Source: Nitrospirota bacterium (GTDB taxonomy: Bacteria > Nitrospirota > UBA9217). From it: 64,000 bases of DNA. The stretch covers positions 256,001 through 320,000 of the forward strand of contig CAWCKW010000003.1 in the NCBI GenBank assembly GCA_963796285.1. The letters run 5' to 3'. The number at the start of each line of letters is the position of its first letter. Position 1 is the stretch's first letter. The notes under the pieces are model-generated. The model was not told where the DNA came from and made no database searches. It was given only the letters and a program-made list of their open reading frames with translations. Below are positions 1-64,000 of this stretch, one piece after another. The position numbers were made by a program, and so were the translations under genes.

Positions 1-2
1 AC

Positions 3-1313
3 ACGATAACGCCGAGCCCGGTAGTGATCAAGGCGGGCGCGAAGAGCGCAGGGATCGTGGTAAGCCCGGTGGACGACAAGATCAGCGAAGAGGACAAAAC
101 GGTAGTGGTGGTCATGGGCGTGCCAATGAACGCGACGCAGGGGAAGACGACGGAAAGCGTTGTGACCATCGCGGACGCCGATCCGGAGCCTGCGGTGGGG
201 TTCACGGCCGCGAGTTCGAGCGGGGAAGAGAAGATAAGTCCGGCGCGTCTCGAGGTATCGCTGGGGGCAGTGAGCGGCAGGCAGGTAACGGTGGAGTACG
301 CGGTCACGGGCGGCACGGCGGTTCGGGGGAAGGATTATTCGGTGAAAGAAGGCAGCCTGACCTTCGCCCCCGGCGAGACGAAGAAGGAGATCGAGCTCGG
401 CATCGGAAACAACGGGATCTACGACGACAACAAGACGGTGGCAGTGGGACTGAAGAGCGCGCAGAACGCCGTACTGGGCGGGACCGCGACGCACACCTAC
501 ACCATTATGAACAGCAATCCCAAACCGTCGGTTGCGTTCACTGCCGCGAATCAGCGGCTCAAGAAGTTCGCCGGCAATGTTCACCTTACCCTTCAGCTCT
601 CGAACATATCGGGCAAGGATGCGGTCGTGCCCTTTACCGTCGGCGGCTCCGCAGTTCAAGGCAAAGATTATACCGTTACAGCGAGCCCGGTTAGGGTTCC
701 GGCCGGCGAGCGTGACGCCGTCATTACGATCGAGCTGAAAGAAGGCCCTCCCTCAGAAGTCGATAAAACGATCGAGTTGAAGCTCGGGAACCCGGATAAT
801 GCGCTCCTCGGGTCGCCCAATTATTACCGGCTGGTCCTGGTCAAAGACGCGCGTCCAACCATTGCTGTGCTTCCCTTTTTTAATACCAGCAGGAAAAATG
901 ACGCCGGCGATATACTTATGCTTCAATTCGTCAAGGAACTGAGGAAACTGACCGATTTCACCGTGTTCGAGCCCGGCATTGTAAGAGAACATCTCCTGAA
1001 CATGCGGGTCATTATGTACGAGGGGATATCCTCTTCCGATATTGATCTGATAACAGGCAGCCTTGACGCGGACCTTATCGTGACGGGAAAGGTTTTCGAC
1101 TACAAGGATTTCGAATCCTCCTGGGGCAAGCCCCGGGTGAATTTTACCGTCATGCTGATCTCGAAAGCCAGCAAAAGGGTGGTCTGGTCGTCCAGCAGCG
1201 TCAACTCGGGAGACGACAGCCTCCTCCTGTTCAGCTGGGGCGAAGTCAATACGGCGAATGCAATGGTATCGGAAATGATCGAGGCAGTTCGCAAAACCAT
1301 GCTCTCGTGGTAG
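3..1313 (+). CDS. 5'-truncated Calx-beta repeat protein with C-terminal CsgG/DUF799-like domain (OscG/GSU2497-like position)
   Basis: Frame is open from position 3. Repeated Calx-beta motifs (VEYAVTGGTAVRGKDY..GSLTFAPGETKKEI; VPFTVGGSAVQGKDY). C-terminal IAVLPFFN...DLIVTGKVFDY...VVWS domain. Lies directly upstream of the PPIase and cytochromes. Confidence 0.75.
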   Translation, partial: TITPSPVVIKAGAKSAGIVVSPVDDKISEEDKTVVVVMGVPMNATQGKTTESVVTIADADPEPAVGFTAASSSGEEKISPARLEVSLGAVSGRQVTVEYAVTGGTAVRGKDYSVKEGSLTFAPGETKKEIELGIGNNGIYDDNKTVAVGLKSAQNAVLGGTATHTYTIMNSNPKPSVAFTAANQRLKKFAGNVHLTLQLSNISGKDAVVPFTVGGSAVQGKDYTVTASPVRVPAGERDAVITIELKEGPPSEVDKTIELKLGNPDNALLGSPNYYRLVLVKDARPTIAVLPFFNTSRKNDAGDILMLQFVKELRKLTDFTVFEPGIVREHLLNMRVIMYEGISSSDIDLITGSLDADLIVTGKVFDYKDFESSWGKPRVNFTVMLISKASKRVVWSSSSVNSGDDSLLLFSWGEVNTANAMVSEMIEAVRKTMLSW

Positions 1314-1388
1314 GAAACGTGCTGAAGCCGAAATAAGCCCGGATTTGGCACGGTGCTGATTGACACTATTACAGAAAGAGGTGAAAGA

Positions 1389-3186
1389 ATGTTGAAAAAA
1401 ATATTCGTTGTAACAGGCATACTCACGTATGTACTGGCAGCTGCTTCCCCGGGGTTTGCATCAGATCGAAAGACGGCCCCGGCGGGCGCTGCTGCTGCCC
1501 AGGAACAACCGGTGGCGCCGGAGGACAAGATGGTTATGTTCGTAAAAGACGTTAGTTCTTCCACAATCATAACCGTTCCGACCCTCTCCACGGTGAACGC
1601 CGACCTCCCGGTTGCCGAAGTGAATGGAGAGCGCATAACCGTAAATGACCTTCGGTCCGCAATCGGAAGCGTCCACGACCAGAAGAAAGAGGCGGAGCAG
1701 GAGACGGTCAAGCAGGTGTCAAGGATCGATATGGCGGGATTGCTGCAACGCCTGATCAACGTCGCGCTTATGTTCCAGGAAGCGCGGAACATCGGTCTTG
1801 ATGAGTTGCCCGAGGTGAAGAACTCCCTGGACATATTTTCCCAGGTTACCCTGAGAGACCTGCTGCGCCAGAATTTATGGAATGACGTTTCCGTGAGCGA
1901 CGACGAGGTCGATAAGGAATACAAGGAGGCGGTGCGGGAGGTGAGGACAACTTCAGCCTTCTTCGACAAGGAGGCGGCTGCGAAAAAAGCCGCGGCCAGG
2001 ATCAAGTCAGGAAAGAAATTCGAAGATGTCATCGCGCAGGCAGTCAAGGCCGGAACCGCGAAGGGCACCGAAGAGGAGAACTTCATCAAATTTCGGGAAC
2101 TCGATGCTGCGGTCTCCAAGGCGATCGCCACGATGAAAATCGGGTCCGTTGGACCTGTTACAAGGGTGAAACTCAAGGGGAAGCCCTATTTTGCCCTCTT
2201 CCGGTATGAGGCTGAGCAGTATCCCGAAAATGCCGCTGCCAGGGAGCAGGCGCGAAAAGACGTCATGAACACAAAGCGAGTGGCGTCGCTCGGGGCGCTT
2301 ATCACCTCCCTGAGCCAGAAAAACGTAACGATGCACAAAGAGCTCTTTGAAGGACTCGACTACGGACCGAAGGGACCAGGGCTTGAGAAACTCATGAACG
2401 ACGAGCGGGTCATCGCTCGACATCAAAGGAGACAAGCCTGTTACGGTATCTCAGCTGTCCGAGGCAATGCAAGACAAATTCTACCACGGCATGAAGAACC
2501 TCAAGGGCAAGAAACTGGACGAGACGAAGCAGAAAGTCCTGGAATCGATCGTGCAGAAACGGCTTTTGTACCTCGAAGCGCTGAGCCGCGGTCTCGACAA
2601 GTCCCGAGAATATAAAGACATGCTCAAAGACTACGAGCGGAACATTGTTTTCGGGATGTTCGTTCAGCAGATTGTTGCCCCGAGCGTGGCGATTAATGAA
2701 GACGATCAGCGTGCTTATTATCGCGAACATGCTGCGGAGTTCATGTCTGAACCGCGGGTGAAAATAGCGCATCTTGCTTTCCTTCAGAAAGCCGATGCCC
2801 AGTGGGCCATGGACAGGATGCAGAAAGGCGCCGACTTCGGCTGGGTCAAAGCCAATGCCGCGGGGCAGGCGCCGGACAGCAAGGACGAGGAGCCTGCATT
2901 CGGGATCGACGCGGTGCCCGTATCCTCACTGGCGGAGGATGTCCAAAGTACCCTCGTTGGCGTAAAAGCCGGAGATGTCCGGCTCTACGAAGGCCCGAAG
3001 GGTCCATACCATGTACTGTACATTCAGGAAATGATCCCCCCGCAGCAGCAGACCTTTGAGCAGGTACGCCCGTCCCTCGGCTCGAACGTATATTATACCA
3101 AGCTGAACAAGGCGGTCGACGAGTGGACCCGCAAACTGAAAGAGACTGCCGACATCAAGATCTACCTGGCTGAATCGGCGAAGTAA
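1389..3186 (+). CDS. SurA/PpiC-type peptidyl-prolyl isomerase chaperone (OscH-like); +1 frameshift near 2417
   Basis: Signal peptide; VAEVNGERITVNDL motif; EARNIGLDELPEV; two parvulin-like regions. ORFs 1353-2615 and 2467-3186 join as ...VIA-DIKGDKPVTVSQLSEAMQDK if one base is removed from gctcgac. Confidence 0.8.
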
Positions 3187-3214
3187 AAATATGAGAACAC
3201 TGCAGAGGAGAACC

Positions 3215-5191
3215 ATGCATACCACCCATTTAAAACCAAACGCGCTTCTCATCGGACTGCTCCTTCTTCTGGGAGGAACTTTTTTTCTGACGACAGCGAA
3301 CCCCGCGTTCGCGCAGCAGCGATTTGAAAAGAAAGACTGTCTCGAGTGCCATAAGAAATTTGCCGACAAATATCTTGGCATGAAAAACGTCCATCGCGTG
3401 GTCAAAGAAAAAAAATGCGATGAATGTCATCTCCGGCATGGCAGAATTCCCAAACTGCTCCTCAAGAGGCCGGGGAATGAGCTCTGTTTTTCATGCCATC
3501 CCAAGGAAAAAATAGGATTGAACAAGGCAAAAGTGCACTCCGCCGTAAAGAAGGCGACCTGCACCAGCTGTCACAACCCCCATGCTTCCCAGGGAAAAGC
3601 CCTGCTCAGGGAAGAAGGCAATGCAATCTGCACGCAGTGCCACCAGCCGGCAGACTATAGTAAGAAAGTAATCCATAAAATTCTGCAGACTGATGGATGC
3701 AAAGCCTGTCATTTGCCGCACAGCGCCGACTATGATAATCTTCTCACCAGCGCGGAGCCGGGACTCTGCCTCAACTGTCACAGCAGCGGTGCGCCGTCAT
3801 TTAAAAAAGCCCACGGAGGATATCCCGTGGACGGCCGGGCCTGCTCACGGTGCCATAACCCCCACTCCTCCGATGAGCCAAAACTCCTGAAAACGAGCCT
3901 GCATAATCCTGTCGGGTCCATAAGCTGCGATTCGTGCCACAAACCCGCGGGAGACGCAAAGCCCTTCGAAGTTACTCAGCAGGGATCGGACCTTTGCTAC
4001 CAATGCCACGACGCGGCAACGTTGAAAAACGGCGGCACGGTGGAACATCCGCCGTTCAAGGACGGCATGTGCCTTTCCTGCCACGATCCCCATTCATCGG
4101 ATAACCCGAGGCTGCTGCTCGAAAAAGGCAACAAGCTCTGCTTCACCTGCCATCCGGACAAGGACGTGAAGGTTGCGTACGGCCATAAGGCGCTCACGGA
4201 CGGAAAGGGCTGCCTGTCGTGCCACGCCCCCCATGCGGCAAAGAACAAAAAACTGCTGCTCGCCAAAGATGGCGAGCTCTGTGTTACCTGTCACGCGAAA
4301 ACCGCCGAGGCGAAAAAGGCTAAGGATGTTCATCCTCCCTTTGCCAGCGACATGTGCACGTCCTGCCACAACCCTCACGGGACAAATATCCAGGGAATGC
4401 TGAAGAATCGCATGGACACCGTCTGTTATTCTTGCCATACGAATGCGGAAGCGGATTTTCAGAAAGCGAATGTCCATCCGCCGGTAAGTCGGGCGCAGTG
4501 TACCGCCTGCCATAATCCCCACGGATCAAGTGAAGGCAAACTCCTCCGGGCGTCCGATTCGGAGCTCTGCGCGCAATGCCACGGCGATATGATGAAGGAA
4601 GTGCCGGGAGGGTCCATGCATCCGCCCTTCAAGGACCGGCAGTGTCTCCTGTGCCACAATCCCCATGCGAGCGATGTCCGCGGGATGCTCAATGGCAAAG
4701 AGGATACGATCTGCTTCCAGTGCCATGCCGAGCTGCAAAAAGGACTGGGCGCGGGGAAGAGCAAGCACGCTCCGGTGATGGCGGGTGAATGTACCAAGTG
4801 CCATAGCCCGCACAAGTCGAAATTAGCCAAGCTCCTCCTGGTGGAAAGCCCCGATCTGTGCCTGACCTGTCATACGGACATTAAAGCAAGGATGGCAGCG
4901 GGCATGGCCCATCCCCCGGCACAAAGCGACTGTATGCGATGTCATCAACCCCATGTCTCGAAGGAAACGACCCTACTGACGCAGCCGATTCCCGCGTTGT
5001 GCAGCGACTGCCACGACCTGCCGGGAAAGGAATTTGCAAAGGATCATATTAACATCAAGGCGGCGGTCATGGACTGCAGGACCTGCCACGATCCGCACGG
5101 TTCGAAAGACCCGAAGCTGTTCAAGGACGTTGAGCATCCTCCGTTCGCCGCAAGATCGTGCGACGATTGCCATATAGGAGAAAAGAAATGA
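3215..5191 (+). CDS. 26-heme periplasmic c-type cytochrome (paired CxxCH family, GSU2495-like)
   Basis: 26 CxxCH motifs counted, alternating CxxCHxPH with LCxxCH. Signal peptide (..PAFA-QQ). GAGGAG RBS before ATG 3215. Confidence 0.92.
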   Translation: MHTTHLKPNALLIGLLLLLGGTFFLTTANPAFAQQRFEKKDCLECHKKFADKYLGMKNVHRVVKEKKCDECHLRHGRIPKLLLKRPGNELCFSCHPKEKIGLNKAKVHSAVKKATCTSCHNPHASQGKALLREEGNAICTQCHQPADYSKKVIHKILQTDGCKACHLPHSADYDNLLTSAEPGLCLNCHSSGAPSFKKAHGGYPVDGRACSRCHNPHSSDEPKLLKTSLHNPVGSISCDSCHKPAGDAKPFEVTQQGSDLCYQCHDAATLKNGGTVEHPPFKDGMCLSCHDPHSSDNPRLLLEKGNKLCFTCHPDKDVKVAYGHKALTDGKGCLSCHAPHAAKNKKLLLAKDGELCVTCHAKTAEAKKAKDVHPPFASDMCTSCHNPHGTNIQGMLKNRMDTVCYSCHTNAEADFQKANVHPPVSRAQCTACHNPHGSSEGKLLRASDSELCAQCHGDMMKEVPGGSMHPPFKDRQCLLCHNPHASDVRGMLNGKEDTICFQCHAELQKGLGAGKSKHAPVMAGECTKCHSPHKSKLAKLLLVESPDLCLTCHTDIKARMAAGMAHPPAQSDCMRCHQPHVSKETTLLTQPIPALCSDCHDLPGKEFAKDHINIKAAVMDCRTCHDPHGSKDPKLFKDVEHPPFAARSCDDCHIGEKK

Positions 5192-6483
5192 AAAAATACT
5201 GCATTAATACATGTTCCGGGTTGTTTCTGCTGCTCGCGGTGGTCGGCCTTCTCGGTGTGATGAATCCAGCCGTTGCGCAGGACAAACAGGACAACAAATT
5301 CAGGCTGAAGCCGGGAGCCCGCGGGAAAAACTGCCTGACCTGTCATGTCACCTTTCAGGACAAGATCAAGATGCCATTCGTCCATACCCCCGTAAAGAAC
5401 GGCGACTGTACGGGCTGCCATAACCCCCATGACTCTTCTCATGGGAAGCTGCTGGCAGCGGATCCCAACAAGATCTGCTTCACCTGTCACGCCGACATCA
5501 TTCCCAAGAGTGCCGTCAGCGCCCACAAGGTCGTGGCGGAAGGAAACTGCATCAAATGCCACGATCCGCACTCGTCCAAGAACAAATTCAACCTCCTTGC
5601 GTCGGGAAACGAGCTTTGTTTCGGCTGCCACAAGGAGATGGGCGAGGCGATCAAAAAAGTGAAATTCAAGCACTTCCCGGTGGAGAAGGGGTGCCTCAAC
5701 TGCCACAATCCGCACTCCTCCGGCAAATCCGCACAGCTGTTGAAGGATGCGGTTCCGGCCCTCTGTCTTACCTGTCACAAGGCCGAGGCCCCGTCGTTCA
5801 AGAAACAGCACATGAATTACCCCGTCGCCAAAGGTCGTTGCACGAGCTGTCATGACCCCCATGGCTCCAATAATGCGGGTATCCTGTTCGCTAATGTGCA
5901 CCGCCCCGTGGCGAACAGAATGTGCAACCAGTGCCATGAGGATCCTACGTCCAAGACGCCCTTTGCGACCAAACGGAAAGGATTTGAGTTGTGCCGGGGA
6001 TGCCACAGCGCCGTGGTCAATGATGCATTCACCAAGAACCGGATCCATTGGCCCCTGGTCGACAAAACAGGCTGTCTCAACTGCCATAACCCGCATGCGT
6101 CACCGGAAAAGCCCCTCCTGAAGTCCAAGCTGGTCGATGTATGCGGACAATGTCACGCCGATATCATCGAGAAGCAGAAACGTTCGCCGACGAAACATAA
6201 ACCAGTCAATGACGGTCAGTGTACATCCTGTCATTCCCCGCATGCGTCGAACAACGTATTCCTGTTCGAGCAGGCGTCTTCGATCGACCTGTGCAAGACC
6301 TGTCACGATTATTCAAAACATTCGACCCATCCTGTGGGGTCGGAGGCGATCGACCCGCGGAACAATAACGCCAGCGTCGCGTGCACGAGTTGTCACGGGG
6401 TCCATGGTACGGAAAACAAACAAATGCTCTGGTACCCGACCATTAACGATATGTGCGTCCAGTGCCATACTAAATTACACTAG
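5188..6483 (+). CDS. 16-heme c-type cytochrome (paired CxxCH family, GSU2494-like)
   Basis: 16 CxxCH motifs counted. Signal peptide (..PAVA-QD). ATGA overlap with the upstream stop. Confidence 0.92.
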   Translation: MKKYCINTCSGLFLLLAVVGLLGVMNPAVAQDKQDNKFRLKPGARGKNCLTCHVTFQDKIKMPFVHTPVKNGDCTGCHNPHDSSHGKLLAADPNKICFTCHADIIPKSAVSAHKVVAEGNCIKCHDPHSSKNKFNLLASGNELCFGCHKEMGEAIKKVKFKHFPVEKGCLNCHNPHSSGKSAQLLKDAVPALCLTCHKAEAPSFKKQHMNYPVAKGRCTSCHDPHGSNNAGILFANVHRPVANRMCNQCHEDPTSKTPFATKRKGFELCRGCHSAVVNDAFTKNRIHWPLVDKTGCLNCHNPHASPEKPLLKSKLVDVCGQCHADIIEKQKRSPTKHKPVNDGQCTSCHSPHASNNVFLFEQASSIDLCKTCHDYSKHSTHPVGSEAIDPRNNNASVACTSCHGVHGTENKQMLWYPTINDMCVQCHTKLH

Positions 6484-6493
6484 AGGTGATGCC

Positions 6494-7390
6494 ATGATGA
6501 AAAATCTGATTCTCGCAGTCATTCTGCTGTGTCCCGCTCCCGCGCTGTGCGCCGATTCGCTGCAGCTGAGGCGGACCGCCACGGTTTCCGTCGATACGGC
6601 GGGCGTTAAAATTCGGCAGCCCGAGGGCGTTGCCTGCAGGGAGAAATCCCTGCTTGTCGTGTCCGATACGGGGAACGGTCGCCTCCTGCCTTATACACTG
6701 GAAGATGACGGATCGATCAAACCGGGGACTGAGATCAAGGTGCCCTATCCTATGCATGTACGGATGAACACGAAGAAGGAGATTTTCGTGCTTGACGGGA
6801 AGCAGCACCGCATACTGCGCTTCAGCCCCACGGGGGACCCCCTGGGGTACGTCGAACCCGCAAACTTACCGGCGCCGACTGCATGGATTCCGAAGAATTT
6901 CGCGATCGATGCGAACGACAATTTATACCTTCTCGACGTTTTTTCAGCGCGGGTCATCGTTACGGGGCCTGATGCCAAATTTCAGAGGCAGATACCGTTT
7001 CCGGCAAATGACGGTTTCTTTTCCGACGTGACGGTAGATTCTCAGGGCACCATTTACCTGCTGAACAGCGTTCATGCCGCAATCTTTACCGCTGCCCGGG
7101 ATGCCGTTGCTTTTACTCCGCTGACAAAGGACCTGAGAGACCACGTCACCTTTCCCACGTCAATGGCTGTAGACAAGAAGTATATTTTTGTCGTTGATCA
7201 GAACGGCGGAGCGGTTGTTGTTCTTGGGAAAGACGGTTCGTTTAAGGGACGCAAGCTCAGAATGGGGTGGAAGGACGGCGAGCTCTACTATCCCGCCGAT
7301 ATATGCCTCAACGACAATGAGCAGGTCTTTATCGCTGATCGCGGAAACAACCTCGTTGAAATTTACCATATGGAGGGCGAACACGAATAG
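6494..7390 (+). CDS. Secreted NHL-repeat beta-propeller protein (GSU2493-like)
   Basis: NHL motifs QPEGVAC..VSDTGNGR, FPTSMAVD, LYYPADICL..FIADRGNN. Signal peptide; GAGGTG RBS before ATG 6494. Confidence 0.88.
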   Translation: MMKNLILAVILLCPAPALCADSLQLRRTATVSVDTAGVKIRQPEGVACREKSLLVVSDTGNGRLLPYTLEDDGSIKPGTEIKVPYPMHVRMNTKKEIFVLDGKQHRILRFSPTGDPLGYVEPANLPAPTAWIPKNFAIDANDNLYLLDVFSARVIVTGPDAKFQRQIPFPANDGFFSDVTVDSQGTIYLLNSVHAAIFTAARDAVAFTPLTKDLRDHVTFPTSMAVDKKYIFVVDQNGGAVVVLGKDGSFKGRKLRMGWKDGELYYPADICLNDNEQVFIADRGNNLVEIYHMEGEHE

Positions 7391-7581
7391 CTCGGATATC
7401 CCGCAGCGGCAGCGCCGGCACGTGACGGTTGCCCATTTCTTCCTGCGGGCGGCGGGAGTGCACAAGTGGTTAGAATAAAGACCGATCCCGTCGCCTCGCG
7501 GCATTTTCTGAGCACGGCACGCGACTATTGCAGTGATCCGATATTCTGTGCAATCGCGGTTGCTTCAGTGTAGGTACGATA

Positions 7582-8352
7582 TTGATAAACGGTAAAAAAG
7601 TTATTGTCGTTCTACCAGCATATAATGCCGCAAAAACGCTCAAAATGACGTATGAGGATATCCCCCGTGAGTTCGTGGATGATGTCATCCTCGTAGACGA
7701 TGCGAGTTGGGACGGTACTGCCGCGGTTGCCCGTGAACTCGGCATCAGAACGATTATTCATGAACAAAATACCGGATACGGCGGAAATCAGAAAACCTGC
7801 TATAAGACGGCGTTGGATCTGGGAGCAGATATCGTTATCATGCTTCACCCCGATTATCAATATACGCCGAAACTGATTCCGGCTATGGCGAGCATGATAG
7901 CCTACGGCGAGTTCGATGCCGTTCTAGCATCCCGCATTCTGGGTGTGGGCGCCTTGCGGGGCGGGATGCCGCTCTATAAGTATATGGCAAACCGCGTCTT
8001 GACCTTGCTTGAAAATCTTCTGATTGGGCATAAACTGTCGGAGTACCATACCGGATACAGGGCTTTTTCCCGGGAAATATTGGAACGACTTCCTTTGGAC
8101 AGAAATTCGGATGATTTTGTCTTCGACAACCAGATGCTGGCGCAGATCATCTGGTTCGGTTACCGGATCGGCGAGATCAGCTGTCCGACCAAGTACTTTG
8201 AGGATGCCTCCTCCATCAATTTTCGCCGTAGTGTTGTTTACGGACTCGGAGTGCTGAAAACAGCCTTCCAGTTCCGTTTGTGCAAGTTGAAGCTCTGTTC
8301 CGGCGGTATTTTCATCTTCCCGTCTTCCCGTTCTCGCAGCAACGTCCCCTGA
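7582..8352 (+). CDS. GT2 glycosyltransferase, DPM1/polyprenol-phosphate sugar synthase-like
   Basis: [57 protein letters not shown] motifs. Confidence 0.85.
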
Positions 8353-8433
8353 ATTCAGCATGAGCACGCACTTTTGCTCCAGCTGCGTTGCGGGCTGCAC
8401 CGGTCTAGGAGATACGGGAGGTCAGTACAGCCG

Positions 8434-10554
8434 ATGCTTTATGAAGAGATTGTTTTGAGCGTGAATAAAACGAGAAGTCTTCGATATCGTCTTGCGGCTG
8501 CGATCGCTTTTTTGGCATTTGCGGTCTACCTGCCCGCTTTGCAGAATGGTTTTTTGAACTGGGACGACAATGTCTACGTTGTCGAAAACCCCTTCATCCG
8601 TTCCTTCAATGCAAACCTGTTGAGAGAAGCTTTTTTCCAGTTTACCGCAAGCAACTGGCACCCTCTTACCTGGATCTCCCATGCCCTGGATTATGCTGTC
8701 TGGGGCTTGAACCCATGGGGCCATCACTTGACCAATATCATTCTCCACGGCATGAACACCTTCGTGGTGGTCCTGCTCATCATGATGTTGCTTGAGGCGG
8801 CGAGGGAACGAACGGCAGGTCAGGGGGGCACGGGTTTTCTCAATGACCGGACGATTCTCCTGGTCGGCGGCGGAACGGGGCTTTTATTCGGACTGCATCC
8901 CCTGCATGTCGAGTCGGTCGCCTGGGTGGCGGAGCGAAAAGATCTGCTCTGCGCCCTGTTTTTTCTGCTCAGCGTGACGATGTATGTGAAATACGGGGTT
9001 GCCGGGCGGAATGAGAGGGACCAGCGCAATGGTTTCTTCCGGTTCAGCGATAAACACTATTGGTCAGCGCTCGGTTTTTTTATCCTTGCTCTGCTGAGCA
9101 AGCCGATGGCAGTATCGCTCCCGCTTGTTCTTCTGATACTGGACTGGCATCCCTTGAGCAGGATCAGTTCTTTCCGTTCGTTCCGGCTTGCGTTCGTCGA
9201 GAAATTTCCTTTTGCCGCGCTGAGCATTATTTCTTCGCTGCTTACTGTTCTGGCGCAGAAATCAGGAGGGGCGCTGCATGCCACGGTTTTAGTATCGCTG
9301 CCGGTTCGACTGCTGGTAGCGGCCCGATCTTTTATCGGTTACCTGTCGAACATGCTTTTGCCGGCGCATTTAATTCCCTATTATGCCTATCCGGTTCAGA
9401 GCACGGTTTCTCTATTCTCGACTATTTACGTAAGCTCCTTGGTATTGCTCCTCGGAATTACTGTTTTCTGCATACGACTCGCAAAGAAACAGCGCTATTG
9501 GATGTCCATCTGGCTCTACTATATTATCACTCTTATCCCTGTCATCGGCATTGTCCAGGTAGGCGGCCAAGCCATGGCGGACCGATATACGTATTTGCCG
9601 AGCTTAGGTCCATTTCTGATCATTGCCCTGGGAGTTGCGTGGATCGTCAATTCTGCGGCCGGCAAAAAAGCGCAAAGCTTGACGCTGGTGCTTGTAACCA
9701 GCGTTGCGGCAATAGGGATAACTGGTCCTTTAGCATATGCGACCATACAACAGACGCGCATATGGAAAAACAGTATATCGCTCTGGAGTAGTGTAATAGA
9801 AAAGGAACCCCGGAGCGCATCTCTCCCTTATAATAATAGGGGCCAGGCCTTCGATAAACTGAAACAGTATGACAAAGCAATAGATGACTACGACATGGCT
9901 ATTGCGGTAGACCCGACTTCGGAGGAGGCATTGAATAACCGCGGAGTTACCTATAGAAAAATGGGCATGATTGATAAAGCCCTCGCAGATTTTAATGCGG
10001 CCATTGGTTTGAACCCGTCTTTCTATCAGGCTTATAATAACCGCGCTTATGCTTTCGGATTGCTAGGTGAGGTTGACAAAGCATTGGACGATTACGATCA
10101 TGCTCTTGCACTGAATCCGTCTTATTTTCAAGCGTACAACAACCGGGGACTTATGTATGATCGAATGGGTCTGGCAGATAAAGCAATTGAGGATTTTAAC
10201 CGAACTATTTCATTGAATCCTTCGTCCGAACTGGCTTATTTTAATCTCGGAATTTTATACGGAAAGATGGGCAAATATGACAGCGCGCTGTTGAATTTCG
10301 ATGCAACCCTCAGTCTGCGGCCGGATTTTGCCGATGGTTATCTCAATAGGGGGATCACGTATTTTCTTGTCGGTCAGAGCAGCATGGCATTAAAAGATTT
10401 TACAGCCGCGATCCTTCTCGACAAGAATAGCGCTCGAGCGTATGCCGCTCGGGGGCGGTTATATGACTCAATAGGACAAAAAGATCAGGCTCGTGTAGAT
10501 TATCAAAGAGCATGTCAGTTGGGTGACCAAACCAGCTGTCAAACTCTTCAGTAG
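8434..10554 (+). CDS. TMTC-like GT-C glycosyltransferase with C-terminal TPRs (copy 1)
   Basis: WDD, WHPLTWISH, HPLHVESVAWVAERKDLL, LLSKPMAV and ADRYTYLP motifs; multiple TM helices; about 7 TPRs (AYNNRG). Start codon uncertain (8434 or 8461). Confidence 0.85.
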   Translation: MLYEEIVLSVNKTRSLRYRLAAAIAFLAFAVYLPALQNGFLNWDDNVYVVENPFIRSFNANLLREAFFQFTASNWHPLTWISHALDYAVWGLNPWGHHLTNIILHGMNTFVVVLLIMMLLEAARERTAGQGGTGFLNDRTILLVGGGTGLLFGLHPLHVESVAWVAERKDLLCALFFLLSVTMYVKYGVAGRNERDQRNGFFRFSDKHYWSALGFFILALLSKPMAVSLPLVLLILDWHPLSRISSFRSFRLAFVEKFPFAALSIISSLLTVLAQKSGGALHATVLVSLPVRLLVAARSFIGYLSNMLLPAHLIPYYAYPVQSTVSLFSTIYVSSLVLLLGITVFCIRLAKKQRYWMSIWLYYIITLIPVIGIVQVGGQAMADRYTYLPSLGPFLIIALGVAWIVNSAAGKKAQSLTLVLVTSVAAIGITGPLAYATIQQTRIWKNSISLWSSVIEKEPRSASLPYNNRGQAFDKLKQYDKAIDDYDMAIAVDPTSEEALNNRGVTYRKMGMIDKALADFNAAIGLNPSFYQAYNNRAYAFGLLGEVDKALDDYDHALALNPSYFQAYNNRGLMYDRMGLADKAIEDFNRTISLNPSSELAYFNLGILYGKMGKYDSALLNFDATLSLRPDFADGYLNRGITYFLVGQSSMALKDFTAAILLDKNSARAYAARGRLYDSIGQKDQARVDYQRACQLGDQTSCQTLQ

Positions 10555-11456
10555 CAGTTCGCAAAAGTAATAATGATACAGTGATCTCTCTCTTTGCAGG
10601 GGAACCCCGGAAAGATGTTTTGTGATGGCGGTAAAAAACTGATGAAAACAGCTGGAAACACTAAATACTATACCGCGGCTGCGATCGCTTTTTTGGCATT
10701 TGCGGTCTACCTGCCCGCTTTGCAGAATGGTTTTTTGAACTGGGACGACAATGTCTACGTTGTCGAAAACCCCTTCATCCGTTCCTTCAATGCAAACCTG
10801 TTGAGAGAAGCTTTTTTCCAGTTTACCGCAAGCAACTGGCACCCTCTTACCTGGATCTCCCATGCCCTGGATTATGCTGTCTGGGGCCTGAACCCATGGG
10901 GCCATCACTTGACCAATATCATTCTCCACGGCATGAACACCTTCGTGGTGGTCCTGCTCATCATGATGTTGCTTGAGGCGGCGAGGGAACGAACGGCAGG
11001 CCAGGGGGGCACGGGTTTTCTCAATGACCGGACGATTCTCCTGGTCGGCGGCGGAACAGGGCTTTTATTCGGACTGCATCCCCTGCATGTCGAGTCGGTC
11101 GCCTGGGTGGCGGAGCGAAAAGATCTGCTCTGCGCCCTGTTTTTTCTGCTCAGCGTGATGATGTACGTGAAATACGGGGTTGCCGGGCGGAATGAGCGGG
11201 GCCAGCGCAATGGTTTCTTCCGGTTCAGCGATAAACACTATTGGTCGGCGCTCGGTTTTTTTATCCTCGCTCTGCTGAGCAAGCCGATGGCAGTATCGCT
11301 CCCGCTTGTTCTTCTGATACTGGACTGGCATCCCTTGAGCAGGATCAGTTCTTTCCGTTCGTTCCGGCTTGCGTTCGTCGAGAAATTTCCTTTTGCCGCG
11401 CTGAGCATTATTTCTTCGCTGCTTACTGTTCTGGCGCAGAAATCAGGAGGGGCGCT
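8494..11456 (+). repeat. 782-bp near-identical direct repeat (8494-9275 and 10675-11456)
   Basis: Read-by-eye alignment at offset 2181 shows roughly 9 substitutions, then abrupt divergence after ...TCAGGAGGGGCGCT. Confidence 0.92.
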
Positions 11457-12528
11457 TGTCGCCTTTGAATCCGAGCCCTTGCTGAAACGCGTGATCGTGG
11501 CTTCCCATTCGGTCATCGCTTATCTTGTGAAATTGATTTTGCCGGTCGGTCTTAAGCCTTTTTATTCCTATCCCCGAAACGCATCAATCATGACATTCGA
11601 GTACGTTGCGGCGATTTTTCTTGTCGCAGGGATAACCGTAATAGCCATCATAACCGCGCGAAAACACAAGGAGCTGATGTCGATCTGGTGCTATTACGTG
11701 GTCACGCTCATACCCGTACTCGGGATCGTCCAGGTAGGCGGCCAGGCCATGGCGGACCGCTATGTTTATTTGCCCGGTATCGGCCTCTTTTTCGCTGCAA
11801 GCATGTTGTTTGCGTGGGGCTCGGAAAGAATCAACAGGTCTGTTCCGTGGTCCCGGGTATACAGGCCTGTCTCCGTGGTCGTTATCAGCGCCCTGCTTGT
11901 TACGTTGTCCTGGCTCACTGTCCGACAAATCGGTATTTGGAATAACAGCATCGTTTTCTGGAATCATGTTATCGCTCAAGATGCGTCGCAGTTTCCCCTG
12001 GCCTATAATAATCGAGGCATTGCCTACGAGGATCAAGGCCGTTTTAATGATGCCCTTGCTGATTTCAACAAGGCACTGGCCGCGAATCCCTATTATGTGG
12101 ATGCATACTACAACCGTGGCAAAACATTGGATGCTATGGGGGAACGTGACGCCGCGATTGCCGACTTCAATAAAGTTCTTGATCTGAATCCGGGAAACTA
12201 TTTTGCCTGCAACAATCTCGGAGTGCTTTACGGCAAGGCCGGTTCTTTCAGGATAGCAATGGAATATTTCAGCAGGGCAGTCACCATCAATCCTCAGTAT
12301 GCCGACTCCTATTTCAACCGCGGGCTCACCTCCCTTTTTGCCGGACGCGATGAGGAAGCTCTGGAGGATTTTAACCGGACGATAGCCTTGAAGAGCGATT
12401 TTTCACCGGCTTATTCTAAGAGGGCGGACCTTTACTTTAAAACAGGCAGGCGGGAACTGGCCCTGAATGACTTGCGCAAAGCCTGTGATTTGGGCAGCAG
12501 GGACGCCTGCGTCGCGCTGCAGCCGTAA
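10642..12528 (+). CDS. TMTC-like GT-C glycosyltransferase with TPRs (copy 2)
   Basis: Same motifs as copy 1. The first ~260 aa are nearly identical to copy 1; about 5 TPRs. Confidence 0.85.
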   Translation: MKTAGNTKYYTAAAIAFLAFAVYLPALQNGFLNWDDNVYVVENPFIRSFNANLLREAFFQFTASNWHPLTWISHALDYAVWGLNPWGHHLTNIILHGMNTFVVVLLIMMLLEAARERTAGQGGTGFLNDRTILLVGGGTGLLFGLHPLHVESVAWVAERKDLLCALFFLLSVMMYVKYGVAGRNERGQRNGFFRFSDKHYWSALGFFILALLSKPMAVSLPLVLLILDWHPLSRISSFRSFRLAFVEKFPFAALSIISSLLTVLAQKSGGALVAFESEPLLKRVIVASHSVIAYLVKLILPVGLKPFYSYPRNASIMTFEYVAAIFLVAGITVIAIITARKHKELMSIWCYYVVTLIPVLGIVQVGGQAMADRYVYLPGIGLFFAASMLFAWGSERINRSVPWSRVYRPVSVVVISALLVTLSWLTVRQIGIWNNSIVFWNHVIAQDASQFPLAYNNRGIAYEDQGRFNDALADFNKALAANPYYVDAYYNRGKTLDAMGERDAAIADFNKVLDLNPGNYFACNNLGVLYGKAGSFRIAMEYFSRAVTINPQYADSYFNRGLTSLFAGRDEEALEDFNRTIALKSDFSPAYSKRADLYFKTGRRELALNDLRKACDLGSRDACVALQP

Positions 12529-12640
12529 TTCCTGGCGACGCGTACCATGGCAAATAGGGCTTCCCGGCAGGTTCCGCAGCGACCGCAGCCAAAAAGCGGG
12601 CATTCTTCATATAAAACAGCAGAGAGTTACTCTGCACTAG

Positions 12641-14686
12641 GTGCAATTTATGATGGTCAGTCGGTTTCTTAAAAATAACATTGTCCTCCTCTGTGCCGCC
12701 GCCGCTGCACTGATTACCATCGCCGTTTTTCTTCCCGCTGTCAGGAACGGCTACCTCATGACCTGGGATGACGATGTGTATGTGAGGAGCAACGAACATA
12801 TCCGGTCCCTCGATCTCGGTCTTGTGAAGTGGGCTTTTACCACTTTTTACGGCGCAAACTACTGGCATCCGCTCACCTGGCTTTCTCATGCCGTAGATTA
12901 TGCGTTATGGGGGGCTGAACCTGGAGGCCATCATCTTACGAACATCATCCTGCACGGTTTGAATGTCGCTTTGGTCATCATGCTTCTCTACAGTCTGCTG
13001 AGCGCCGGCTACGGGATTCCAGGCAATTCCCCGAAGTTGAGATATTTCTCCCGCAATGCAGCGGCTCTCATAACCGCGGTCCTCTCCGGCTTGCTTTTTG
13101 GCTTGCATCCCCTTCGTGCAGAATCTGTGGCCTGGATAGCGGAGAGAAAGGATGTTCTTTGCGCGTTATTCAGTCTTCTGAGCATCTGGTCGTACGTGGC
13201 ATATGCCAGGAGAGCAGCGGAAGATCCGCAACCCGGTGCGTCATCCGGGGTTCCGGCAGGAACGTATGTATCGAGCGTTGTCTTTCTTGCGTTCGCTCTC
13301 ATGAGCAAACCCATGGCGGTGACCGTTCCGGCTGTCTTCCTCATCCTGGACTGGGCCGTCTTCAGAAGACGCATGACTTTGCGCAGCGTCATTTACGAGA
13401 AGATCCCTTTTTATCTCCTCAGCCTGGGTGCGGTGTCGGTTTCGATCTACGCCAAGCATACTCTCAACGACATCGTATCGTTCGACACGATTCCTCTGTC
13501 ATCGCGGCTTCTGAACGGATTTCACGCAATCATTTTTTACATAAGCAAGACCCTGTGGCCTGAGAACCTTCTTCCGTTCTATCCCTATCCCGGACCTGCA
13601 GCGCTCCGCTCCGTTCACTATCTTGTGCCGGTTATGCTGGTTGCCATCGTTACGGCCGCGTGCATTGCCGTGGCCAAGAAGCATCGGCTGTGGCTCGGCG
13701 TCTGGAGCTACTATGTTCTCTCTCTTCTGCCTGTTCTGCCATTCATGATTGTTGGCGAGGCGCCGGTCGCAGACCGTTTCTCCTATCTGCCGAGCCTCGG
13801 GCCTCTGTTCCTTGTCGGCTTCGCGGGAACGGCTGCGCTTGACAGGGTCTTTTCCGCGAAGCGATGGATCATAGGGCTCCGGAGTCTTTCCCTCTTAGTT
13901 CTTGCCGGTGTTTTTATCCTGTTGTCCTATTTAACGGTAAGGCAGATCAATTATCAGAAAAACGACCTGGTGATGTGGGACCATGAAATCGCGGCGCTGC
14001 CAAACATGGATCGGAGCCAGTATCTCAATTATTACCTGGCGTACAGTAAGCGCGGTCTTGCTCTTGCGGAGAGCGGAAGGCTCGAAGAGGCTGTCATGGA
14101 TTATGAACAAGTGCTTCGGGACCGGCCTGATTTCGCGCCCTTGCGCGTCTATACGGGAATTTTATATTATCGGCTGGGTCGGTACAACGAGGCGATTCAA
14201 GAATTTCAAACAGCGGTGACGTTGGATCCCGCTGATGGAGAAGCCCACCGGGATCTCGGCATCATGTACTATAACCAGGGTCGAAACATGGCTGCACTGC
14301 AGGAGTTCTCCACAGCCATACAATTGCAGCCAGATTCAATTGAAGGGCATTTCGGACTCGGAAATGTTCTCTACCTGGAGGGGGACTTCGGCGCCGCCAT
14401 AGAACATTATCAAAAAGTCCTCGACCTTGCCCCTGACTTCATCAAGGCAAGAAATAATCTGGGATCAGCGTATTTACGGACCGGCCGGAGAGACGAAGCC
14501 ATCAGCGAATTTCGTTCCGCAGCGAACATCGCGCCCGGCTCCGTTCTTATCCACAAGAATCTTGCGGCGGCCTATCGGTCCGCCGGACTGAAAGAAAAAG
14601 CGTCGCAGGAATATGAAATCATTCGACGCATGGAGCCGGGCTTTACGCCGGATCGCCATGCAGCCTTTGCTGTAATCATGAATTGA
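12641..14686 (+). CDS. TMTC-like GT-C glycosyltransferase with TPRs (copy 3)
   Basis: TWDDDVY, YWHPLTWLSH, HPLRAESVAWIAERKD, SKPMAV, ADRFSYLP motifs; TPR tail. Confidence 0.85.
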   Translation: MQFMMVSRFLKNNIVLLCAAAAALITIAVFLPAVRNGYLMTWDDDVYVRSNEHIRSLDLGLVKWAFTTFYGANYWHPLTWLSHAVDYALWGAEPGGHHLTNIILHGLNVALVIMLLYSLLSAGYGIPGNSPKLRYFSRNAAALITAVLSGLLFGLHPLRAESVAWIAERKDVLCALFSLLSIWSYVAYARRAAEDPQPGASSGVPAGTYVSSVVFLAFALMSKPMAVTVPAVFLILDWAVFRRRMTLRSVIYEKIPFYLLSLGAVSVSIYAKHTLNDIVSFDTIPLSSRLLNGFHAIIFYISKTLWPENLLPFYPYPGPAALRSVHYLVPVMLVAIVTAACIAVAKKHRLWLGVWSYYVLSLLPVLPFMIVGEAPVADRFSYLPSLGPLFLVGFAGTAALDRVFSAKRWIIGLRSLSLLVLAGVFILLSYLTVRQINYQKNDLVMWDHEIAALPNMDRSQYLNYYLAYSKRGLALAESGRLEEAVMDYEQVLRDRPDFAPLRVYTGILYYRLGRYNEAIQEFQTAVTLDPADGEAHRDLGIMYYNQGRNMAALQEFSTAIQLQPDSIEGHFGLGNVLYLEGDFGAAIEHYQKVLDLAPDFIKARNNLGSAYLRTGRRDEAISEFRSAANIAPGSVLIHKNLAAAYRSAGLKEKASQEYEIIRRMEPGFTPDRHAAFAVIMN

Positions 14687-14738
14687 TGGGTTGTTTATCT
14701 ATATCCAGACCAGACTTGGAGAGGTCTGAGGTACTCCT

Positions 14739-16743
14739 ATGAAAACAAAACAAAATGCCAAATATCCTCTTGCGGTGATGATCGCTCTTGTTACAATGGC
14801 GGTTTATCTACCGGCCCTGCGAAATGGATTTCTGAACTGGGACGATAATGTATATATCGTGAACAACCCCGCGATCCGGTCGGTAAATCTATTTTTATTT
14901 AAATGGGCTTTTTTCCACTTTTATGCGGGTAACTGGCACCCTCTAACCTGGATATCCCATGCCCTGGATTACGCCGTCTGGGGCCTCAATCCTCTCGGAC
15001 ATCACCTGACCAATATCGTCATTCATGGAATCAATACACTGCTGGTTTTCCTGCTCTATTACCCGCCTGCTTGAGGCAGCGAAGGTGCGCGCGGTCGAAC
15101 CGGGGCTTCCGATATTCTTAGATGAACGGACAATCCTCATCGCAGGAGGAGTCACGAGTTTCCTGTTCGGTCTTCATCCCGTTCATGTAGAGTCGGTAGC
15201 CTGGGTGGCTGAGCGGAAGGATCTTCTCTGCGCACTGTTTTATCTGCTCAGCGTCATTTTTTATATCAAAGGGATTCCGGCCAAAGACGAGGACCGGCGG
15301 CGTGACAGTGTATTCAGAGGGTATATCAAATCAAACTACCTGTCGTCCCTTTGTTTCTTCGGCCTTGCTCTGCTGAGCAAGCCGATGGCGGTATCCCTTC
15401 CCGTGGTCCTGCTGCTTCTGGACTGGTATCCACTGAATAAAATACGGTCTTTGCGGTCACTCCGCAGTTCTCTTATTGAGAAGCTCCCCTTTGCAGCACT
15501 GAGCCTGATTTCTGCGCTGCTGACCATTTCTGCTCAGAAAACGGAAGGCGCGATCGTGTCGGCGGAAGCCATACCGCTTCTGACGCGGATCCCCGTAATT
15601 GCTCATTCGCTGCTTTCCTATCTCGGCAAAATGATTTATCCATTCAATTTACTGCCCTTCTATTCCTATCCAAAGAATATGACCTTGTTCTCTTTGCATT
15701 CTCTTTTTCTTCTGTCTTTGGTTGCAAGTATAACCATAGCCTGCGTGGTCATGATAAAAAGGCAGAAATTGTGGCTGTCCATCTGGATCTATTACGTTAC
15801 CACGCTGATCCCTGTAATAGGTATCGTACAAGCAGGGAGTCAGTCAATCGCTGACCGGTATACCTATTTACCCAGCCTGGGACCGTTTCTGCTCATGGGT
15901 TTACTCATTACCTGGGTTCTGAAAAAGGCGGATTCAGGATTACCATCGGCTTTGGTCGTGAAAAGAGCCGGCGCGGTTATGGCTATTCTCGCGGTTCTTA
16001 CATTGTCCTATTTGACCTTTAACCAGATAGCGATCTGGAAAAACAGCCTATCCCTGTGGAACTATGTAGTTGAACATGAGCCTTCGGAAGATCCCCTGGT
16101 CTACCTTCAGCGGGGGCTTGTTTTTGAGGAAAGTGGCCGCCTCGATGATGCGCTCAATGATTATGGCAGGGCAATAGCGTTGAAACCTTCCTTTTATCAG
16201 GCTTTCAACAACCGTGGTCTTGTTTACGACAAAATGGGGCTGCTCAATAATGCAATTATGGACTTGAATACGGCAATTTCCCTGAATCCCTCCTTTTACC
16301 AAGCATATAATAATCGAGGTCTCGTCTTTGAAAAAATGGGGGAGTACGAAAACGCGATCTCGGATTACAGCTTGGCGATTTCTCTAAACCCCTCCGATTA
16401 TCAAGCGTATGATAATGCCGGCGTGTTATACGCCAATTCCGGCCGTGTCGATGTGGCAATACAGTACCTTACCCGCGCCATCACCGTCAATGAAAACTAC
16501 GACAATGCATACGATAATCGGGGTTTGCTGTATTTCTCTTTAGGGCAAAATGAAAGATCACTTCAGGATTTCAATAAAGCAATCAAGCTGAACCCTTCTT
16601 TTAGGGATGCCTATCTGAATCGCGGAAAGCTTTACAGCAGAATCGGCAAGAAGTCACTCGCAATCCAGGATTTCCAAAAAGCATGCTCTCTCGGAAGTAC
16701 TGTGGCATGTGCTATCATTGGCCAGAACCACAGCCGTTCATAA
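14739..16743 (+). CDS. TMTC-like GT-C glycosyltransferase with TPRs (copy 4); +1 frameshift near 15057
   Basis: ORFs 14739-15074 and 15025-16743 join as LLVFLL-ITRLLEAAK if one base is removed from ctctatt. All family motifs present. Confidence 0.8.
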
Positions 16744-17246
16744 GCGCACCGGGGAAACTGCACGACAGGAGGATGGGACACACGTGTAATGATTAATCCC
16801 CGATCAAGTGATCAGGGGACAACCGTTGAAGCAGAAGTGAATCATTTACAATTGTCGGAAGTCATGCGAGACGGTTCATTCTACACTGCCGTCCCGTTCC
16901 TGAAATATTGCATCGAAGGGGAGGATAACCTGCCACGAGCAGGCTGATACGAAGTAGTTATAATCCGTTGGTGCTGCTTTATTACGAAATGATGTGCAGT
17001 AGTCACCTTTCACGTTTGCAAGTATTTCAAACTCTTTTAATGGCTAGCTGACATTACGAATGGTATCCTAGAATTATCCAACATTCCAAAAGATTCGCGA
17101 TATGCATTTATTGTAAACAGCGGAGTTTTTTTGACATGACCCATACTGTGAGTACTGTTGCAGGAAATGACCAGTTTATGTTATGGTTGCTTCAATCATC
17201 CTAAGAATATTATTCGCTTTCCATACTAAGGCAATTTAAAGCTCTT

Positions 17247-17918
17247 ATGGTCAACGGCGTACAGATAGATGTTACGTCATGGGGGTCATGGAGCACTGAT
17301 AAGGAGATTTATTATAAGACTATGGACCTTAATCTCACAGACCTATTTATGGTTGAACCAATGATATGGAGGGAGTGTGAATGGATGGATACAACATCCC
17401 GCCATTATTTGTCATCATGCTCTATTGTGCTATCATCATAATCACGACGATGAGCGTTATATATTTTGTCAAGAAAAAAGTTCCTTTTCCCCCAAGCCTT
17501 AAGAAAATCGATTATCATTGCCTTCTTTTGTACCGGATTCCTCTATTTAGTTCATTCGGAAAGTACATGGTACACGTGGTTCAGTGAAGATATTGAAACA
17601 TATTCCCTGTATTCCACAGAAGCGAAAACAAGGATATATCTGGGACCTCTTTACGATTTTGTCACAGTGGCAAATAAAGTGCTGAAAGACAACGAATACA
17701 CAATTTATTCTTCCGATGGCGGCTATAGTTTAATGCTCCAATACTATTTGCTCCCAAAGCGTAACAGAGTTAACGCAAAAAACATCATCGTTACATACGA
17801 TAATGATACCGCCTATGACGAACATACAAAAACGTTCATCAAAGGTGATCGACGTATTGAAAACGCAGAGCTGCTCTATCGCTATGATTCTGGTGCATAT
17901 ATTCTGAGGGTCAAATGA
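17247..17918 (+). pseudogene. Fragmented low-GC membrane-anchored hypothetical protein (at least two frameshifts)
   Basis: ORFs 17247-17441, 17381-17587 and 17466-17918 overlap in succession. Removing one C in ttttccccca (~17490) joins VPF-PQALRKSIII. Stop overlaps the next start (ATGA). Confidence 0.45.
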
Positions 17919-19309
17919 TTCTAACGATCGTTGCTTTAGTCATACCGGCCATCCTGGGTTTTCTCATCGTATCCATTCTGCTCCGCAATGAGACCACAAG
18001 CGGGATGACCGAACGTCTCTGCCTGGCCTACCCGCTTGGTATGGGATTATTGACCATGCAAATGTTTCTCCTGGCCCTCGTCCGCGTTCCTTTAACGCTT
18101 TGGTTTGTTACATCGCCTATTTTGATAGAAATTATCGTGATCTTTTGGTGGATGCGAAGAAGTAAGATAGTTCTCGCCAAGAAACCTTCATTCGAGCTTT
18201 TCAGCGAGATTTTCGGCGCAGATAGCCACTGGCTCAAAAAAATCTCACTGGCTATCTTAACTACTTTCATCGTTATTAAAATTGGATCGATCTTTGTGGA
18301 AACGTATTTAAGGCCTATTTTTGCCTGGGACTCATTAGCAAACTGGTCGGCCAGCGCCAAAGCATTCTATTATTCTCACGGTCTGCTCTTAGATACTTCG
18401 CCGGACGATTTTTTCGGCAAGGGATTGCTGAACAGGAATGCAAATTATCCTCCTCACAACCCGCTTATGCAGGTTTGGATGAGTCTTTGGATTGGACATT
18501 TTGATGAAGTATTTGTGAAATTCTGGAGTCCCGTTTATCTGCTCGCCATGTCTGTTTATTTGTATGTGGTCATGGCACGTGAGACCTCACGCCTGATCGC
18601 ACTTTCAATGCTTGTACTCTTCTTGAGCTCCCCGCTTCTGTCAATCCATTCGATTGAGGCGTACAGTGATGTCCCGCTCAGTGTTTATATCCTCTTCTCT
18701 TTAATAATGTTTCTCTACGCCATGAGAGGGAATTATGGCTATTGGACACTGATGGGACTCTTCTCGGCAGAAGCGCTATTCACAAAAGATGAAGCGCCTT
18801 TCTTTGTTCTTCCTCTTCTTCTGGCTGCCGCTGCATTCTTTTGGAAGAACAGAAGTCAGGGGACTGTTCTTCGAAAATCAGCAGTTCCCTTGTTTGCAAG
18901 TCTACTTTTAGCAGTACCCTGGTTTATTTTTAAATTCTCTCATAAACTCGGGTTTGGCGCAGATTATGTTACGGTAGAATATACTTTTCGGCCTGAGATG
19001 GTGTTGAAAGTCATTTCGCTTCTTGCTTCTTTTCAGAATTTTAATGTTTTTTTCGTCTTTATTCCCTTTCTTACAATCTTAGCCGGGCGACCTACGAAAG
19101 AATTCATTTTCTTGGCTACTCCCGTTCTGAGTTATGCAATGTTTTTTATTCTGGTTTATACGCTGACCGTATTTTTTTCTGGAAGCTTAATGTTCAATAC
19201 GGCGATTTTCCGGAATGTGCTGACCTATTATCCAAGCATTTGTTTATTAACTGCTTTGCTGATTAAGACCATCATGTTGAGATGGGATTCACCCACCGCT
19301 TCTCTTTAA
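17915..19309 (+). CDS. Polytopic GT-C-fold (PMT/ArnT-like) membrane glycosyltransferase
   Basis: About 12 hydrophobic segments; WDSLANW..AKAFY, NYPP, AYSDVPL and TKDEA motifs typical of GT39-like hypothetical proteins. Confidence 0.6.
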   Translation: MILTIVALVIPAILGFLIVSILLRNETTSGMTERLCLAYPLGMGLLTMQMFLLALVRVPLTLWFVTSPILIEIIVIFWWMRRSKIVLAKKPSFELFSEIFGADSHWLKKISLAILTTFIVIKIGSIFVETYLRPIFAWDSLANWSASAKAFYYSHGLLLDTSPDDFFGKGLLNRNANYPPHNPLMQVWMSLWIGHFDEVFVKFWSPVYLLAMSVYLYVVMARETSRLIALSMLVLFLSSPLLSIHSIEAYSDVPLSVYILFSLIMFLYAMRGNYGYWTLMGLFSAEALFTKDEAPFFVLPLLLAAAAFFWKNRSQGTVLRKSAVPLFASLLLAVPWFIFKFSHKLGFGADYVTVEYTFRPEMVLKVISLLASFQNFNVFFVFIPFLTILAGRPTKEFIFLATPVLSYAMFFILVYTLTVFFSGSLMFNTAIFRNVLTYYPSICLLTALLIKTIMLRWDSPTASL

Positions 19310-19348
19310 CTCATTCTGAGAGCGACACAGGCAGACTGTTCACTACAA

Positions 19349-20955
19349 ATGATGACGCTTGTAAGAAATAGACATACGGTTCTCATTGTTGCTCTGTTGA
19401 CGTCCGTCGTCCTGTTAACCTACGGCAACAGTGTCTTGAACGGTTTTGTCTGGGATGATCATGATATTATCGTCAACAATGAAGTAAACAGAGATATTAC
19501 CAATGCATCGAGTTTGTTTTCGAGCGCGGATTCGACGGTTTCAGGCAACCAGAAGGCCTACTACCGACCTCTCAACAGGTTGACATATCTTCTGGAATAT
19601 CAGATCTTTGGTTTGAACCCTTCCGGATATCACCTGCTAAGCGTTCTCATCCACCTTCTGGCGGTTCTTCTTCTCTATTTCGTGGCGCGGTTCCTTTTCA
19701 ATGACCCGGTTCCGGCATTCATTGCGGCATTGGTCTTTGCCGTTCATCCTGTCAATGCCGAGGCCGTCAACTTTATATCCGCCCGCAATAGCGTGTTGTG
19801 CGCGGCTTTTGTCCTCTCTGCAGTTCTTGCCTTCTTTTTCGCCGCACCACCCGTACAAAGCCGCTTTACTATCTGTCAGGGTTGCTTTTTTTTGCCGGGC
19901 TCCTCTGCAAGGAGCAGGCGATGATGCTTCCGCTGGTCCTTCTGGTTTATACGCTGACTCAGGACCGTCCCTCACGTCCAGGGAACCGCCAACTCGCGTT
20001 TTCGTTGATGCCGTTCGGTGTCGCTGCAACAGTATATCTTGCACTGCGGATGCATGCCCTGTCGGCCATGGTCGGGATCAGCCAGCCTCTGAGAGGGCTT
20101 GGCGAACGGCTGCTGCAAAACATCTACATTATTCCCAAATATGCTGCGATTATTCTTTACCCTGTTCATCTAAACGCCCTCTATGCAATCCCCTCGGACT
20201 ATCTTGCGAATCCACTGTGGCTCGTCCTTGCCTGGACCGCAATCATCGCGGCGTTCCTGCTGATTGATAAAAAATCTCGAGCCACCCGATTCGGGCTCAT
20301 CTGGGTTGCCGTTAACTTTATTCCAATCAGCAACATTATTCCAATCCCCAGTGCGCCGATGGCGGAGCGATACGTATATCTTCCGGCAATCGGATTGTGG
20401 ATCGTCGCAGCCGACCAGGTCTATAACGCGTATAAGCGTTTCACCTTCAAAAAGACGCTCGTGGCCGTCGGTACTTCACTGGCGCTCTGTTGCGCACTAC
20501 TGACGATCAATCGCAATTTTGACTGGAAGGATGACCTTCGCTTTTTTACGCGGATGACCGAAGCAAACCCCAATTCCGCCCTTGCGCACTTCAGCCTCGG
20601 CCTTGCCAGCCACGAACGGAATGATGTCCTGCACGCTCGGGAGGAATGGGAAAAGGCTGCGGCAATCGACCCACGACGGTTTCTCGTTTTTGGCCATCTT
20701 GGGGAAAGTTTCTTGATGTCAGGAGATATTGACCGCGCCGAATACTATTACCAGCGAGAAATAGAGACAAATCCGGATGATGCGGCCGCTCTCTATAATT
20801 TAGCGGTGATCAAGGATAAAATGAACAAGCCGGGGGAGGCGCAGCGGCTTTATGAACTCTTTCTCACGATCCAGCCGAACGCGGATGAGAATATTCGCGC
20901 CAAAGTTGCCGCAAAGATAACGCTTCTCAAAAAAAGAGTCGGGAACGGTAAATGA
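19349..20955 (+). CDS. TMTC-like GT-C glycosyltransferase with short TPR tail (copy 5, divergent subfamily); frameshift near 19838
   Basis: FVWDD, YYRPL, HPVNAEAVNFISAR, KEQA, MAERYVYLP motifs. Adding one T to the T-run (cttctttttcgcc) joins the two ORFs. Confidence 0.78.
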
Positions 20956-20968
20956 GAAATAAAGAACG

Positions 20969-22180
20969 CTAGGGGAAATTCTTCAGGTCAATCTGCGGTT
21001 CGACCGGGAAGCCGCTTTTTGGGTCACGATCAGCCATCCCTATCGCAAGGGTATATGTTTTTGATTGGCCCGGCTGTAATATTTGGGGTCCCCACTGAAG
21101 TCCTATGAATCTGGTATTGCTGGAAAGGGGTACTTTATTTTCGTTCATTTGCGGGAAATCATAGGGGCCGTTGGAAAAAAATACGAACGGATCTACATCG
21201 CTATACCATCTGATAAAATTGGCGGTGAAAGTAAAGTCATGATTCTCACCGATCGCATCATTGCCGAAGTCGAATAGTCCGGCTGAATGAAATTTTTTTG
21301 TATTGAGCCGGCCCTTATATTTATATATATAATTTGATACACCGTCCGACGCCCAGCCGACATTGCCGCCCGATGTCCCGTAGTTTCCCAACCATGGTTC
21401 ATCTCCATAGTCATAGTAATATGTCGCAGGCCGATCTCCGGTATTATCTATCCTAATCGAAAGAATGAAATAAGGCTCTCCGGCCTTGAAATACGCGTTT
21501 CTTTTAATGCTCAAAGGCACTTCATCGATGATAACTTCATGGCTGCTCTCTAAAATCAAGTCCTCGGCATTGTAATGGAGCACCCTGCTTCCGAGGAATT
21601 TCCATGAGGAAGGGAGTATTGCCTTAAGGTGGGAATCCGAGATCGCTTCATTGGCGTTGCACCAGATATGATACCACCTGGCACCGTCATAATATGCCAT
21701 CCCCGTTTCATTCATCTTTACCACCTTGTTTTCACGTACCTCTGCAGGCAGCCCTCCTCCCACGAAAAGACCGGAGACTTCCGCGCCACCGTCGTCAACA
21801 AACCTGCTGAAGCAAGTAAGTAACTGCTTTCCGCCGGGCAGGTGATTTCTTATGAAGCCATCGCCTTTTTTATCATTCCATTCATAATAGAGACAGGGCT
21901 TGTCAGCCGCACAAGCATTGGCCGGACCACTGAGGGGATGTTTCCACTCTTCCAGATCAATGCCCCAGATATAGCGCGGCTCTTGACCAAGATAAAGGTC
22001 GTCCTGCACCTCTAAAAGGGCGCCGTGCTCGGCCTTGAGCAGGAAAATGCCTTCATAATTCCCGGTAATGTTGAACCGTACTATCGTTATGACCGTAATT
22101 ACCAGAATTGCGATGAATCCGATAAAAAGTGTAAGTATTTTGGTCAACTTGGATGTGCGGCTATTGAATATGCGTAACAT
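20969..22180 (-). CDS. Hypothetical protein, N-terminal membrane anchor plus large beta-rich periplasmic domain
   Basis: 403-aa ORF with a single N-terminal TM and an aromatic/Gly-rich soluble part (YGDEPWLGNYG). No function recognised. Confidence 0.7.
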   Translation of the reverse strand: MLRIFNSRTSKLTKILTLFIGFIAILVITVITIVRFNITGNYEGIFLLKAEHGALLEVQDDLYLGQEPRYIWGIDLEEWKHPLSGPANACAADKPCLYYEWNDKKGDGFIRNHLPGGKQLLTCFSRFVDDGGAEVSGLFVGGGLPAEVRENKVVKMNETGMAYYDGARWYHIWCNANEAISDSHLKAILPSSWKFLGSRVLHYNAEDLILESSHEVIIDEVPLSIKRNAYFKAGEPYFILSIRIDNTGDRPATYYYDYGDEPWLGNYGTSGGNVGWASDGVSNYIYKYKGRLNTKKFHSAGLFDFGNDAIGENHDFTFTANFIRWYSDVDPFVFFSNGPYDFPQMNENKVPLSSNTRFIGLQWGPQILQPGQSKTYTLAIGMADRDPKSGFPVEPQIDLKNFP

Positions 22181-22520
22181 ATTGTATCCTTATTCAAAAC
22201 AGCGTCTTCAGTTCGAGATAGAAACAACATCACCGATTGCGGAGGAATGGCCCGTTCTCTAGGATCCACTATGCCGCCGCAAGGCGGTCAATAGGCACAT
22301 TTCTCAAATTTCGCTAATACCTCTATGTGGAGGAAATCCGAAGGTACTATGCGAAACTCCACAACGGTCACTTGCGCTGCTGAGTGTTGCCGGCAGTGCA
22401 GAAACCGCAAAGTACGGAGCATATTGCCTTTCAAAGCTCGGGCTCGACATGAAACAGTGTGTCCTCGATAATCCCGGTCAGATGCCGTACTTCTAATCTT
22501 TTCCCTTGCGGTTGCAGTCG

Positions 22521-24335
22521 TTACATGGAAGAAAACCCTCCCGATGCCAGCGCGCTACAGGCATCTTTGCTCCCCAAATCACAGGCTTTTCGAAAGTCAG
22601 ACAGGGCAAGGTCCCGCCTGTTTGTCCTGAGATAAAGAGTTGCGCGATTATAGTAGGCAATGTCCATATCCGGATTCAATTCGATGGCTCTATCGAAATC
22701 ATCCAGTGCCTTATCGGGCTGGCCGTTTTGGGAATAGATAACCCCTCGATTGTGGAAAGCTTCCGATCTATTCGGGTTTATGGCGAGAGAATCACTGTAG
22801 TACTCTATGGCTTTATCCTGTGCGCCGGCCCTGTGGTAGATGACTCCCAGATTAAAATACGCTTGATCATCACCCGGGTTCAAGGAAATTGTTTTCTGGT
22901 AGTCATCGACCGCCTTATCGATCCGTCCTGCTTTTTCATAACAAACTCCGCGGTTATTATACGCAAAGAATGCCCTTGCCGGATCTCTGTCAATGACATA
23001 CGTCCACAGTACTATCCCGTTCTTCCAGATGCCGATCTGTTCGTAGGTCACATATGACATAGCTGCACAAACCGCAAACGCGGCAGCAATGATGACACCC
23101 TTGACAGGAGCGCCCGTCCCTGTTCCGGCAAATGCGTGCTTTGCAATCCATGCTGCCGCCAAACCGACAAGGAAGAACGGAGCCAGGCTGGGTAAATAGG
23201 TAAACCGGTCCGCCATTGCCTGCGGCCCTACCTGCACGATGCCGAGTACGGGAAGGAGTGTGATAATGTAATAAGACCAGGCCGCCAGCCATAATCTATT
23301 GTTTTTCGCTTTAACAACACAGGCGATGGTAATTCCGATTACGAGCATAATCGAAGAAAGATACTTGAACGACAGAACAGTTGCTGCCGTCGGGTACGTG
23401 TAAACAGGGAGTAAATTAAGCGGCCATATCATCATCCCGAGATAAGCGATGAGAGAATGAGCGGAGACGATTGCACGCGTCGATAAGGGCACCATAGTTA
23501 TGGGGGCGATGGCACCGCCCGCTTTATGGGCGAGAAGGATAATGACCGACATGCCCAGACTTAATGCAATGAAGGGCACCTTCTCGACAATAGCCTTCCG
23601 AAATGCGGCAGAAGTTTTTATTTTTTGGAACGGATACCAGTCGAGGATCAGGAGAACCGCGGGCAGGGTAACCGCCATCGGCTTACTAAATAGGGCGAGG
23701 ATGAAAAAACCGATCGTGATGAGATAGTATTTGTCGAAAAACCGAAAGGACAACTCTTTGCGTGCCGCTCTGTGGCCTTCACCACGGACATAAGCCGTAT
23801 AGGAAATGATGCTGAGAAGGAAGAACAGGGCGCACAGGAGGTCCTTACGTTCCGCAACCCAGACAACCGATTCTACATGCAGAGGATGCAGACCGAACAA
23901 AACGCCGACGGTCCCTCCCGCTACCAGCATTTCCCGCTCGGAAAGGATTTTCGTCATCCCTTGTTTTAGTGACGTTTCGTTCCATGCATCGAGCAATCTT
24001 CTTGCGGTAATTACCACAAGAAAGGTATTCACCGCATGGAAAATATTGTTCACGAGATGATGGCCCCAGGGATTCAGGCCCCAGACGGCATAATCTACGG
24101 CATGGGATGTCCAGGTAAGGGGAGCCCAGTAGGATGCATAAAAATCAAAAAACAGCCATTTAAGGAAATTCAAATCAAATGAACGGATATGAACGTTATT
24201 GATGACATACAAATCATCATCCCAGTTAATGAAGTCATTCTGAAGAGATGACAGGTATGCGATAAATGTTATAAGTGCTATGGAAACTGCGAGATAAGTG
24301 GCTCTTCGCCTTGCTCTGATCACAACCAACCCCAA
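22521..24335 (-). CDS. TMTC-like GT-C glycosyltransferase with TPRs (copy 6)
   Basis: INWDDDLY, WAPLTWTSH, HPLHVESVVWVAERKDLL, SKPMAV, ADRFTYLP motifs; about 4 TPRs. Confidence 0.85.
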   Translation of the reverse strand: MGLVVIRARRRATYLAVSIALITFIAYLSSLQNDFINWDDDLYVINNVHIRSFDLNFLKWLFFDFYASYWAPLTWTSHAVDYAVWGLNPWGHHLVNNIFHAVNTFLVVITARRLLDAWNETSLKQGMTKILSEREMLVAGGTVGVLFGLHPLHVESVVWVAERKDLLCALFFLLSIISYTAYVRGEGHRAARKELSFRFFDKYYLITIGFFILALFSKPMAVTLPAVLLILDWYPFQKIKTSAAFRKAIVEKVPFIALSLGMSVIILLAHKAGGAIAPITMVPLSTRAIVSAHSLIAYLGMMIWPLNLLPVYTYPTAATVLSFKYLSSIMLVIGITIACVVKAKNNRLWLAAWSYYIITLLPVLGIVQVGPQAMADRFTYLPSLAPFFLVGLAAAWIAKHAFAGTGTGAPVKGVIIAAAFAVCAAMSYVTYEQIGIWKNGIVLWTYVIDRDPARAFFAYNNRGVCYEKAGRIDKAVDDYQKTISLNPGDDQAYFNLGVIYHRAGAQDKAIEYYSDSLAINPNRSEAFHNRGVIYSQNGQPDKALDDFDRAIELNPDMDIAYYNRATLYLRTNRRDLALSDFRKACDLGSKDACSALASGGFSSM

Positions 24336-24604
24336 GAATTTCAGAAAATTACGTTCCCGATCCGGCGCGAATTATCGCGTTATTATACCCTTTTTAGGAT
24401 ATTTCAACCACAAATTCCTCATGCAATAACTGTCGATAACAAGGCTCGTACCCGCACATTGTTGTGAAAACAGCCCGATACGGGAGTTAAGTCTCCAATT
24501 AGCCGGACCAGGCAGCTATAGGCGTTATAAGTTGTAAGGTGAACTGCCGCATTGGGGAAAAGCGATAGAGGGTAATTGCCTCTGGCATGTGTGTGCGGGA
24601 ATGC

Positions 24605-25786
24605 TCAGTCTTTTGGATGACATTTATTGCAGAGGCCCTTCTGATAGCTGGCAAACAGGGTAACTGGCCTGTCATAGTATGCCATCTGTGTCTCAGCCTC
24701 GGTGCGCCCCTGCGCATTCCTCTGAGGCGAACCATTATTGATTCCGGGGTAAACACCTTTATGCACGATGAACTCCGATGCCATGTTCCATCGTGCCATA
24801 TGGTCCCAGGCAGAAGCGTGTGCCCTATGACAGGTGAGACACATCACATTGGAACCATAACCGGGACCCATGGTGTAGGTGCCGTCGTTTTTTGCATGCT
24901 GCCCGAGGACCGATCTGTCGTCAGTACCTTCCTCAAAGGGAACCAGCGAGGTGTACGAACTATCACTTTTCCCATTGATGTCTCCTGATTTCACATATGC
25001 GTTGTAATTGGAAATGATCTCATTCGTACACTGGGCGCTATTGCAGACAGGGTGTCCGTATGCTCCTGTACAACCATTCGCGTGGCAATTTGAGCACCAT
25101 TCAGACATCCCCCTGCCATACGCTACCCTCGTGTCTGTTGCCGCCTCAGACCTGTTGTAATCACGCGGTGCAACAGCAACAGGTGCATCAGCGGTGAAAA
25201 CCATCCCTGGCGCTAAACTCGTTTTATAGCCAATCCCACCCAAAAGACGATACGCACTATTGGCAATTTTCCCATGCGGATCATGGCAGCTGATACAGGA
25301 AAGTGCGCTACTGGGATAAATTCCACCTGGCGTTATGCTATATGTACTATCTGCTCCATACCCATAGTCTGCCGCAACAATATTATGTCCATGCCGTTCT
25401 CCGGGGCTGTTCCCTGTAGATCCTGATTCTCTCCAGGAGTAGCTCTTTTTTAAATAGCCGAAGTCTCCGCCGGGAGTCAGCTGTGAGGGCGGTATACCCG
25501 CTCCTAAATCGTGGTCATTGGTTGCGATGTAATGGCCGGTGGGTCTCCGGGTACCTATCGGTGCTTGATGGCATCGAAGACAGGTAGAGCTTGCATCGGA
25601 CCCCCGTAACGAGCCCTTCGCGTCTTGATGACATTCCTTGCACTCTCCAGCCCCTCCTGAATGAAAGGCTTCCCCCGCGCGGACCAGACAAAGAGTAAGG
25701 AAGAAGACCATGATAAAGACCATGCATGATCTAACGCCATGCTCCATCCTGCTCTTCGAAAATCGAAATAACAAGTTCATGCTCAC
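24605..25786 (-). CDS. OmcS/OmcT-family hexaheme c-type cytochrome
   Basis: Mature N-terminus FHSGG; six CxxCH; OmcS hallmarks TPGGDFG, GERHGHNIVAADY, CHDPHG, YNRSEA..TRVAYGRGMSEWC, CHRAHAS, LCNKCHxKD. Start codon uncertain. Confidence 0.9.
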   Translation of the reverse strand: MSMNLLFRFSKSRMEHGVRSCMVFIMVFFLTLCLVRAGEAFHSGGAGECKECHQDAKGSLRGSDASSTCLRCHQAPIGTRRPTGHYIATNDHDLGAGIPPSQLTPGGDFGYLKKSYSWRESGSTGNSPGERHGHNIVAADYGYGADSTYSITPGGIYPSSALSCISCHDPHGKIANSAYRLLGGIGYKTSLAPGMVFTADAPVAVAPRDYNRSEAATDTRVAYGRGMSEWCSNCHANGCTGAYGHPVCNSAQCTNEIISNYNAYVKSGDINGKSDSSYTSLVPFEEGTDDRSVLGQHAKNDGTYTMGPGYGSNVMCLTCHRAHASAWDHMARWNMASEFIVHKGVYPGINNGSPQRNAQGRTEAETQMAYYDRPVTLFASYQKGLCNKCHPKD

Positions 25787-25822
25787 TTTCTATCCGGTTA
25801 TCCTTGCTCCACCTGAAAATGC

Positions 25823-25875
25823 CTCTCACCAAAGCTCCCCCCCTCGATGGGGGAGGAATATAAAGGTGGGGGTGA
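25823..25875. repeat. REP-like GC-rich hairpin element
   Basis: CTCCCCC-CCTCGAT-GGGGGAG stem. A similar element (CCTCCCCT-CTCA-AGGGGAGG) lies at ~29215-29234. Confidence 0.4.
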
Positions 25876-26127
25876 TACTACGAAGACCGAGCTATGGCCG
25901 ATTTTCATCTTCCTAATGTGACTACCACTCATGGACGATTCATTAAGCAGGTTTACCTCACGTGAGTATTGAAAATCCTCTCGATTATCCCGGATAATGA
26001 TATCAATTTACTTGAGCTATTGCAAGCCACTTCTTTACTATAATATTGACCCTTGCACTATTGAAAAACTTTTGTTAAAGTACACTAAATGATAATTGAA
26101 ACGACGTAGAAAAAAAGGAGGGATAGT

Positions 26128-26700
26128 ATGGCGTTTACCACACAGAGAAATTACCGTCTGCTTCTCTATGCTAAAACGTTTGGGATCGTTTTAGTCGGCG
26201 CTGCAATTGCCGGATGGGGAGTGTTCTGGTCGTTCCCTGCGGGTCTTGGCGAAGGCTATCATAACGCACTGGCCGCGGTGCAGGCGATCCGGAACGTGCT
26301 CTTTTGGAAGATTGCAACAGTCTATGCCGTTATCGGCATCCCCTGCATTGCAGCGATAGCACTGCTTCACCTGTTCTATTCCCACCGCATTGCCGGCCCG
26401 GTATACCGTATCGGCCTTGTGGCAGCCAGGATCGCACAGGGCGACCTGTCCGGAAAGATTACATTTCGCCCGAAGGACAGCCTTGCGGACATGGCGGATA
26501 TACTGAATGATGTGGCATCGCAGTACCGGGGGCGCATCGGTGCTGTCAAGGAGTACCTTGCCGTCATTGATGTACAGTCAAAAACAATGTCCGACCTCAT
26601 GCAGCAGGGTAAGGATGGTGCTGCGCTCAAACAGGCCGTGGAAAAAATAACGAACAACGTAAAAAATATCGAGCGCAGTCTCTCGGAGATGAGAACATAA
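26128..26700 (+). CDS. Two-TM HAMP-domain protein with short coiled coil
   Basis: Two TM helices; SHRIAGPVYRI..IAQGDLS..FRPKD HAMP; GGAGGG RBS. No kinase or MCP signalling domain. Confidence 0.8.
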   Translation: MAFTTQRNYRLLLYAKTFGIVLVGAAIAGWGVFWSFPAGLGEGYHNALAAVQAIRNVLFWKIATVYAVIGIPCIAAIALLHLFYSHRIAGPVYRIGLVAARIAQGDLSGKITFRPKDSLADMADILNDVASQYRGRIGAVKEYLAVIDVQSKTMSDLMQQGKDGAALKQAVEKITNNVKNIERSLSEMRT

Positions 26701-26720
26701 CAACAGGGAGGGAGGCAGGC

Positions 26721-27302
26721 ATGCGGATTAATATTAGAAAAAAGTACTTTATTAAAAAAGATTTCCAATCGCGGTTCATGCTGAGATTTGTTGTCATTGC
26801 AATCGTCTGGGCAACAGCCACGGCCATGCTGTTTTCCTACCTGGCGGGAAAAAAGCTTGATGAAGTGCGCTATTCATCTCACATCGACAGTAAAACAATA
26901 AGCGAACTGCTCATGCCCATTACGTTTGCCGCTCAGGTGGTCTCTCTGCTGATATTCGCCGGTATCCTGGCCTATACCATCAATTCGCTTTGGAAGAGGC
27001 TTTCCCCGCCGCTCTATTCCCTTAAAAAGGACATTGCGAGAATTGCCGGCGGCGATCTTATGAGTGAGGTCAGTCTCAGTTCAGACGAAGAGTTCCAGGA
27101 CCTGGCCGTGGACCTGGACAGTATGCGTTCCGGACTTCGGGAAAAAATTGTCCAGCTCAAGGAACAGCAGCGGAAACTGTCCGCTGCGGCTGACGAACTG
27201 AGCAGATCAACGCTCGAGGGGAAACCGTCGTTGACTCCTTCGGCCTCGCTCCAGGCTGCCGTGGAGCGGATGAAAGCGGCTGCCGATGTCTTCCATTATT
27301 GA
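26721..27302 (+). CDS. Two-TM HAMP-domain protein (paralog of the upstream gene)
   Basis: RKKYFIKKDFQ N-terminus; two TMs; PLYSLKKDIARIAGGDL..DEEFQDLA HAMP; GGAGG RBS. Confidence 0.8.
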   Translation: MRINIRKKYFIKKDFQSRFMLRFVVIAIVWATATAMLFSYLAGKKLDEVRYSSHIDSKTISELLMPITFAAQVVSLLIFAGILAYTINSLWKRLSPPLYSLKKDIARIAGGDLMSEVSLSSDEEFQDLAVDLDSMRSGLREKIVQLKEQQRKLSAAADELSRSTLEGKPSLTPSASLQAAVERMKAAADVFHY

Positions 27303-27444
27303 TCCTCATTGAACTCCAGGCCCTTGCAGAGAGAACTGCTGCCCGATGAACCCGAGTCCTCATGTGCATTCGGATGATGCTTCCCATGCCTGCTGGAGTG
27401 TTTCTCCCTTCACCCGCTTTTCCCGACAAACCTGCTTTTACCTA

Positions 27445-27474
27445 TTGACACACCGCCACAATACAGTGTACAAA
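27445..27474 (+). promoter_or_regulatory. Putative sigma70 promoter of ettA
   Basis: TTGACA-18 nt-TACAAA, about 40 nt upstream of the start. Confidence 0.45.
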
Positions 27475-27511
27475 AGAGCCTACTATTTTCACGAAGGGAA
27501 TGAGAACGACT

Positions 27512-29195
<1,684 letters not shown>

Positions 29196-29451
29196 TACAA
29201 CGACAAACGCATCCCCTCCCCTCTCAAGGGGAGGTAACAGGGATAAACCTAACCCGGACAAGCCGGAACCAATTAGTCAAAACCGAAATGCGTCTCACGT
29301 ACCCTGCTCTTGCGATAACGCGGGCACAAGCAAAGCCATACCCTGCTGTTGCCAAGGCGCGGGCACAGGCAAAGGACGCCAAGAAAATCTTTTGGTCTTG
29401 GTTTAAAAAAACTAATAATTTAGCATTTCTTTGCGAGCTTGGCGTCTCAGT

Positions 29452-29479
29452 GTGGCCCTCTTCTTGGCCATTGCGCGAA
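29452..29479. repeat. Dispersed 28-bp intergenic repeat, copy 1
   Basis: GTGGCCCTCTTCTTGGCCATTGCGCGAA; 27/28 identical to 33049-33076; contains a TGGCC/GGCCA stem. Confidence 0.7.
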
Positions 29480-29554
29480 ATATTCTTGCTGTTAACGCAA
29501 AATTGTACCTGACCACGAAGCCCGTCAATCGTGGAAAGATTTTCTGTTCTGCTG

Positions 29555-31810
29555 TCACACAAACTTCACTGCCTTCACCGCCTTGAGGCCGGCCGACCCC
29601 CGGGTCATCACGCCGAACGGCTTCAGGTCGATCACCTTTTCCCTGCCCTTGTCGTCGATCACTTTCACCTGCTCGCCTTTTCGCACGGGCCTGAAGAGCG
29701 CGACCTCGCCGTTCTTCACGTTCACCAGCTTCACGCCCTTGCCCGCGCCCGTGAGCACGGGGACTTCTTTGGCCGCGACAACCACGGCCTTGCCTTCCGT
29801 GGTGAGGAACAGGATGTTCGGCAGATCGAGGATCTCCACGCCCTGGATGCTGTCCCCGGGCTTCAAGCCGGCAAATTTCTTTCCCGCCCGCGTGGTGGCG
29901 GAATTGAACTGCCCGAGATCGAAGGCGAAGCCTATGCCCTTGGCCGAGACGGTCAACGCCGTCACCTCTCGGGGGGCCAGGGCAAGTTCCGCCTGCGTCT
30001 CCTTTGATTCGGTCGTCGTGCCCGTAAATACGGTCGTCAGGTTCATCGCACTGATCGGACGTTCACCGTCGCCGAACTTGAACAGATGCTGGACCGGCTC
30101 ACCGAACCCGGAGCCGCTCGGCAGGTCAAAGGCCTTCACGACGTAGACCTTTCCCGCTGATGAGAACACGGCAATGTTGTCCCGGGTGTTCGCGGGCAGC
30201 AGCGAGAGGAGCTCGTCCCCTTCCTTGAACCGCAGGTTTTCGCCCACGGTCTTGACGCGCCTGATCCATCCCATTCTGGTGAGGATCACGGTCACGTCCT
30301 CGTGGACCTGGAAGTCTTCCTGCGAGAATTCCACGTCCTCGGCGGCCTTCATCACGGACTTGCGTTTGTCGCCGTAGTTATTCTTGATCTCGAGAAGCTC
30401 GGTCCGGATCAGTCCCCAGATCTTTTTCTGGCTCGCAAGAATGGCCTCGATATCTTTTTTCAGCTTCGTTTTCTCCTCTTTCTCCTTCATGATGCGTTCG
30501 ATCTCGAGGCCGACCAGCTTGTAGAGCTGCATGTCGAGGATCGCCTTCACCTGCTCGTCATCGAGTTTGAAATGCTTCTTAAGCTTCTCGGCAGCGTCCT
30601 CGCGCGACTTCGCCTTGCGGATGATCTTGATCGCCATGTCGAGGTCGTCGTAGAGCACCTCAAAGGCGTGCAGGATGTGGAGCCGCGCCTTGAGAAGCCG
30701 CAGGTCATGATTCAGCCGCCTGGTGGTGATCTCGTGCCGGAAGTCGAGGAAGTACCGCATGATCGCCTTGAGCGACAACCGCTCGGGCTCCATGTTCGGC
30801 TTGAGCGCCGTGAAGTTGATCGGAAAGGTCGTCTCGAGGTCCGTGTGCTTGAAGAGGTAGGCGGTGACCAGCTCCACGCTCGTTTCCGCCTTGAGCTCGA
30901 GCACGACGCGCACCTCATGGGTGGACTCGTCGCGCACGGCGGAGACCTGCGGCAGTTTCCGCTCCTCCATGAGTCCGATGAGCTTCTCGAGCACCTTCGC
31001 CTTGTTCACCTGGTACGGGATCGTCGTGAAGACGATCGCCTGTCTGCCGCGCGGGAGCTCCTCGACCGTATACTCGCCGCGGATCCTGATGCCGCCGCTC
31101 CCCGCCTCATAGATCTCCCGCAGTTCTTTCTTGGAGTTCAGGATCTGGCCGCTCGTGGGGAAGTCCGGGCCCTTGATATACTTGAGCAGGTCTTTCACTT
31201 CAAGGTTGGAATTATCGATCAAGGCAGCGAGGCCGTCGATCACCTCGCCGATGTTGTGGGGTGGAAAGGAACAGCTCATGCCCACGGCAATCCCCGACGT
31301 GCCGTTCACGAGAAGCTGAGGAAACCGCGCGGGAAGGACCACCGGCTCCTTGAGCGAGTTGTCGTAGTTCGGACGGAAACCCACCGTGTTCTTGTCGATC
31401 TCGACAAGAAGCTCTTCCGCGATCTTCGAAAGCCGCGCTTCGGTATACCGCATGGCCGCAGCCGGGTCCCCGTCAAGGCTGCCGAAATTTCCCGATCCGT
31501 CGACGAGGGGGTAACGGAGAGAGAAGTCCTGGGCCATCCTGACCATGGCATCATAGGCCGCCTGGTCGCCGTGGGGGTGGAACTTTCCGAGCACTTCGCC
31601 GACCACCGCCGCGCTCTTTCTATACCTGGCAGTGGGACCGAGGCCCATTTCCCACATCGCAAAGAGGATCCTGCGGTGCACGGGCTTCAAGCCGTCACGC
31701 ACGTCAGGGAGCGACCGGGACACGATGGTCGAGAGCGCATAGGTGAGGAACCGGTTCTCGACCTCGGAATGCAGCGCCGTGTTCAAAATTGAATCCTCTT
31801 TAATCGGCAT
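29555..31810 (-). CDS. Type IIA topoisomerase subunit A (ParC-like; no GyrA box seen)
   Basis: [25 protein letters not shown], catalytic [16 protein letters not shown]. Shortened beta-pinwheel CTD without QRRGGKG. Confidence 0.88.
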
Positions 31811-31960
31811 GGGAAACCCCCTTCATAGATTTCGGATTGGGGATGCGCTCCAAGTAATTATCTGCATACCACCATCCGCACTTGCAACGCGGCCATCTTA
31901 CCACAAACGAAGTGTATTTTTAAAGAATGATTTTTTTATAAAGTCGTGTATACTAGTGGA

Positions 31961-32821
31961 ATGTTCAACCTGCTGACCATACAGGGCGAGGCGCACACTC
32001 GCGAGACCTTTCGGTGTGGCAACTGCAAAGGGGATTTTGAGGCCACGATCATAACCTGGGTGGACGTCTCGAAAACGCCTCAGGCCAAACAGGCGCTGCT
32101 GAAGTGGGAGTTCAATCTTCTTCCCTGCACCCGCTGCGGCTGTCGGAATTTCTCCGGCTCGCCCTTTTTCTATGAAGACTTCGAGGAAGGCCTCCTGGTC
32201 GCCGTGTTCCCCGGCATCCCGGATAAACGCGGAGAGGTCGAGGAGTCGATCCGCGCGAAATACGGCTACTACCCGGTGCTTGAGTTTTTTTATGATATGA
32301 CCCAGATCTGGATGTTGATCTATTTTCAGGAGCACTACCGGGTAAACAAGAACCTGCGCGCGCTGTCCCGCATCGGACAGGGTGAGGAACGGCTGCGAAA
32401 GATGCTGCGGTTCCTGAAAGAGGACCCCCTGATGATCACCATCCGCGAGAAGCTGACCGGGTCCCTCTTTAATGATAGTGCGAACGATGATCTTGTGGAG
32501 GTCCTCGGACAGGCCGTCTATACGCTGGAAGAGATGCTGCCCTGGCCGAGGGACCGGCGGTGCCTGTGCGGGGCCGACCTTGCGGATGAGTTCACGTGTT
32601 GCAACAAGCGGGTCAACCTCGCGGAACATGAGCTGCTGCTGTCGCGGCACTACGTCATATACTGTCCGGTCTGCAAAGAATCGCTCTCCGGCGCCTCATG
32701 CGAACACTGCGGCAGGGTCTACACCTGGAAGCTCGGCAGTGTTGCAACCTATAAACATGATGATGGCAACTCCCCGCGCTCGGCCGGTCGTGCGGAACAG
32801 AAGCCACAGGCGCAGCTCTGA
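31961..32821 (+). CDS. CpXC-like Zn-ribbon protein
   Basis: FRCGNCKGDFEATIITWVD..CTRCG N-terminus; C-terminal CLC/CC/CPVC/CEHC clusters. Confidence 0.7.
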   Translation: MFNLLTIQGEAHTRETFRCGNCKGDFEATIITWVDVSKTPQAKQALLKWEFNLLPCTRCGCRNFSGSPFFYEDFEEGLLVAVFPGIPDKRGEVEESIRAKYGYYPVLEFFYDMTQIWMLIYFQEHYRVNKNLRALSRIGQGEERLRKMLRFLKEDPLMITIREKLTGSLFNDSANDDLVEVLGQAVYTLEEMLPWPRDRRCLCGADLADEFTCCNKRVNLAEHELLLSRHYVIYCPVCKESLSGASCEHCGRVYTWKLGSVATYKHDDGNSPRSAGRAEQKPQAQL

Positions 32822-33048
32822 GCCCCACACACGTCAGTTCACGATAAACCACGCTTTCTCCCTTTCTTCCGCGTCCTTTTACACTGATCCTGAAAAGATG
32901 AATTAACCACGGAACTCAGAGATCACCGCAAGCGCTTGATCTGAAAAAAAATACCGCCACGCAGGTGAATCCTTTCGCCGGCATTTCTGTATGTTTTTCT
33001 TTGCGTTCGGCGTCTGTCTTCGATCGGCTCCAGCGGGGGCGGCCCGGC

Positions 33049-33076
33049 GTGGCCCTCTTCTTGGCCATCGCGCGAA
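33049..33076. repeat. Dispersed 28-bp intergenic repeat, copy 2
   Basis: GTGGCCCTCTTCTTGGCCATCGCGCGAA; matches 29452-29479. Confidence 0.7.
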
Positions 33077-33334
33077 CAACTGCAGTTTTTAGATCATGCA
33101 TTTTTTGTGTTAAGAGAACACGATGTGTACCAGCCGCGAAGGAAATCATGGGAACAAAGAAGAAAATGAGTCTAAATAAAAGAAGGGGCGTGTAGATTAG
33201 CGTTGTGTATTCCTGGAGGGGCATCTCCCTGTGGTTGCGCTCGTTTGGGGGGCGCCGGTGCCCCCCGCAATGCAATCCCTGTGCGCCTGAGCGAGAATAC
33301 CTGCTTATGGGCCGGCGGTAAGAGGGCTCGTTGG

Positions 33335-34519
33335 CTAGCTGGTCCCCAGCTTGAAATTAAACACCCCCTTGAGATGATACTGGGGCGCGGGATCAATTGA
33401 TGAATCATTGTCAACCAGGGTAACATCAAAATCACCCGTTGCCTGGGACGCCGCTGAATCAGACGAAAAGGTGATGGTCCCCTGGCTCACTTTTTTCAGC
33501 GTGGATTTCTCCCCATTGAAGACCAGGAACGTGCCCGGGAATTTCTCGTATTGAGGGTTGTCTTCAATGGAAAACGTTTTGCCTCCGACGCTCGGCATGA
33601 CGCCATTGTCCGATTTCAGAATGTCGATCCTGATGACGGTCTTGAACGCCGGGTCCCAGGCATTTTCCGCAACATCGGCCTGAATCGACCAATAGGAGTT
33701 GTTGTTCGTTGAGTAATAGTAATTGGGCTGAATAAGCCCGTACTCGTCATAGGTGACCGTTAAATAGTTGGTATGCGCCGGGTCCTGATCGACATTCGAG
33801 GCAGTGGACGCCGTGCTGGTTCCGGTTGCAGCACTTGCCGCTGCAGTACTGGATGAGGCTTGGCCGCCACCGCTGCCGCATGCAGCCAGAAGCGCGACCA
33901 GTACTGCGGTCACGAACATGTGCTGCAGGTGGATCCCGTGCTTTATGTGGTGGGGCTCGGCATACCCCTCTTCAATGAGCACCTCGCCAAGCTTTTTCCG
34001 GGAACCTGTCTGCTTGCGGAGGGCATCATCAAGCTGATTTCGGGAGATGGTACCTGATGAGACCAGGATCTCTCCGAGCTTAAGCGGGCCGGGGACCGGT
34101 TTCGCATTACCCTGGTTCTGTTGAAAATCGAGCACGCCGTGCAGCTCTCGCTCCGTAAGCAGGCCCTGGCGAACCAGGACCTCGCCGAGCTTCTCGCCGC
34201 TTCTTTGTTGCTCGGCAATGGCATGCTCAAGCTGTTCACTCGTGATGCGTCTTGCCTGAACGAGCAGTTCGCCCAGCAGCCGGCGAACACCCGCGGCAAG
34301 CTTGACCGCGTCCTCGACGCGGTCGAGATGTTCCTGTACTGCAAGGGCCACTTTGATGTCCGCCGGATCAAGAATATTCATCCTGACCAGGACCTGACCC
34401 AGGCGTTCGTTGGTATTCTTTTGCTCCTCCAAAGCTGCCGCGATGTTCTGCTGGGGCAGAAATCCACCATCGATCAAGATCTGTCCGATGAAGCGCCTAT
34501 TGTGTTTTTGTTTCAACAT
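33335..34519 (-). CDS. Triple MshEN-like (c-di-GMP-binding) protein with internal lipobox-like segment and extracytoplasmic domain
   Basis: Six (R/K/F)(L/I)Gxx(L)..G.....L..AL..Q half-motifs, then FVTAVLVALLAAC-GSGG, an S/T/A linker and a beta-rich domain. AGGAG RBS before ATG 34519. Confidence 0.75.
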   Translation of the reverse strand: MLKQKHNRRFIGQILIDGGFLPQQNIAAALEEQKNTNERLGQVLVRMNILDPADIKVALAVQEHLDRVEDAVKLAAGVRRLLGELLVQARRITSEQLEHAIAEQQRSGEKLGEVLVRQGLLTERELHGVLDFQQNQGNAKPVPGPLKLGEILVSSGTISRNQLDDALRKQTGSRKKLGEVLIEEGYAEPHHIKHGIHLQHMFVTAVLVALLAACGSGGGQASSSTAAASAATGTSTASTASNVDQDPAHTNYLTVTYDEYGLIQPNYYYSTNNNSYWSIQADVAENAWDPAFKTVIRIDILKSDNGVMPSVGGKTFSIEDNPQYEKFPGTFLVFNGEKSTLKKVSQGTITFSSDSAASQATGDFDVTLVDNDSSIDPAPQYHLKGVFNFKLGTS

Positions 34520-34701
34520 GGGTTGCTCCTTTGCGCTGTCACCTGCCGCGCTGTGCTCCTGGTTTCGTGATTTCGAAAATAACCGTTTACGGATAGAGTC
34601 CGTTCGTCCGATACTCCTGCAGGAAGTATGACAATTTTCATCCCTGTGTCCTGTGCGTTTTCCCTCAGATTCGTATTTGCCCATACTATCCTGCTTTCTT
34701 T

Positions 34702-37700
34702 TTACTGGCCGCTGAACCACTTGACGGCATCTCGTATGCTCATCTGGTCAAACTTCATTCTCAGCTTGATGAACGGACCCGCGCTGGTGAAATCAGACTG
34801 GGAGAAGTCGCGGTCCTTAAATCCGGTGAAATTATATCCCAGGCTGATCCATATATTGCTCCCCGCGTTAAAGCCCACGGACGCCCCGGTCCCGAACGTC
34901 TCCTGGTTGATGCTGTAGGAGTGGAGCCGCATGCCGCGCAGGCCTGCATCCCACGTCTTTGTGATATCATAACGGCCCTCCAGCCCGATCAGGTCCGTGT
35001 ATCCGCGATAATCGCTATCATCGATGGTTTCCAGGACGTATTTTGCTCCATACTGCAGGGAAACCTGGGTCCTTTCGTCCGTCTTGATGTTCGCGACGAG
35101 ATTGTTCACGACGCGCTGGTTGTTGTCATAGGTCACGGTCCCGCCGTCCTGCTTATCGACGAGAAAATCGAGGCGGTCCAGAATAATGAGGCTGGTCGTG
35201 ACCGGGCGGTATGCCAGGCTCAGCCTAAGATCGTCGCTTTGCGTATGCTGCCCGGTCGAGTCAACGGTGCGGAACATTTGCAGTCCGGCCGCGAGCGCGA
35301 ATCCGCCCCCCACCTCGCCGTTCGCACCCGTGAACAGGCCATACTTGTCCTCTGAATCCGAATTGCGCTTCTCGACCCGCGCTGTCCATGACCATTTTTC
35401 CTGATGGAATCCGGCGCCGAGGGAGATTGCGGTGAAGTCCTCGCTGCTGGTTGATGTGGACGTATCATCGGTGCTCGTGGTGGACGTAGCCGTGCTGCGC
35501 AGTGTCTGGCTTCGGTCCAGGCTGCCGTCCACGCTCCACTGTTTTGTGATCTGCCAGGACTGCTTCAGGCCTGTGGTGGCGAAGAGCCGCACGCCGTTCT
35601 CGGTCGACTGCTGCTCCATGGTGGACCCGATCTGACCACCGGTCCACGGCGATGTCCTGACCCCGATCCGCGTGGTCGCGGTGTCTAACGCGGAGCCTTG
35701 CGTCCACTCCTGGTCCGCGTAGATCGTAGATTTCTCATTGAGCTTGTAGTCCGCCCCGACGGTTGTCTTTGTGGGATACTCAACGTTGTTGTTCGCTCCG
35801 ATGGACTGATCCCGATTGATCCGGATCGCGGTCTTATCGGTCACCTGGTCCTTTACGCCGGCGAAGATCTGGTCGGACCGTTGCGTCTCGCCGAAGCTCT
35901 GCGTCTCGTCGGTGCTTAGGGTGTCTATAGCCTGGCGCAGGCCCGCCGTCAGTGTATACCGGCCCACCGCGTAATTGCTCCGGACCTCGGCCATGTCGCG
36001 AACCGCGCCGGTGGACAAGTCGTTCTGCTCGAACACCTCACCGCTGACGGTCCACGGCTTGTTGATCCGGTAATTGAGGTCCGCCCCGACCTTCCGGGTT
36101 CCCGACTCGCTGGCGTTCTGCTGACCGAGTCCGAACCCGACTTGCTGTTCCCGAACGTATGCCTTCCCCTCCACTTTTTCAGAACGGTGCTGCAACTCCG
36201 CGAGATACGCGTCGCCGTTGCTCGTGACACCGTCCTGGTCCGTCTTTGTCGTGGCGGCCTCGGCCCGGAGCGTATCGTGCTCACCGAGCTTGATCTTCGC
36301 ATCGACCCCCTCGAGATTGCCCGAACCACCCACCTGGCCCTCGTGGACATGGGAGGCGCCGACCTCGAGACGGCTGTCGAGGAACCGTGCCGCGACGCGG
36401 CCGCCATAGTTGTATTTCTTGTCCGAGTCGTCAAAGGAATCATATTCCGCAACAATGAAAATTGGATTGAAATCCCCGTCACTGCTGTTCACCGGACTCT
36501 TGAAGAAAATGGTCCCGGCATCGTAGTCGATGGTATAGTCAAGTTGGTTGGTCAGCTGTTGGCTCGAAAGAATGACCTCGCTCTTGAACCGGTCCCGGGT
36601 CTCGAGTGTGATCGTATCGGAATTGAGCACAATATTCTTCCGGGACAGGTGATACAGTCCCGAGGTGCCGTCTCCCGATAACTCGTCCCGCACGTGCGCC
36701 TGGTTCGTATCCGCAAGAAAAACGGCATATTCGTAATCCTTGGTCTTCATCTCCGATTTGAACCCGGTGAAGTTCCGGCTGTACCGTGAAAGCTCGGTAA
36801 GGGAAAGGCCGGCGTTGAAATCGCCGAACAGGGCATAGAACTGGTCGCGCTCCAGCTTGACATAGATGTGCTTTGCGCTGGCTGCGTCGTTGCTCTGCAT
36901 TGTACCGTCGCCATACAACGTGTAATATTTATTTGGATCGATGGTCTGGTACAGGCTCGCCTGGTCCGTGCTGTCTGTTTTTTTGCTGTCATAGGCCAGC
37001 GTAAGCAGCCACTCGCCCTTGATCCTGCCTTTGGCATAAAAGGCCAAACGGTCCTCTTCGAAGTATTTATCATCACCACTCCCGGACGCGAAGGTCTCCA
37101 TGTTGCCCTTCACTGCATTGTATCCCACCGTGCCTTCGGCCAGGCCGACGAGGACCCAATCCCGGTCCCCCGGCTTGAGCCACGTTCGGATTTCCTGGGT
37201 CGTGCCATCGGCAACCTGGAAGCGGAGGACTGCTTCACCGGTCTGCATGGTCGGCTGGAGCTCGATGAGGGCAATGCCGTTCTCTCCCACATGATATTTC
37301 TGGCGATCGTTGGTCGACGCGGTCAAGGGGTTCTGCTGGAGGTCTTCGACCCGCTGGCGCGCAAGATACGGCGGATCCACCCTGTACTCGCCCATGACGC
37401 CCTCCCGCGCGGGATGACCTTCCTTGTCGGTCAGCAGGACGGCTATGACCGGCGCATTCTTGCCGTCCGCCGCGAGTTTTGACTGTGCGGGAACAAATTC
37501 CGCCTTGACCGGAGACCCCGAATAATGCATGACCCGCTTCACGCGGGAAGTCTCGGTTTTGTTTTCATCGTATTCCACGCCCTCGAAAAGATTGTCGCCG
37601 TCAATCAAATGGATGCCTCTCCAGAAACTGACCGCAACTCTGTTGTCTTGCCGCGCGGTCGTGTTGTCGAGATAAAACGCGTCCACTTCCTCTCCGTTCA

Positions 37701-40536
37701 GGAACAGTTTAAATGATTTCGAGGGATCGTGTTTGATCACGATATTCGTGCTCGCGATCGGGGGATGGTATCCCTCAGAAGGCCAGAGCCAGGACAAACC
37801 TATCTGCGACTTCTCCATCCAGTCCACATCGTAATCGGGCATGGTTTTGCCGTCTTTTTCCTTTGCCCTCTGGTCCGGGGCCCATTCTTCACCCTGCGCC
37901 AGGCCAGTGATCGACACGGTCTTCTTGCCGCTCGTTTCCTTGTCGTTGCGGATAGAGGTCCAGGCGGAATCCCTGCGCGTGTCGAACGTGGGATGGAGCG
38001 CGACGTCGGGTTCGCTCGTCTGACGCTTCAACTCATAGCGGACAAGGTTCGTGTCAGCCACGGGAGTCTTCACTCCTTTTTCCGCCGGAGTGTCGAAAAC
38101 CAGGAACGCCTTCGTGGACAGATTTCCTTCAACACCGTGCGCCGGCGCTGTCGCGAGTAAAGCGACGGACCCCTCCCACCCGGCGGGCCGCTCGCCCAGA
38201 TGATAGGTCAGGACGCCATCGCCGAGGTCAGGATCGGGGACCCGACCGTCAGTCAGACTGCTGCTTCCCGCCGCGTACGATACGCCGTCCGGCATCATCA
38301 CGATCAGCCGGAGGTTCCGCACCGGGACCGCTCCCACATGCAGGTTGGCCGAGTAAGCGAGGGTGTACCGGCCGTTCGCGTCCGGGAGAAGGCAATTCTC
38401 GTTCACGAATGGCACCATGGCCGCATCATCGTTATTGCCGTTCACGTACGGCTTCGCGGTGCCGGTCTGGGCCATGGCCGGGGAATTCTTCTTCTGTTCG
38501 CCGAAAGGAGTACACGTTTGGGCCGCAGCCAGGGAAGCCCCCGGCTCAACGTCAACAGGGTTAATCGACCCGGTCCGGGTCGTGACCAGAGAGGTCCGCA
38601 GTTCAAGGCCAACCTCGCCGGTCTGTTTCGCTTTCGGAGGACGGAGCGCCAGATGGAAATCGGCCCTCCACAAGGTGCCGCCTTGCAAATCCACGAACTG
38701 CGAAAAAGACCTGCCCGCGAAACGCGTGTTGTCCTCGCACTGCGCGGACTCGTATTGATCGGGTACCGTGACCGTATCAAGCTGCACCACGTGGGTCCCC
38801 GCGTTAACAGCCGCAAAGTGATACATCCCGTTCTTGTCGGTCACGACATAGGACCCTTCCTCGAGGAAGATGCGGACCCCTGCGATGCCGCGCCCGTTGT
38901 CGCCGCAGCCGTCGAGGACTCGGCCGACAATGGTCGTCTTGGTCATAAAGAAGTCCTCGGTCACCTGGACCGTGGTTGTTGCCGTATTGGATTTCACTCC
39001 AGAGGTGCTGTTCGCCACGGCCGTGTTCACTGCCTTGCCAAGGTTGGCGCCCGCGCCTACCTCCGTGACATAGCTGACATCCGCCGTTGCCGCGGCGGCG
39101 AGATCGCCGACCGTAAAAGTTAAGCTCCGGCCGTCTCCGGAGATCGCAGGATCGGTCGCGCGGACGCTGTTCAGGCGCACCGACCCTTTTCGGTACCGGA
39201 AACCAACCGGCAGCCGGTCAATAATCGTCACCCCCGCTGCTGCAGCGGATTTGTTGATGTTCTCCACCGTGAGTGCGTAGGGAACAAAGTCGCCGATTGC
39301 CGCCGAGGCCTTGCCTGCGGATTTGATCAGATAGAGCTGGGTGCTTGCCGGATCCGTGGGAATATCAATGCGGATAGCGGGCCCCGCGTTCACCACGAAC
39401 TCCTCGCTTCGCGAGCCGGGCTCGGCAATTGCGAAGGGGCCGCCCGACAGTGCCTGCAGAACGGCAGTCGCAACGTTCGAGGGAGACCGGTATCCAGAGG
39501 GCGGCAGGACATCGAGGCGATAGTGGCCCGGGCTGATGAAGGGGAAACGATAACCGCCCGGGGTCAGGGAATAGACCTTGCCGCTGCTGTCCACCGCTGT
39601 ACCGCCGGTGGTGAGGGTGGAAGGAAAGGTCGCGACACCGTCATCACCATACACGGTCGCGGGACTGCCCGTGGCGGTGTTCACGAGGGTGACGCTCGCC
39701 CCGTCGACAGGCTGGCCGGTCGCGCTGTTGAAAACGATCCCAAAGGGATCAACGAGCGCCGAGACGGAAGTCTTGTCAACGGGATCGGACGGGTCTGTAT
39801 AGGAAACAATGACGTTCGAGTCGTTCACCATGCTGAGCATGCCGTTGTTCAGCGTGACCGACTGGGACGTGGATTGAATATATCCGAGGAACACGCCGGT
39901 ATTGGGGCCCGTCTCCGTGAGGCGGAGCACCTCGGTGTCGCCTGTCTTGTCGTCGCGGATCGTTACGACAGCGGTCTCCGCGAGGGCAGGATCGTTGTTC
40001 TGGTCTTTGTCGGTCAGGCGGATGAAGACCGGTTCGCCCGTGTGATATTGGGTCGGTGAAACAAGCGGCACCGGCTGGTTGATGTCAATGGCCGCGGAAG
40101 AGCCGGCAGGAACCGGCGCGCCGAGGACAACAAAGGGCCCCGCGGTGTTTCCACTGGGACTGTACGATGTCGGTTTTACCGTGAGCTGTTGAACGCCGGT
40201 TGCGCCAGGCGCGTACTCCAGAAATTCTATGACCGCAGTCGTCCGCTGGACCATGGACGTCACTGACGCCGCTGGAGACGTTACGGTTACCGGACTGCCC
40301 GCGGATGCGGGTGTATACGTCGCGGTTGCGACATTGGTGATGATCGTGCCGGAAGGTGTGCTCGACCAGCCGACGGATGAGAACAGATGAATGAATAGGA
40401 ATGATAACATCAAAATAACTATGGGAGAAAAAACCGGGACCGCTCCGGCGAACAGGCGCACCCCGGTTGTGCCTTCACCCTCGTGCGTGAAGGTACGGTC
40501 GGTTTGCGCGCCATTTGTGCTGAAGCGGTCCCTCAT
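34702..40536 (-). CDS. Giant (1944 aa) outer-membrane protein: N-terminal donor-like strand, carboxypeptidase-regulatory/DUF11/SdrD-like domains, C-terminal beta-barrel region
   Basis: Signal segment followed by STPSGTIITNVATATY. Complete DUF11 (LIKS..VTIIDRLP..KAVNTAVA). RLAFYAKGRIKGEWLLTLAYDS..YYTLYGD. Amphipathic strands ending in GYNFTGFKDRDF..LRMKFDQ. Confidence 0.8.
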   Translation of the reverse strand: MRDRFSTNGAQTDRTFTHEGEGTTGVRLFAGAVPVFSPIVILMLSFLFIHLFSSVGWSSTPSGTIITNVATATYTPASAGSPVTVTSPAASVTSMVQRTTAVIEFLEYAPGATGVQQLTVKPTSYSPSGNTAGPFVVLGAPVPAGSSAAIDINQPVPLVSPTQYHTGEPVFIRLTDKDQNNDPALAETAVVTIRDDKTGDTEVLRLTETGPNTGVFLGYIQSTSQSVTLNNGMLSMVNDSNVIVSYTDPSDPVDKTSVSALVDPFGIVFNSATGQPVDGASVTLVNTATGSPATVYGDDGVATFPSTLTTGGTAVDSSGKVYSLTPGGYRFPFISPGHYRLDVLPPSGYRSPSNVATAVLQALSGGPFAIAEPGSRSEEFVVNAGPAIRIDIPTDPASTQLYLIKSAGKASAAIGDFVPYALTVENINKSAAAAGVTIIDRLPVGFRYRKGSVRLNSVRATDPAISGDGRSLTFTVGDLAAAATADVSYVTEVGAGANLGKAVNTAVANSTSGVKSNTATTTVQVTEDFFMTKTTIVGRVLDGCGDNGRGIAGVRIFLEEGSYVVTDKNGMYHFAAVNAGTHVVQLDTVTVPDQYESAQCEDNTRFAGRSFSQFVDLQGGTLWRADFHLALRPPKAKQTGEVGLELRTSLVTTRTGSINPVDVEPGASLAAAQTCTPFGEQKKNSPAMAQTGTAKPYVNGNNDDAAMVPFVNENCLLPDANGRYTLAYSANLHVGAVPVRNLRLIVMMPDGVSYAAGSSSLTDGRVPDPDLGDGVLTYHLGERPAGWEGSVALLATAPAHGVEGNLSTKAFLVFDTPAEKGVKTPVADTNLVRYELKRQTSEPDVALHPTFDTRRDSAWTSIRNDKETSGKKTVSITGLAQGEEWAPDQRAKEKDGKTMPDYDVDWMEKSQIGLSWLWPSEGYHPPIASTNIVIKHDPSKSFKLFLNGEEVDAFYLDNTTARQDNRVAVSFWRGIHLIDGDNLFEGVEYDENKTETSRVKRVMHYSGSPVKAEFVPAQSKLAADGKNAPVIAVLLTDKEGHPAREGVMGEYRVDPPYLARQRVEDLQQNPLTASTNDRQKYHVGENGIALIELQPTMQTGEAVLRFQVADGTTQEIRTWLKPGDRDWVLVGLAEGTVGYNAVKGNMETFASGSGDDKYFEEDRLAFYAKGRIKGEWLLTLAYDSKKTDSTDQASLYQTIDPNKYYTLYGDGTMQSNDAASAKHIYVKLERDQFYALFGDFNAGLSLTELSRYSRNFTGFKSEMKTKDYEYAVFLADTNQAHVRDELSGDGTSGLYHLSRKNIVLNSDTITLETRDRFKSEVILSSQQLTNQLDYTIDYDAGTIFFKSPVNSSDGDFNPIFIVAEYDSFDDSDKKYNYGGRVAARFLDSRLEVGASHVHEGQVGGSGNLEGVDAKIKLGEHDTLRAEAATTKTDQDGVTSNGDAYLAELQHRSEKVEGKAYVREQQVGFGLGQQNASESGTRKVGADLNYRINKPWTVSGEVFEQNDLSTGAVRDMAEVRSNYAVGRYTLTAGLRQAIDTLSTDETQSFGETQRSDQIFAGVKDQVTDKTAIRINRDQSIGANNNVEYPTKTTVGADYKLNEKSTIYADQEWTQGSALDTATTRIGVRTSPWTGGQIGSTMEQQSTENGVRLFATTGLKQSWQITKQWSVDGSLDRSQTLRSTATSTTSTDDTSTSTSSEDFTAISLGAGFHQEKWSWTARVEKRNSDSEDKYGLFTGANGEVGGGFALAAGLQMFRTVDSTGQHTQSDDLRLSLAYRPVTTSLIILDRLDFLVDKQDGGTVTYDNNQRVVNNLVANIKTDERTQVSLQYGAKYVLETIDDSDYRGYTDLIGLEGRYDITKTWDAGLRGMRLHSYSINQETFGTGASVGFNAGSNIWISLGYNFTGFKDRDFSQSDFTSAGPFIKLRMKFDQMSIRDAVKWFSGQ

Positions 40537-40549
40537 AACAATCGGTCAG

Positions 40550-40579
40550 GCCCCCTGCCCGAGCCACTTGGCAGGGGGC
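40550..40579 (-). terminator. GC-rich stem-loop between the putative major pilin and the OM protein gene
   Basis: GCCCCCTGCC-10 nt-GGCAGGGGGC perfect 10-bp stem, no U-tract. More likely an mRNA-stabilising or attenuating hairpin than a full terminator. Confidence 0.5.
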
Positions 40580-40593
40580 GTCATCTCTTCCTC

Positions 40594-41679
40594 CTACTGG
40601 ATAGTAGCCTGGTACACAATGGTCGCTGTTTGACCCGTGGCAAGAGAACTTATCGTGGCTGTCAGCGTTTGGCCGGCCCAACTGCTGGATCCGCTGCCGC
40701 CGGTAAGACAGGCCCAACCGCCACTGGCTATATTCGCCCTTGCCTGTCCCGCACATCCGGAGCCGCCGCCGGCAGTTACGCTGGTCCACGCCGCGGTAAC
40801 GGGCACTAACGTTGCCGTCAGTGCGTCGGTGACCGTAACGGCTGTTGCGGTGCTCTGGCCCGCGGGGTTATTGATCACTACGAGATACTCCATGATAGCC
40901 CCGGGTATCGCCTTCGGGGTTGACGTGCCGTTGATCGGATCGCTGTACACGACCGACGACTTGCTGACCGTCAGGTTCGTCAGGGCCGCATGATAAGCGC
41001 TCCTTGCTGAATGCTTGCCGTCTCCGGCAGGATCATCCGTACCCGCAACATCGCCCAACACCACGTCCGCGGTGCATGTTCCATATGCGCTGGTAATGGT
41101 ACTGGTATTGTTCGCCTCAGCCGTCGTCCCGTCGACTTTATAGGCCTGGGCACGCAGCGCGTAAACTGCATAGGCGCCGTTGGTCAACCCCGCCGGCATG
41201 GTCGCAATAATGGTCACGGTCGTGGAAGAACCCGCTGACACTATCGCTGTGGCGGCGGCCGATGCCGCGTAGCTTTGTGCGTTAAAAGCATCGGTCACCG
41301 TATTGTTTCCGGAGAAGACAGACGTTGTAGAACCGGATACTTCCTCGACTGCGGTCAAAGCATACGTCTGATTTGCGTTGCCGTTGTTCGTTATCGTGAA
41401 CGTCAACACCGCGCCTGATTGATTCGAAACAACCGATACGCCCGGCGAGGCATCAGTGGTCGTCACCGTGAGGTTGACCCGGTTGCCCACCACAATAGTA
41501 CTCGTATTGGAGCTGACCACCGCCTGCGCGAACCCCCCCACATTGTACGCGACAGCAGCTGTGTTGCCGATCGGGGTACAGGCCGGGGTAAACGCCGCCA
41601 TGGCTGCTTGCGGCACTGCCAGCGCTATGACCAGGCACAGAAGCAATCCGACGATTATTGGAACTTGTCTCATTTTCAT
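40594..41679 (-). CDS. Secreted DUF11 protein (putative major pilin)
   Basis: Signal peptide, then FTPACTPIGNTAAVAY. C-terminal DUF11 (LTVSKSS..KAIPGAIMEY..VTVTDAL) ends at TIVYQATIQ. AGGAGAG RBS. Confidence 0.8.
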   Translation of the reverse strand: MKMRQVPIIVGLLLCLVIALAVPQAAMAAFTPACTPIGNTAAVAYNVGGFAQAVVSSNTSTIVVGNRVNLTVTTTDASPGVSVVSNQSGAVLTFTITNNGNANQTYALTAVEEVSGSTTSVFSGNNTVTDAFNAQSYAASAAATAIVSAGSSTTVTIIATMPAGLTNGAYAVYALRAQAYKVDGTTAEANNTSTITSAYGTCTADVVLGDVAGTDDPAGDGKHSARSAYHAALTNLTVSKSSVVYSDPINGTSTPKAIPGAIMEYLVVINNPAGQSTATAVTVTDALTATLVPVTAAWTSVTAGGGSGCAGQARANIASGGWACLTGGSGSSSWAGQTLTATISSLATGQTATIVYQATIQ

Positions 41680-41924
41680 GTTGCTCTCCTTTGGTTTATA
41701 ATTCACTGTAAGCTTCCTGGATCGTTATTGTTGTCATGCCGAAAATACCGGCTCGATCGATTACTTCGCCTTTTCACACACTCGGTGATTTCGGGCTATG
41801 GCGGATTTTCTATGCACCATTGCTGTTTCATAATCCTTACCTCCTAAATTTTTTTTAAATTCAAAGCTGAGAACCTTAAATCCTTAGAAGTTGTTCAGTT
41901 TAATACATTTGCCGGAACGTTCGT

Positions 41925-42419
41925 CTATTGCACCCTGGCCCTGAAGGAAACACTGCCCTTAGCGCCTTTTTGCAAGGGTTTCTCAATGGTCCATCGTATA
42001 TGTGTGTAATCCGCCGCCGCCGCGCGCCGCTCCTTCCCGTCGGAGGACGTTACCTTCAATTTATCGGCCGCCGCGTAGGTCTTGCCCTTGTCAACGGAAA
42101 ATTCGATCCTCGTCCCATTGCCCTCGGCCGTGCCGTCCACGTAGAGCATGTGCTCGGGCACCGGATTTTTTATAACAACATCGGTTGCCGGCTTATCTCC
42201 GGCATAGGTATAATTATTGGTAAAAATGACCGTTTGTCCGGGCGCGACATTCCTAGTCGTGGCATCGATCCGTTTCACCTCCTTTTTGCCCTCAGCATTG
42301 GTCTGCGTAACTTCAACCTCGGATACCGTTTTGATATCGAGTACGCCTTTTTGCTGCGCCCACACCGCCGCCGGCGCGAGAAGCGCAGCGGTAAATACCA
42401 GATACAATACTTTTTTCAT
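41925..42419 (-). CDS. Small secreted single-DUF11 protein
   Basis: Signal peptide; VAPGQTVIF..DVVIKNPVPEHMLYVDGTA..YTHIRW..VSFRARVQ; GAGGAGG RBS. Confidence 0.8.
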   Translation of the reverse strand: MKKVLYLVFTAALLAPAAVWAQQKGVLDIKTVSEVEVTQTNAEGKKEVKRIDATTRNVAPGQTVIFTNNYTYAGDKPATDVVIKNPVPEHMLYVDGTAEGNGTRIEFSVDKGKTYAAADKLKVTSSDGKERRAAAADYTHIRWTIEKPLQKGAKGSVSFRARVQ

Positions 42420-42436
42420 AGTCCTATCCTCCTCGT

Positions 42437-43468
42437 TTATTTGATCTTCACTTCAAAAGTTATCGTCTGTATCGGCGACGAACTCGTCAGGTTCCCGAGT
42501 TTCACGGTCACCGCATTCGGCGTCGTCAATCCAACGTCCCCGGCGTCGGTGTCGGCGATATCGGTGAGGGCCGTGTTGTTCAGCCGGAGCGAATTGGCGG
42601 TATACGTCGTGTTCACCGGCAGCGGATCGCTGATCACCACGTTGTTCGCCGTGCCGCCTCCCTTTGTGCTCGCCGCAATCGTGTACCGGAGCGTCGCGCC
42701 CGGTATGGCCAGGTTTCCGCCCCATTGGTCGAGGATTGTCACGGTCTTGTTCAGGTTCACGTTCAATGCCGCAACGGATACGCCGAAGACGCCGGTTGCC
42801 GAATGTTTTCCGTCCCGTGCCCCATCGCCGACAGCGCTTCCCGCGACGTCCAAAAATACCGTGTCGATACCCGATGAATTGGGCCCCGTGGATTGCATCG
42901 AACTGTTCAAGGTGCCGGCATCGACAGCTGTTGCCACCAGGTCGTAAAGCGCTGTTTGGCCGGTTGTCAGGCCCGCAGGCGCGTCCGCCACGATCAATAC
43001 GGTGACCGACACGCCGGAGGCAAGGTTCCCGAAGGTGCTTGCGTTGCTGTACAGGGTGTCTCCCGAGTCCCAGGTGCCGCCGTTGTTATTGTCGCGAAAG
43101 ATACGAACATTGTTCATGGTCCATGTGTTCGTAGCCTTTGACACGGCCGATAATGCGAAGCGCATGGCCGTATTGCTCGTATTGGAGACGAGGAACGACA
43201 AAGCCACGTTGCTGGAGGTCGGCGCGGTATTCACGTCGGAGTTCTTGGTCACAACCACGTTGATCGCCCGGTCCACCGTGAAGGAATTCCCGGCTGTCGC
43301 GGTATGGGTCAGGCCGTCCTGGACAAAACTCACGGCGACGGTGTTCGTGATGACCGTCCCCGCAATCGTGCCCGCGGCCCCGGCCGTGCCTACCGCAAAA
43401 AGACAACAGGCAAAGCAGGTGATGATCGCCCAGTATGCCGCGTAATATGTTTTCTTGCTGTTTTGCAT
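42437..43468 (-). CDS. Secreted DUF11 protein (putative minor/adaptor pilin)
   Basis: Signal peptide, then AGTIAGTVITNTVAVSF. C-terminal DUF11 (LNKTV..AIPGATLRY..VISDPLP) ends at TITFEVKIK. Confidence 0.8.
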   Translation of the reverse strand: MQNSKKTYYAAYWAIITCFACCLFAVGTAGAAGTIAGTVITNTVAVSFVQDGLTHTATAGNSFTVDRAINVVVTKNSDVNTAPTSSNVALSFLVSNTSNTAMRFALSAVSKATNTWTMNNVRIFRDNNNGGTWDSGDTLYSNASTFGNLASGVSVTVLIVADAPAGLTTGQTALYDLVATAVDAGTLNSSMQSTGPNSSGIDTVFLDVAGSAVGDGARDGKHSATGVFGVSVAALNVNLNKTVTILDQWGGNLAIPGATLRYTIAASTKGGGTANNVVISDPLPVNTTYTANSLRLNNTALTDIADTDAGDVGLTTPNAVTVKLGNLTSSSPIQTITFEVKIK

Positions 43469-43523
43469 AGTCGTATTCGTTCGGCCATCGTCCATCGCCG
43501 GCAGGGACAATAGCGTAAGCGCC

Positions 43524-46500
43524 TTAGTTGATCTGCATCTTGAACATCACGGTAAAACTTGCACCGCCTCCGTTCAGCGTCCCGCTGGGTTTGATGCGCA
43601 CCCCTTTGACCAGCGGATCGTAACCGATGGTTGTGGGGGGATAGACATAAGGCGGACCGCCGCCGGACTGATACGAATAGGAAACCGCGTTCGCATAGGT
43701 CCACGGCGTCGTCAGGCCGCAGCTGCTGCACGAGAAGGTTACCGCGATGCCGGCGGTATCGACGTACATGGTCGTATTGGCCGGGACGACGTCCGAGACG
43801 ACAATCGAGTCCGCGTCCGCCACGCCGCCGCCATTGTTGATCACCTGAATCGTATATTGGATCTCCGCGCCGGGGATCGCCTTAGCTGACGCTGACACCC
43901 CGTTGATGGGATCGGAGATGACCGACGCTGATTTCACGACCATGATATTCGGCAGCAACTGCACGAGGAACGTGCCCACGCCGGTGTCCGATACCGTGTT
44001 TTCCGTCCCTTCCTTGGCCGTGATGCTATAGGTCCAGATTCCGCCGGGGCCGGCGCCGGGCACCGTGTACGCGTACTCGTATGTATTGGTCCCTGAGGTG
44101 GACGATACTATGTTGGTTAACGTGGCGGCGCTCACGAGCGTATTGTTGTTCGGGTCCTTGATCGTGATCGCTGCTGAGGAGATATCGAAGCTTCCGAAGG
44201 GATCGCTCACCACCGGCCGCAGATAGACCGTCTGACCGCCGGCATAGTTGCCTGATGCGGGGGTCGACGTACTGGGATACGTCGCAAGATAGGCGTTGAC
44301 GCTGTTCACGGTGATGACTGTTGAGACCGGCAGTACTGTTTTGGAGATGCTATTGCCCAAGGTAGTGTCCACCGGATACACCAGGATGCTGCGGCCTGCA
44401 GAGCTGTTGTTGGTTATCGTAAGGGTCAGGTAGTTGCCCGCGGTGCACGTGCGGGGGAGCGCGGCGCTCGTCAGGGTCACGTTCATCGTGGTTGTGGCTG
44501 CGGAGAAGAGCGTCCGCGTCGTGGTTCCGGTGAAGGCATTGGCGCCCCAGCTCGCCGAGCAGTTGAGCGTTGCCGCCGCGGTGTGATTGGTGTTATTGTT
44601 GCCCGCAAGGCTTCGCAGATAGAGCGTCAGGGGGACGTTCGCGGTGATCGTGACGTCTTTACGCAGAGGCTGGGTCTGGAGCGACCAGACAGCGGAGGCG
44701 GCGCTCGCGATCGTGATCGCGGTCGTGTTCGGCGCGACTGCAGATGACGGCGTTCTCGACATAAGGTAGGGGGAGCTTGCCCCGCCGTAGAAATAGAGCG
44801 GCTTATTGCCGATCAGCGAGACGATCGTGGCCGTGGTCGAGGACACTGCAGGCCCTGCGCCCACCGGAAGGGTGATGTTCGCTGTGTTGGCGATCGAGCC
44901 CGACATTGCCGAGACCGTGGCGTTGAAGACGATGGTTACTGAGCCACTCGCCGGGACCGTGATGCTCCGGATGTCAAGCGTTGTGGCGGTGGAAAAGTCC
45001 GCGGCGCCGGAAGGTATGCTTACCACCAGGAGGCTCGATAGATTTGTCGAAATCGTGTCAGTGACCTGCGCGCCGAAGGCCGTCACCGTCGAAGAACTGT
45101 TGATGAGCGTGATCGTGTACTGCAGGACATCGCCGGGATTCACGTTGCCGCCGCCGGGGCCGCCGCTCAGGTCCGTCCAGGTCTTCGTGGATGTCGAGAG
45201 GTTCGGCGTTTGAACCGTGGTGGTGTCGGTAACCGTATAAGCATTTACTACCGGCCCCGATGAATTGGTGAACGTGAACGTGGCCCGTGTTACGATCTGG
45301 TCGATGGTGCCGGTCGGCGCGGACGAGAGGACCGTGTCCTTCACCAGGATGCAGATCGGCGTTCCCGCAGTCGCGCTGATGGAACCCGGCAATGCAATAT
45401 CGCCCGCGTTGTAGATTCCACTGCAATCCACATCCTGATACAGAACGACCGCAGGCCAGGTCGGCTGACTTCTGCTGTTCACAGCGAAACTGACCATACC
45501 GCCCGACCCGGGCGAAAATGTATGTGCGTAATAAAGCTGGGCAAGCTGCCCGCCGCTCAGAGCGAGCGAGGACGGAGACAGGATATTGTCCGGGACATTG
45601 CTGAGTACAAGGCCGGTGATCTCGGTCCCCCGGGTAAACGTGAAGGTGACATCGCGACTGCCGAGGTTCACCCCAGAACCAACGGCGCTGCCAGGGTTGT
45701 AGTTCACCATGGAGTATCCTGCCGGAATCGTAGTCTCCGTGACCCGAGCCTTCGTGAAGTTAGTGCCCCAGGGCACGTAGAGCGAATAGGCCCCGTTAGC
45801 GTCGGTTGTGGCCGTGTCGATGGAAGTACAGCTGCTGTCGTCACAGATGCTCACGTTCATGCCGGAGAGGCCCGTCTCTCCTGCGTTCTGGACACCGTTG
45901 TTGGCGTTCGCACCCACGGCGGCCCCATCGTCCTTTAACGCAAGTCCGTCGATGCGGGTCCCGTTCAAGACACCGAAGTTCTGGTTGGTCAGATTCGATG
46001 AGCCCACCGCCACGCCGGAGAGGGTGTAATTGACCGGACTCGTGTAGATCCACTGGGTAGAGGGGAAGGACGGGTCGAAGGCAGTGTTGTTCGTGGTACT
46101 CAGGATAATCGTGTACGTGTCGTTGGTCGGCACGAGATTGAATGTGTAGGTTCCCGCGGCCTGATCGACCGATGTGATCGAAAGTGCGGAAACGAGATTG
46201 CTCGACCGGAAGAGCTTCGCATAAATGCCGGCAAGATTGGGGCTGTTCTCACCAGCGTCCCGGATGCCGCTGTGGTTGGCGTCGTTGTAGACCATGCCCG
46301 AGACAGTTGTTGAAGGACCCGACAGCGCGACCGTGGTGGTGTCGGTCACGTTGTAAGTGCCGGTCAGCGGCCCGATGGAGTTGGTGAACACGAATGTCGC
46401 CCGGGTGACAATCTGGTCCGTGATCCCGAGCGTTATGCCTGCGGGGATCGTTTCTTTGACCAGGATGCAGAGCGGCGTTCCAACGCTGGCAATAAACGAG

Positions 46501-48731
46501 GCGGGCAGCGCGATGTCGCCCGCGTCATAGGAACCGTTGCAGTTTACGTCCTTATAGAGCGTCTTCAGCCATGTCTGGGTCTGGCTGGAAACAACGAAAC
46601 TGACCGTCCCGCCGCTCCCGGGCGTAAACACATGACCAAAATAGACCAAGGAGGGGGAACTGCCTATCTGTGTTAGAGAAGAAGGCGAGAACACATTGTC
46701 TTGTATGTCGCCGAAGATGATGCCGTTGTACTTGTTGTATAGCGTGTAAGTGAACTGGATGTATTCGGGCGGTCCCATGGTGTAAGCGCCGCCGGTGCTC
46801 CCGACATTGGCGTTCACCGACAGGTAACCCGCGGGATTGGTCTCGTAAACCCTCAGCGTCTTACTTGCCGTGTTCGTAAACAGCATGAAGGTGCCGCCGC
46901 TGTCAGTGGTTGTAGTGTCATAGGTCGTGCCGCCGGTATTGTTCGTAAGCCAGACCGTCACGCCGGAGACCCCGGTCTCGGCCGCGTTCAGCACACCGTC
47001 GTTGGCATTTGATGGAGCGCCATTGTACCCGTTGTCATTGATCACCCTGCCAAAAATGCGGGAGCCATGGTACACGCCGAAGTTCTGGCTGCTCACGCTG
47101 GAGCCGCCAACGATCACATTCGAGAGCGTGAAATTGAGAGGGTTCGTGTCGACCCATTGGGCCGTAAATAGCGGCGTCGGGTCGATCAGGCTGTTGTTTG
47201 TACTCAGAATGATCGTGTAATTCTCATAGGAAGGCACGTTCACAAACGTGTAAGACCCCGCGGTTACCAGCACGGCCTGCAGGGCCGTGATCATATTGCT
47301 GGATCGGAATAGTTTCGCGTAATAATTACTTCCCGTGTTGGCCGCCGTTTCACCGCCATCAAGGGTACCGTTATGGTTGGCATCATTGAAGACAAAGCCC
47401 GAAACAGAAACAGTAGCGCCGGTCACGGTTGCAAGCACGGACGCGCTGTTGTTGCCGGAGTTGTAGTCCGTGATCACCGCAGGCACGGTCAATGAAGCCG
47501 TGTTCATGATCTGGGTGCCTGGCGTCGCGGAGCCGCTCACCGTCCCCCGTACCGTATAGGTCACCGAACCGTTAAAAGGCAGTGTAGCGGTGCCGGCGCT
47601 CGCGATGTTGATCGTGCCGGTACCCGAAGCGCTGCCGCAGACTCCGCCGCCTGAGCCGGTACAGGTCCAGGTGACGCCGGTCACGAGGGCCGGAAAAGTA
47701 TCATCGATCGGCACATTGACGGCTGTCGTATTGGCAGGACCGTAGTTCTTCGCTGTGATCGTATAATTGATCTGACCGTTCGCCGTAACCGAGGGATTCG
47801 AAACGAGTTTGGTGATCGCGAGATCAATGTCCGTCTGGAGCGGGTCTATCAGCAGGTTTCGGATCTCATGGTAGTTCGTGGAGCCGCCGGTGCTTGCCGC
47901 ATAACCGATCTTGACCGAAGCTGGTATCGGCCTGCCGGTAAAGAGTCCCGTGATCACCGGCGTCACTGGCTGGTTATAGCCGAACTGGATATAGGTATCG
48001 ACCTGCAGGTAATTTGGCGCAGGGACCGGCGTCAGTTTGATCACGACCTTGCGGTATTGGGAACTATACTGGATCGGCCGATAAAACTGGTTGTTGAAAG
48101 CGAGTTGATTTCCTGCTATGGCGCCCGATCCGCCAAGCCAGTAATAGGCACCCGAGGGATGATTGTACGGCCCGCGAACGCCCACTTCGTTCACCTGCTG
48201 ACCTGGCCCGCCAAGGCGTCCCTCGCTGGGATTCGAGAAGTTCCCATACTCGTCAATGCCGATGCCGATGTATCCGCCGGTGAGGCCTGAATGAAGCGGG
48301 GCCACGGTTTTTTTATCGTATCCGAGGGAACCGCCTGAAGCGCCGGGCGCGAAGGTCATTGCATCATAGGACCCGTCAAAAAGAAAGACGCTGTATCCGT
48401 CGGCCCCATTCCCGCCCCAGGTCGCGTAATCGAACTGGATGACCACACCCGTGGAGATATCAAAGGGAGAATCGAAGAAGGCGAACCCCGACTGATTTGT
48501 GAGAGGTTCGGTGATTCGCAGCCAGCCGTCCCCGGCGGTGTCGACGCCGGTACTTGCAGTAAGGTAGGCGCTTCCGCCGATCACCCATCCGGGAGAGGAC
48601 ATGCCGGTCATTGGCTCATTGACGATCGAGGCCCAGGCGCTGTTACTGAAAAGCCACCCCGAAACTACCAGGATAAATACGAGTATTCTCAGTGAGGAAC
48701 GAAACCCCGAACTTCTATTTGGGATTGTCAT
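43524..48731 (-). CDS. Large secreted adhesin (1735 aa): L-type lectin domain, DUF11 and SdrD-B-like repeats, C-terminal truncated DUF11
   Basis: GWLRIT..GADGYSVFLFD..GGSLGY..GIDEYGNF..GYAASTGGSTNYHEIRN (legume-like lectin); VSGxVxNDANHxG..DxGE SdrD-B motifs; very S/T-rich. Confidence 0.85.
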   Translation of the reverse strand: MTIPNRSSGFRSSLRILVFILVVSGWLFSNSAWASIVNEPMTGMSSPGWVIGGSAYLTASTGVDTAGDGWLRITEPLTNQSGFAFFDSPFDISTGVVIQFDYATWGGNGADGYSVFLFDGSYDAMTFAPGASGGSLGYDKKTVAPLHSGLTGGYIGIGIDEYGNFSNPSEGRLGGPGQQVNEVGVRGPYNHPSGAYYWLGGSGAIAGNQLAFNNQFYRPIQYSSQYRKVVIKLTPVPAPNYLQVDTYIQFGYNQPVTPVITGLFTGRPIPASVKIGYAASTGGSTNYHEIRNLLIDPLQTDIDLAITKLVSNPSVTANGQINYTITAKNYGPANTTAVNVPIDDTFPALVTGVTWTCTGSGGGVCGSASGTGTINIASAGTATLPFNGSVTYTVRGTVSGSATPGTQIMNTASLTVPAVITDYNSGNNSASVLATVTGATVSVSGFVFNDANHNGTLDGGETAANTGSNYYAKLFRSSNMITALQAVLVTAGSYTFVNVPSYENYTIILSTNNSLIDPTPLFTAQWVDTNPLNFTLSNVIVGGSSVSSQNFGVYHGSRIFGRVINDNGYNGAPSNANDGVLNAAETGVSGVTVWLTNNTGGTTYDTTTTDSGGTFMLFTNTASKTLRVYETNPAGYLSVNANVGSTGGAYTMGPPEYIQFTYTLYNKYNGIIFGDIQDNVFSPSSLTQIGSSPSLVYFGHVFTPGSGGTVSFVVSSQTQTWLKTLYKDVNCNGSYDAGDIALPASFIASVGTPLCILVKETIPAGITLGITDQIVTRATFVFTNSIGPLTGTYNVTDTTTVALSGPSTTVSGMVYNDANHSGIRDAGENSPNLAGIYAKLFRSSNLVSALSITSVDQAAGTYTFNLVPTNDTYTIILSTTNNTAFDPSFPSTQWIYTSPVNYTLSGVAVGSSNLTNQNFGVLNGTRIDGLALKDDGAAVGANANNGVQNAGETGLSGMNVSICDDSSCTSIDTATTDANGAYSLYVPWGTNFTKARVTETTIPAGYSMVNYNPGSAVGSGVNLGSRDVTFTFTRGTEITGLVLSNVPDNILSPSSLALSGGQLAQLYYAHTFSPGSGGMVSFAVNSRSQPTWPAVVLYQDVDCSGIYNAGDIALPGSISATAGTPICILVKDTVLSSAPTGTIDQIVTRATFTFTNSSGPVVNAYTVTDTTTVQTPNLSTSTKTWTDLSGGPGGGNVNPGDVLQYTITLINSSSTVTAFGAQVTDTISTNLSSLLVVSIPSGAADFSTATTLDIRSITVPASGSVTIVFNATVSAMSGSIANTANITLPVGAGPAVSSTTATIVSLIGNKPLYFYGGASSPYLMSRTPSSAVAPNTTAITIASAASAVWSLQTQPLRKDVTITANVPLTLYLRSLAGNNNTNHTAAATLNCSASWGANAFTGTTTRTLFSAATTTMNVTLTSAALPRTCTAGNYLTLTITNNSSAGRSILVYPVDTTLGNSISKTVLPVSTVITVNSVNAYLATYPSTSTPASGNYAGGQTVYLRPVVSDPFGSFDISSAAITIKDPNNNTLVSAATLTNIVSSTSGTNTYEYAYTVPGAGPGGIWTYSITAKEGTENTVSDTGVGTFLVQLLPNIMVVKSASVISDPINGVSASAKAIPGAEIQYTIQVINNGGGVADADSIVVSDVVPANTTMYVDTAGIAVTFSCSSCGLTTPWTYANAVSYSYQSGGGPPYVYPPTTIGYDPLVKGVRIKPSGTLNGGGASFTVMFKMQIN
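45215..47410 (-). repeat. Internal tandem duplication of a ~370-aa module in the adhesin
   Basis: Both units begin VSG(F/M)V(F/Y)NDANH..YAKLFRSSN and end DQIVTRATFxFTNSxGP..YxVTDTTTV. Boundaries approximate. Confidence 0.75.
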
Positions 48732-48848
48732 GTGTTCATCCCCATGGTTGAACAGTTTTTTGCATTGTTGAACAAAATTTGCATATATAACCAGGTTATG
48801 ATTTGCCCCCGTAATCCTTCAGGGCGTTATTAATATCCAATATGCTTG

Positions 48849-48876
48849 ATTATACAGAAATATAAATTATTGTCAA
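48849..48876 (-). promoter_or_regulatory. sigma70 promoter of the DUF11 operon
   Basis: Minus strand TTGACA-16 nt-TATAAT (perfect hexamers), about 120 nt upstream of the adhesin start. Confidence 0.7.
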
Positions 48877-49525
48877 TACTTTTTTTTGTTGTTTTATCGG
48901 CATTAGAATAGCCGGTCTTTCTTCAAAGCGTCGGTGCCACAATGCGAGCTTGTAAGACTCCAAGTCCTCGCTCCGGGAGCTGATTATTTTAATAATGCAG
49001 GGCTTTTCTTAGTGCTTTCGTATCATAGGTGGGGTAATTTTTTGCAGACTAACATCAAGCGGTAATGTTTAATCTAAAAAAAACAGCAGTTATGCACGCA
49101 AGGCCGCCCCGATAGATCCAGGCGAAGTCAGGCTCCGGACGTTAAGAAAAAAGAAAAGCTTGTTAATGACTTCATCCAGTTAGCGATGCCTTTTTTCGGA
49201 TCAAGCGCTTATTTATTCTGTATGATCCGACCTATGTGGACCTTCACTTGTATATCTGTGACTAAATGCTCTTTATAGGTTTAAGAATTGTGCGCTTTTG
49301 TAATACAGGCTATTCTGGTTTTTTGATCAAGACCATGAAGATAATTTTTCCTAACTTCTTTGCGATTGGCGTTTCGGTTAATATGCCATGGTATATTAAC
49401 GATTAATACATGAAATCTCCCTCAAATAATTACTGTGAAATGCGGCCGCTCATTATAGTACGGCATCAGCATGCGGAGAGGCCTTGCTCATCCTCGTTTC
49501 TACAGCCGGCCGGGCACGCAAAACA

Positions 49526-49602
49526 ACACAGGCGGTGATTTCTCACCGCCTGTGTCATCATCCTGGTCATCAACGAGGGGCAGCCGCTCAGGGCTGCCCC
49601 TC
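49526..49602 (-). terminator. Tandem hairpins / intrinsic terminator downstream of the small membrane protein pair
   Basis: ACACAGGCGGTGA/TCACCGCCTGTGT 13-bp stem followed by TGTTTT on the minus strand; second stem GAGGGGCAGCC/GGCTGCCCCTC. Confidence 0.65.
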
Positions 49603-49637
49603 CAAAATAATTTTATGATCAGCTTGCAGAAATTCGA

Positions 49638-49949
49638 CTACGCCTTCTCTGCTGCCTTCTCTCTCATCGCACTCGGCGCGGATACGAGGTAGCCCATCGC
49701 CGTGCCGATCAGCCCGCCGACCACGAGGCAGACCGCTGCTGCGCAGGCGATCCCGACCACGATCCCCATCACGATTATTGCCCGCGCTATGAGGGTCGGC
49801 TCAACTGTCCCGCCCATCAGCTTCTGGAGCAGGATCAGCGTCCCGAAGCTGCCGAAGTAGAACCCCGGCATGATCCCGAATACCAGAAACACCACCCCCC
49901 CTATTGATGCTCCGATCTTCATTCCTGTTTTGACTGTCTCGTTCTTCAT
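49638..49949 (-). CDS. Small Gly-rich membrane protein
   Basis: 103 aa, hydrophobic, FGIMPGFYFG motif; AAAGGAG RBS; paralog of the upstream gene. Confidence 0.75.
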   Translation of the reverse strand: MKNETVKTGMKIGASIGGVVFLVFGIMPGFYFGSFGTLILLQKLMGGTVEPTLIARAIIVMGIVVGIACAAAVCLVVGGLIGTAMGYLVSAPSAMREKAAEKA

Positions 49950-50009
49950 GGCGAATCTCCTTTCAGCCGCAGCTGTTATATTTTGTTGAATAGTATCTTG
50001 CCCCTCTGT

Positions 50010-50330
50010 TTATCTCTGGCCCGCTTTTGCTTCTTCCGGCTCTTTGGCATGCGTGCCCGATTCAAGGGCCTTGCCGACAAGCCAGCCGACCGTTGATGTG
50101 GCCGTTACCATCACGATGCCGGCTACCAGAACTCCGAGGAGCATGGATGCGAGTACGATGACCCTCGATACCAGTCCCGGCTGGAGGGGAAGCCCAAAGA
50201 ACCATCCCGCGATATTGATGCCCATCGCGCCGCCCAGCAGGCTGCCCGGCAGAAGCCCAAAGAGCGCGAAGAGCACCAGTCCTGCGCCTGCCCCGATGTA
50301 TGCTGTCTTTCTTGCTATTGTGGTCTTCAT
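50010..50330 (-). CDS. Small Gly-rich membrane protein
   Basis: MKTTIARKTAYIGAGAGLVLFALFGLLPGSLLGG; AAGGAGG RBS. Confidence 0.75.
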   Translation of the reverse strand: MKTTIARKTAYIGAGAGLVLFALFGLLPGSLLGGAMGINIAGWFFGLPLQPGLVSRVIVLASMLLGVLVAGIVMVTATSTVGWLVGKALESGTHAKEPEEAKAGQR

Positions 50331-50369
50331 TGTCGTTTCCTCCTTTTCGTTCGTCTTGCTTAGATAAAT

Positions 50370-50385
50370 TGCATCAACCATGCCA
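50370..50385 (-). promoter_or_regulatory. sigma54 (-24/-12) promoter
   Basis: TGGCATGGTTGATGCA = GG-N10-GC, 40 nt upstream of ATG 50330. Confidence 0.65.
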
Positions 50386-50621
50386 AAACCCAACTGATTG
50401 ATTTTATGAATATCGGCCGGGCCAATGATTTTGCAAAACTGAGAAAATAGCAATGACAAACGACATAAGTGCGAAGAACGCACCAGCAGACGGAAGGGAA
50501 AAATCACCGATCAAAGCGAATGCCTCGTTACGATAATTAACAGAGAATCTTACTCTTGTTGCCGGATACAGTGGGAAAAACAGCCTTGACTGCCATTAAA
50601 AAAATATGATAGACTCCGCAA

Positions 50622-51944
50622 ATGCACGTACCATTCACTAAACAGATCATTTTTATCGGTCTTTTGTTACATCTCGTCATGACGGTTTCCCCCTCCTGTG
50701 CGCAGGAACACGCGAACAGGGATTATGAAATAGCGGTTGCCAAGGGCACGCTGCAAATTGAGACCGGTGAATACAGTGAAGCCATTGCGTCACTTAACAA
50801 AGCGCTGGAAATCAAAGAAGATGACAAGGCGGCCACCCAGTCGCTCGGCATCGCTTATTCACGGTCAGGAGACTTTACTGCCGCCCACAGGGTCCTGCTG
50901 AAGGCCCTTGAGATCGACAGAACCGATTTTCGGACCCGCTATGAACTTGGCATTTCGAGTTACAAGCTCGGGGATTCGGAAAATGCCGGGCGCCTGTTCC
51001 GTGAAGTTGCCGACGGCGGTGCTGAGGAGCAACTGACGATCGGCGCAAAAAGGTATCTTGACCTCCTGTCTTCAGAAGAAGCTGGACATAAGAAAGAGGC
51101 GTTCACCCTGGACGTGCTCGCCGGGCTCCAGTATGACTCGAACGTTATTCTGGAACCGTCTGACGCAGCAGCCTCGGACGGAAAAAAGGCGGATTGGCGC
51201 GCTATCGCGATGGTGAACGCCGCATACCCGTTGATAAAGATGGAACGCACAACCGCCGAAGCAGGGTACCGCTTTTACCAGAGCGTGCACAACAGCATTC
51301 AGGGCTTCAATGTCCAGCAGCACAATCTCGGCCTCGGCGCAAAGATCGTTGTTGCCGATGATGTGCGGGCAGGCCTGAACTACCAGTATAGCTATTCACT
51401 TGTGGGAGGAGACCGCTACAGCATTATTCACCAGATCATGCCGTTAGTGTCCCTGGATCTCTCTTCATATCAGACCGCAGAACTTGCCTATACCCATGAG
51501 TCAAAGAAGTTCTTCGATAACAGCGACTTTATCGGGAATACCGACCGGTCCGGGAACAACAACGCTGTTGGTTTGACCTATCGTCATGAACTTGGCAAGG
51601 ACCTTGGTGTTTCAGCGGGCTATGCCTATGACAAGGATTTCACATCCGCATCCAATTGGTCATATACGGGTCACAAAGGGTCCGCGGGCGCACACGCGGT
51701 ATTCTCCGGCTTCACGTTTTTTGCGGGACTGTCGTACACTGCCAGGAACTATGGTGACACGTTTCCCGGGTTTACGGACAAGCGGAACGACCGAGTGCAG
51801 GAATATTCATTGAACATCGTCCGGGAAATCTCCAGGCGCATGAGAATCGACCTATCGGAGCTGTATGTGAAGAACCAGTCGACCCTTTCACCCTATGACT
51901 ACAGCAGAAATATAGTGGGGCTCTCGGTGGTCGTGACATTATGA
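50622..51944 (+). CDS. TPR plus outer-membrane beta-barrel protein (DUF560/SLAM-like)
   Basis: Signal peptide; about 3 TPRs; GLQYDSNV barrel start; C-terminal N.ST..YDYSRNIVGLSVVVTL. Confidence 0.75.
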   Translation: MHVPFTKQIIFIGLLLHLVMTVSPSCAQEHANRDYEIAVAKGTLQIETGEYSEAIASLNKALEIKEDDKAATQSLGIAYSRSGDFTAAHRVLLKALEIDRTDFRTRYELGISSYKLGDSENAGRLFREVADGGAEEQLTIGAKRYLDLLSSEEAGHKKEAFTLDVLAGLQYDSNVILEPSDAAASDGKKADWRAIAMVNAAYPLIKMERTTAEAGYRFYQSVHNSIQGFNVQQHNLGLGAKIVVADDVRAGLNYQYSYSLVGGDRYSIIHQIMPLVSLDLSSYQTAELAYTHESKKFFDNSDFIGNTDRSGNNNAVGLTYRHELGKDLGVSAGYAYDKDFTSASNWSYTGHKGSAGAHAVFSGFTFFAGLSYTARNYGDTFPGFTDKRNDRVQEYSLNIVREISRRMRIDLSELYVKNQSTLSPYDYSRNIVGLSVVVTL

Positions 51945-52732
51945 TGAATCTTCTGCGCATACACATCCTCGTTGCGTTCGCCGCGCTGCTCGCGGCCCCG
52001 TTCGCTTCCGCTGCCGCGGACAAAGCCGGCGACATTGTCTCCCTGCGCGGCAAGGCCGTCATCAAGCGACTGACTAAAAAAGATATCTCTGCGACGCCGA
52101 AGACGCCTCTTCTGGAGTCCGATCAGGTGATTACCCTGGAAAAGTCCCGCATGAAGATGCTCTTCAGGGACGATAGCGTACTCACCCTCGGCGCGAACAG
52201 CAAACTCATCATCAGGAAGTATCTCTACAGCCCGGAAAACAAACGCAGTGAATCGATCTATGAGCTCGCCGACGGAAAATTACGGGCCGTTGTCGGAAGT
52301 AAGGAGTTCACGGTAACGACCCCAACCGCATTGACCGCTGCCCGTGGCACGGTGTTCATCACCTGGTACGACAAAGGAATAGACAGCACGGGCGTGGCTG
52401 TCATCGAAGGAAGCGTGCTTGTGCAGAGCAGTGACGAGACGATCAAGGGCTCGCGCACCCTGACGGCAGGTCAGATGGTGTTCGTGCCCGCGCATCAGCC
52501 CCCGGGAACGCCGGTCCCCATTAATTTTCAGTCGGACATCGGCCGGGGAAGCGAGGTCGGCGTGATCATCGCCGAGGTAAGCGGTGATGCGCCTCCGGAC
52601 CCTCTTGTGCCGCCACGGGTGTTCGGCGGACGCGACATCAGAGACGTGATGCGGATCTTTCCTGCCGCCCCGCCGCTGGACCAGGCTCCAAAAAGTGTGA
52701 CAACAGTAAATCTGAATCTGACATTCCAGTAG
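51941..52732 (+). CDS. Periplasmic FecR-domain protein
   Basis: D.VIT..KSRMKMLFRDDSVLTLGANS, FTVTTPTALTAARGTVF, VAVIEGSV motifs. Confidence 0.85.
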   Translation: MMNLLRIHILVAFAALLAAPFASAAADKAGDIVSLRGKAVIKRLTKKDISATPKTPLLESDQVITLEKSRMKMLFRDDSVLTLGANSKLIIRKYLYSPENKRSESIYELADGKLRAVVGSKEFTVTTPTALTAARGTVFITWYDKGIDSTGVAVIEGSVLVQSSDETIKGSRTLTAGQMVFVPAHQPPGTPVPINFQSDIGRGSEVGVIIAEVSGDAPPDPLVPPRVFGGRDIRDVMRIFPAAPPLDQAPKSVTTVNLNLTFQ

Positions 52733-52748
52733 CACGCGGGGCAATGAC

Positions 52749-54551
52749 ATGAAGAAGCTCCATTTCATCATACCAATTTGCATCTTATTCATGCTCCTGC
52801 TCCATTCCTGCAGCGGCGTGGGGCCGACGCGCACGTCACTTGTCACCATCACCGTCGGAAGTTCCTCCAGCGCTGCCGTCCAGGTACAGCCCGCGAACAC
52901 CTGGGCACGGTTTAAACACTTCATTGCGGGTCTGCTCCAGACCACCATAGCCACCGCAGCCATTCCGTCAGCGGTATCCGATATTAAAGTGACCGTGTCT
53001 GCAGCGGATATAACGAACATCATCTCACTGGTTCCCGTTGCAGGGCTCCCGAGCGTCACTATCACCATCGAGGTCCCGAACGGCACAAACAGAACGTTCC
53101 TGGTGGAAGGGCTGGCCGCATCCGGCGTCGCGGCCTACCGCGGCCAGACAACCGCGGACCTTACCGGTGAGCCAGTCTCACTCGCGATCACCCTCACGGG
53201 AGTGAACTCGCCAACGTTCGCCGGTCTCGTCTCCGCGTCGATCTTGACCATATCGAGCTCACAACTGCAATGGAACGCGGCAGCAGACGTCGTATCTCCG
53301 TCTGCCAACATCGTGTATCTAATCTATCAGGCGACAACGCCGACAGGGGAGCTCTTCACAACGCCGACGTATACGAGCCCGCCAGGTACAACCTCGTTCA
53401 CGGTCTCGAACCTGACGCCCGGCACCATCTATTACTTCGTGGTCAGGGCGATGAACGAGGCTGGCATCATCGACACCAATATGGTCGAACGGTCCTTTGT
53501 CTATCCCGGGTTGTATGTGGCAACGTCCGGAAGTGACACGACCGGAACAGGCGCGCAGGCCAACCCGTATCAGACCATATCGAAGGCCCTGACAGCAACT
53601 CCGGGGAACGAGGGTATTTTTGTCTCAGCGGGAACGTATACTCCGGTGACCACACTACAGCTCAAATCAGGTACCGCGTTGGCCTGCACGGGCCCAGGTC
53701 ATACGACCATCATATACAGGCCGATCAGCGGGTCCCCGGTCGCTATCGCGGGGAACGTTGCAGCGATCATTGATGGCTGCACGGTGACGGAAACCGGATC
53801 GCTGGTAGTGAACCCTTTGATCGATGATGCCTTGGGCGCTACGACGATCAATAATACCCTCGTGGAGTGCAGTTTGAACAACACCAATATCGGCATAGCA
53901 TTACAAAATAATTCCGCGGTTATGAACTCCAGAATGAGCAATTGTGCGTATAATGCGTCGCCTGGATACGGGATCAGCATTACCGGTGGAAGTGCCCTCA
54001 TTTCGAGCAACACCTTTACCGCAAATATCGGCGCAATACAGGTGTCCGGTGGAGCACCAACGATCACCAGCAATATGATCAATAACAACGTAAATGGCAT
54101 TGTGGTTTCGGGAGGAACTTCAACGATCAGCAGCAATACGATCGACAGCAACAGCTCAAGCGGGATTTCCCTGACTGGCGGGACGGCTTTAATCAATGAC
54201 AATCAAGTTAGCACAAACGGTACCGGGATATCGATATCCAATGTCAGCCCTGTGATCAATGGCAATACGATCATAAGCAACAGCACGGGAATATCGGTTA
54301 TTGGCAGTCCTGCGTCACCCGCAATCAACAACAACAGCATTTATTGTAATACCACTACGGATCTCAATCTTGCCGGCACGATCAGCGTCGATGCAACGGC
54401 AAACTCCTGGGATCACGACAGTAAGACATCACCCGTCGGGCCAACCACCGCCACAACGGGTTGCGCAGGTGGTGTTGATATCTGCTTAGGCGGCTCGGTC
54501 AGTTATTCTCCCACAATTTCGGCTGTGCCGGTACCACCCGCGTGCAGATGA
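52749..54551 (+). CDS. Lipoprotein with FN3, DUF1565 and right-handed beta-helix domains
   Basis: Lipobox LLHSC; FN3 (NLTPGTIYYFVVRA); YVATSGSDTTGTGAQANPYQTISKAL; repeated GIxxxGGxPxIxxNxI rungs. Confidence 0.8.
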   Translation: MKKLHFIIPICILFMLLLHSCSGVGPTRTSLVTITVGSSSSAAVQVQPANTWARFKHFIAGLLQTTIATAAIPSAVSDIKVTVSAADITNIISLVPVAGLPSVTITIEVPNGTNRTFLVEGLAASGVAAYRGQTTADLTGEPVSLAITLTGVNSPTFAGLVSASILTISSSQLQWNAAADVVSPSANIVYLIYQATTPTGELFTTPTYTSPPGTTSFTVSNLTPGTIYYFVVRAMNEAGIIDTNMVERSFVYPGLYVATSGSDTTGTGAQANPYQTISKALTATPGNEGIFVSAGTYTPVTTLQLKSGTALACTGPGHTTIIYRPISGSPVAIAGNVAAIIDGCTVTETGSLVVNPLIDDALGATTINNTLVECSLNNTNIGIALQNNSAVMNSRMSNCAYNASPGYGISITGGSALISSNTFTANIGAIQVSGGAPTITSNMINNNVNGIVVSGGTSTISSNTIDSNSSSGISLTGGTALINDNQVSTNGTGISISNVSPVINGNTIISNSTGISVIGSPASPAINNNSIYCNTTTDLNLAGTISVDATANSWDHDSKTSPVGPTTATTGCAGGVDICLGGSVSYSPTISAVPVPPACR

Positions 54552-54589
54552 CATTTATTGCAGCACCTGCGAAAATAAAGGCTGAATGA

Positions 54590-56518
54590 ATGATCCCCTT
54601 CAAAAAACCTCACGTTGTCCTCATCTTCGGTGCCGTCTGTACCTCTCTGTTCCTCCTCCTGCATCTCTGGTCCCCGCGGTTCATTGAAGAGAACATCGAA
54701 TCCGCATTCCTGGACTACCGGTTCAAGATCCGAAACCTGCTCAAGCCGCCCGTGGTGCCCGAGAGCATCATGATCGTCGAGGTCGATGAAAAGAGCCTCG
54801 AGCGCTACGGCCGCTGGCCATGGAGGAGAACGCTCCAGGCACGGCTTATCAGCACGCTTGTGACAGGCGGTCCTGCGGTCCTTGCCGTTGACATCTTCTA
54901 TCCCGAGCATGAAAATGCGAGGGCCGATGCCGCGCTGGGCAGGGCCCTTGCACCGGCATACGGCAAGATCGTACTCGCGGCGGGATTTGACCTGGAGCCG
55001 GAAACTGGCCAGGACACCCCCGGTTACCTGTTTGACAACGCGATCACCAGTATCAAGGACCAGTCGAGACTGAAGACTGTCGTGACCGTCACCAAGGGGA
55101 AGATGTCAATCCCGTCCCTGTCGGCAAACACAGCACTTGGGCATGTGTTCAGCCCCGCAGACATGGATGGGAAATTGCGCTGGGAATGTTTGTATGTGAA
55201 ATATGGGGGCGAGCTGTATCCGTCGCTTTCCCTGATAACGGCCGCATACTCGATGGGAAAGGATGTGACCGCGTTGACCGTCCATGCCGGGCGGGGTGTT
55301 CAGCTCGGAGATACCTTCATCCCCTCCGACGCGTCGGGACGGATGCGAATTAATTATCTCGGCCCTGAAAGGACTTTTCATTCTGTATCAGCCGCTGACG
55401 TGCTGGATGGGCGGGTACCTCTATCGGTTTTCCAGAACAAGATCGTGTTCCTCGGCACATCAGCGCTCTCAACGTTTGATTTCGCAGTCACCCCTTTTTC
55501 TGCGCGCATGCCCGGCGTTGAAAAGAACGCCACCGTGTCCGCTAACATCCTGGAAAAGAGCTTCATTCATGACGTCCCGGTTTCCGTTGCGTCGCTGATC
55601 ATCCTGTTTACCGGATTGGCGCTTACGGTGCTGTTCTCCCGGTTCCAGGCATCCCGGGTGATCGGCGCAGCCGCTTTTCTGATGATTGCTTATGTGGTCG
55701 TCAACCAGTATCTCTTTAGCTATCAGGGGCTGTACCTGAATTTTGTCTATCCGTTTTTCAACCTGGTCCTGATCGCGGGGTTCTCCGGCTCGTTCAAATA
55801 TCTTACCGAGGAACGCAGGGCGCACGAACTCAAAGCCATGTTTAGCCGCTATGTTTCCCCCAAGATCGTGGAGCAGCTCATCGCGCATCCTGAGATGGCG
55901 AAGCTTGGCGGCTATCGCAAGGAGGTTACGGTGCTGTTTTCCGATGTGCGCGGCTTCACCACCTTCTCCGAGCACAGGCAGCCAGAGGAGGTCGTAGCCC
56001 ATCTGAACGAGTATCTCCGCGAGATGACGAACCTCATCTTCCGGTGGGACGGAACCCTTGACAAGTTTGTAGGTGACGAGATCATGGCATTCTGGGGAGC
56101 GCCGCTCGACCAGCCGAACCACGCCGAGCTGGCGGTCAAATGCGCGCTGAACATGTCGAACCGGCTTGATCAGCTTCAAAAGAAATGGCGGGACGAGGGC
56201 AAGGCTCCGCTGGACATCGGCATCGGGCTGAATACCGGATCAGTGCTCATCGGCAATATCGGTTCAGCGGACAAAAAAATGGATTTCACGATCATCGGCG
56301 ACCATGTAAACCTCGGCGCCCGCGTCGAGAGACTCACGCGGAAGTATGATTCTCGCATCCTGATCACGGAGTTTACCATGGCCAAGATCGAGCACTTGAT
56401 CAAAGAAGGGACGCTGTGGCGCGTCGAGATGAAGGAGATCGACGCGGTAACGGTGAAAGGAAAGGATGTCTCGGTCAAGATCTTCAGCATAGCATCAAAA
56501 CCTTCCCCGGAAAAATAA
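54590..56518 (+). CDS. CHASE2-domain class III adenylate cyclase
   Basis: VEVDEKSLERYGRWPWRR, MPGVE, 3 TMs, FSDVRGFT, DKFVGDEIMA, DFTIIGDHVNLGARVE (Lys/Asp pair indicates ATP specificity). Confidence 0.92.
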   Translation: MIPFKKPHVVLIFGAVCTSLFLLLHLWSPRFIEENIESAFLDYRFKIRNLLKPPVVPESIMIVEVDEKSLERYGRWPWRRTLQARLISTLVTGGPAVLAVDIFYPEHENARADAALGRALAPAYGKIVLAAGFDLEPETGQDTPGYLFDNAITSIKDQSRLKTVVTVTKGKMSIPSLSANTALGHVFSPADMDGKLRWECLYVKYGGELYPSLSLITAAYSMGKDVTALTVHAGRGVQLGDTFIPSDASGRMRINYLGPERTFHSVSAADVLDGRVPLSVFQNKIVFLGTSALSTFDFAVTPFSARMPGVEKNATVSANILEKSFIHDVPVSVASLIILFTGLALTVLFSRFQASRVIGAAAFLMIAYVVVNQYLFSYQGLYLNFVYPFFNLVLIAGFSGSFKYLTEERRAHELKAMFSRYVSPKIVEQLIAHPEMAKLGGYRKEVTVLFSDVRGFTTFSEHRQPEEVVAHLNEYLREMTNLIFRWDGTLDKFVGDEIMAFWGAPLDQPNHAELAVKCALNMSNRLDQLQKKWRDEGKAPLDIGIGLNTGSVLIGNIGSADKKMDFTIIGDHVNLGARVERLTRKYDSRILITEFTMAKIEHLIKEGTLWRVEMKEIDAVTVKGKDVSVKIFSIASKPSPEK

Positions 56519-56711
56519 TGCATCCCTGCGTCAGGCTCTCCCGCGCCTCCTAACCAGGGCAGACGACCGCGGATGTACGAGGAGTAAAGCGGATTTTCTC
56601 AAGCCTGGCCCCGGATCAGCAAGTCGTCATGCCGGTTAATTCCCCCACAGGATCATTGCAGCAGTGCATCAAAAAACTGCGTTCATCTGCGTCTACCTGC
56701 TGTAGGTCGGG

Positions 56712-57674
56712 TTATCCCCTCAGATGGCAATCAACGAAATGACCGTTACCAAGGTCGGTTGTCTTCGGTACGGTCTTGTCGCAAGGCTCGAAGCGGTAGA
56801 TGCAGCGGGTGTGAAAGCGGCATCCGGTCGGGATCTGTGTAGGGCTTGGGATATCACCCTTGAGCAGGATGTGCTGCTTTTTCACCGTGGGATCGGCAAC
56901 CGGGATGTCAGCCAGAAGCGCTTCGGTGTAGGGATGGGAAGGGTTCTTGTAGATCCCTTCAGCGGGCGCGATCTCCATGATCTTGCCGAGGTACATCACG
57001 GCAACACGGTCCGAGAAGTGGCGCACGATGTTCAGATCGTGGGCAATGAACAGGAACGAAAGTTTCAGCTCCTCCCGCAGGTCCCCAAGCAAGTTGATGA
57101 TCTGAGCCTGGACCGACACATCGAGCGCCGAGACCGGCTCGTCAGCCACGATGAACGACGGCCCGCTCGCAAGTGCGCGAGCAATGCCGATGCGCTGGCG
57201 CTGGCCGCCGGAGAACTCGTGCGGGTACCGCCGCAGAGCATCAACCGGCAGCCCTACTTTTTCGAGCAGGGCAGCTCCCCGCGCTTCTAGCGCATCGTCT
57301 TTCGCCAGGCCGTGGATCACGAGCGGCTCGGTGATGATCTCCTGAATGCGCATGCGGGGATTGAGCGATGCAAAAGGGTCCTGGAAGATGATCTGCATCT
57401 TTTTCCGGAGCTCCCTGAGTTCCTGCTTGCGGAGCGAGCCCAGGTCCTTCCCCTCGAACGAGACGCTTCCGGATGTAGGCTCCAGCAGCCTGAGCGCAAG
57501 CCTGCCGAGTGTTGACTTGCCGCACCCGCTCTCACCCACAAGGCCGACGGCCTCGCCGCGACCCACCGAGAGCGTAACACCGTCCACAGCCGTCGCCCGC
57601 ATGGTCCTGCCCAGTCCGGCTTTCACGGGAAACGTTTTTCTCAGATTCTCTATATGAAGAAGAACGTCATTCAT
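56712..57674 (-). CDS. Oligopeptide/dipeptide ABC transporter ATPase (OppF/DppF-like)
   Basis: GESGCGKST, YPHEFSGGQRQRIGIAR, DEPVSALDVSVQ, C-terminal GCRFHTRC. Confidence 0.92.
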   Translation of the reverse strand: MNDVLLHIENLRKTFPVKAGLGRTMRATAVDGVTLSVGRGEAVGLVGESGCGKSTLGRLALRLLEPTSGSVSFEGKDLGSLRKQELRELRKKMQIIFQDPFASLNPRMRIQEIITEPLVIHGLAKDDALEARGAALLEKVGLPVDALRRYPHEFSGGQRQRIGIARALASGPSFIVADEPVSALDVSVQAQIINLLGDLREELKLSFLFIAHDLNIVRHFSDRVAVMYLGKIMEIAPAEGIYKNPSHPYTEALLADIPVADPTVKKQHILLKGDIPSPTQIPTGCRFHTRCIYRFEPCDKTVPKTTDLGNGHFVDCHLRG

Positions 57675-57808
57675 CTAAATGCCAAAATTCAAATTACACA
57701 ACTCGAATAATTCCCTGTCATAAGTTCTCAGTCGTTAAACAGTCTATATGTTACTTATTGCGGTTTGGAGCTCACTTGTCATTTGCTGCTTGGCAATTGG
57801 AGCTTGTT

Positions 57809-58768
<960 letters not shown>

Positions 58769-58781
58769 AAGCGGCGCTCCG

Positions 58782-59507
58782 TCAGGGCTGTTGGGGTTTG
58801 ACGAAATTCAGGTACGTCCTCACGGCGGAGTTGTCAGGATCGTATAAAAGCGCCTCCTGCCACTCCTCCTCGGCGAGACCGACGAACCCCTGCGAATAAT
58901 AGGTGATGCCGAGGTGCAGCCGCGCAGCAATGTAGCGGGGATTGCTTATCTTGGCGCGGTTAAATTCCTTGATGGCCTCGTCGTAGTGCCCCTGGTCACG
59001 CAAGGCAATGCCGAGCTGCGTGATGATATCGGCAAAATTCGGCGAAAGGCGCAGGGCCTTTTTATATTCGTCGATCGCCTCATCCAGGAGCCGCAGACCA
59101 TAGTACATGTTCCCAAGCCGCAAATGCTCGGCCGCGAGCTTGCCTTTGATGAAGGGGTCGATTCCGGAGGCCGCGGAGGTCTTGTCCGCCGTCAACTCGG
59201 TGAAGTGGGCAGCGCGCTCAAAGACCTGGCGAGCCCTCTCATACATGCCGAGGTCGCTGTACGTAATAGCCAGATTGAGCGACGCCTCGGTGTACCCGGC
59301 ATTCAGGTCTAGCGCCTTTTCAAAGGACTGTGCGGCGAGTTTGAGCCGGTTGGTCTGGTTATAGATGATCCCCAACTTGTTCTGAATGTCGGCGAACCGG
59401 GGATTAATGGCCAGGAGGTCCTGAAAGATACGCCCTGCCTTTTCGTAATCCTTAGCATCGAACGCCTCCATCCCCTGCTTGTACAGCTCATCGAGCTTTG
59501 TCTGCAT
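58782..59507 (-). CDS. Cytoplasmic TPR protein
   Basis: TPRs (NPRFADIQNKLG, SPNFADIITQLG, NPRYIAARLHLG). Confidence 0.85.
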   Translation of the reverse strand: MQTKLDELYKQGMEAFDAKDYEKAGRIFQDLLAINPRFADIQNKLGIIYNQTNRLKLAAQSFEKALDLNAGYTEASLNLAITYSDLGMYERARQVFERAAHFTELTADKTSAASGIDPFIKGKLAAEHLRLGNMYYGLRLLDEAIDEYKKALRLSPNFADIITQLGIALRDQGHYDEAIKEFNRAKISNPRYIAARLHLGITYYSQGFVGLAEEEWQEALLYDPDNSAVRTYLNFVKPQQP

Positions 59508-59992
59508 GTTCACCCCGTCCAGATAAGATAGTTGGCGTGTTGTTCCGAATGTAAAAAATTTATCACACCTCGGCATGACATGTCAATGGAAAACCAAGAG
59601 AAGCGTTTTGCATATGTTCGCTCTATTCGCCATATAGGTTCACGCAGATAGACATGATAGTTTCCCACTGTGCAAACCAGGACACAAAGAAGAATTGAAA
59701 AATTATAGGGTTGATCTAACACCTGATTTACTCTGATTTCTCTTCGTGCCGGAGCCTGCTGCCGATCTGATCTTGGCTGCTTTCGTGGTATACGTGGCAT
59801 ACGTGGTTCAGATGTGTACGGACGAGGACGTTGAACTTGATTTGACAGCTATTGATAATATTGTTTTTTTTACTCCCAACTGTGTCTTCATGGCAACATT
59901 ACCTTACCGAAATAGAGTCATTTTAACCACTGCATACGTTTCATCACTATTTAACATGTTGATTTTAAATAATTTTAATAGAAACAAATAAA

Positions 59993-60008
59993 TGGCATAC
60001 CTATTGCT
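59993..60008 (+). promoter_or_regulatory. sigma54 (-24/-12) promoter upstream of lpxC
   Basis: TGGCATACCTATTGCT = near-consensus GG-N10-GC, preceded by a very AT-rich tract. Confidence 0.7.
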
Positions 60009-60039
60009 ATTGTCTATGGTGAAAAAAGGGCATATCATC

Positions 60040-60948
60040 ATGATAAGATATCAGCGAACAATAAAGAACAACATCCTCTGCAAAGGCATCGGTTTGCATA
60101 CCGGTAAGACCGGGCAGATGACGCTTAAGCCCGCTTCGGCGGGCACCGGCGTAGTATTCATCCGGACCGACCTGTCCAACACCCGGATCAGGGCCATGGC
60201 CGCCAATACCGATTCCACAAGCTATGCCACCACGCTCAGCCAGAACAACGCGTCCGTGAAAACCGTTGAGCACCTGCTCGCGGCCTTCGCCGGGCTCAAT
60301 ATTGACAACGTGTACGTTGAGATCGATACTGAAGAAGTGCCGATCATGGACGGGAGCGCGCGGCCTTTCGTGAAGCTCATCGCCGATGCCGGCATTGTGA
60401 CCCAGGAAATGGCCCAACCCGCGCTCAAGGTCATTAAACCAATCTTCGTGCGCGAGGGGAACAAGCACCTCGCAATCTGGCCCTCGGAGACAACGAGCAT
60501 TTCCTACTTCATCGACTTCAACCATCCCCTGCTCAAAGAACAGAGCCTGCAGTATCAGCCCACGGAAGAGACGTTCCTGCGCGAGATATCAGAAGCCCGC
60601 ACGTTTGGATTTATGAGCGACGTCAAGACCCTCCAGGCCAACGGCCTGGCAAAGGGCGCGTCTCTGGAAAACGCCGTGGCGCTCGGCGAGGACTCGATCC
60701 TGAATGAGGACGGCCTGCGGTACCGGGACGAGTTCGTGCGCCACAAGATCCTCGACCTCATCGGCGACCTTTCTTTGGCAGGCATGCCGATCATCGGCCA
60801 CATTGTCGCGCATAAATCCGGACACGGTCTGAACGCGCAGATGGTCAGCAAACTTCTGAACAGTCCGCAGAACTGGATCCTGGTAGGTACTCCGGAGAAT
60901 GCCGGCGTCCATCAGCAGGAGCCGGTTCTCCAGCAAGCCGCGTTATAA
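60040..60948 (+). CDS. lpxC: UDP-3-O-acyl-N-acetylglucosamine deacetylase
   Basis: QRTI..GIGLHTG, TVEHLLAA, EVPIMDGSA, ARTFGF, FVRHKILDLIGD, KSGH. Confidence 0.96.
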   Translation: MIRYQRTIKNNILCKGIGLHTGKTGQMTLKPASAGTGVVFIRTDLSNTRIRAMAANTDSTSYATTLSQNNASVKTVEHLLAAFAGLNIDNVYVEIDTEEVPIMDGSARPFVKLIADAGIVTQEMAQPALKVIKPIFVREGNKHLAIWPSETTSISYFIDFNHPLLKEQSLQYQPTEETFLREISEARTFGFMSDVKTLQANGLAKGASLENAVALGEDSILNEDGLRYRDEFVRHKILDLIGDLSLAGMPIIGHIVAHKSGHGLNAQMVSKLLNSPQNWILVGTPENAGVHQQEPVLQQAAL

Positions 60949-60978
60949 TATCAAGTCTGTTCCCTTTTCCAAAAAGCG

Positions 60979-61012
60979 AAAGCCGACGTTCAAATTGAAC
61001 GTCGGCTTTTTT
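60979..61012 (+). terminator. Intrinsic (likely bidirectional) terminator
   Basis: AAAGCCGACGTTCAA-A-TTGAACGTCGGCTTT followed by a T-run. Confidence 0.9.
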
Positions 61013-61159
61013 GTTTGGACTGGATTGGATTTCAGAGCTGTTTCAAACAGAGACACCCGGCAGGCATTTCTCTTTCCGCATTCAAACGAATTTGAGTATC
61101 GGCAAGGTTTATGCCTGCTGCGGATATTGCGCCAAGACCTGTTATTAAAATCAAGGAGT

Positions 61160-61576
61160 CTACTCGTTTTTATTGACTTCGATAGCGGTCAACTGTTGAT
61201 CCCCGCCGGAATTGAAAGTCAACCTGCCCTCTTTTTTGTATGAGCATTCCACCACCCAACGGTCATCCCCAAAATAAAACGGGATGTGCGCTTTGCCTGT
61301 GGGACGTTGCCATTGGTTGTCCGGTCTACCTATCTTGGCAAATACTTCTTTCATGGTCATGCCGACTTTCAGCTTGGCAAATTTGCTGCCGCGCGCAGGA
61401 GTGCCGATCACGCCATTTTTGCTTTCATCTTTCTTGTCGGCCTTTTCGGATTTCTCTTGTTTCTGGGGCGTAGCAGTATCATCCTTGGACTTGTTATGCA
61501 CGCAGCCCGCAAGTACCGCAAGCACAGTAAGCGCACTGAGCGCAACAATAAAACTCTTCTTGATATCCATGTTCAT
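61160..61576 (-). CDS. Lipoprotein with SmpA/BamE-like domain
   Basis: Lipobox VLAGC; KLKVGMTMKEVFAKIGRPD; AGGAGG RBS. Confidence 0.75.
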   Translation of the reverse strand: MNMDIKKSFIVALSALTVLAVLAGCVHNKSKDDTATPQKQEKSEKADKKDESKNGVIGTPARGSKFAKLKVGMTMKEVFAKIGRPDNQWQRPTGKAHIPFYFGDDRWVVECSYKKEGRLTFNSGGDQQLTAIEVNKNE

Positions 61577-61618
61577 GGCAACCCCTCCTGTTTTTAATGA
61601 CATATATTTGATTTCTTC

Positions 61619-61647
61619 TTTATAACCATTTGCAAAATCTAAGTCAA
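61619..61647 (-). promoter_or_regulatory. sigma70 promoter of the lipoprotein gene
   Basis: Minus strand TTGACT-17 nt-TATAAA. Confidence 0.6.
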
Positions 61648-61775
61648 TGTATTTATTGCTAGCCCTCTTCAGATATTCCAACGCCGCCGTGAGGGACGCG
61701 TTTTTCAGCGACCCTCTCGACGGCATCGTTGGATCATTGCGTCGAGTTGCGCTCTAATGTCCTCGACCTACGGCA

Positions 61776-62231
61776 CTATTCGCTTTTGTTTTCTATTCCG
61801 TATGCGAACACCGCACCTTTAACAGCATTGAGCATCCGTTCGAGACGTAGGGTCAGAACTCTTTGAGTGAACGGACTAAATAGAAAAAATTTCCCGGCTT
61901 TGCTTGTTATACCGACTTCCACCTCGGTTCGACTTGCCTTCTCATGAACATAAATCGGATAGAGGGAACCATAGCTATTCCATGAGATTCTTTCGTTTAA
62001 TATTACTGCAAGATTCTTTTCGTCGAAGTCATCAATTCGATAGCGGTTTTGCGTCGCGAATGCCATTATTGCTTTAAACGTTTCGATGGGCGAACGATTC
62101 GTGAAAAATGTCTCGCTATAATGTGCTGTCGTTTTTTTAAGTGATCCTTTTCGAATTTGATCATTGATTAAATAGAGTGCAATAATCCAAAGCGGGAGTA
62201 GGTACGGAATGTAATCTATCATCATGCTCAC
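61776..62231 (-). CDS. Low-GC hypothetical protein with N-terminal TM
   Basis: 151-aa ORF in an AT-rich segment; no recognised family. Confidence 0.55.
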   Translation of the reverse strand: MSMMIDYIPYLLPLWIIALYLINDQIRKGSLKKTTAHYSETFFTNRSPIETFKAIMAFATQNRYRIDDFDEKNLAVILNERISWNSYGSLYPIYVHEKASRTEVEVGITSKAGKFFLFSPFTQRVLTLRLERMLNAVKGAVFAYGIENKSE

Positions 62232-62562
62232 CCTTAAAGTGATAATAAATATTTTAAATTGTCACGAAACAATGCGAAATGAGAAACTACAATCAGTTAT
62301 TGATGGGATGGAATCATGCATCTACATATATATGCAAGCATATACAGGTAGATGCTTTTCTAGCATGCGTGCCACGAATATATATCCGATTTTCAGAGAT
62401 GTCAATAAAATCGAATCAGTATATCGAATCAGTATTTACGGGTATGCATTAACAAATTCAGGTTGATACTTTATGAGATTGGAGGAAAGGCAATTTCACC
62501 GACTACAGGAAGGAGTCTTTACATGTTTTGATAAAAAGCTGTGTGTTTCTCGGCGAGAAGAA

Positions 62563-63237
62563 CTACCTTCTGCTTTTCAGATATTCTTCCATGATCGCAA
62601 CGCCCGCGCTGGTGCCGATACGCTCGGCGCCGGCCTCGATCAAAGAGGTGAGCGATGCAAGGTCCTTGATCCCGCCCGATGCCTTGATGCGGCATGCGGA
62701 CCCGACAGCCTGGCGGATAAGATGAATGTCCTCAACCGTTGCACCCCGGGGCCCATATCCTGTCGAGGTCTTGATGAACTCAGCGCCGGCGCTTACCGCG
62801 ATCCGGCACACGCGGCTGATCTCATCATGCGTCAGGCTGCCGGTCTCGATGATGACCTTGTGAATCTTCTGCGGCGTCATGGCGATCACGTTCTTGAGGT
62901 CGACCTCGACGACGTTGAACTGCTCCGATTTCACCATGCCGATGTTGATGACGATGTCGAGCTCACTGGCGCCGTTCTTCATGGCCTCCATGGCCTCGAC
63001 GATCTTTACCGTAGTCGTGTTCGCGCCGTGAGGAAAGCCAACGACCGAGCAGACCTTCACGAGCGTACCGGACAACAGCTCCCGTGCCTGCGCCACATAA
63101 CAACCATTCACTACCACACACGCGAAGCCGTACTTTCTGGCGGCCTTGCAGGTCTCGGCAAGGTCGTTAAGCGTCGCGTCCGGTCTGACCAGCGTGTGGT
63201 CGATGACCTGCGCTAAATGGCCTGCGTCTTTAAACAC
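62563..63237 (-). CDS. deoC: Deoxyribose-phosphate aldolase
   Basis: IDHTL, VVGFPHGA, ELDIVIN, KVIIETG, FIKTSTG, IKASGGI, RIGTS. Confidence 0.95.
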   Translation of the reverse strand: MFKDAGHLAQVIDHTLVRPDATLNDLAETCKAARKYGFACVVVNGCYVAQARELLSGTLVKVCSVVGFPHGANTTTVKIVEAMEAMKNGASELDIVINIGMVKSEQFNVVEVDLKNVIAMTPQKIHKVIIETGSLTHDEISRVCRIAVSAGAEFIKTSTGYGPRGATVEDIHLIRQAVGSACRIKASGGIKDLASLTSLIEAGAERIGTSAGVAIMEEYLKSRR

Positions 63238-64000
63238 GCGCGCACCTCTTTCCGATAGGCCTGGTGCAGGGCGGCCGTGACCGGGCCGGGGGTTCCCTTC
63301 CCGATCTTCTTCTCATCTATGGTCGTTACCGGCATGATCTCCATGGTCGTGTTCGTGATGAAACACTCGTTCGATGCTCTGAGGTCCTTTGGCCGGAGCA
63401 TGACTTCCCTTACCGGGATCTTTTTTCGTTTCGCGAGACGAATCACCAGATCGCGCGTAACACCCTCGAGAATGCCGGTGTCCAGGTGGGGAGTATACAG
63501 GACCCCCTTTCTGACCATGAAGATGTTGCTGATGGTCCCTTCTGCAACATAGCCTTCCCAGTTGAGCATGATCCCTTCGTACGCGCCGGCCTGAATGGCC
63601 TCGATCTTGGCAAGGATATTGTTCAGAAAGTTCGTGCCCTTGACGGACGGCGGGAGCGCAAGCGGGTGGTTGCGACGTGTTGTTACGACCGCGACAGAAA
63701 CCCCATGTTCATAGTATGCAGCGGGATAGTCGTGGAACGGTTTGGCGACGATCACCATGGTCGGCGCGACGCAGAGGGCCGGATCGAGCCCGATCTCACC
63801 GGGGCCGCGGGAGAGATGGAGCCGGACATAGGCCTCCTGGAGCTTGTTGATGCTCAGCGCTTCATTCAGCGCGTCTCCGATCTTGTCGAGCCGCATGGGA
63901 AGCTTGAGGGATATGGCATCGGCGGAGTGCTTCAGACGGGAGAGGTGCCTCTTGAGGAGAAAGAACTTCCCCCCGTACGCGCGCATGGTCTCGTAGATCC
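63213..64000 (-). CDS. Class IV aminotransferase (IlvE/PabC/D-amino-acid type), 5'-truncated
   Basis: IYETMRAY..HLSRL, KGTNFLNNIL, VAEGTISNIF, GILEGVTR, ECFITNT. Frame open to the window edge. Confidence 0.9.
   Translation of the reverse strand, partial: IYETMRAYGGKFFLLKRHLSRLKHSADAISLKLPMRLDKIGDALNEALSINKLQEAYVRLHLSRGPGEIGLDPALCVAPTMVIVAKPFHDYPAAYYEHGVSVAVVTTRRNHPLALPPSVKGTNFLNNILAKIEAIQAGAYEGIMLNWEGYVAEGTISNIFMVRKGVLYTPHLDTGILEGVTRDLVIRLAKRKKIPVREVMLRPKDLRASNECFITNTTMEIMPVTTIDEKKIGKGTPGPVTAALHQAYRKEVRACLKTQAI

Follow-up and report, generated by a model that had tools for sequence, protein, structure and literature searches.

Introduction

How could a bacterium with two membranes build a surface fibre out of secreted Ig-like proteins, with none of the known pilus assembly genes at hand? 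This question is raised by five adjacent genes in a contig of a Nitrospirota bacterium (GTDB lineage UBA9217; GenBank assembly GCA_963796285.1, contig CAWCKW010000003.1, positions 256,001 to 320,000 of the forward strand). The whole stretch of DNA analysed, 64,000 nucleotides in length, is referred to as the window, and positions are counted from its first letter. A previous sequence-only reading had taken the five genes for a pilus operon whose subunits polymerise by strand donation. With a probability of roughly 70%, we consider that the operon encodes a self-contained diderm surface fibre, which depends on the Sec pathway only and in which the joints are split DUF11/CLIPPER Ig domains, most of them probably locked by Lys-Asn bonds. 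The support for this is wholly computational, consisting of complementary termini, homology to one domain, conservation, and one modelled joint in trans.

Results

Organization of the operon

The five open reading frames and the termini quoted in the sequence-only reading were all present in the sequence. The genes, designated A to E, are separated by gaps of 13 (A-B), 17 (B-C), 218 (C-D), and 57 nt (D-E), and a putative promoter about 120 nt upstream of gene A agrees with the sigma-70 consensus at 12 of 12 positions, being the best of 10 sites in the range of 33000-50000 (Table 1). All five products are Sec-secreted DUF11/CLIPPER proteins with signal peptides, in which the cleavage sites are of the small-X-small kind (ordinary Ala-X-Ala) and followed by Ala, Gln, or Ser, but never by Cys at +1.

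Genes for PapD, PapC, a sortase, or type IV pili had been described as lacking in the operon, and scanning of the operon and its flanks likewise found none. Specifically, no Pfam or NCBIfam match to a PapD-like chaperone or a PapC-FimD-type usher was obtained for the five proteins and seven flanking ORFs, and no match to the TasA/camelysin or SipW family was obtained for these twelve proteins. A sortase was absent among the neighbours of the operon and was not conserved near the 34 related loci described below, and an LPXTG sorting motif or hydrophobic tail was absent from the C-termini, which end directly after strand G. A downstream gene for a protein of 461 aa, considered as a sixth component, was rejected because it is present in just 5 of the 34 loci.

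Table 1. Genes of the operon and features assigned to them, in window positions.
Feature	Positions	Strand	Basis
Operon of five genes, A-E	34702-48731	minus	ORF list
Sigma-70-type promoter, TTGACA + 16 nt + TATAAT	48849..48876	-	consensus match only
Gene A, adhesin, 1735 aa	43524..48731	-	ORF
Complete internal DUF11 of A, residues 297-436, with Lys, Asp, and Asn strand	47424..47843	-	HMM seed
Truncated C-terminal DUF11 of A, 149 aa, putative acceptor groove, Lys14 and Asp61	43527..43973	-	invariance and complex model
Gene B, pilin, 357 aa	42437..43510	-	ORF
Putative donor hairpin of B, residues 46-81 (mature 1-36), Asn56	43268..43375	-	hairpin HMM, 74.1 bits
Gene C, small protein, 164 aa	41925..42419	-	ORF
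Gene D, pilin, 370 aa	40594..41706	-	ORF
Putative donor hairpin of D, residues 38-82, with Asn	41461..41595	-	hairpin HMM, 32.5 bits at 40-82
Gene E, giant barrel protein, 1944 aa	34702..40536	-	ORF
Putative donor hairpin of E, residues 59-95, with Asn	40252..40362	-	hairpin HMM, 16.4 bits
Complete internal DUF11 of E, residues 398-528, own Asn strand kept	38953..39345	-	Pfam, A4 alignment, hhalign
Barrel module of E, residues 1124-1944, 821 aa	34705..37167	-	AF2 model, full-length conservation

Truncated C-terminal domains and putative N-terminal donor hairpins

Pfam PF01345 (DUF11) was matched by A, E, and C with 69.5, 35.1, and 25.5 bits, respectively (cut-off, 24.6); protein B was below this cut-off with 19.4 bits, but reached 32.9 bits with TIGR01451 (cut-off, 24). 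Protein D had no match in the Pfam and NCBIfam libraries, although its relatives in the related loci do match a DUF11 HMM built locally. Besides its DUF11 repeats, A contains SdrD_B repeats (Pfam, 68.7 bits), and its N-terminal domain appears weakly lectin-like (Lectin_L-type_dom, E 4e-5, 24 bits, far under the cut-off of 78.3). Protein B, for which 184 relatives were found, is composed of a signal peptide, an N-terminal hairpin, a middle Ig-like domain, and a truncated DUF11 domain. DUF11 proteins as such are very common, with 9290 representatives at E <= 0.001.

The extent of the C-terminal domains was evaluated with an HMM of 140 positions, which was grown from the complete internal DUF11 domain of A. 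Internal DUF11 domains extend to HMM positions 123-140; among 14 pilin C-terminal domains of the related loci, 13 end at positions 100-108, at or near the protein end, and the remaining one is a partial match. When the C-terminal domain of B was aligned on the complete internal DUF11 domain of E by hhalign, B stopped where E proceeds into the Asn strand. Judged from the sequences, strand G of a DUF11 domain is the last element of each of A, B, C, and D.

It had been proposed that these ends are complementary to the N-termini of other subunits. The proposal stands in that four proteins are truncated and three supply the missing piece, but that piece is two strands, a hairpin, and not one strand. 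An HMM of the hairpin was built from the B family (best control, 6.9 bits). It matched 50 of 51 pilin N-termini and, above that control, 19 of 26 E N-termini, but none of 17 adhesin and none of 32 C N-termini. Pilin N-termini could also be aligned with the Asn strand in the HMM of the complete domain, at up to 11.7 bits, against 4.5 bits for the best reversed or shuffled control, a value that refers to matches starting at HMM position 85 or later, some of the pilin matches starting at 70-83. Within this operon, B, D, and E each have a different hairpin.

By their predicted termini, A is an acceptor only, B and D are both donor and acceptor, and E is a donor only. The tip, shaft, and base scheme of the sequence-only reading agrees with the termini of A, B, D, and E, whereas the small protein C does not fit it. 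In the fibre that we favour, the mature N-terminus of the next subunit would give the last two strands, as a β-hairpin, to the groove of the preceding one, and because the hairpin runs directly into the first domain of its own subunit, the subunits would align head to tail. Protein A would be placed distally, as it has only a groove and a lectin-like head; B and D, with both hairpin and groove, would form the stalk; and E, with a hairpin only, would end the chain and tie the fibre to the outer membrane through its C-terminal barrel. For such a fibre we infer the interchain covalent bond, the copy number of each pilin, and the direction of growth, together with the homopolymerisation of pilins into the shaft and the export of subunits by E through its barrel.

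Modelled joint between A and B

The last domain of A and full-length mature B were modelled as a complex by ESMFold2, which represents one joint, A-B. The ipSAE values were 0.86, 0.86, and 0.88 in the runs, compared with 0.00 for the best of three controls. Among solved complexes, 58 of 80 attain this mark, as do 2 of 110 mismatched pairs. At least 98% of the contacts were common to the runs, and the pLDDT of the partner was at least 88. A multimer of the adhesin C-terminal domain with a pilin N-peptide had been suggested as a check of strand donation, and the outcome with full-length B was in its favour, the model placing the hairpin of B in the domain of A. The modelled interface involves residues 10-16, 21, 28-34, 56-67, and 146-149 on the A side and mature residues 1-3, 7, 9-21, 24, 26-30, and 32-37 on the B side. 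Both K14 and D61 of the adhesin domain fall within it, as does N11 of B. It may be, nevertheless, that the model merely rebuilds the intact DUF11 fold or recalls solved donor-strand complexes.

This model bears on the quite improbable alternative that B and D are circularly permuted monomers, in which the hairpin would complete the C-terminal domain of its own chain and the products would be separate surface or periplasmic proteins forming no fibre. The hairpin had a pLDDT of 80-88, which is of fair confidence, in the AF2 model of the B monomer (pLDDT 89.6, pTM 0.69) and may, as long as the subunit is free, be packed in cis; strand directions would, by reasoning only, allow the middle and C-terminal domains to pack side by side; and discontinuous CnaA-like domains exist in Gram-positive pilins, according to PMC12617251. 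However, the hairpin of B was placed in the domain of A although its own groove was free, the pTM of the monomer does not suggest a compact closed form, and the hairpin in a natural fusion of two pilin modules, P0145, follows the preceding module after a loop of 6 residues, as in a complete domain. Since A has a groove without a hairpin and E has a hairpin without an open groove, at least A and E need a partner in trans. A Foldseek search with the pilin model, which gave generic tandem Ig legs (integrin alpha, TMq <=0.50) and, much lower in the ranking, the CfaB and CsuA/B pilin complexes, fits either cis or trans packing.

Lys-Asp-Asn triad at the proposed joints

Profile A4, which consists of 22 complete DUF11 domains from these operons, has Asp and Asn invariant in 22/22 domains. 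It matches PDB 9IFR (E 2.1e-7), and its columns for Lys, Asp, and Asn are aligned with residues 10, 44, and 101 of the 9IFR chain, or 715, 749, and 806 at a constant offset; the isopeptide triad of 9IFR is given as K715, D748, and N806 (PMC12617251). The profile was needed to reach 9IFR, since a phmmer search of PDB with the single complete DUF11 domain of A resulted in a chance match alone (E 0.35).

Among the acceptors, K14, D21, and D61 are invariant in 15/15 adhesin C-terminal domains, as are K255, D261, and D295 in 112/112 members of the B family. The catalytic Asp is present in 52/52 pilin C-terminal domains, and Glu replaces Lys in two pilins (L020 and L021), the Lys count leaving out ten pilins in which the domains are cut too short there. 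The C-terminal copies in A, B, and D have Lys and Asp and end before the Asn strand, and none of them contains all three residues of the triad within one domain. With respect to the donors, Asn is present in 46/50 pilins of the genome loci, the other four (L004, L005, L007, and L012) having Ser, and the adhesins of the same four loci still keep Lys and Asp. Asn is found, furthermore, in 24/24 E N-termini that reach this column and in every pilin at the gene position of D. The sequence-only reading had located Lys and Asp in three acceptors and Asn in the donors; this is borne out for Lys and Asp in A, B, and D, C being without the Asp, and only partly for the B-type donors, in which Asn occurs in just 72/112, with S, C, T, or another residue in 40/112.

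Because the donor Asn is missing in part of the pilins, a covalent lock cannot be universal, and the partner order assumed here may be wrong. Most joints are probably locked, after insertion of the hairpin, by an autocatalytic interchain Lys-Asn isopeptide bond, since the groove bears the Lys and Asp of the CLIPPER triad and the hairpin bears the Asn; they would be nature's equivalent of the ligation tags made from split domains. A somewhat unlikely alternative is a fibre of donated hairpins in trans with no interchain bond at all, in which the role of Lys and Asp would be in folding or in a salt bridge inside the domain. It would account for the B-type donors lacking Asn and for the lack of Asp in 32/32 C proteins, and it has precedents in DUF11 domains without the bond, which are mentioned in PMC12617251, and in chaperone-usher pili, which are stable without covalent links (PMC13721041). 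It leaves unexplained, on the other hand, why all adhesin acceptors, and nearly all of those in pilins, have kept both Lys and Asp, why the donors of E and at the position of D always have Asn, and why the three positions coincide with the bonded triad of 9IFR.

Conservation of the gene set and natural fusions

The gene set of C, a pilin, and E with these termini was found in 34 loci, which range from Nitrospirota to Alpha-, Beta-, and Gammaproteobacteria and cover at least six bacterial groups. E and a pilin are present in 34/34 loci, a pilin at the gene position of D (the universal type) is also present in 34/34, and C is present in 30/34. No further neighbour gene was common to the 34 loci, and no chaperone, usher, or sortase was conserved among them. 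Conservation of termini and gene order had been proposed as a check, and both were found to recur across phyla.

P0145 joins two pilin modules in tandem. The complete-DUF11 HMM covers its residues 253-384 (HMM positions 3-113), spanning the junction between the modules, and its last domain ends at HMM position 95, at the C-terminus. There are two fusions in total, each a singleton from assembled sequencing runs, and no further ones were found among the longer B relatives at 1e-20, which is weak evidence. Taken together, the conserved termini, the DUF11 homology, the complex model, and one fusion support strand donation in trans as had been proposed.

These results make it very improbable indeed that the genes are unrelated neighbours, that is, ordinary DUF11 fibrillar adhesins beside an outer-membrane protein, with termini resembling each other by a chance likeness of Thr/Val/Asn-rich sequence. 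The abundance of DUF11 proteins and the low scores of single hairpins against the complete-domain HMM could be taken in its favour, but gene order and termini recur in the 34 loci across phyla, the hairpin matches are class-specific (50/51 pilins as opposed to 0/49 A and C proteins), and the controls of the complex model scored 0.00.

The evidence can also be read as a split adhesin instead of a pilus, in which A, B, D, and E would each be used once and in fixed order, giving a stalk of defined length per barrel; we regard this as distinctly unlikely. The differing hairpins of B, D, and E could enforce such an order, the N-terminal half of E resembles a stalk of the same domain kinds, one fusion joins exactly two modules, and the modelled joint is that of A with B and not one between pilins. 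Nevertheless, hairpin and groove belong to the same family and are both present in B as well as in D, which is sufficient for self-polymerisation, the minimal operons L013-L019 have a single pilin between C and E, and the groove residues of B are invariant whatever its own donor carries. A polymeric fibre with split DUF11 joints remains our preferred reading.

Small protein C

Protein C is a single truncated DUF11 domain without a donor hairpin and without the catalytic Asp; at this position, 27 of 32 C proteins have N and the other 5 have A. Lys is present in the C protein of this window, but is not conserved across the 32. Where C was found (at 1e-8), it was always directly upstream of the last pilin, and a search of the ESM Atlas with C gave only clusters annotated 'DUF11' and 'hypothetical'. 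With its groove, in which Asp and often Lys are missing, C would hold a donor hairpin and not become trapped itself. C is thus a candidate for a non-covalent cap, an initiator, or a chaperone or periplasmic holder.

Protein E and its barrel

In protein E, a signal peptide and the donor hairpin are followed by Ig-like domains, one of which is a complete DUF11, and by a giant C-terminal barrel, and there is a match to Pfam CarboxypepD_reg besides DUF11. The pilin profile matched only the DUF11 part of the first 502 residues (hhalign, probability 23%, E 8.7e-4), and the N-terminal half of E is not taken for a whole pilin module here. The barrel module is conserved along its full length in the loci, and its AF2 model, which is of middling confidence (pLDDT 76.9, pTM 0.58), has about 40 long strands, with the barrel put at roughly 36-40, and a small β domain inserted at around model residues 165-225. 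No Pfam or NCBIfam family was matched by the barrel, and its likeness in fold to LptD, SlpA, SprA, FimD, and PapC was weak (TMq <=0.27; 0.18-0.23 for FimD and PapC).

Discussion

The chaperone-usher fibre is ended by a terminator subunit without a usable groove, PapH, to which E would be comparable here. As described in PMC13721041, type 1 (Fim) and P (Pap) pili consist, as the fibre suggested here would, of incomplete Ig-like subunits, each made whole by an extension at the N-terminus of the next, with a tip adhesin that has a groove but no donor and an outer-membrane barrel at the base. The system of this operon differs, however, in that the donor is a two-strand DUF11 hairpin instead of a single strand, the fold family is another, the acceptor keeps the isopeptide Lys and Asp, and a PapD-like chaperone or usher-family match is absent. 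The barrel of E would have about 36-40 strands in the model, compared with 24 in the usher (PMC13721041). Furthermore, terminator and barrel are one polypeptide here.

Sortase-assembled pili of Gram-positive bacteria (SpaA and RrgB) share with this system Cna-type Ig domains with Lys-Asn/Asp bonds, but LPXTG and sortase are absent here. In those pili, the intersubunit bond is made by the enzyme to a C-terminal Thr. Type V pili (FimA and Mfa1) likewise arise by strand exchange, and one operon encodes their tip, adapter, shaft, and anchor subunits. Type V pilins are lipoproteins (Cys at +1), which are trimmed by a protease with release of the N-terminal strand and donate a C-terminal strand; the signal peptides of this operon have no Cys at +1. 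The haloarchaeal tat-fimbriae (tafi) also are strand-exchange fibres with these four kinds of subunit from one operon, but involve the Tat pathway and a membrane anchor, according to PMC11821415.

Covalent locking together with strand exchange is described for two other systems. The Sulfolobus acidocaldarius threads (Saci_0406) combine donor-strand complementation with interchain isopeptide links without a sortase, but they are archaeal, from cells with a single membrane, and PMC9715654 describes a subunit with no Pfam domain, no barrel, and a bond in which Asp24 is joined by its N-terminal amine to Asn57 of subunit n+2, which is not a Lys-Asn bond with a catalytic acid. In the 'exchange and lock' fibres of Clostridium perfringens BsaA, which is TasA-like, an N-terminal segment enters the sheet of the neighbour and an interchain isopeptide bond follows, and mutation of the bond residues abolishes oligomers (10.1101/2024.11.04.621531). 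BsaA differs in being Gram-positive and in having the TasA/camelysin fold, the SipW peptidase, and a secretion linked to type IV pili, none of which was found here.

The same domain family includes the CLIPPER/DUF11 domain of 9IFR, in which the triad lies within one chain, whereas the Asn would come from another protein here. The split pair of SpyTag/SpyCatcher is man-made and of the CnaB type. Its parts, derived from a split Cna-type domain, reassemble and ligate unaided, as reported in PMC6539128, and CLIPPER/DUF11 domains are described as forming the stalks of Gram-negative fibrillar adhesins in PMC12617251. In the literature covered, which lies outside subscription journals, no description of this system was found, nor any of such a system in two-membrane bacteria.

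Going beyond the fibre itself, we tentatively put forward, as a possibility that we hold in some doubt, an unrecognised diderm pilus class without chaperone, usher, sortase, or type IV machinery. It would polymerise by split CLIPPER domains with autocatalytic, self-locking Lys-Asn joints and be exported and anchored by E, a terminating subunit fused to one of the largest single-chain outer-membrane barrels, and C, as a catalytically inactive acceptor, would act as an inverse chaperone for donor hairpins. The system is present in cultured strains of Lysobacter/Novilysobacter and Erythrobacteraceae (Novilysobacter antarcticus GW1-59, Lysobacter sp. A03, and Qipengyuania thermophila CFH 74456) and is, therefore, directly testable.

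If the fibre reading is true, diderm bacteria would have adhesive fibres without any component of the known pilus classes, for which three to five Sec-exported proteins suffice. It would also be, within the literature covered, the first natural Cna-type domain found split between proteins, with fold completion and ligation joining the subunits, a principle that engineers have built by hand. The hairpin and groove pairs of many lineages could yield orthogonal self-ligating tags, and the barrel of E, to which no family is assigned, would deserve attention from the viewpoint of outer-membrane biogenesis and of how folded proteins are exported.

Operon organization and distribution

The operon consists of five ORFs, arranged head to tail on the minus strand in the order A-B-C-D-E, which encode an adhesin (A), two pilins (B and D) separated by a small single-domain protein (C), and a giant barrel protein (E), with intergenic gaps of 13, 17, 218, and 57 nt for A/B, B/C, C/D, and D/E, respectively. 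Each of the five products starts with an ordinary signal peptide. Searches of Pfam and NCBIfam detected DUF11 (PF01345, TIGR01451) in all products except D, together with SdrD_B repeats in A and a CarboxypepD_reg domain in E, and the N-terminal 266 residues of A gave a weak match to a legume-lectin domain (E value of 4e-5; 24 bits vs a cut-off of 78.3). The system is present once in the genome (assembly of 3.58 Mb, 13 contigs, 96% complete), which the loci nearest to this one point to as a Nitrospirota MAG.

The 461-aa ORF that shares 19 nt with the end of E encodes three similar repeats of about 60 residues, behind which come a hydrophobic segment and a lipobox-like stretch with a Cys, and Pfam gives only a weak DUF4388 match (26.3 bits). 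Of the 34 related loci, five, all from close Nitrospirota relatives, have this ORF after E; its product may act as a regulator or accessory protein specific to the lineage. The ordinary neighbours encode a topoisomerase IV/gyrase A-type subunit, a CpXC protein, a TPR protein, and a FecR-domain protein.

Features of the operon and its surroundings (window coordinates)
Feature	Position	Strand	Remark
A	43524-48731	-	1735 aa
B	42437-43510	-	357 aa
C	41925-42419	-	164 aa
D	40594-41706	-	370 aa
E	34702-40536	-	1944 aa
Barrel module of E	34705-37167	-	last 821 residues; conserved over full length, 31-81% identity in all complete loci
Sigma-70 consensus	48876-48849	-	12/12 match, about 120 nt before A
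461-aa ORF	33335-34720	-	overlaps E end
Ordinary neighbour	29555-31810	-	unrelated to operon
Ordinary neighbour	31946-32821	+	unrelated to operon
Ordinary neighbour	50622-52732	+	unrelated to operon

The 34 loci, returned by a scan of one genome per species, span Nitrospirota, Thermodesulfobacteriota, Desulfuromonadales, Micropepsaceae, Sphingomonadales/Erythrobacteraceae, Gallionellaceae, Burkholderiales, and Lysobacter/Novilysobacter, together with one Bacteriovoracaceae MAG and one MAG labelled Flavobacteriaceae. All 34 carry E and at least one pilin, and 17 an adhesin; C was found in 30 at 1e-8, the remaining loci ending at contig edges or matching more weakly. No other window gene was recurrent outside close relatives in this set. 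The gene orders include A-B-C-D-E, pilin-C-pilin-E, a minimal C-pilin-E (loci L013-L019), and, in Lysobacter, C-pilin-E-A. The closest relative in the set, L011 (CAVTAJ010000023.1), has flanking genes in common with the window; in this locus and in L003 and L017, adhesin, pilin or E genes are split into several overlapping ORFs, which may represent frameshifts or assembly errors in long-read bins.

At 1e-20, the barrel module was found in 38 of 201 sampled genomes of the phylum (28 of the 147 of good quality), including 27 of the 44 from the same family. A profile search of 1.84 billion representatives returned 952 matches at 1e-30, many of them proteins of 320-400 aa matching end to end and the rest giant DUF11 repeat proteins. 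In cultured strains, the RefSeq names are 'DUF11 domain-containing protein', 'hypothetical protein', and 'CshA/CshB family fibrillar adhesin-related protein'.

A DUF11 domain probably split between subunits

DUF11, renamed CLIPPER in 2025, has been shown by crystallography (9IFR) to be a CnaA-like domain in which a Lys and an Asn of one chain form an isopeptide bond, with an Asp as catalyst (PMC12617251). Complete internal domains of the present proteins match an HMM of 140 positions, grown from A residues 297-436, through positions 123-140, whereas in related loci 13 of 14 C-terminal domains of pilins break off at positions 100-108, either at the protein end or no more than about 20 residues short of it. 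When the C-domain of B was aligned with a complete internal DUF11 of E by hhalign, B ended where E enters the Asn-bearing strand. The C-terminal domain thus truncated is referred to as the groove. The sequence-only reading had placed a single missing strand at the N-termini; the missing piece is indeed found at the mature N-termini of B, D, and E, but it consists of two strands, forming a beta-hairpin (residues 8-19 and 22-33 of mature B in the AF2 model). An HMM of the hairpin, derived from the B family and with 6.9 bits as the best score among reversed or shuffled controls, matched the N-termini of 50 of 51 pilins (the remaining ORF is cut) and, above that control, of 19 of 26 E proteins, but of none of 17 adhesins or 32 C proteins. 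The termini and the gene order, proposed for checking in homologous operons, recur across the 34 loci.

Pilin N-termini also aligned to the Asn strand of the complete-domain HMM with Asn in register, at up to 11.7 bits vs 4.5 bits for the best control among matches starting at or beyond position 85. When 22 complete domains of these operons were combined into a profile, it found 9IFR at an E value of 2.1e-7, and the profile columns for Lys, Asp, and Asn coincided with residues 10, 44, and 101 of the chain, which a constant offset turns into 715, 749, and 806; the catalytic Asp is printed as 748 in the paper (PMC12617251), one off the 749 counted here. The complementary termini noticed earlier are therefore real, and the donor Asn is homologous to the bonded Asn of 9IFR.

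Proposed joint between chains

A has a groove without a hairpin and E a hairpin without an open groove; therefore, both need partners. The last domain of A (149 aa, alignment of 15) was modelled by ESMFold2 with mature B in full (312 aa, alignment of 30), the hairpin of which was free to take either its own groove or that of A. As the sequence-only reading predicted, the B hairpin entered the groove of A in the model, with ipSAE of 0.86, 0.86, and 0.88 vs 0.00 for the best of three controls, at least 98% of contacts in common between runs, and partner pLDDT of at least 88. Of 80 solved complexes, 58 scored this high in ipSAE, as did 2 of 110 mismatched pairs, counts which apply only approximately because our own alignments were used for the A-B model. 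The interface comprised residues 1-3, 7, 9-21, 24, 26-30, and 32-37 of B, which represent the hairpin with Asn11, residues 68, 162-175, and 187 of the B middle domain, and residues 10-16 (Lys14), 21, 28-34, 56-67 (Asp61), and 146-149 of A, A 57-61 and B 13-17 being packed most closely. The model is thus one of hairpin insertion in trans with end-to-end stacking; it supports binding short of demonstrating it, because a score of this kind can arise from likeness to solved structures, in this case intact Cna-type domains and donor-strand complexes.

Fusion proteins provide model-free evidence for the trans joint that is supportive but thin, because both are singletons from assembled runs. P0145 (696 aa) carries two pilin modules in one chain, and the complete-domain HMM (positions 3-113) covers residues 253-384, a stretch in which module 1 ends and, after a loop of 6 residues, the module 2 hairpin follows; the last domain of P0145 ends at HMM position 95, at the C-terminus. 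In P0253 (1335 aa), the hairpin HMM matches residues 1031-1070, immediately before a C-terminal pilin module and, by eye, after an adhesin-like C-domain. We estimate the probability of strand completion in trans as the joining principle at about 0.75.

Conservation of the isopeptide triad

The proposed conservation of the triad held for Lys and Asp of the acceptors, which are invariant in adhesin C-domains (K14, D21, and D61; 15/15) and in the B family (K255, D261, and D295; 112/112, comprising B itself and the 111 of 120 matches listed that have at least 320 aa). Among 52 pilin C-domains of the loci, Asp is always present, and Lys was found in 40 and Glu in two (L020 and L021), the domain cut excluding the column in 10. 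In these two Gallionellaceae MAGs, the pilin with Glu is the first one (L020 2399-3838, L021 7737-9188), and it is longer, at 479-483 aa. The claim that donors supply Asn held for E (24/24) and for most pilins of the loci (46/50), but only in part for the wider B family (72/112; Ser in 23, Cys in 7, Thr in 5, and another residue in 5), and in C the catalytic Asp is absent (32/32; Asn in 27, Ala in 5) with a variable Lys. The four exceptions in the loci (L004, L005, L007, and L012) are all first-position Nitrospirota pilins with Ser, and their partner adhesins retain Lys and Asp. Where the donor residue is not Asn, Lys and Asp are still invariant in the pilins' own grooves and in partner adhesins; such B-type joints are either non-covalent or formed between partners in another order than that of the genes. 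For the D and E joints, we give a covalent lock at most of them about an even chance.

D-position pilins of Nitrospirota, Desulfuromonadales, and Thermodesulfobacteriota (D, L007-L010) have a conserved Cys 2-4 residues before the donor strand, and those read for them (D, L007, L010) have two further C-domain Cys, unlike B, which has none. If unpaired, the N-terminal Cys could form a disulfide between subunits.

Barrel module of E and proposed assembly

The barrel module matched no Pfam or NCBIfam family. Its AF2 model (pLDDT 76.9, pTM 0.58) has about 40 long antiparallel strands, interrupted after roughly the eighth by a small inserted beta domain, and in Foldseek it weakly resembled LptD, Deinococcus SlpA, the type 9 translocon SprA, and FimD/PapC (TMq of at most 0.27). 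The SprA barrel has 36 strands; the E barrel, if the model is real, would be among the largest single-chain barrels, and a barrel of this size could let Ig domains through in folded form. Its inserted domain is reminiscent of the plug in the usher of chaperone-usher systems (PMC13721041). ORFs of 4291-4655 aa and others of about 1700 aa in the phylum (sampled genomes G087, G095, G143, and G155) match the module (1e-36 to 1e-48). Because these matches cover only its first ~310 positions, this part with the inserted domain may be common to other giant outer-membrane proteins.

In the assembly considered most likely, all components would cross the inner membrane via Sec. If chaperone-usher pili are taken as the model, the fibre would begin with a protein that has only a groove (A, or C in loci lacking an adhesin), and each new pilin would join at the base, its hairpin entering the last groove, with the joint locked through Lys-Asn where the donor carries Asn. 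The hairpin of E would stop growth and tether the fibre, which would make E terminator and pore in one protein; in chaperone-usher pili, the terminator is PapH. Because C cannot lock, it may hold hairpins reversibly as a cap, initiator or inverse chaperone. Alternatively, the fibre would grow outward from the base with A and C as distal caps, which the termini fit equally well. A true homopolymeric shaft has about an even chance, subunit export through E is somewhat less probable than that, and the N-terminal half of E may itself thread outward.

Relation to known systems

Donor-strand fibres are a known principle in chaperone-usher pili (PMC13721041), type V pili, TasA, archaeal threads (PMC9715654), and tat-fimbriae (PMC11821415). 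For Sulfolobus threads (PMC9715654) and C. perfringens BsaA (10.1101/2024.11.04.621531), it has been proposed that an isopeptide lock forms after the strands are exchanged. None of the defining components of the chaperone-usher, type V, TasA/BsaA, archaeal-thread or tat-fimbria families is present here, and full-text searches, subscription journals aside, turned up no description of the split DUF11 joint or of this operon. Taken together, the operon is best read as encoding a fibre of the known strand-complemented kind, with parts unrelated to known pilus machineries, and its bolder reading, if true, would constitute a new pilus class.
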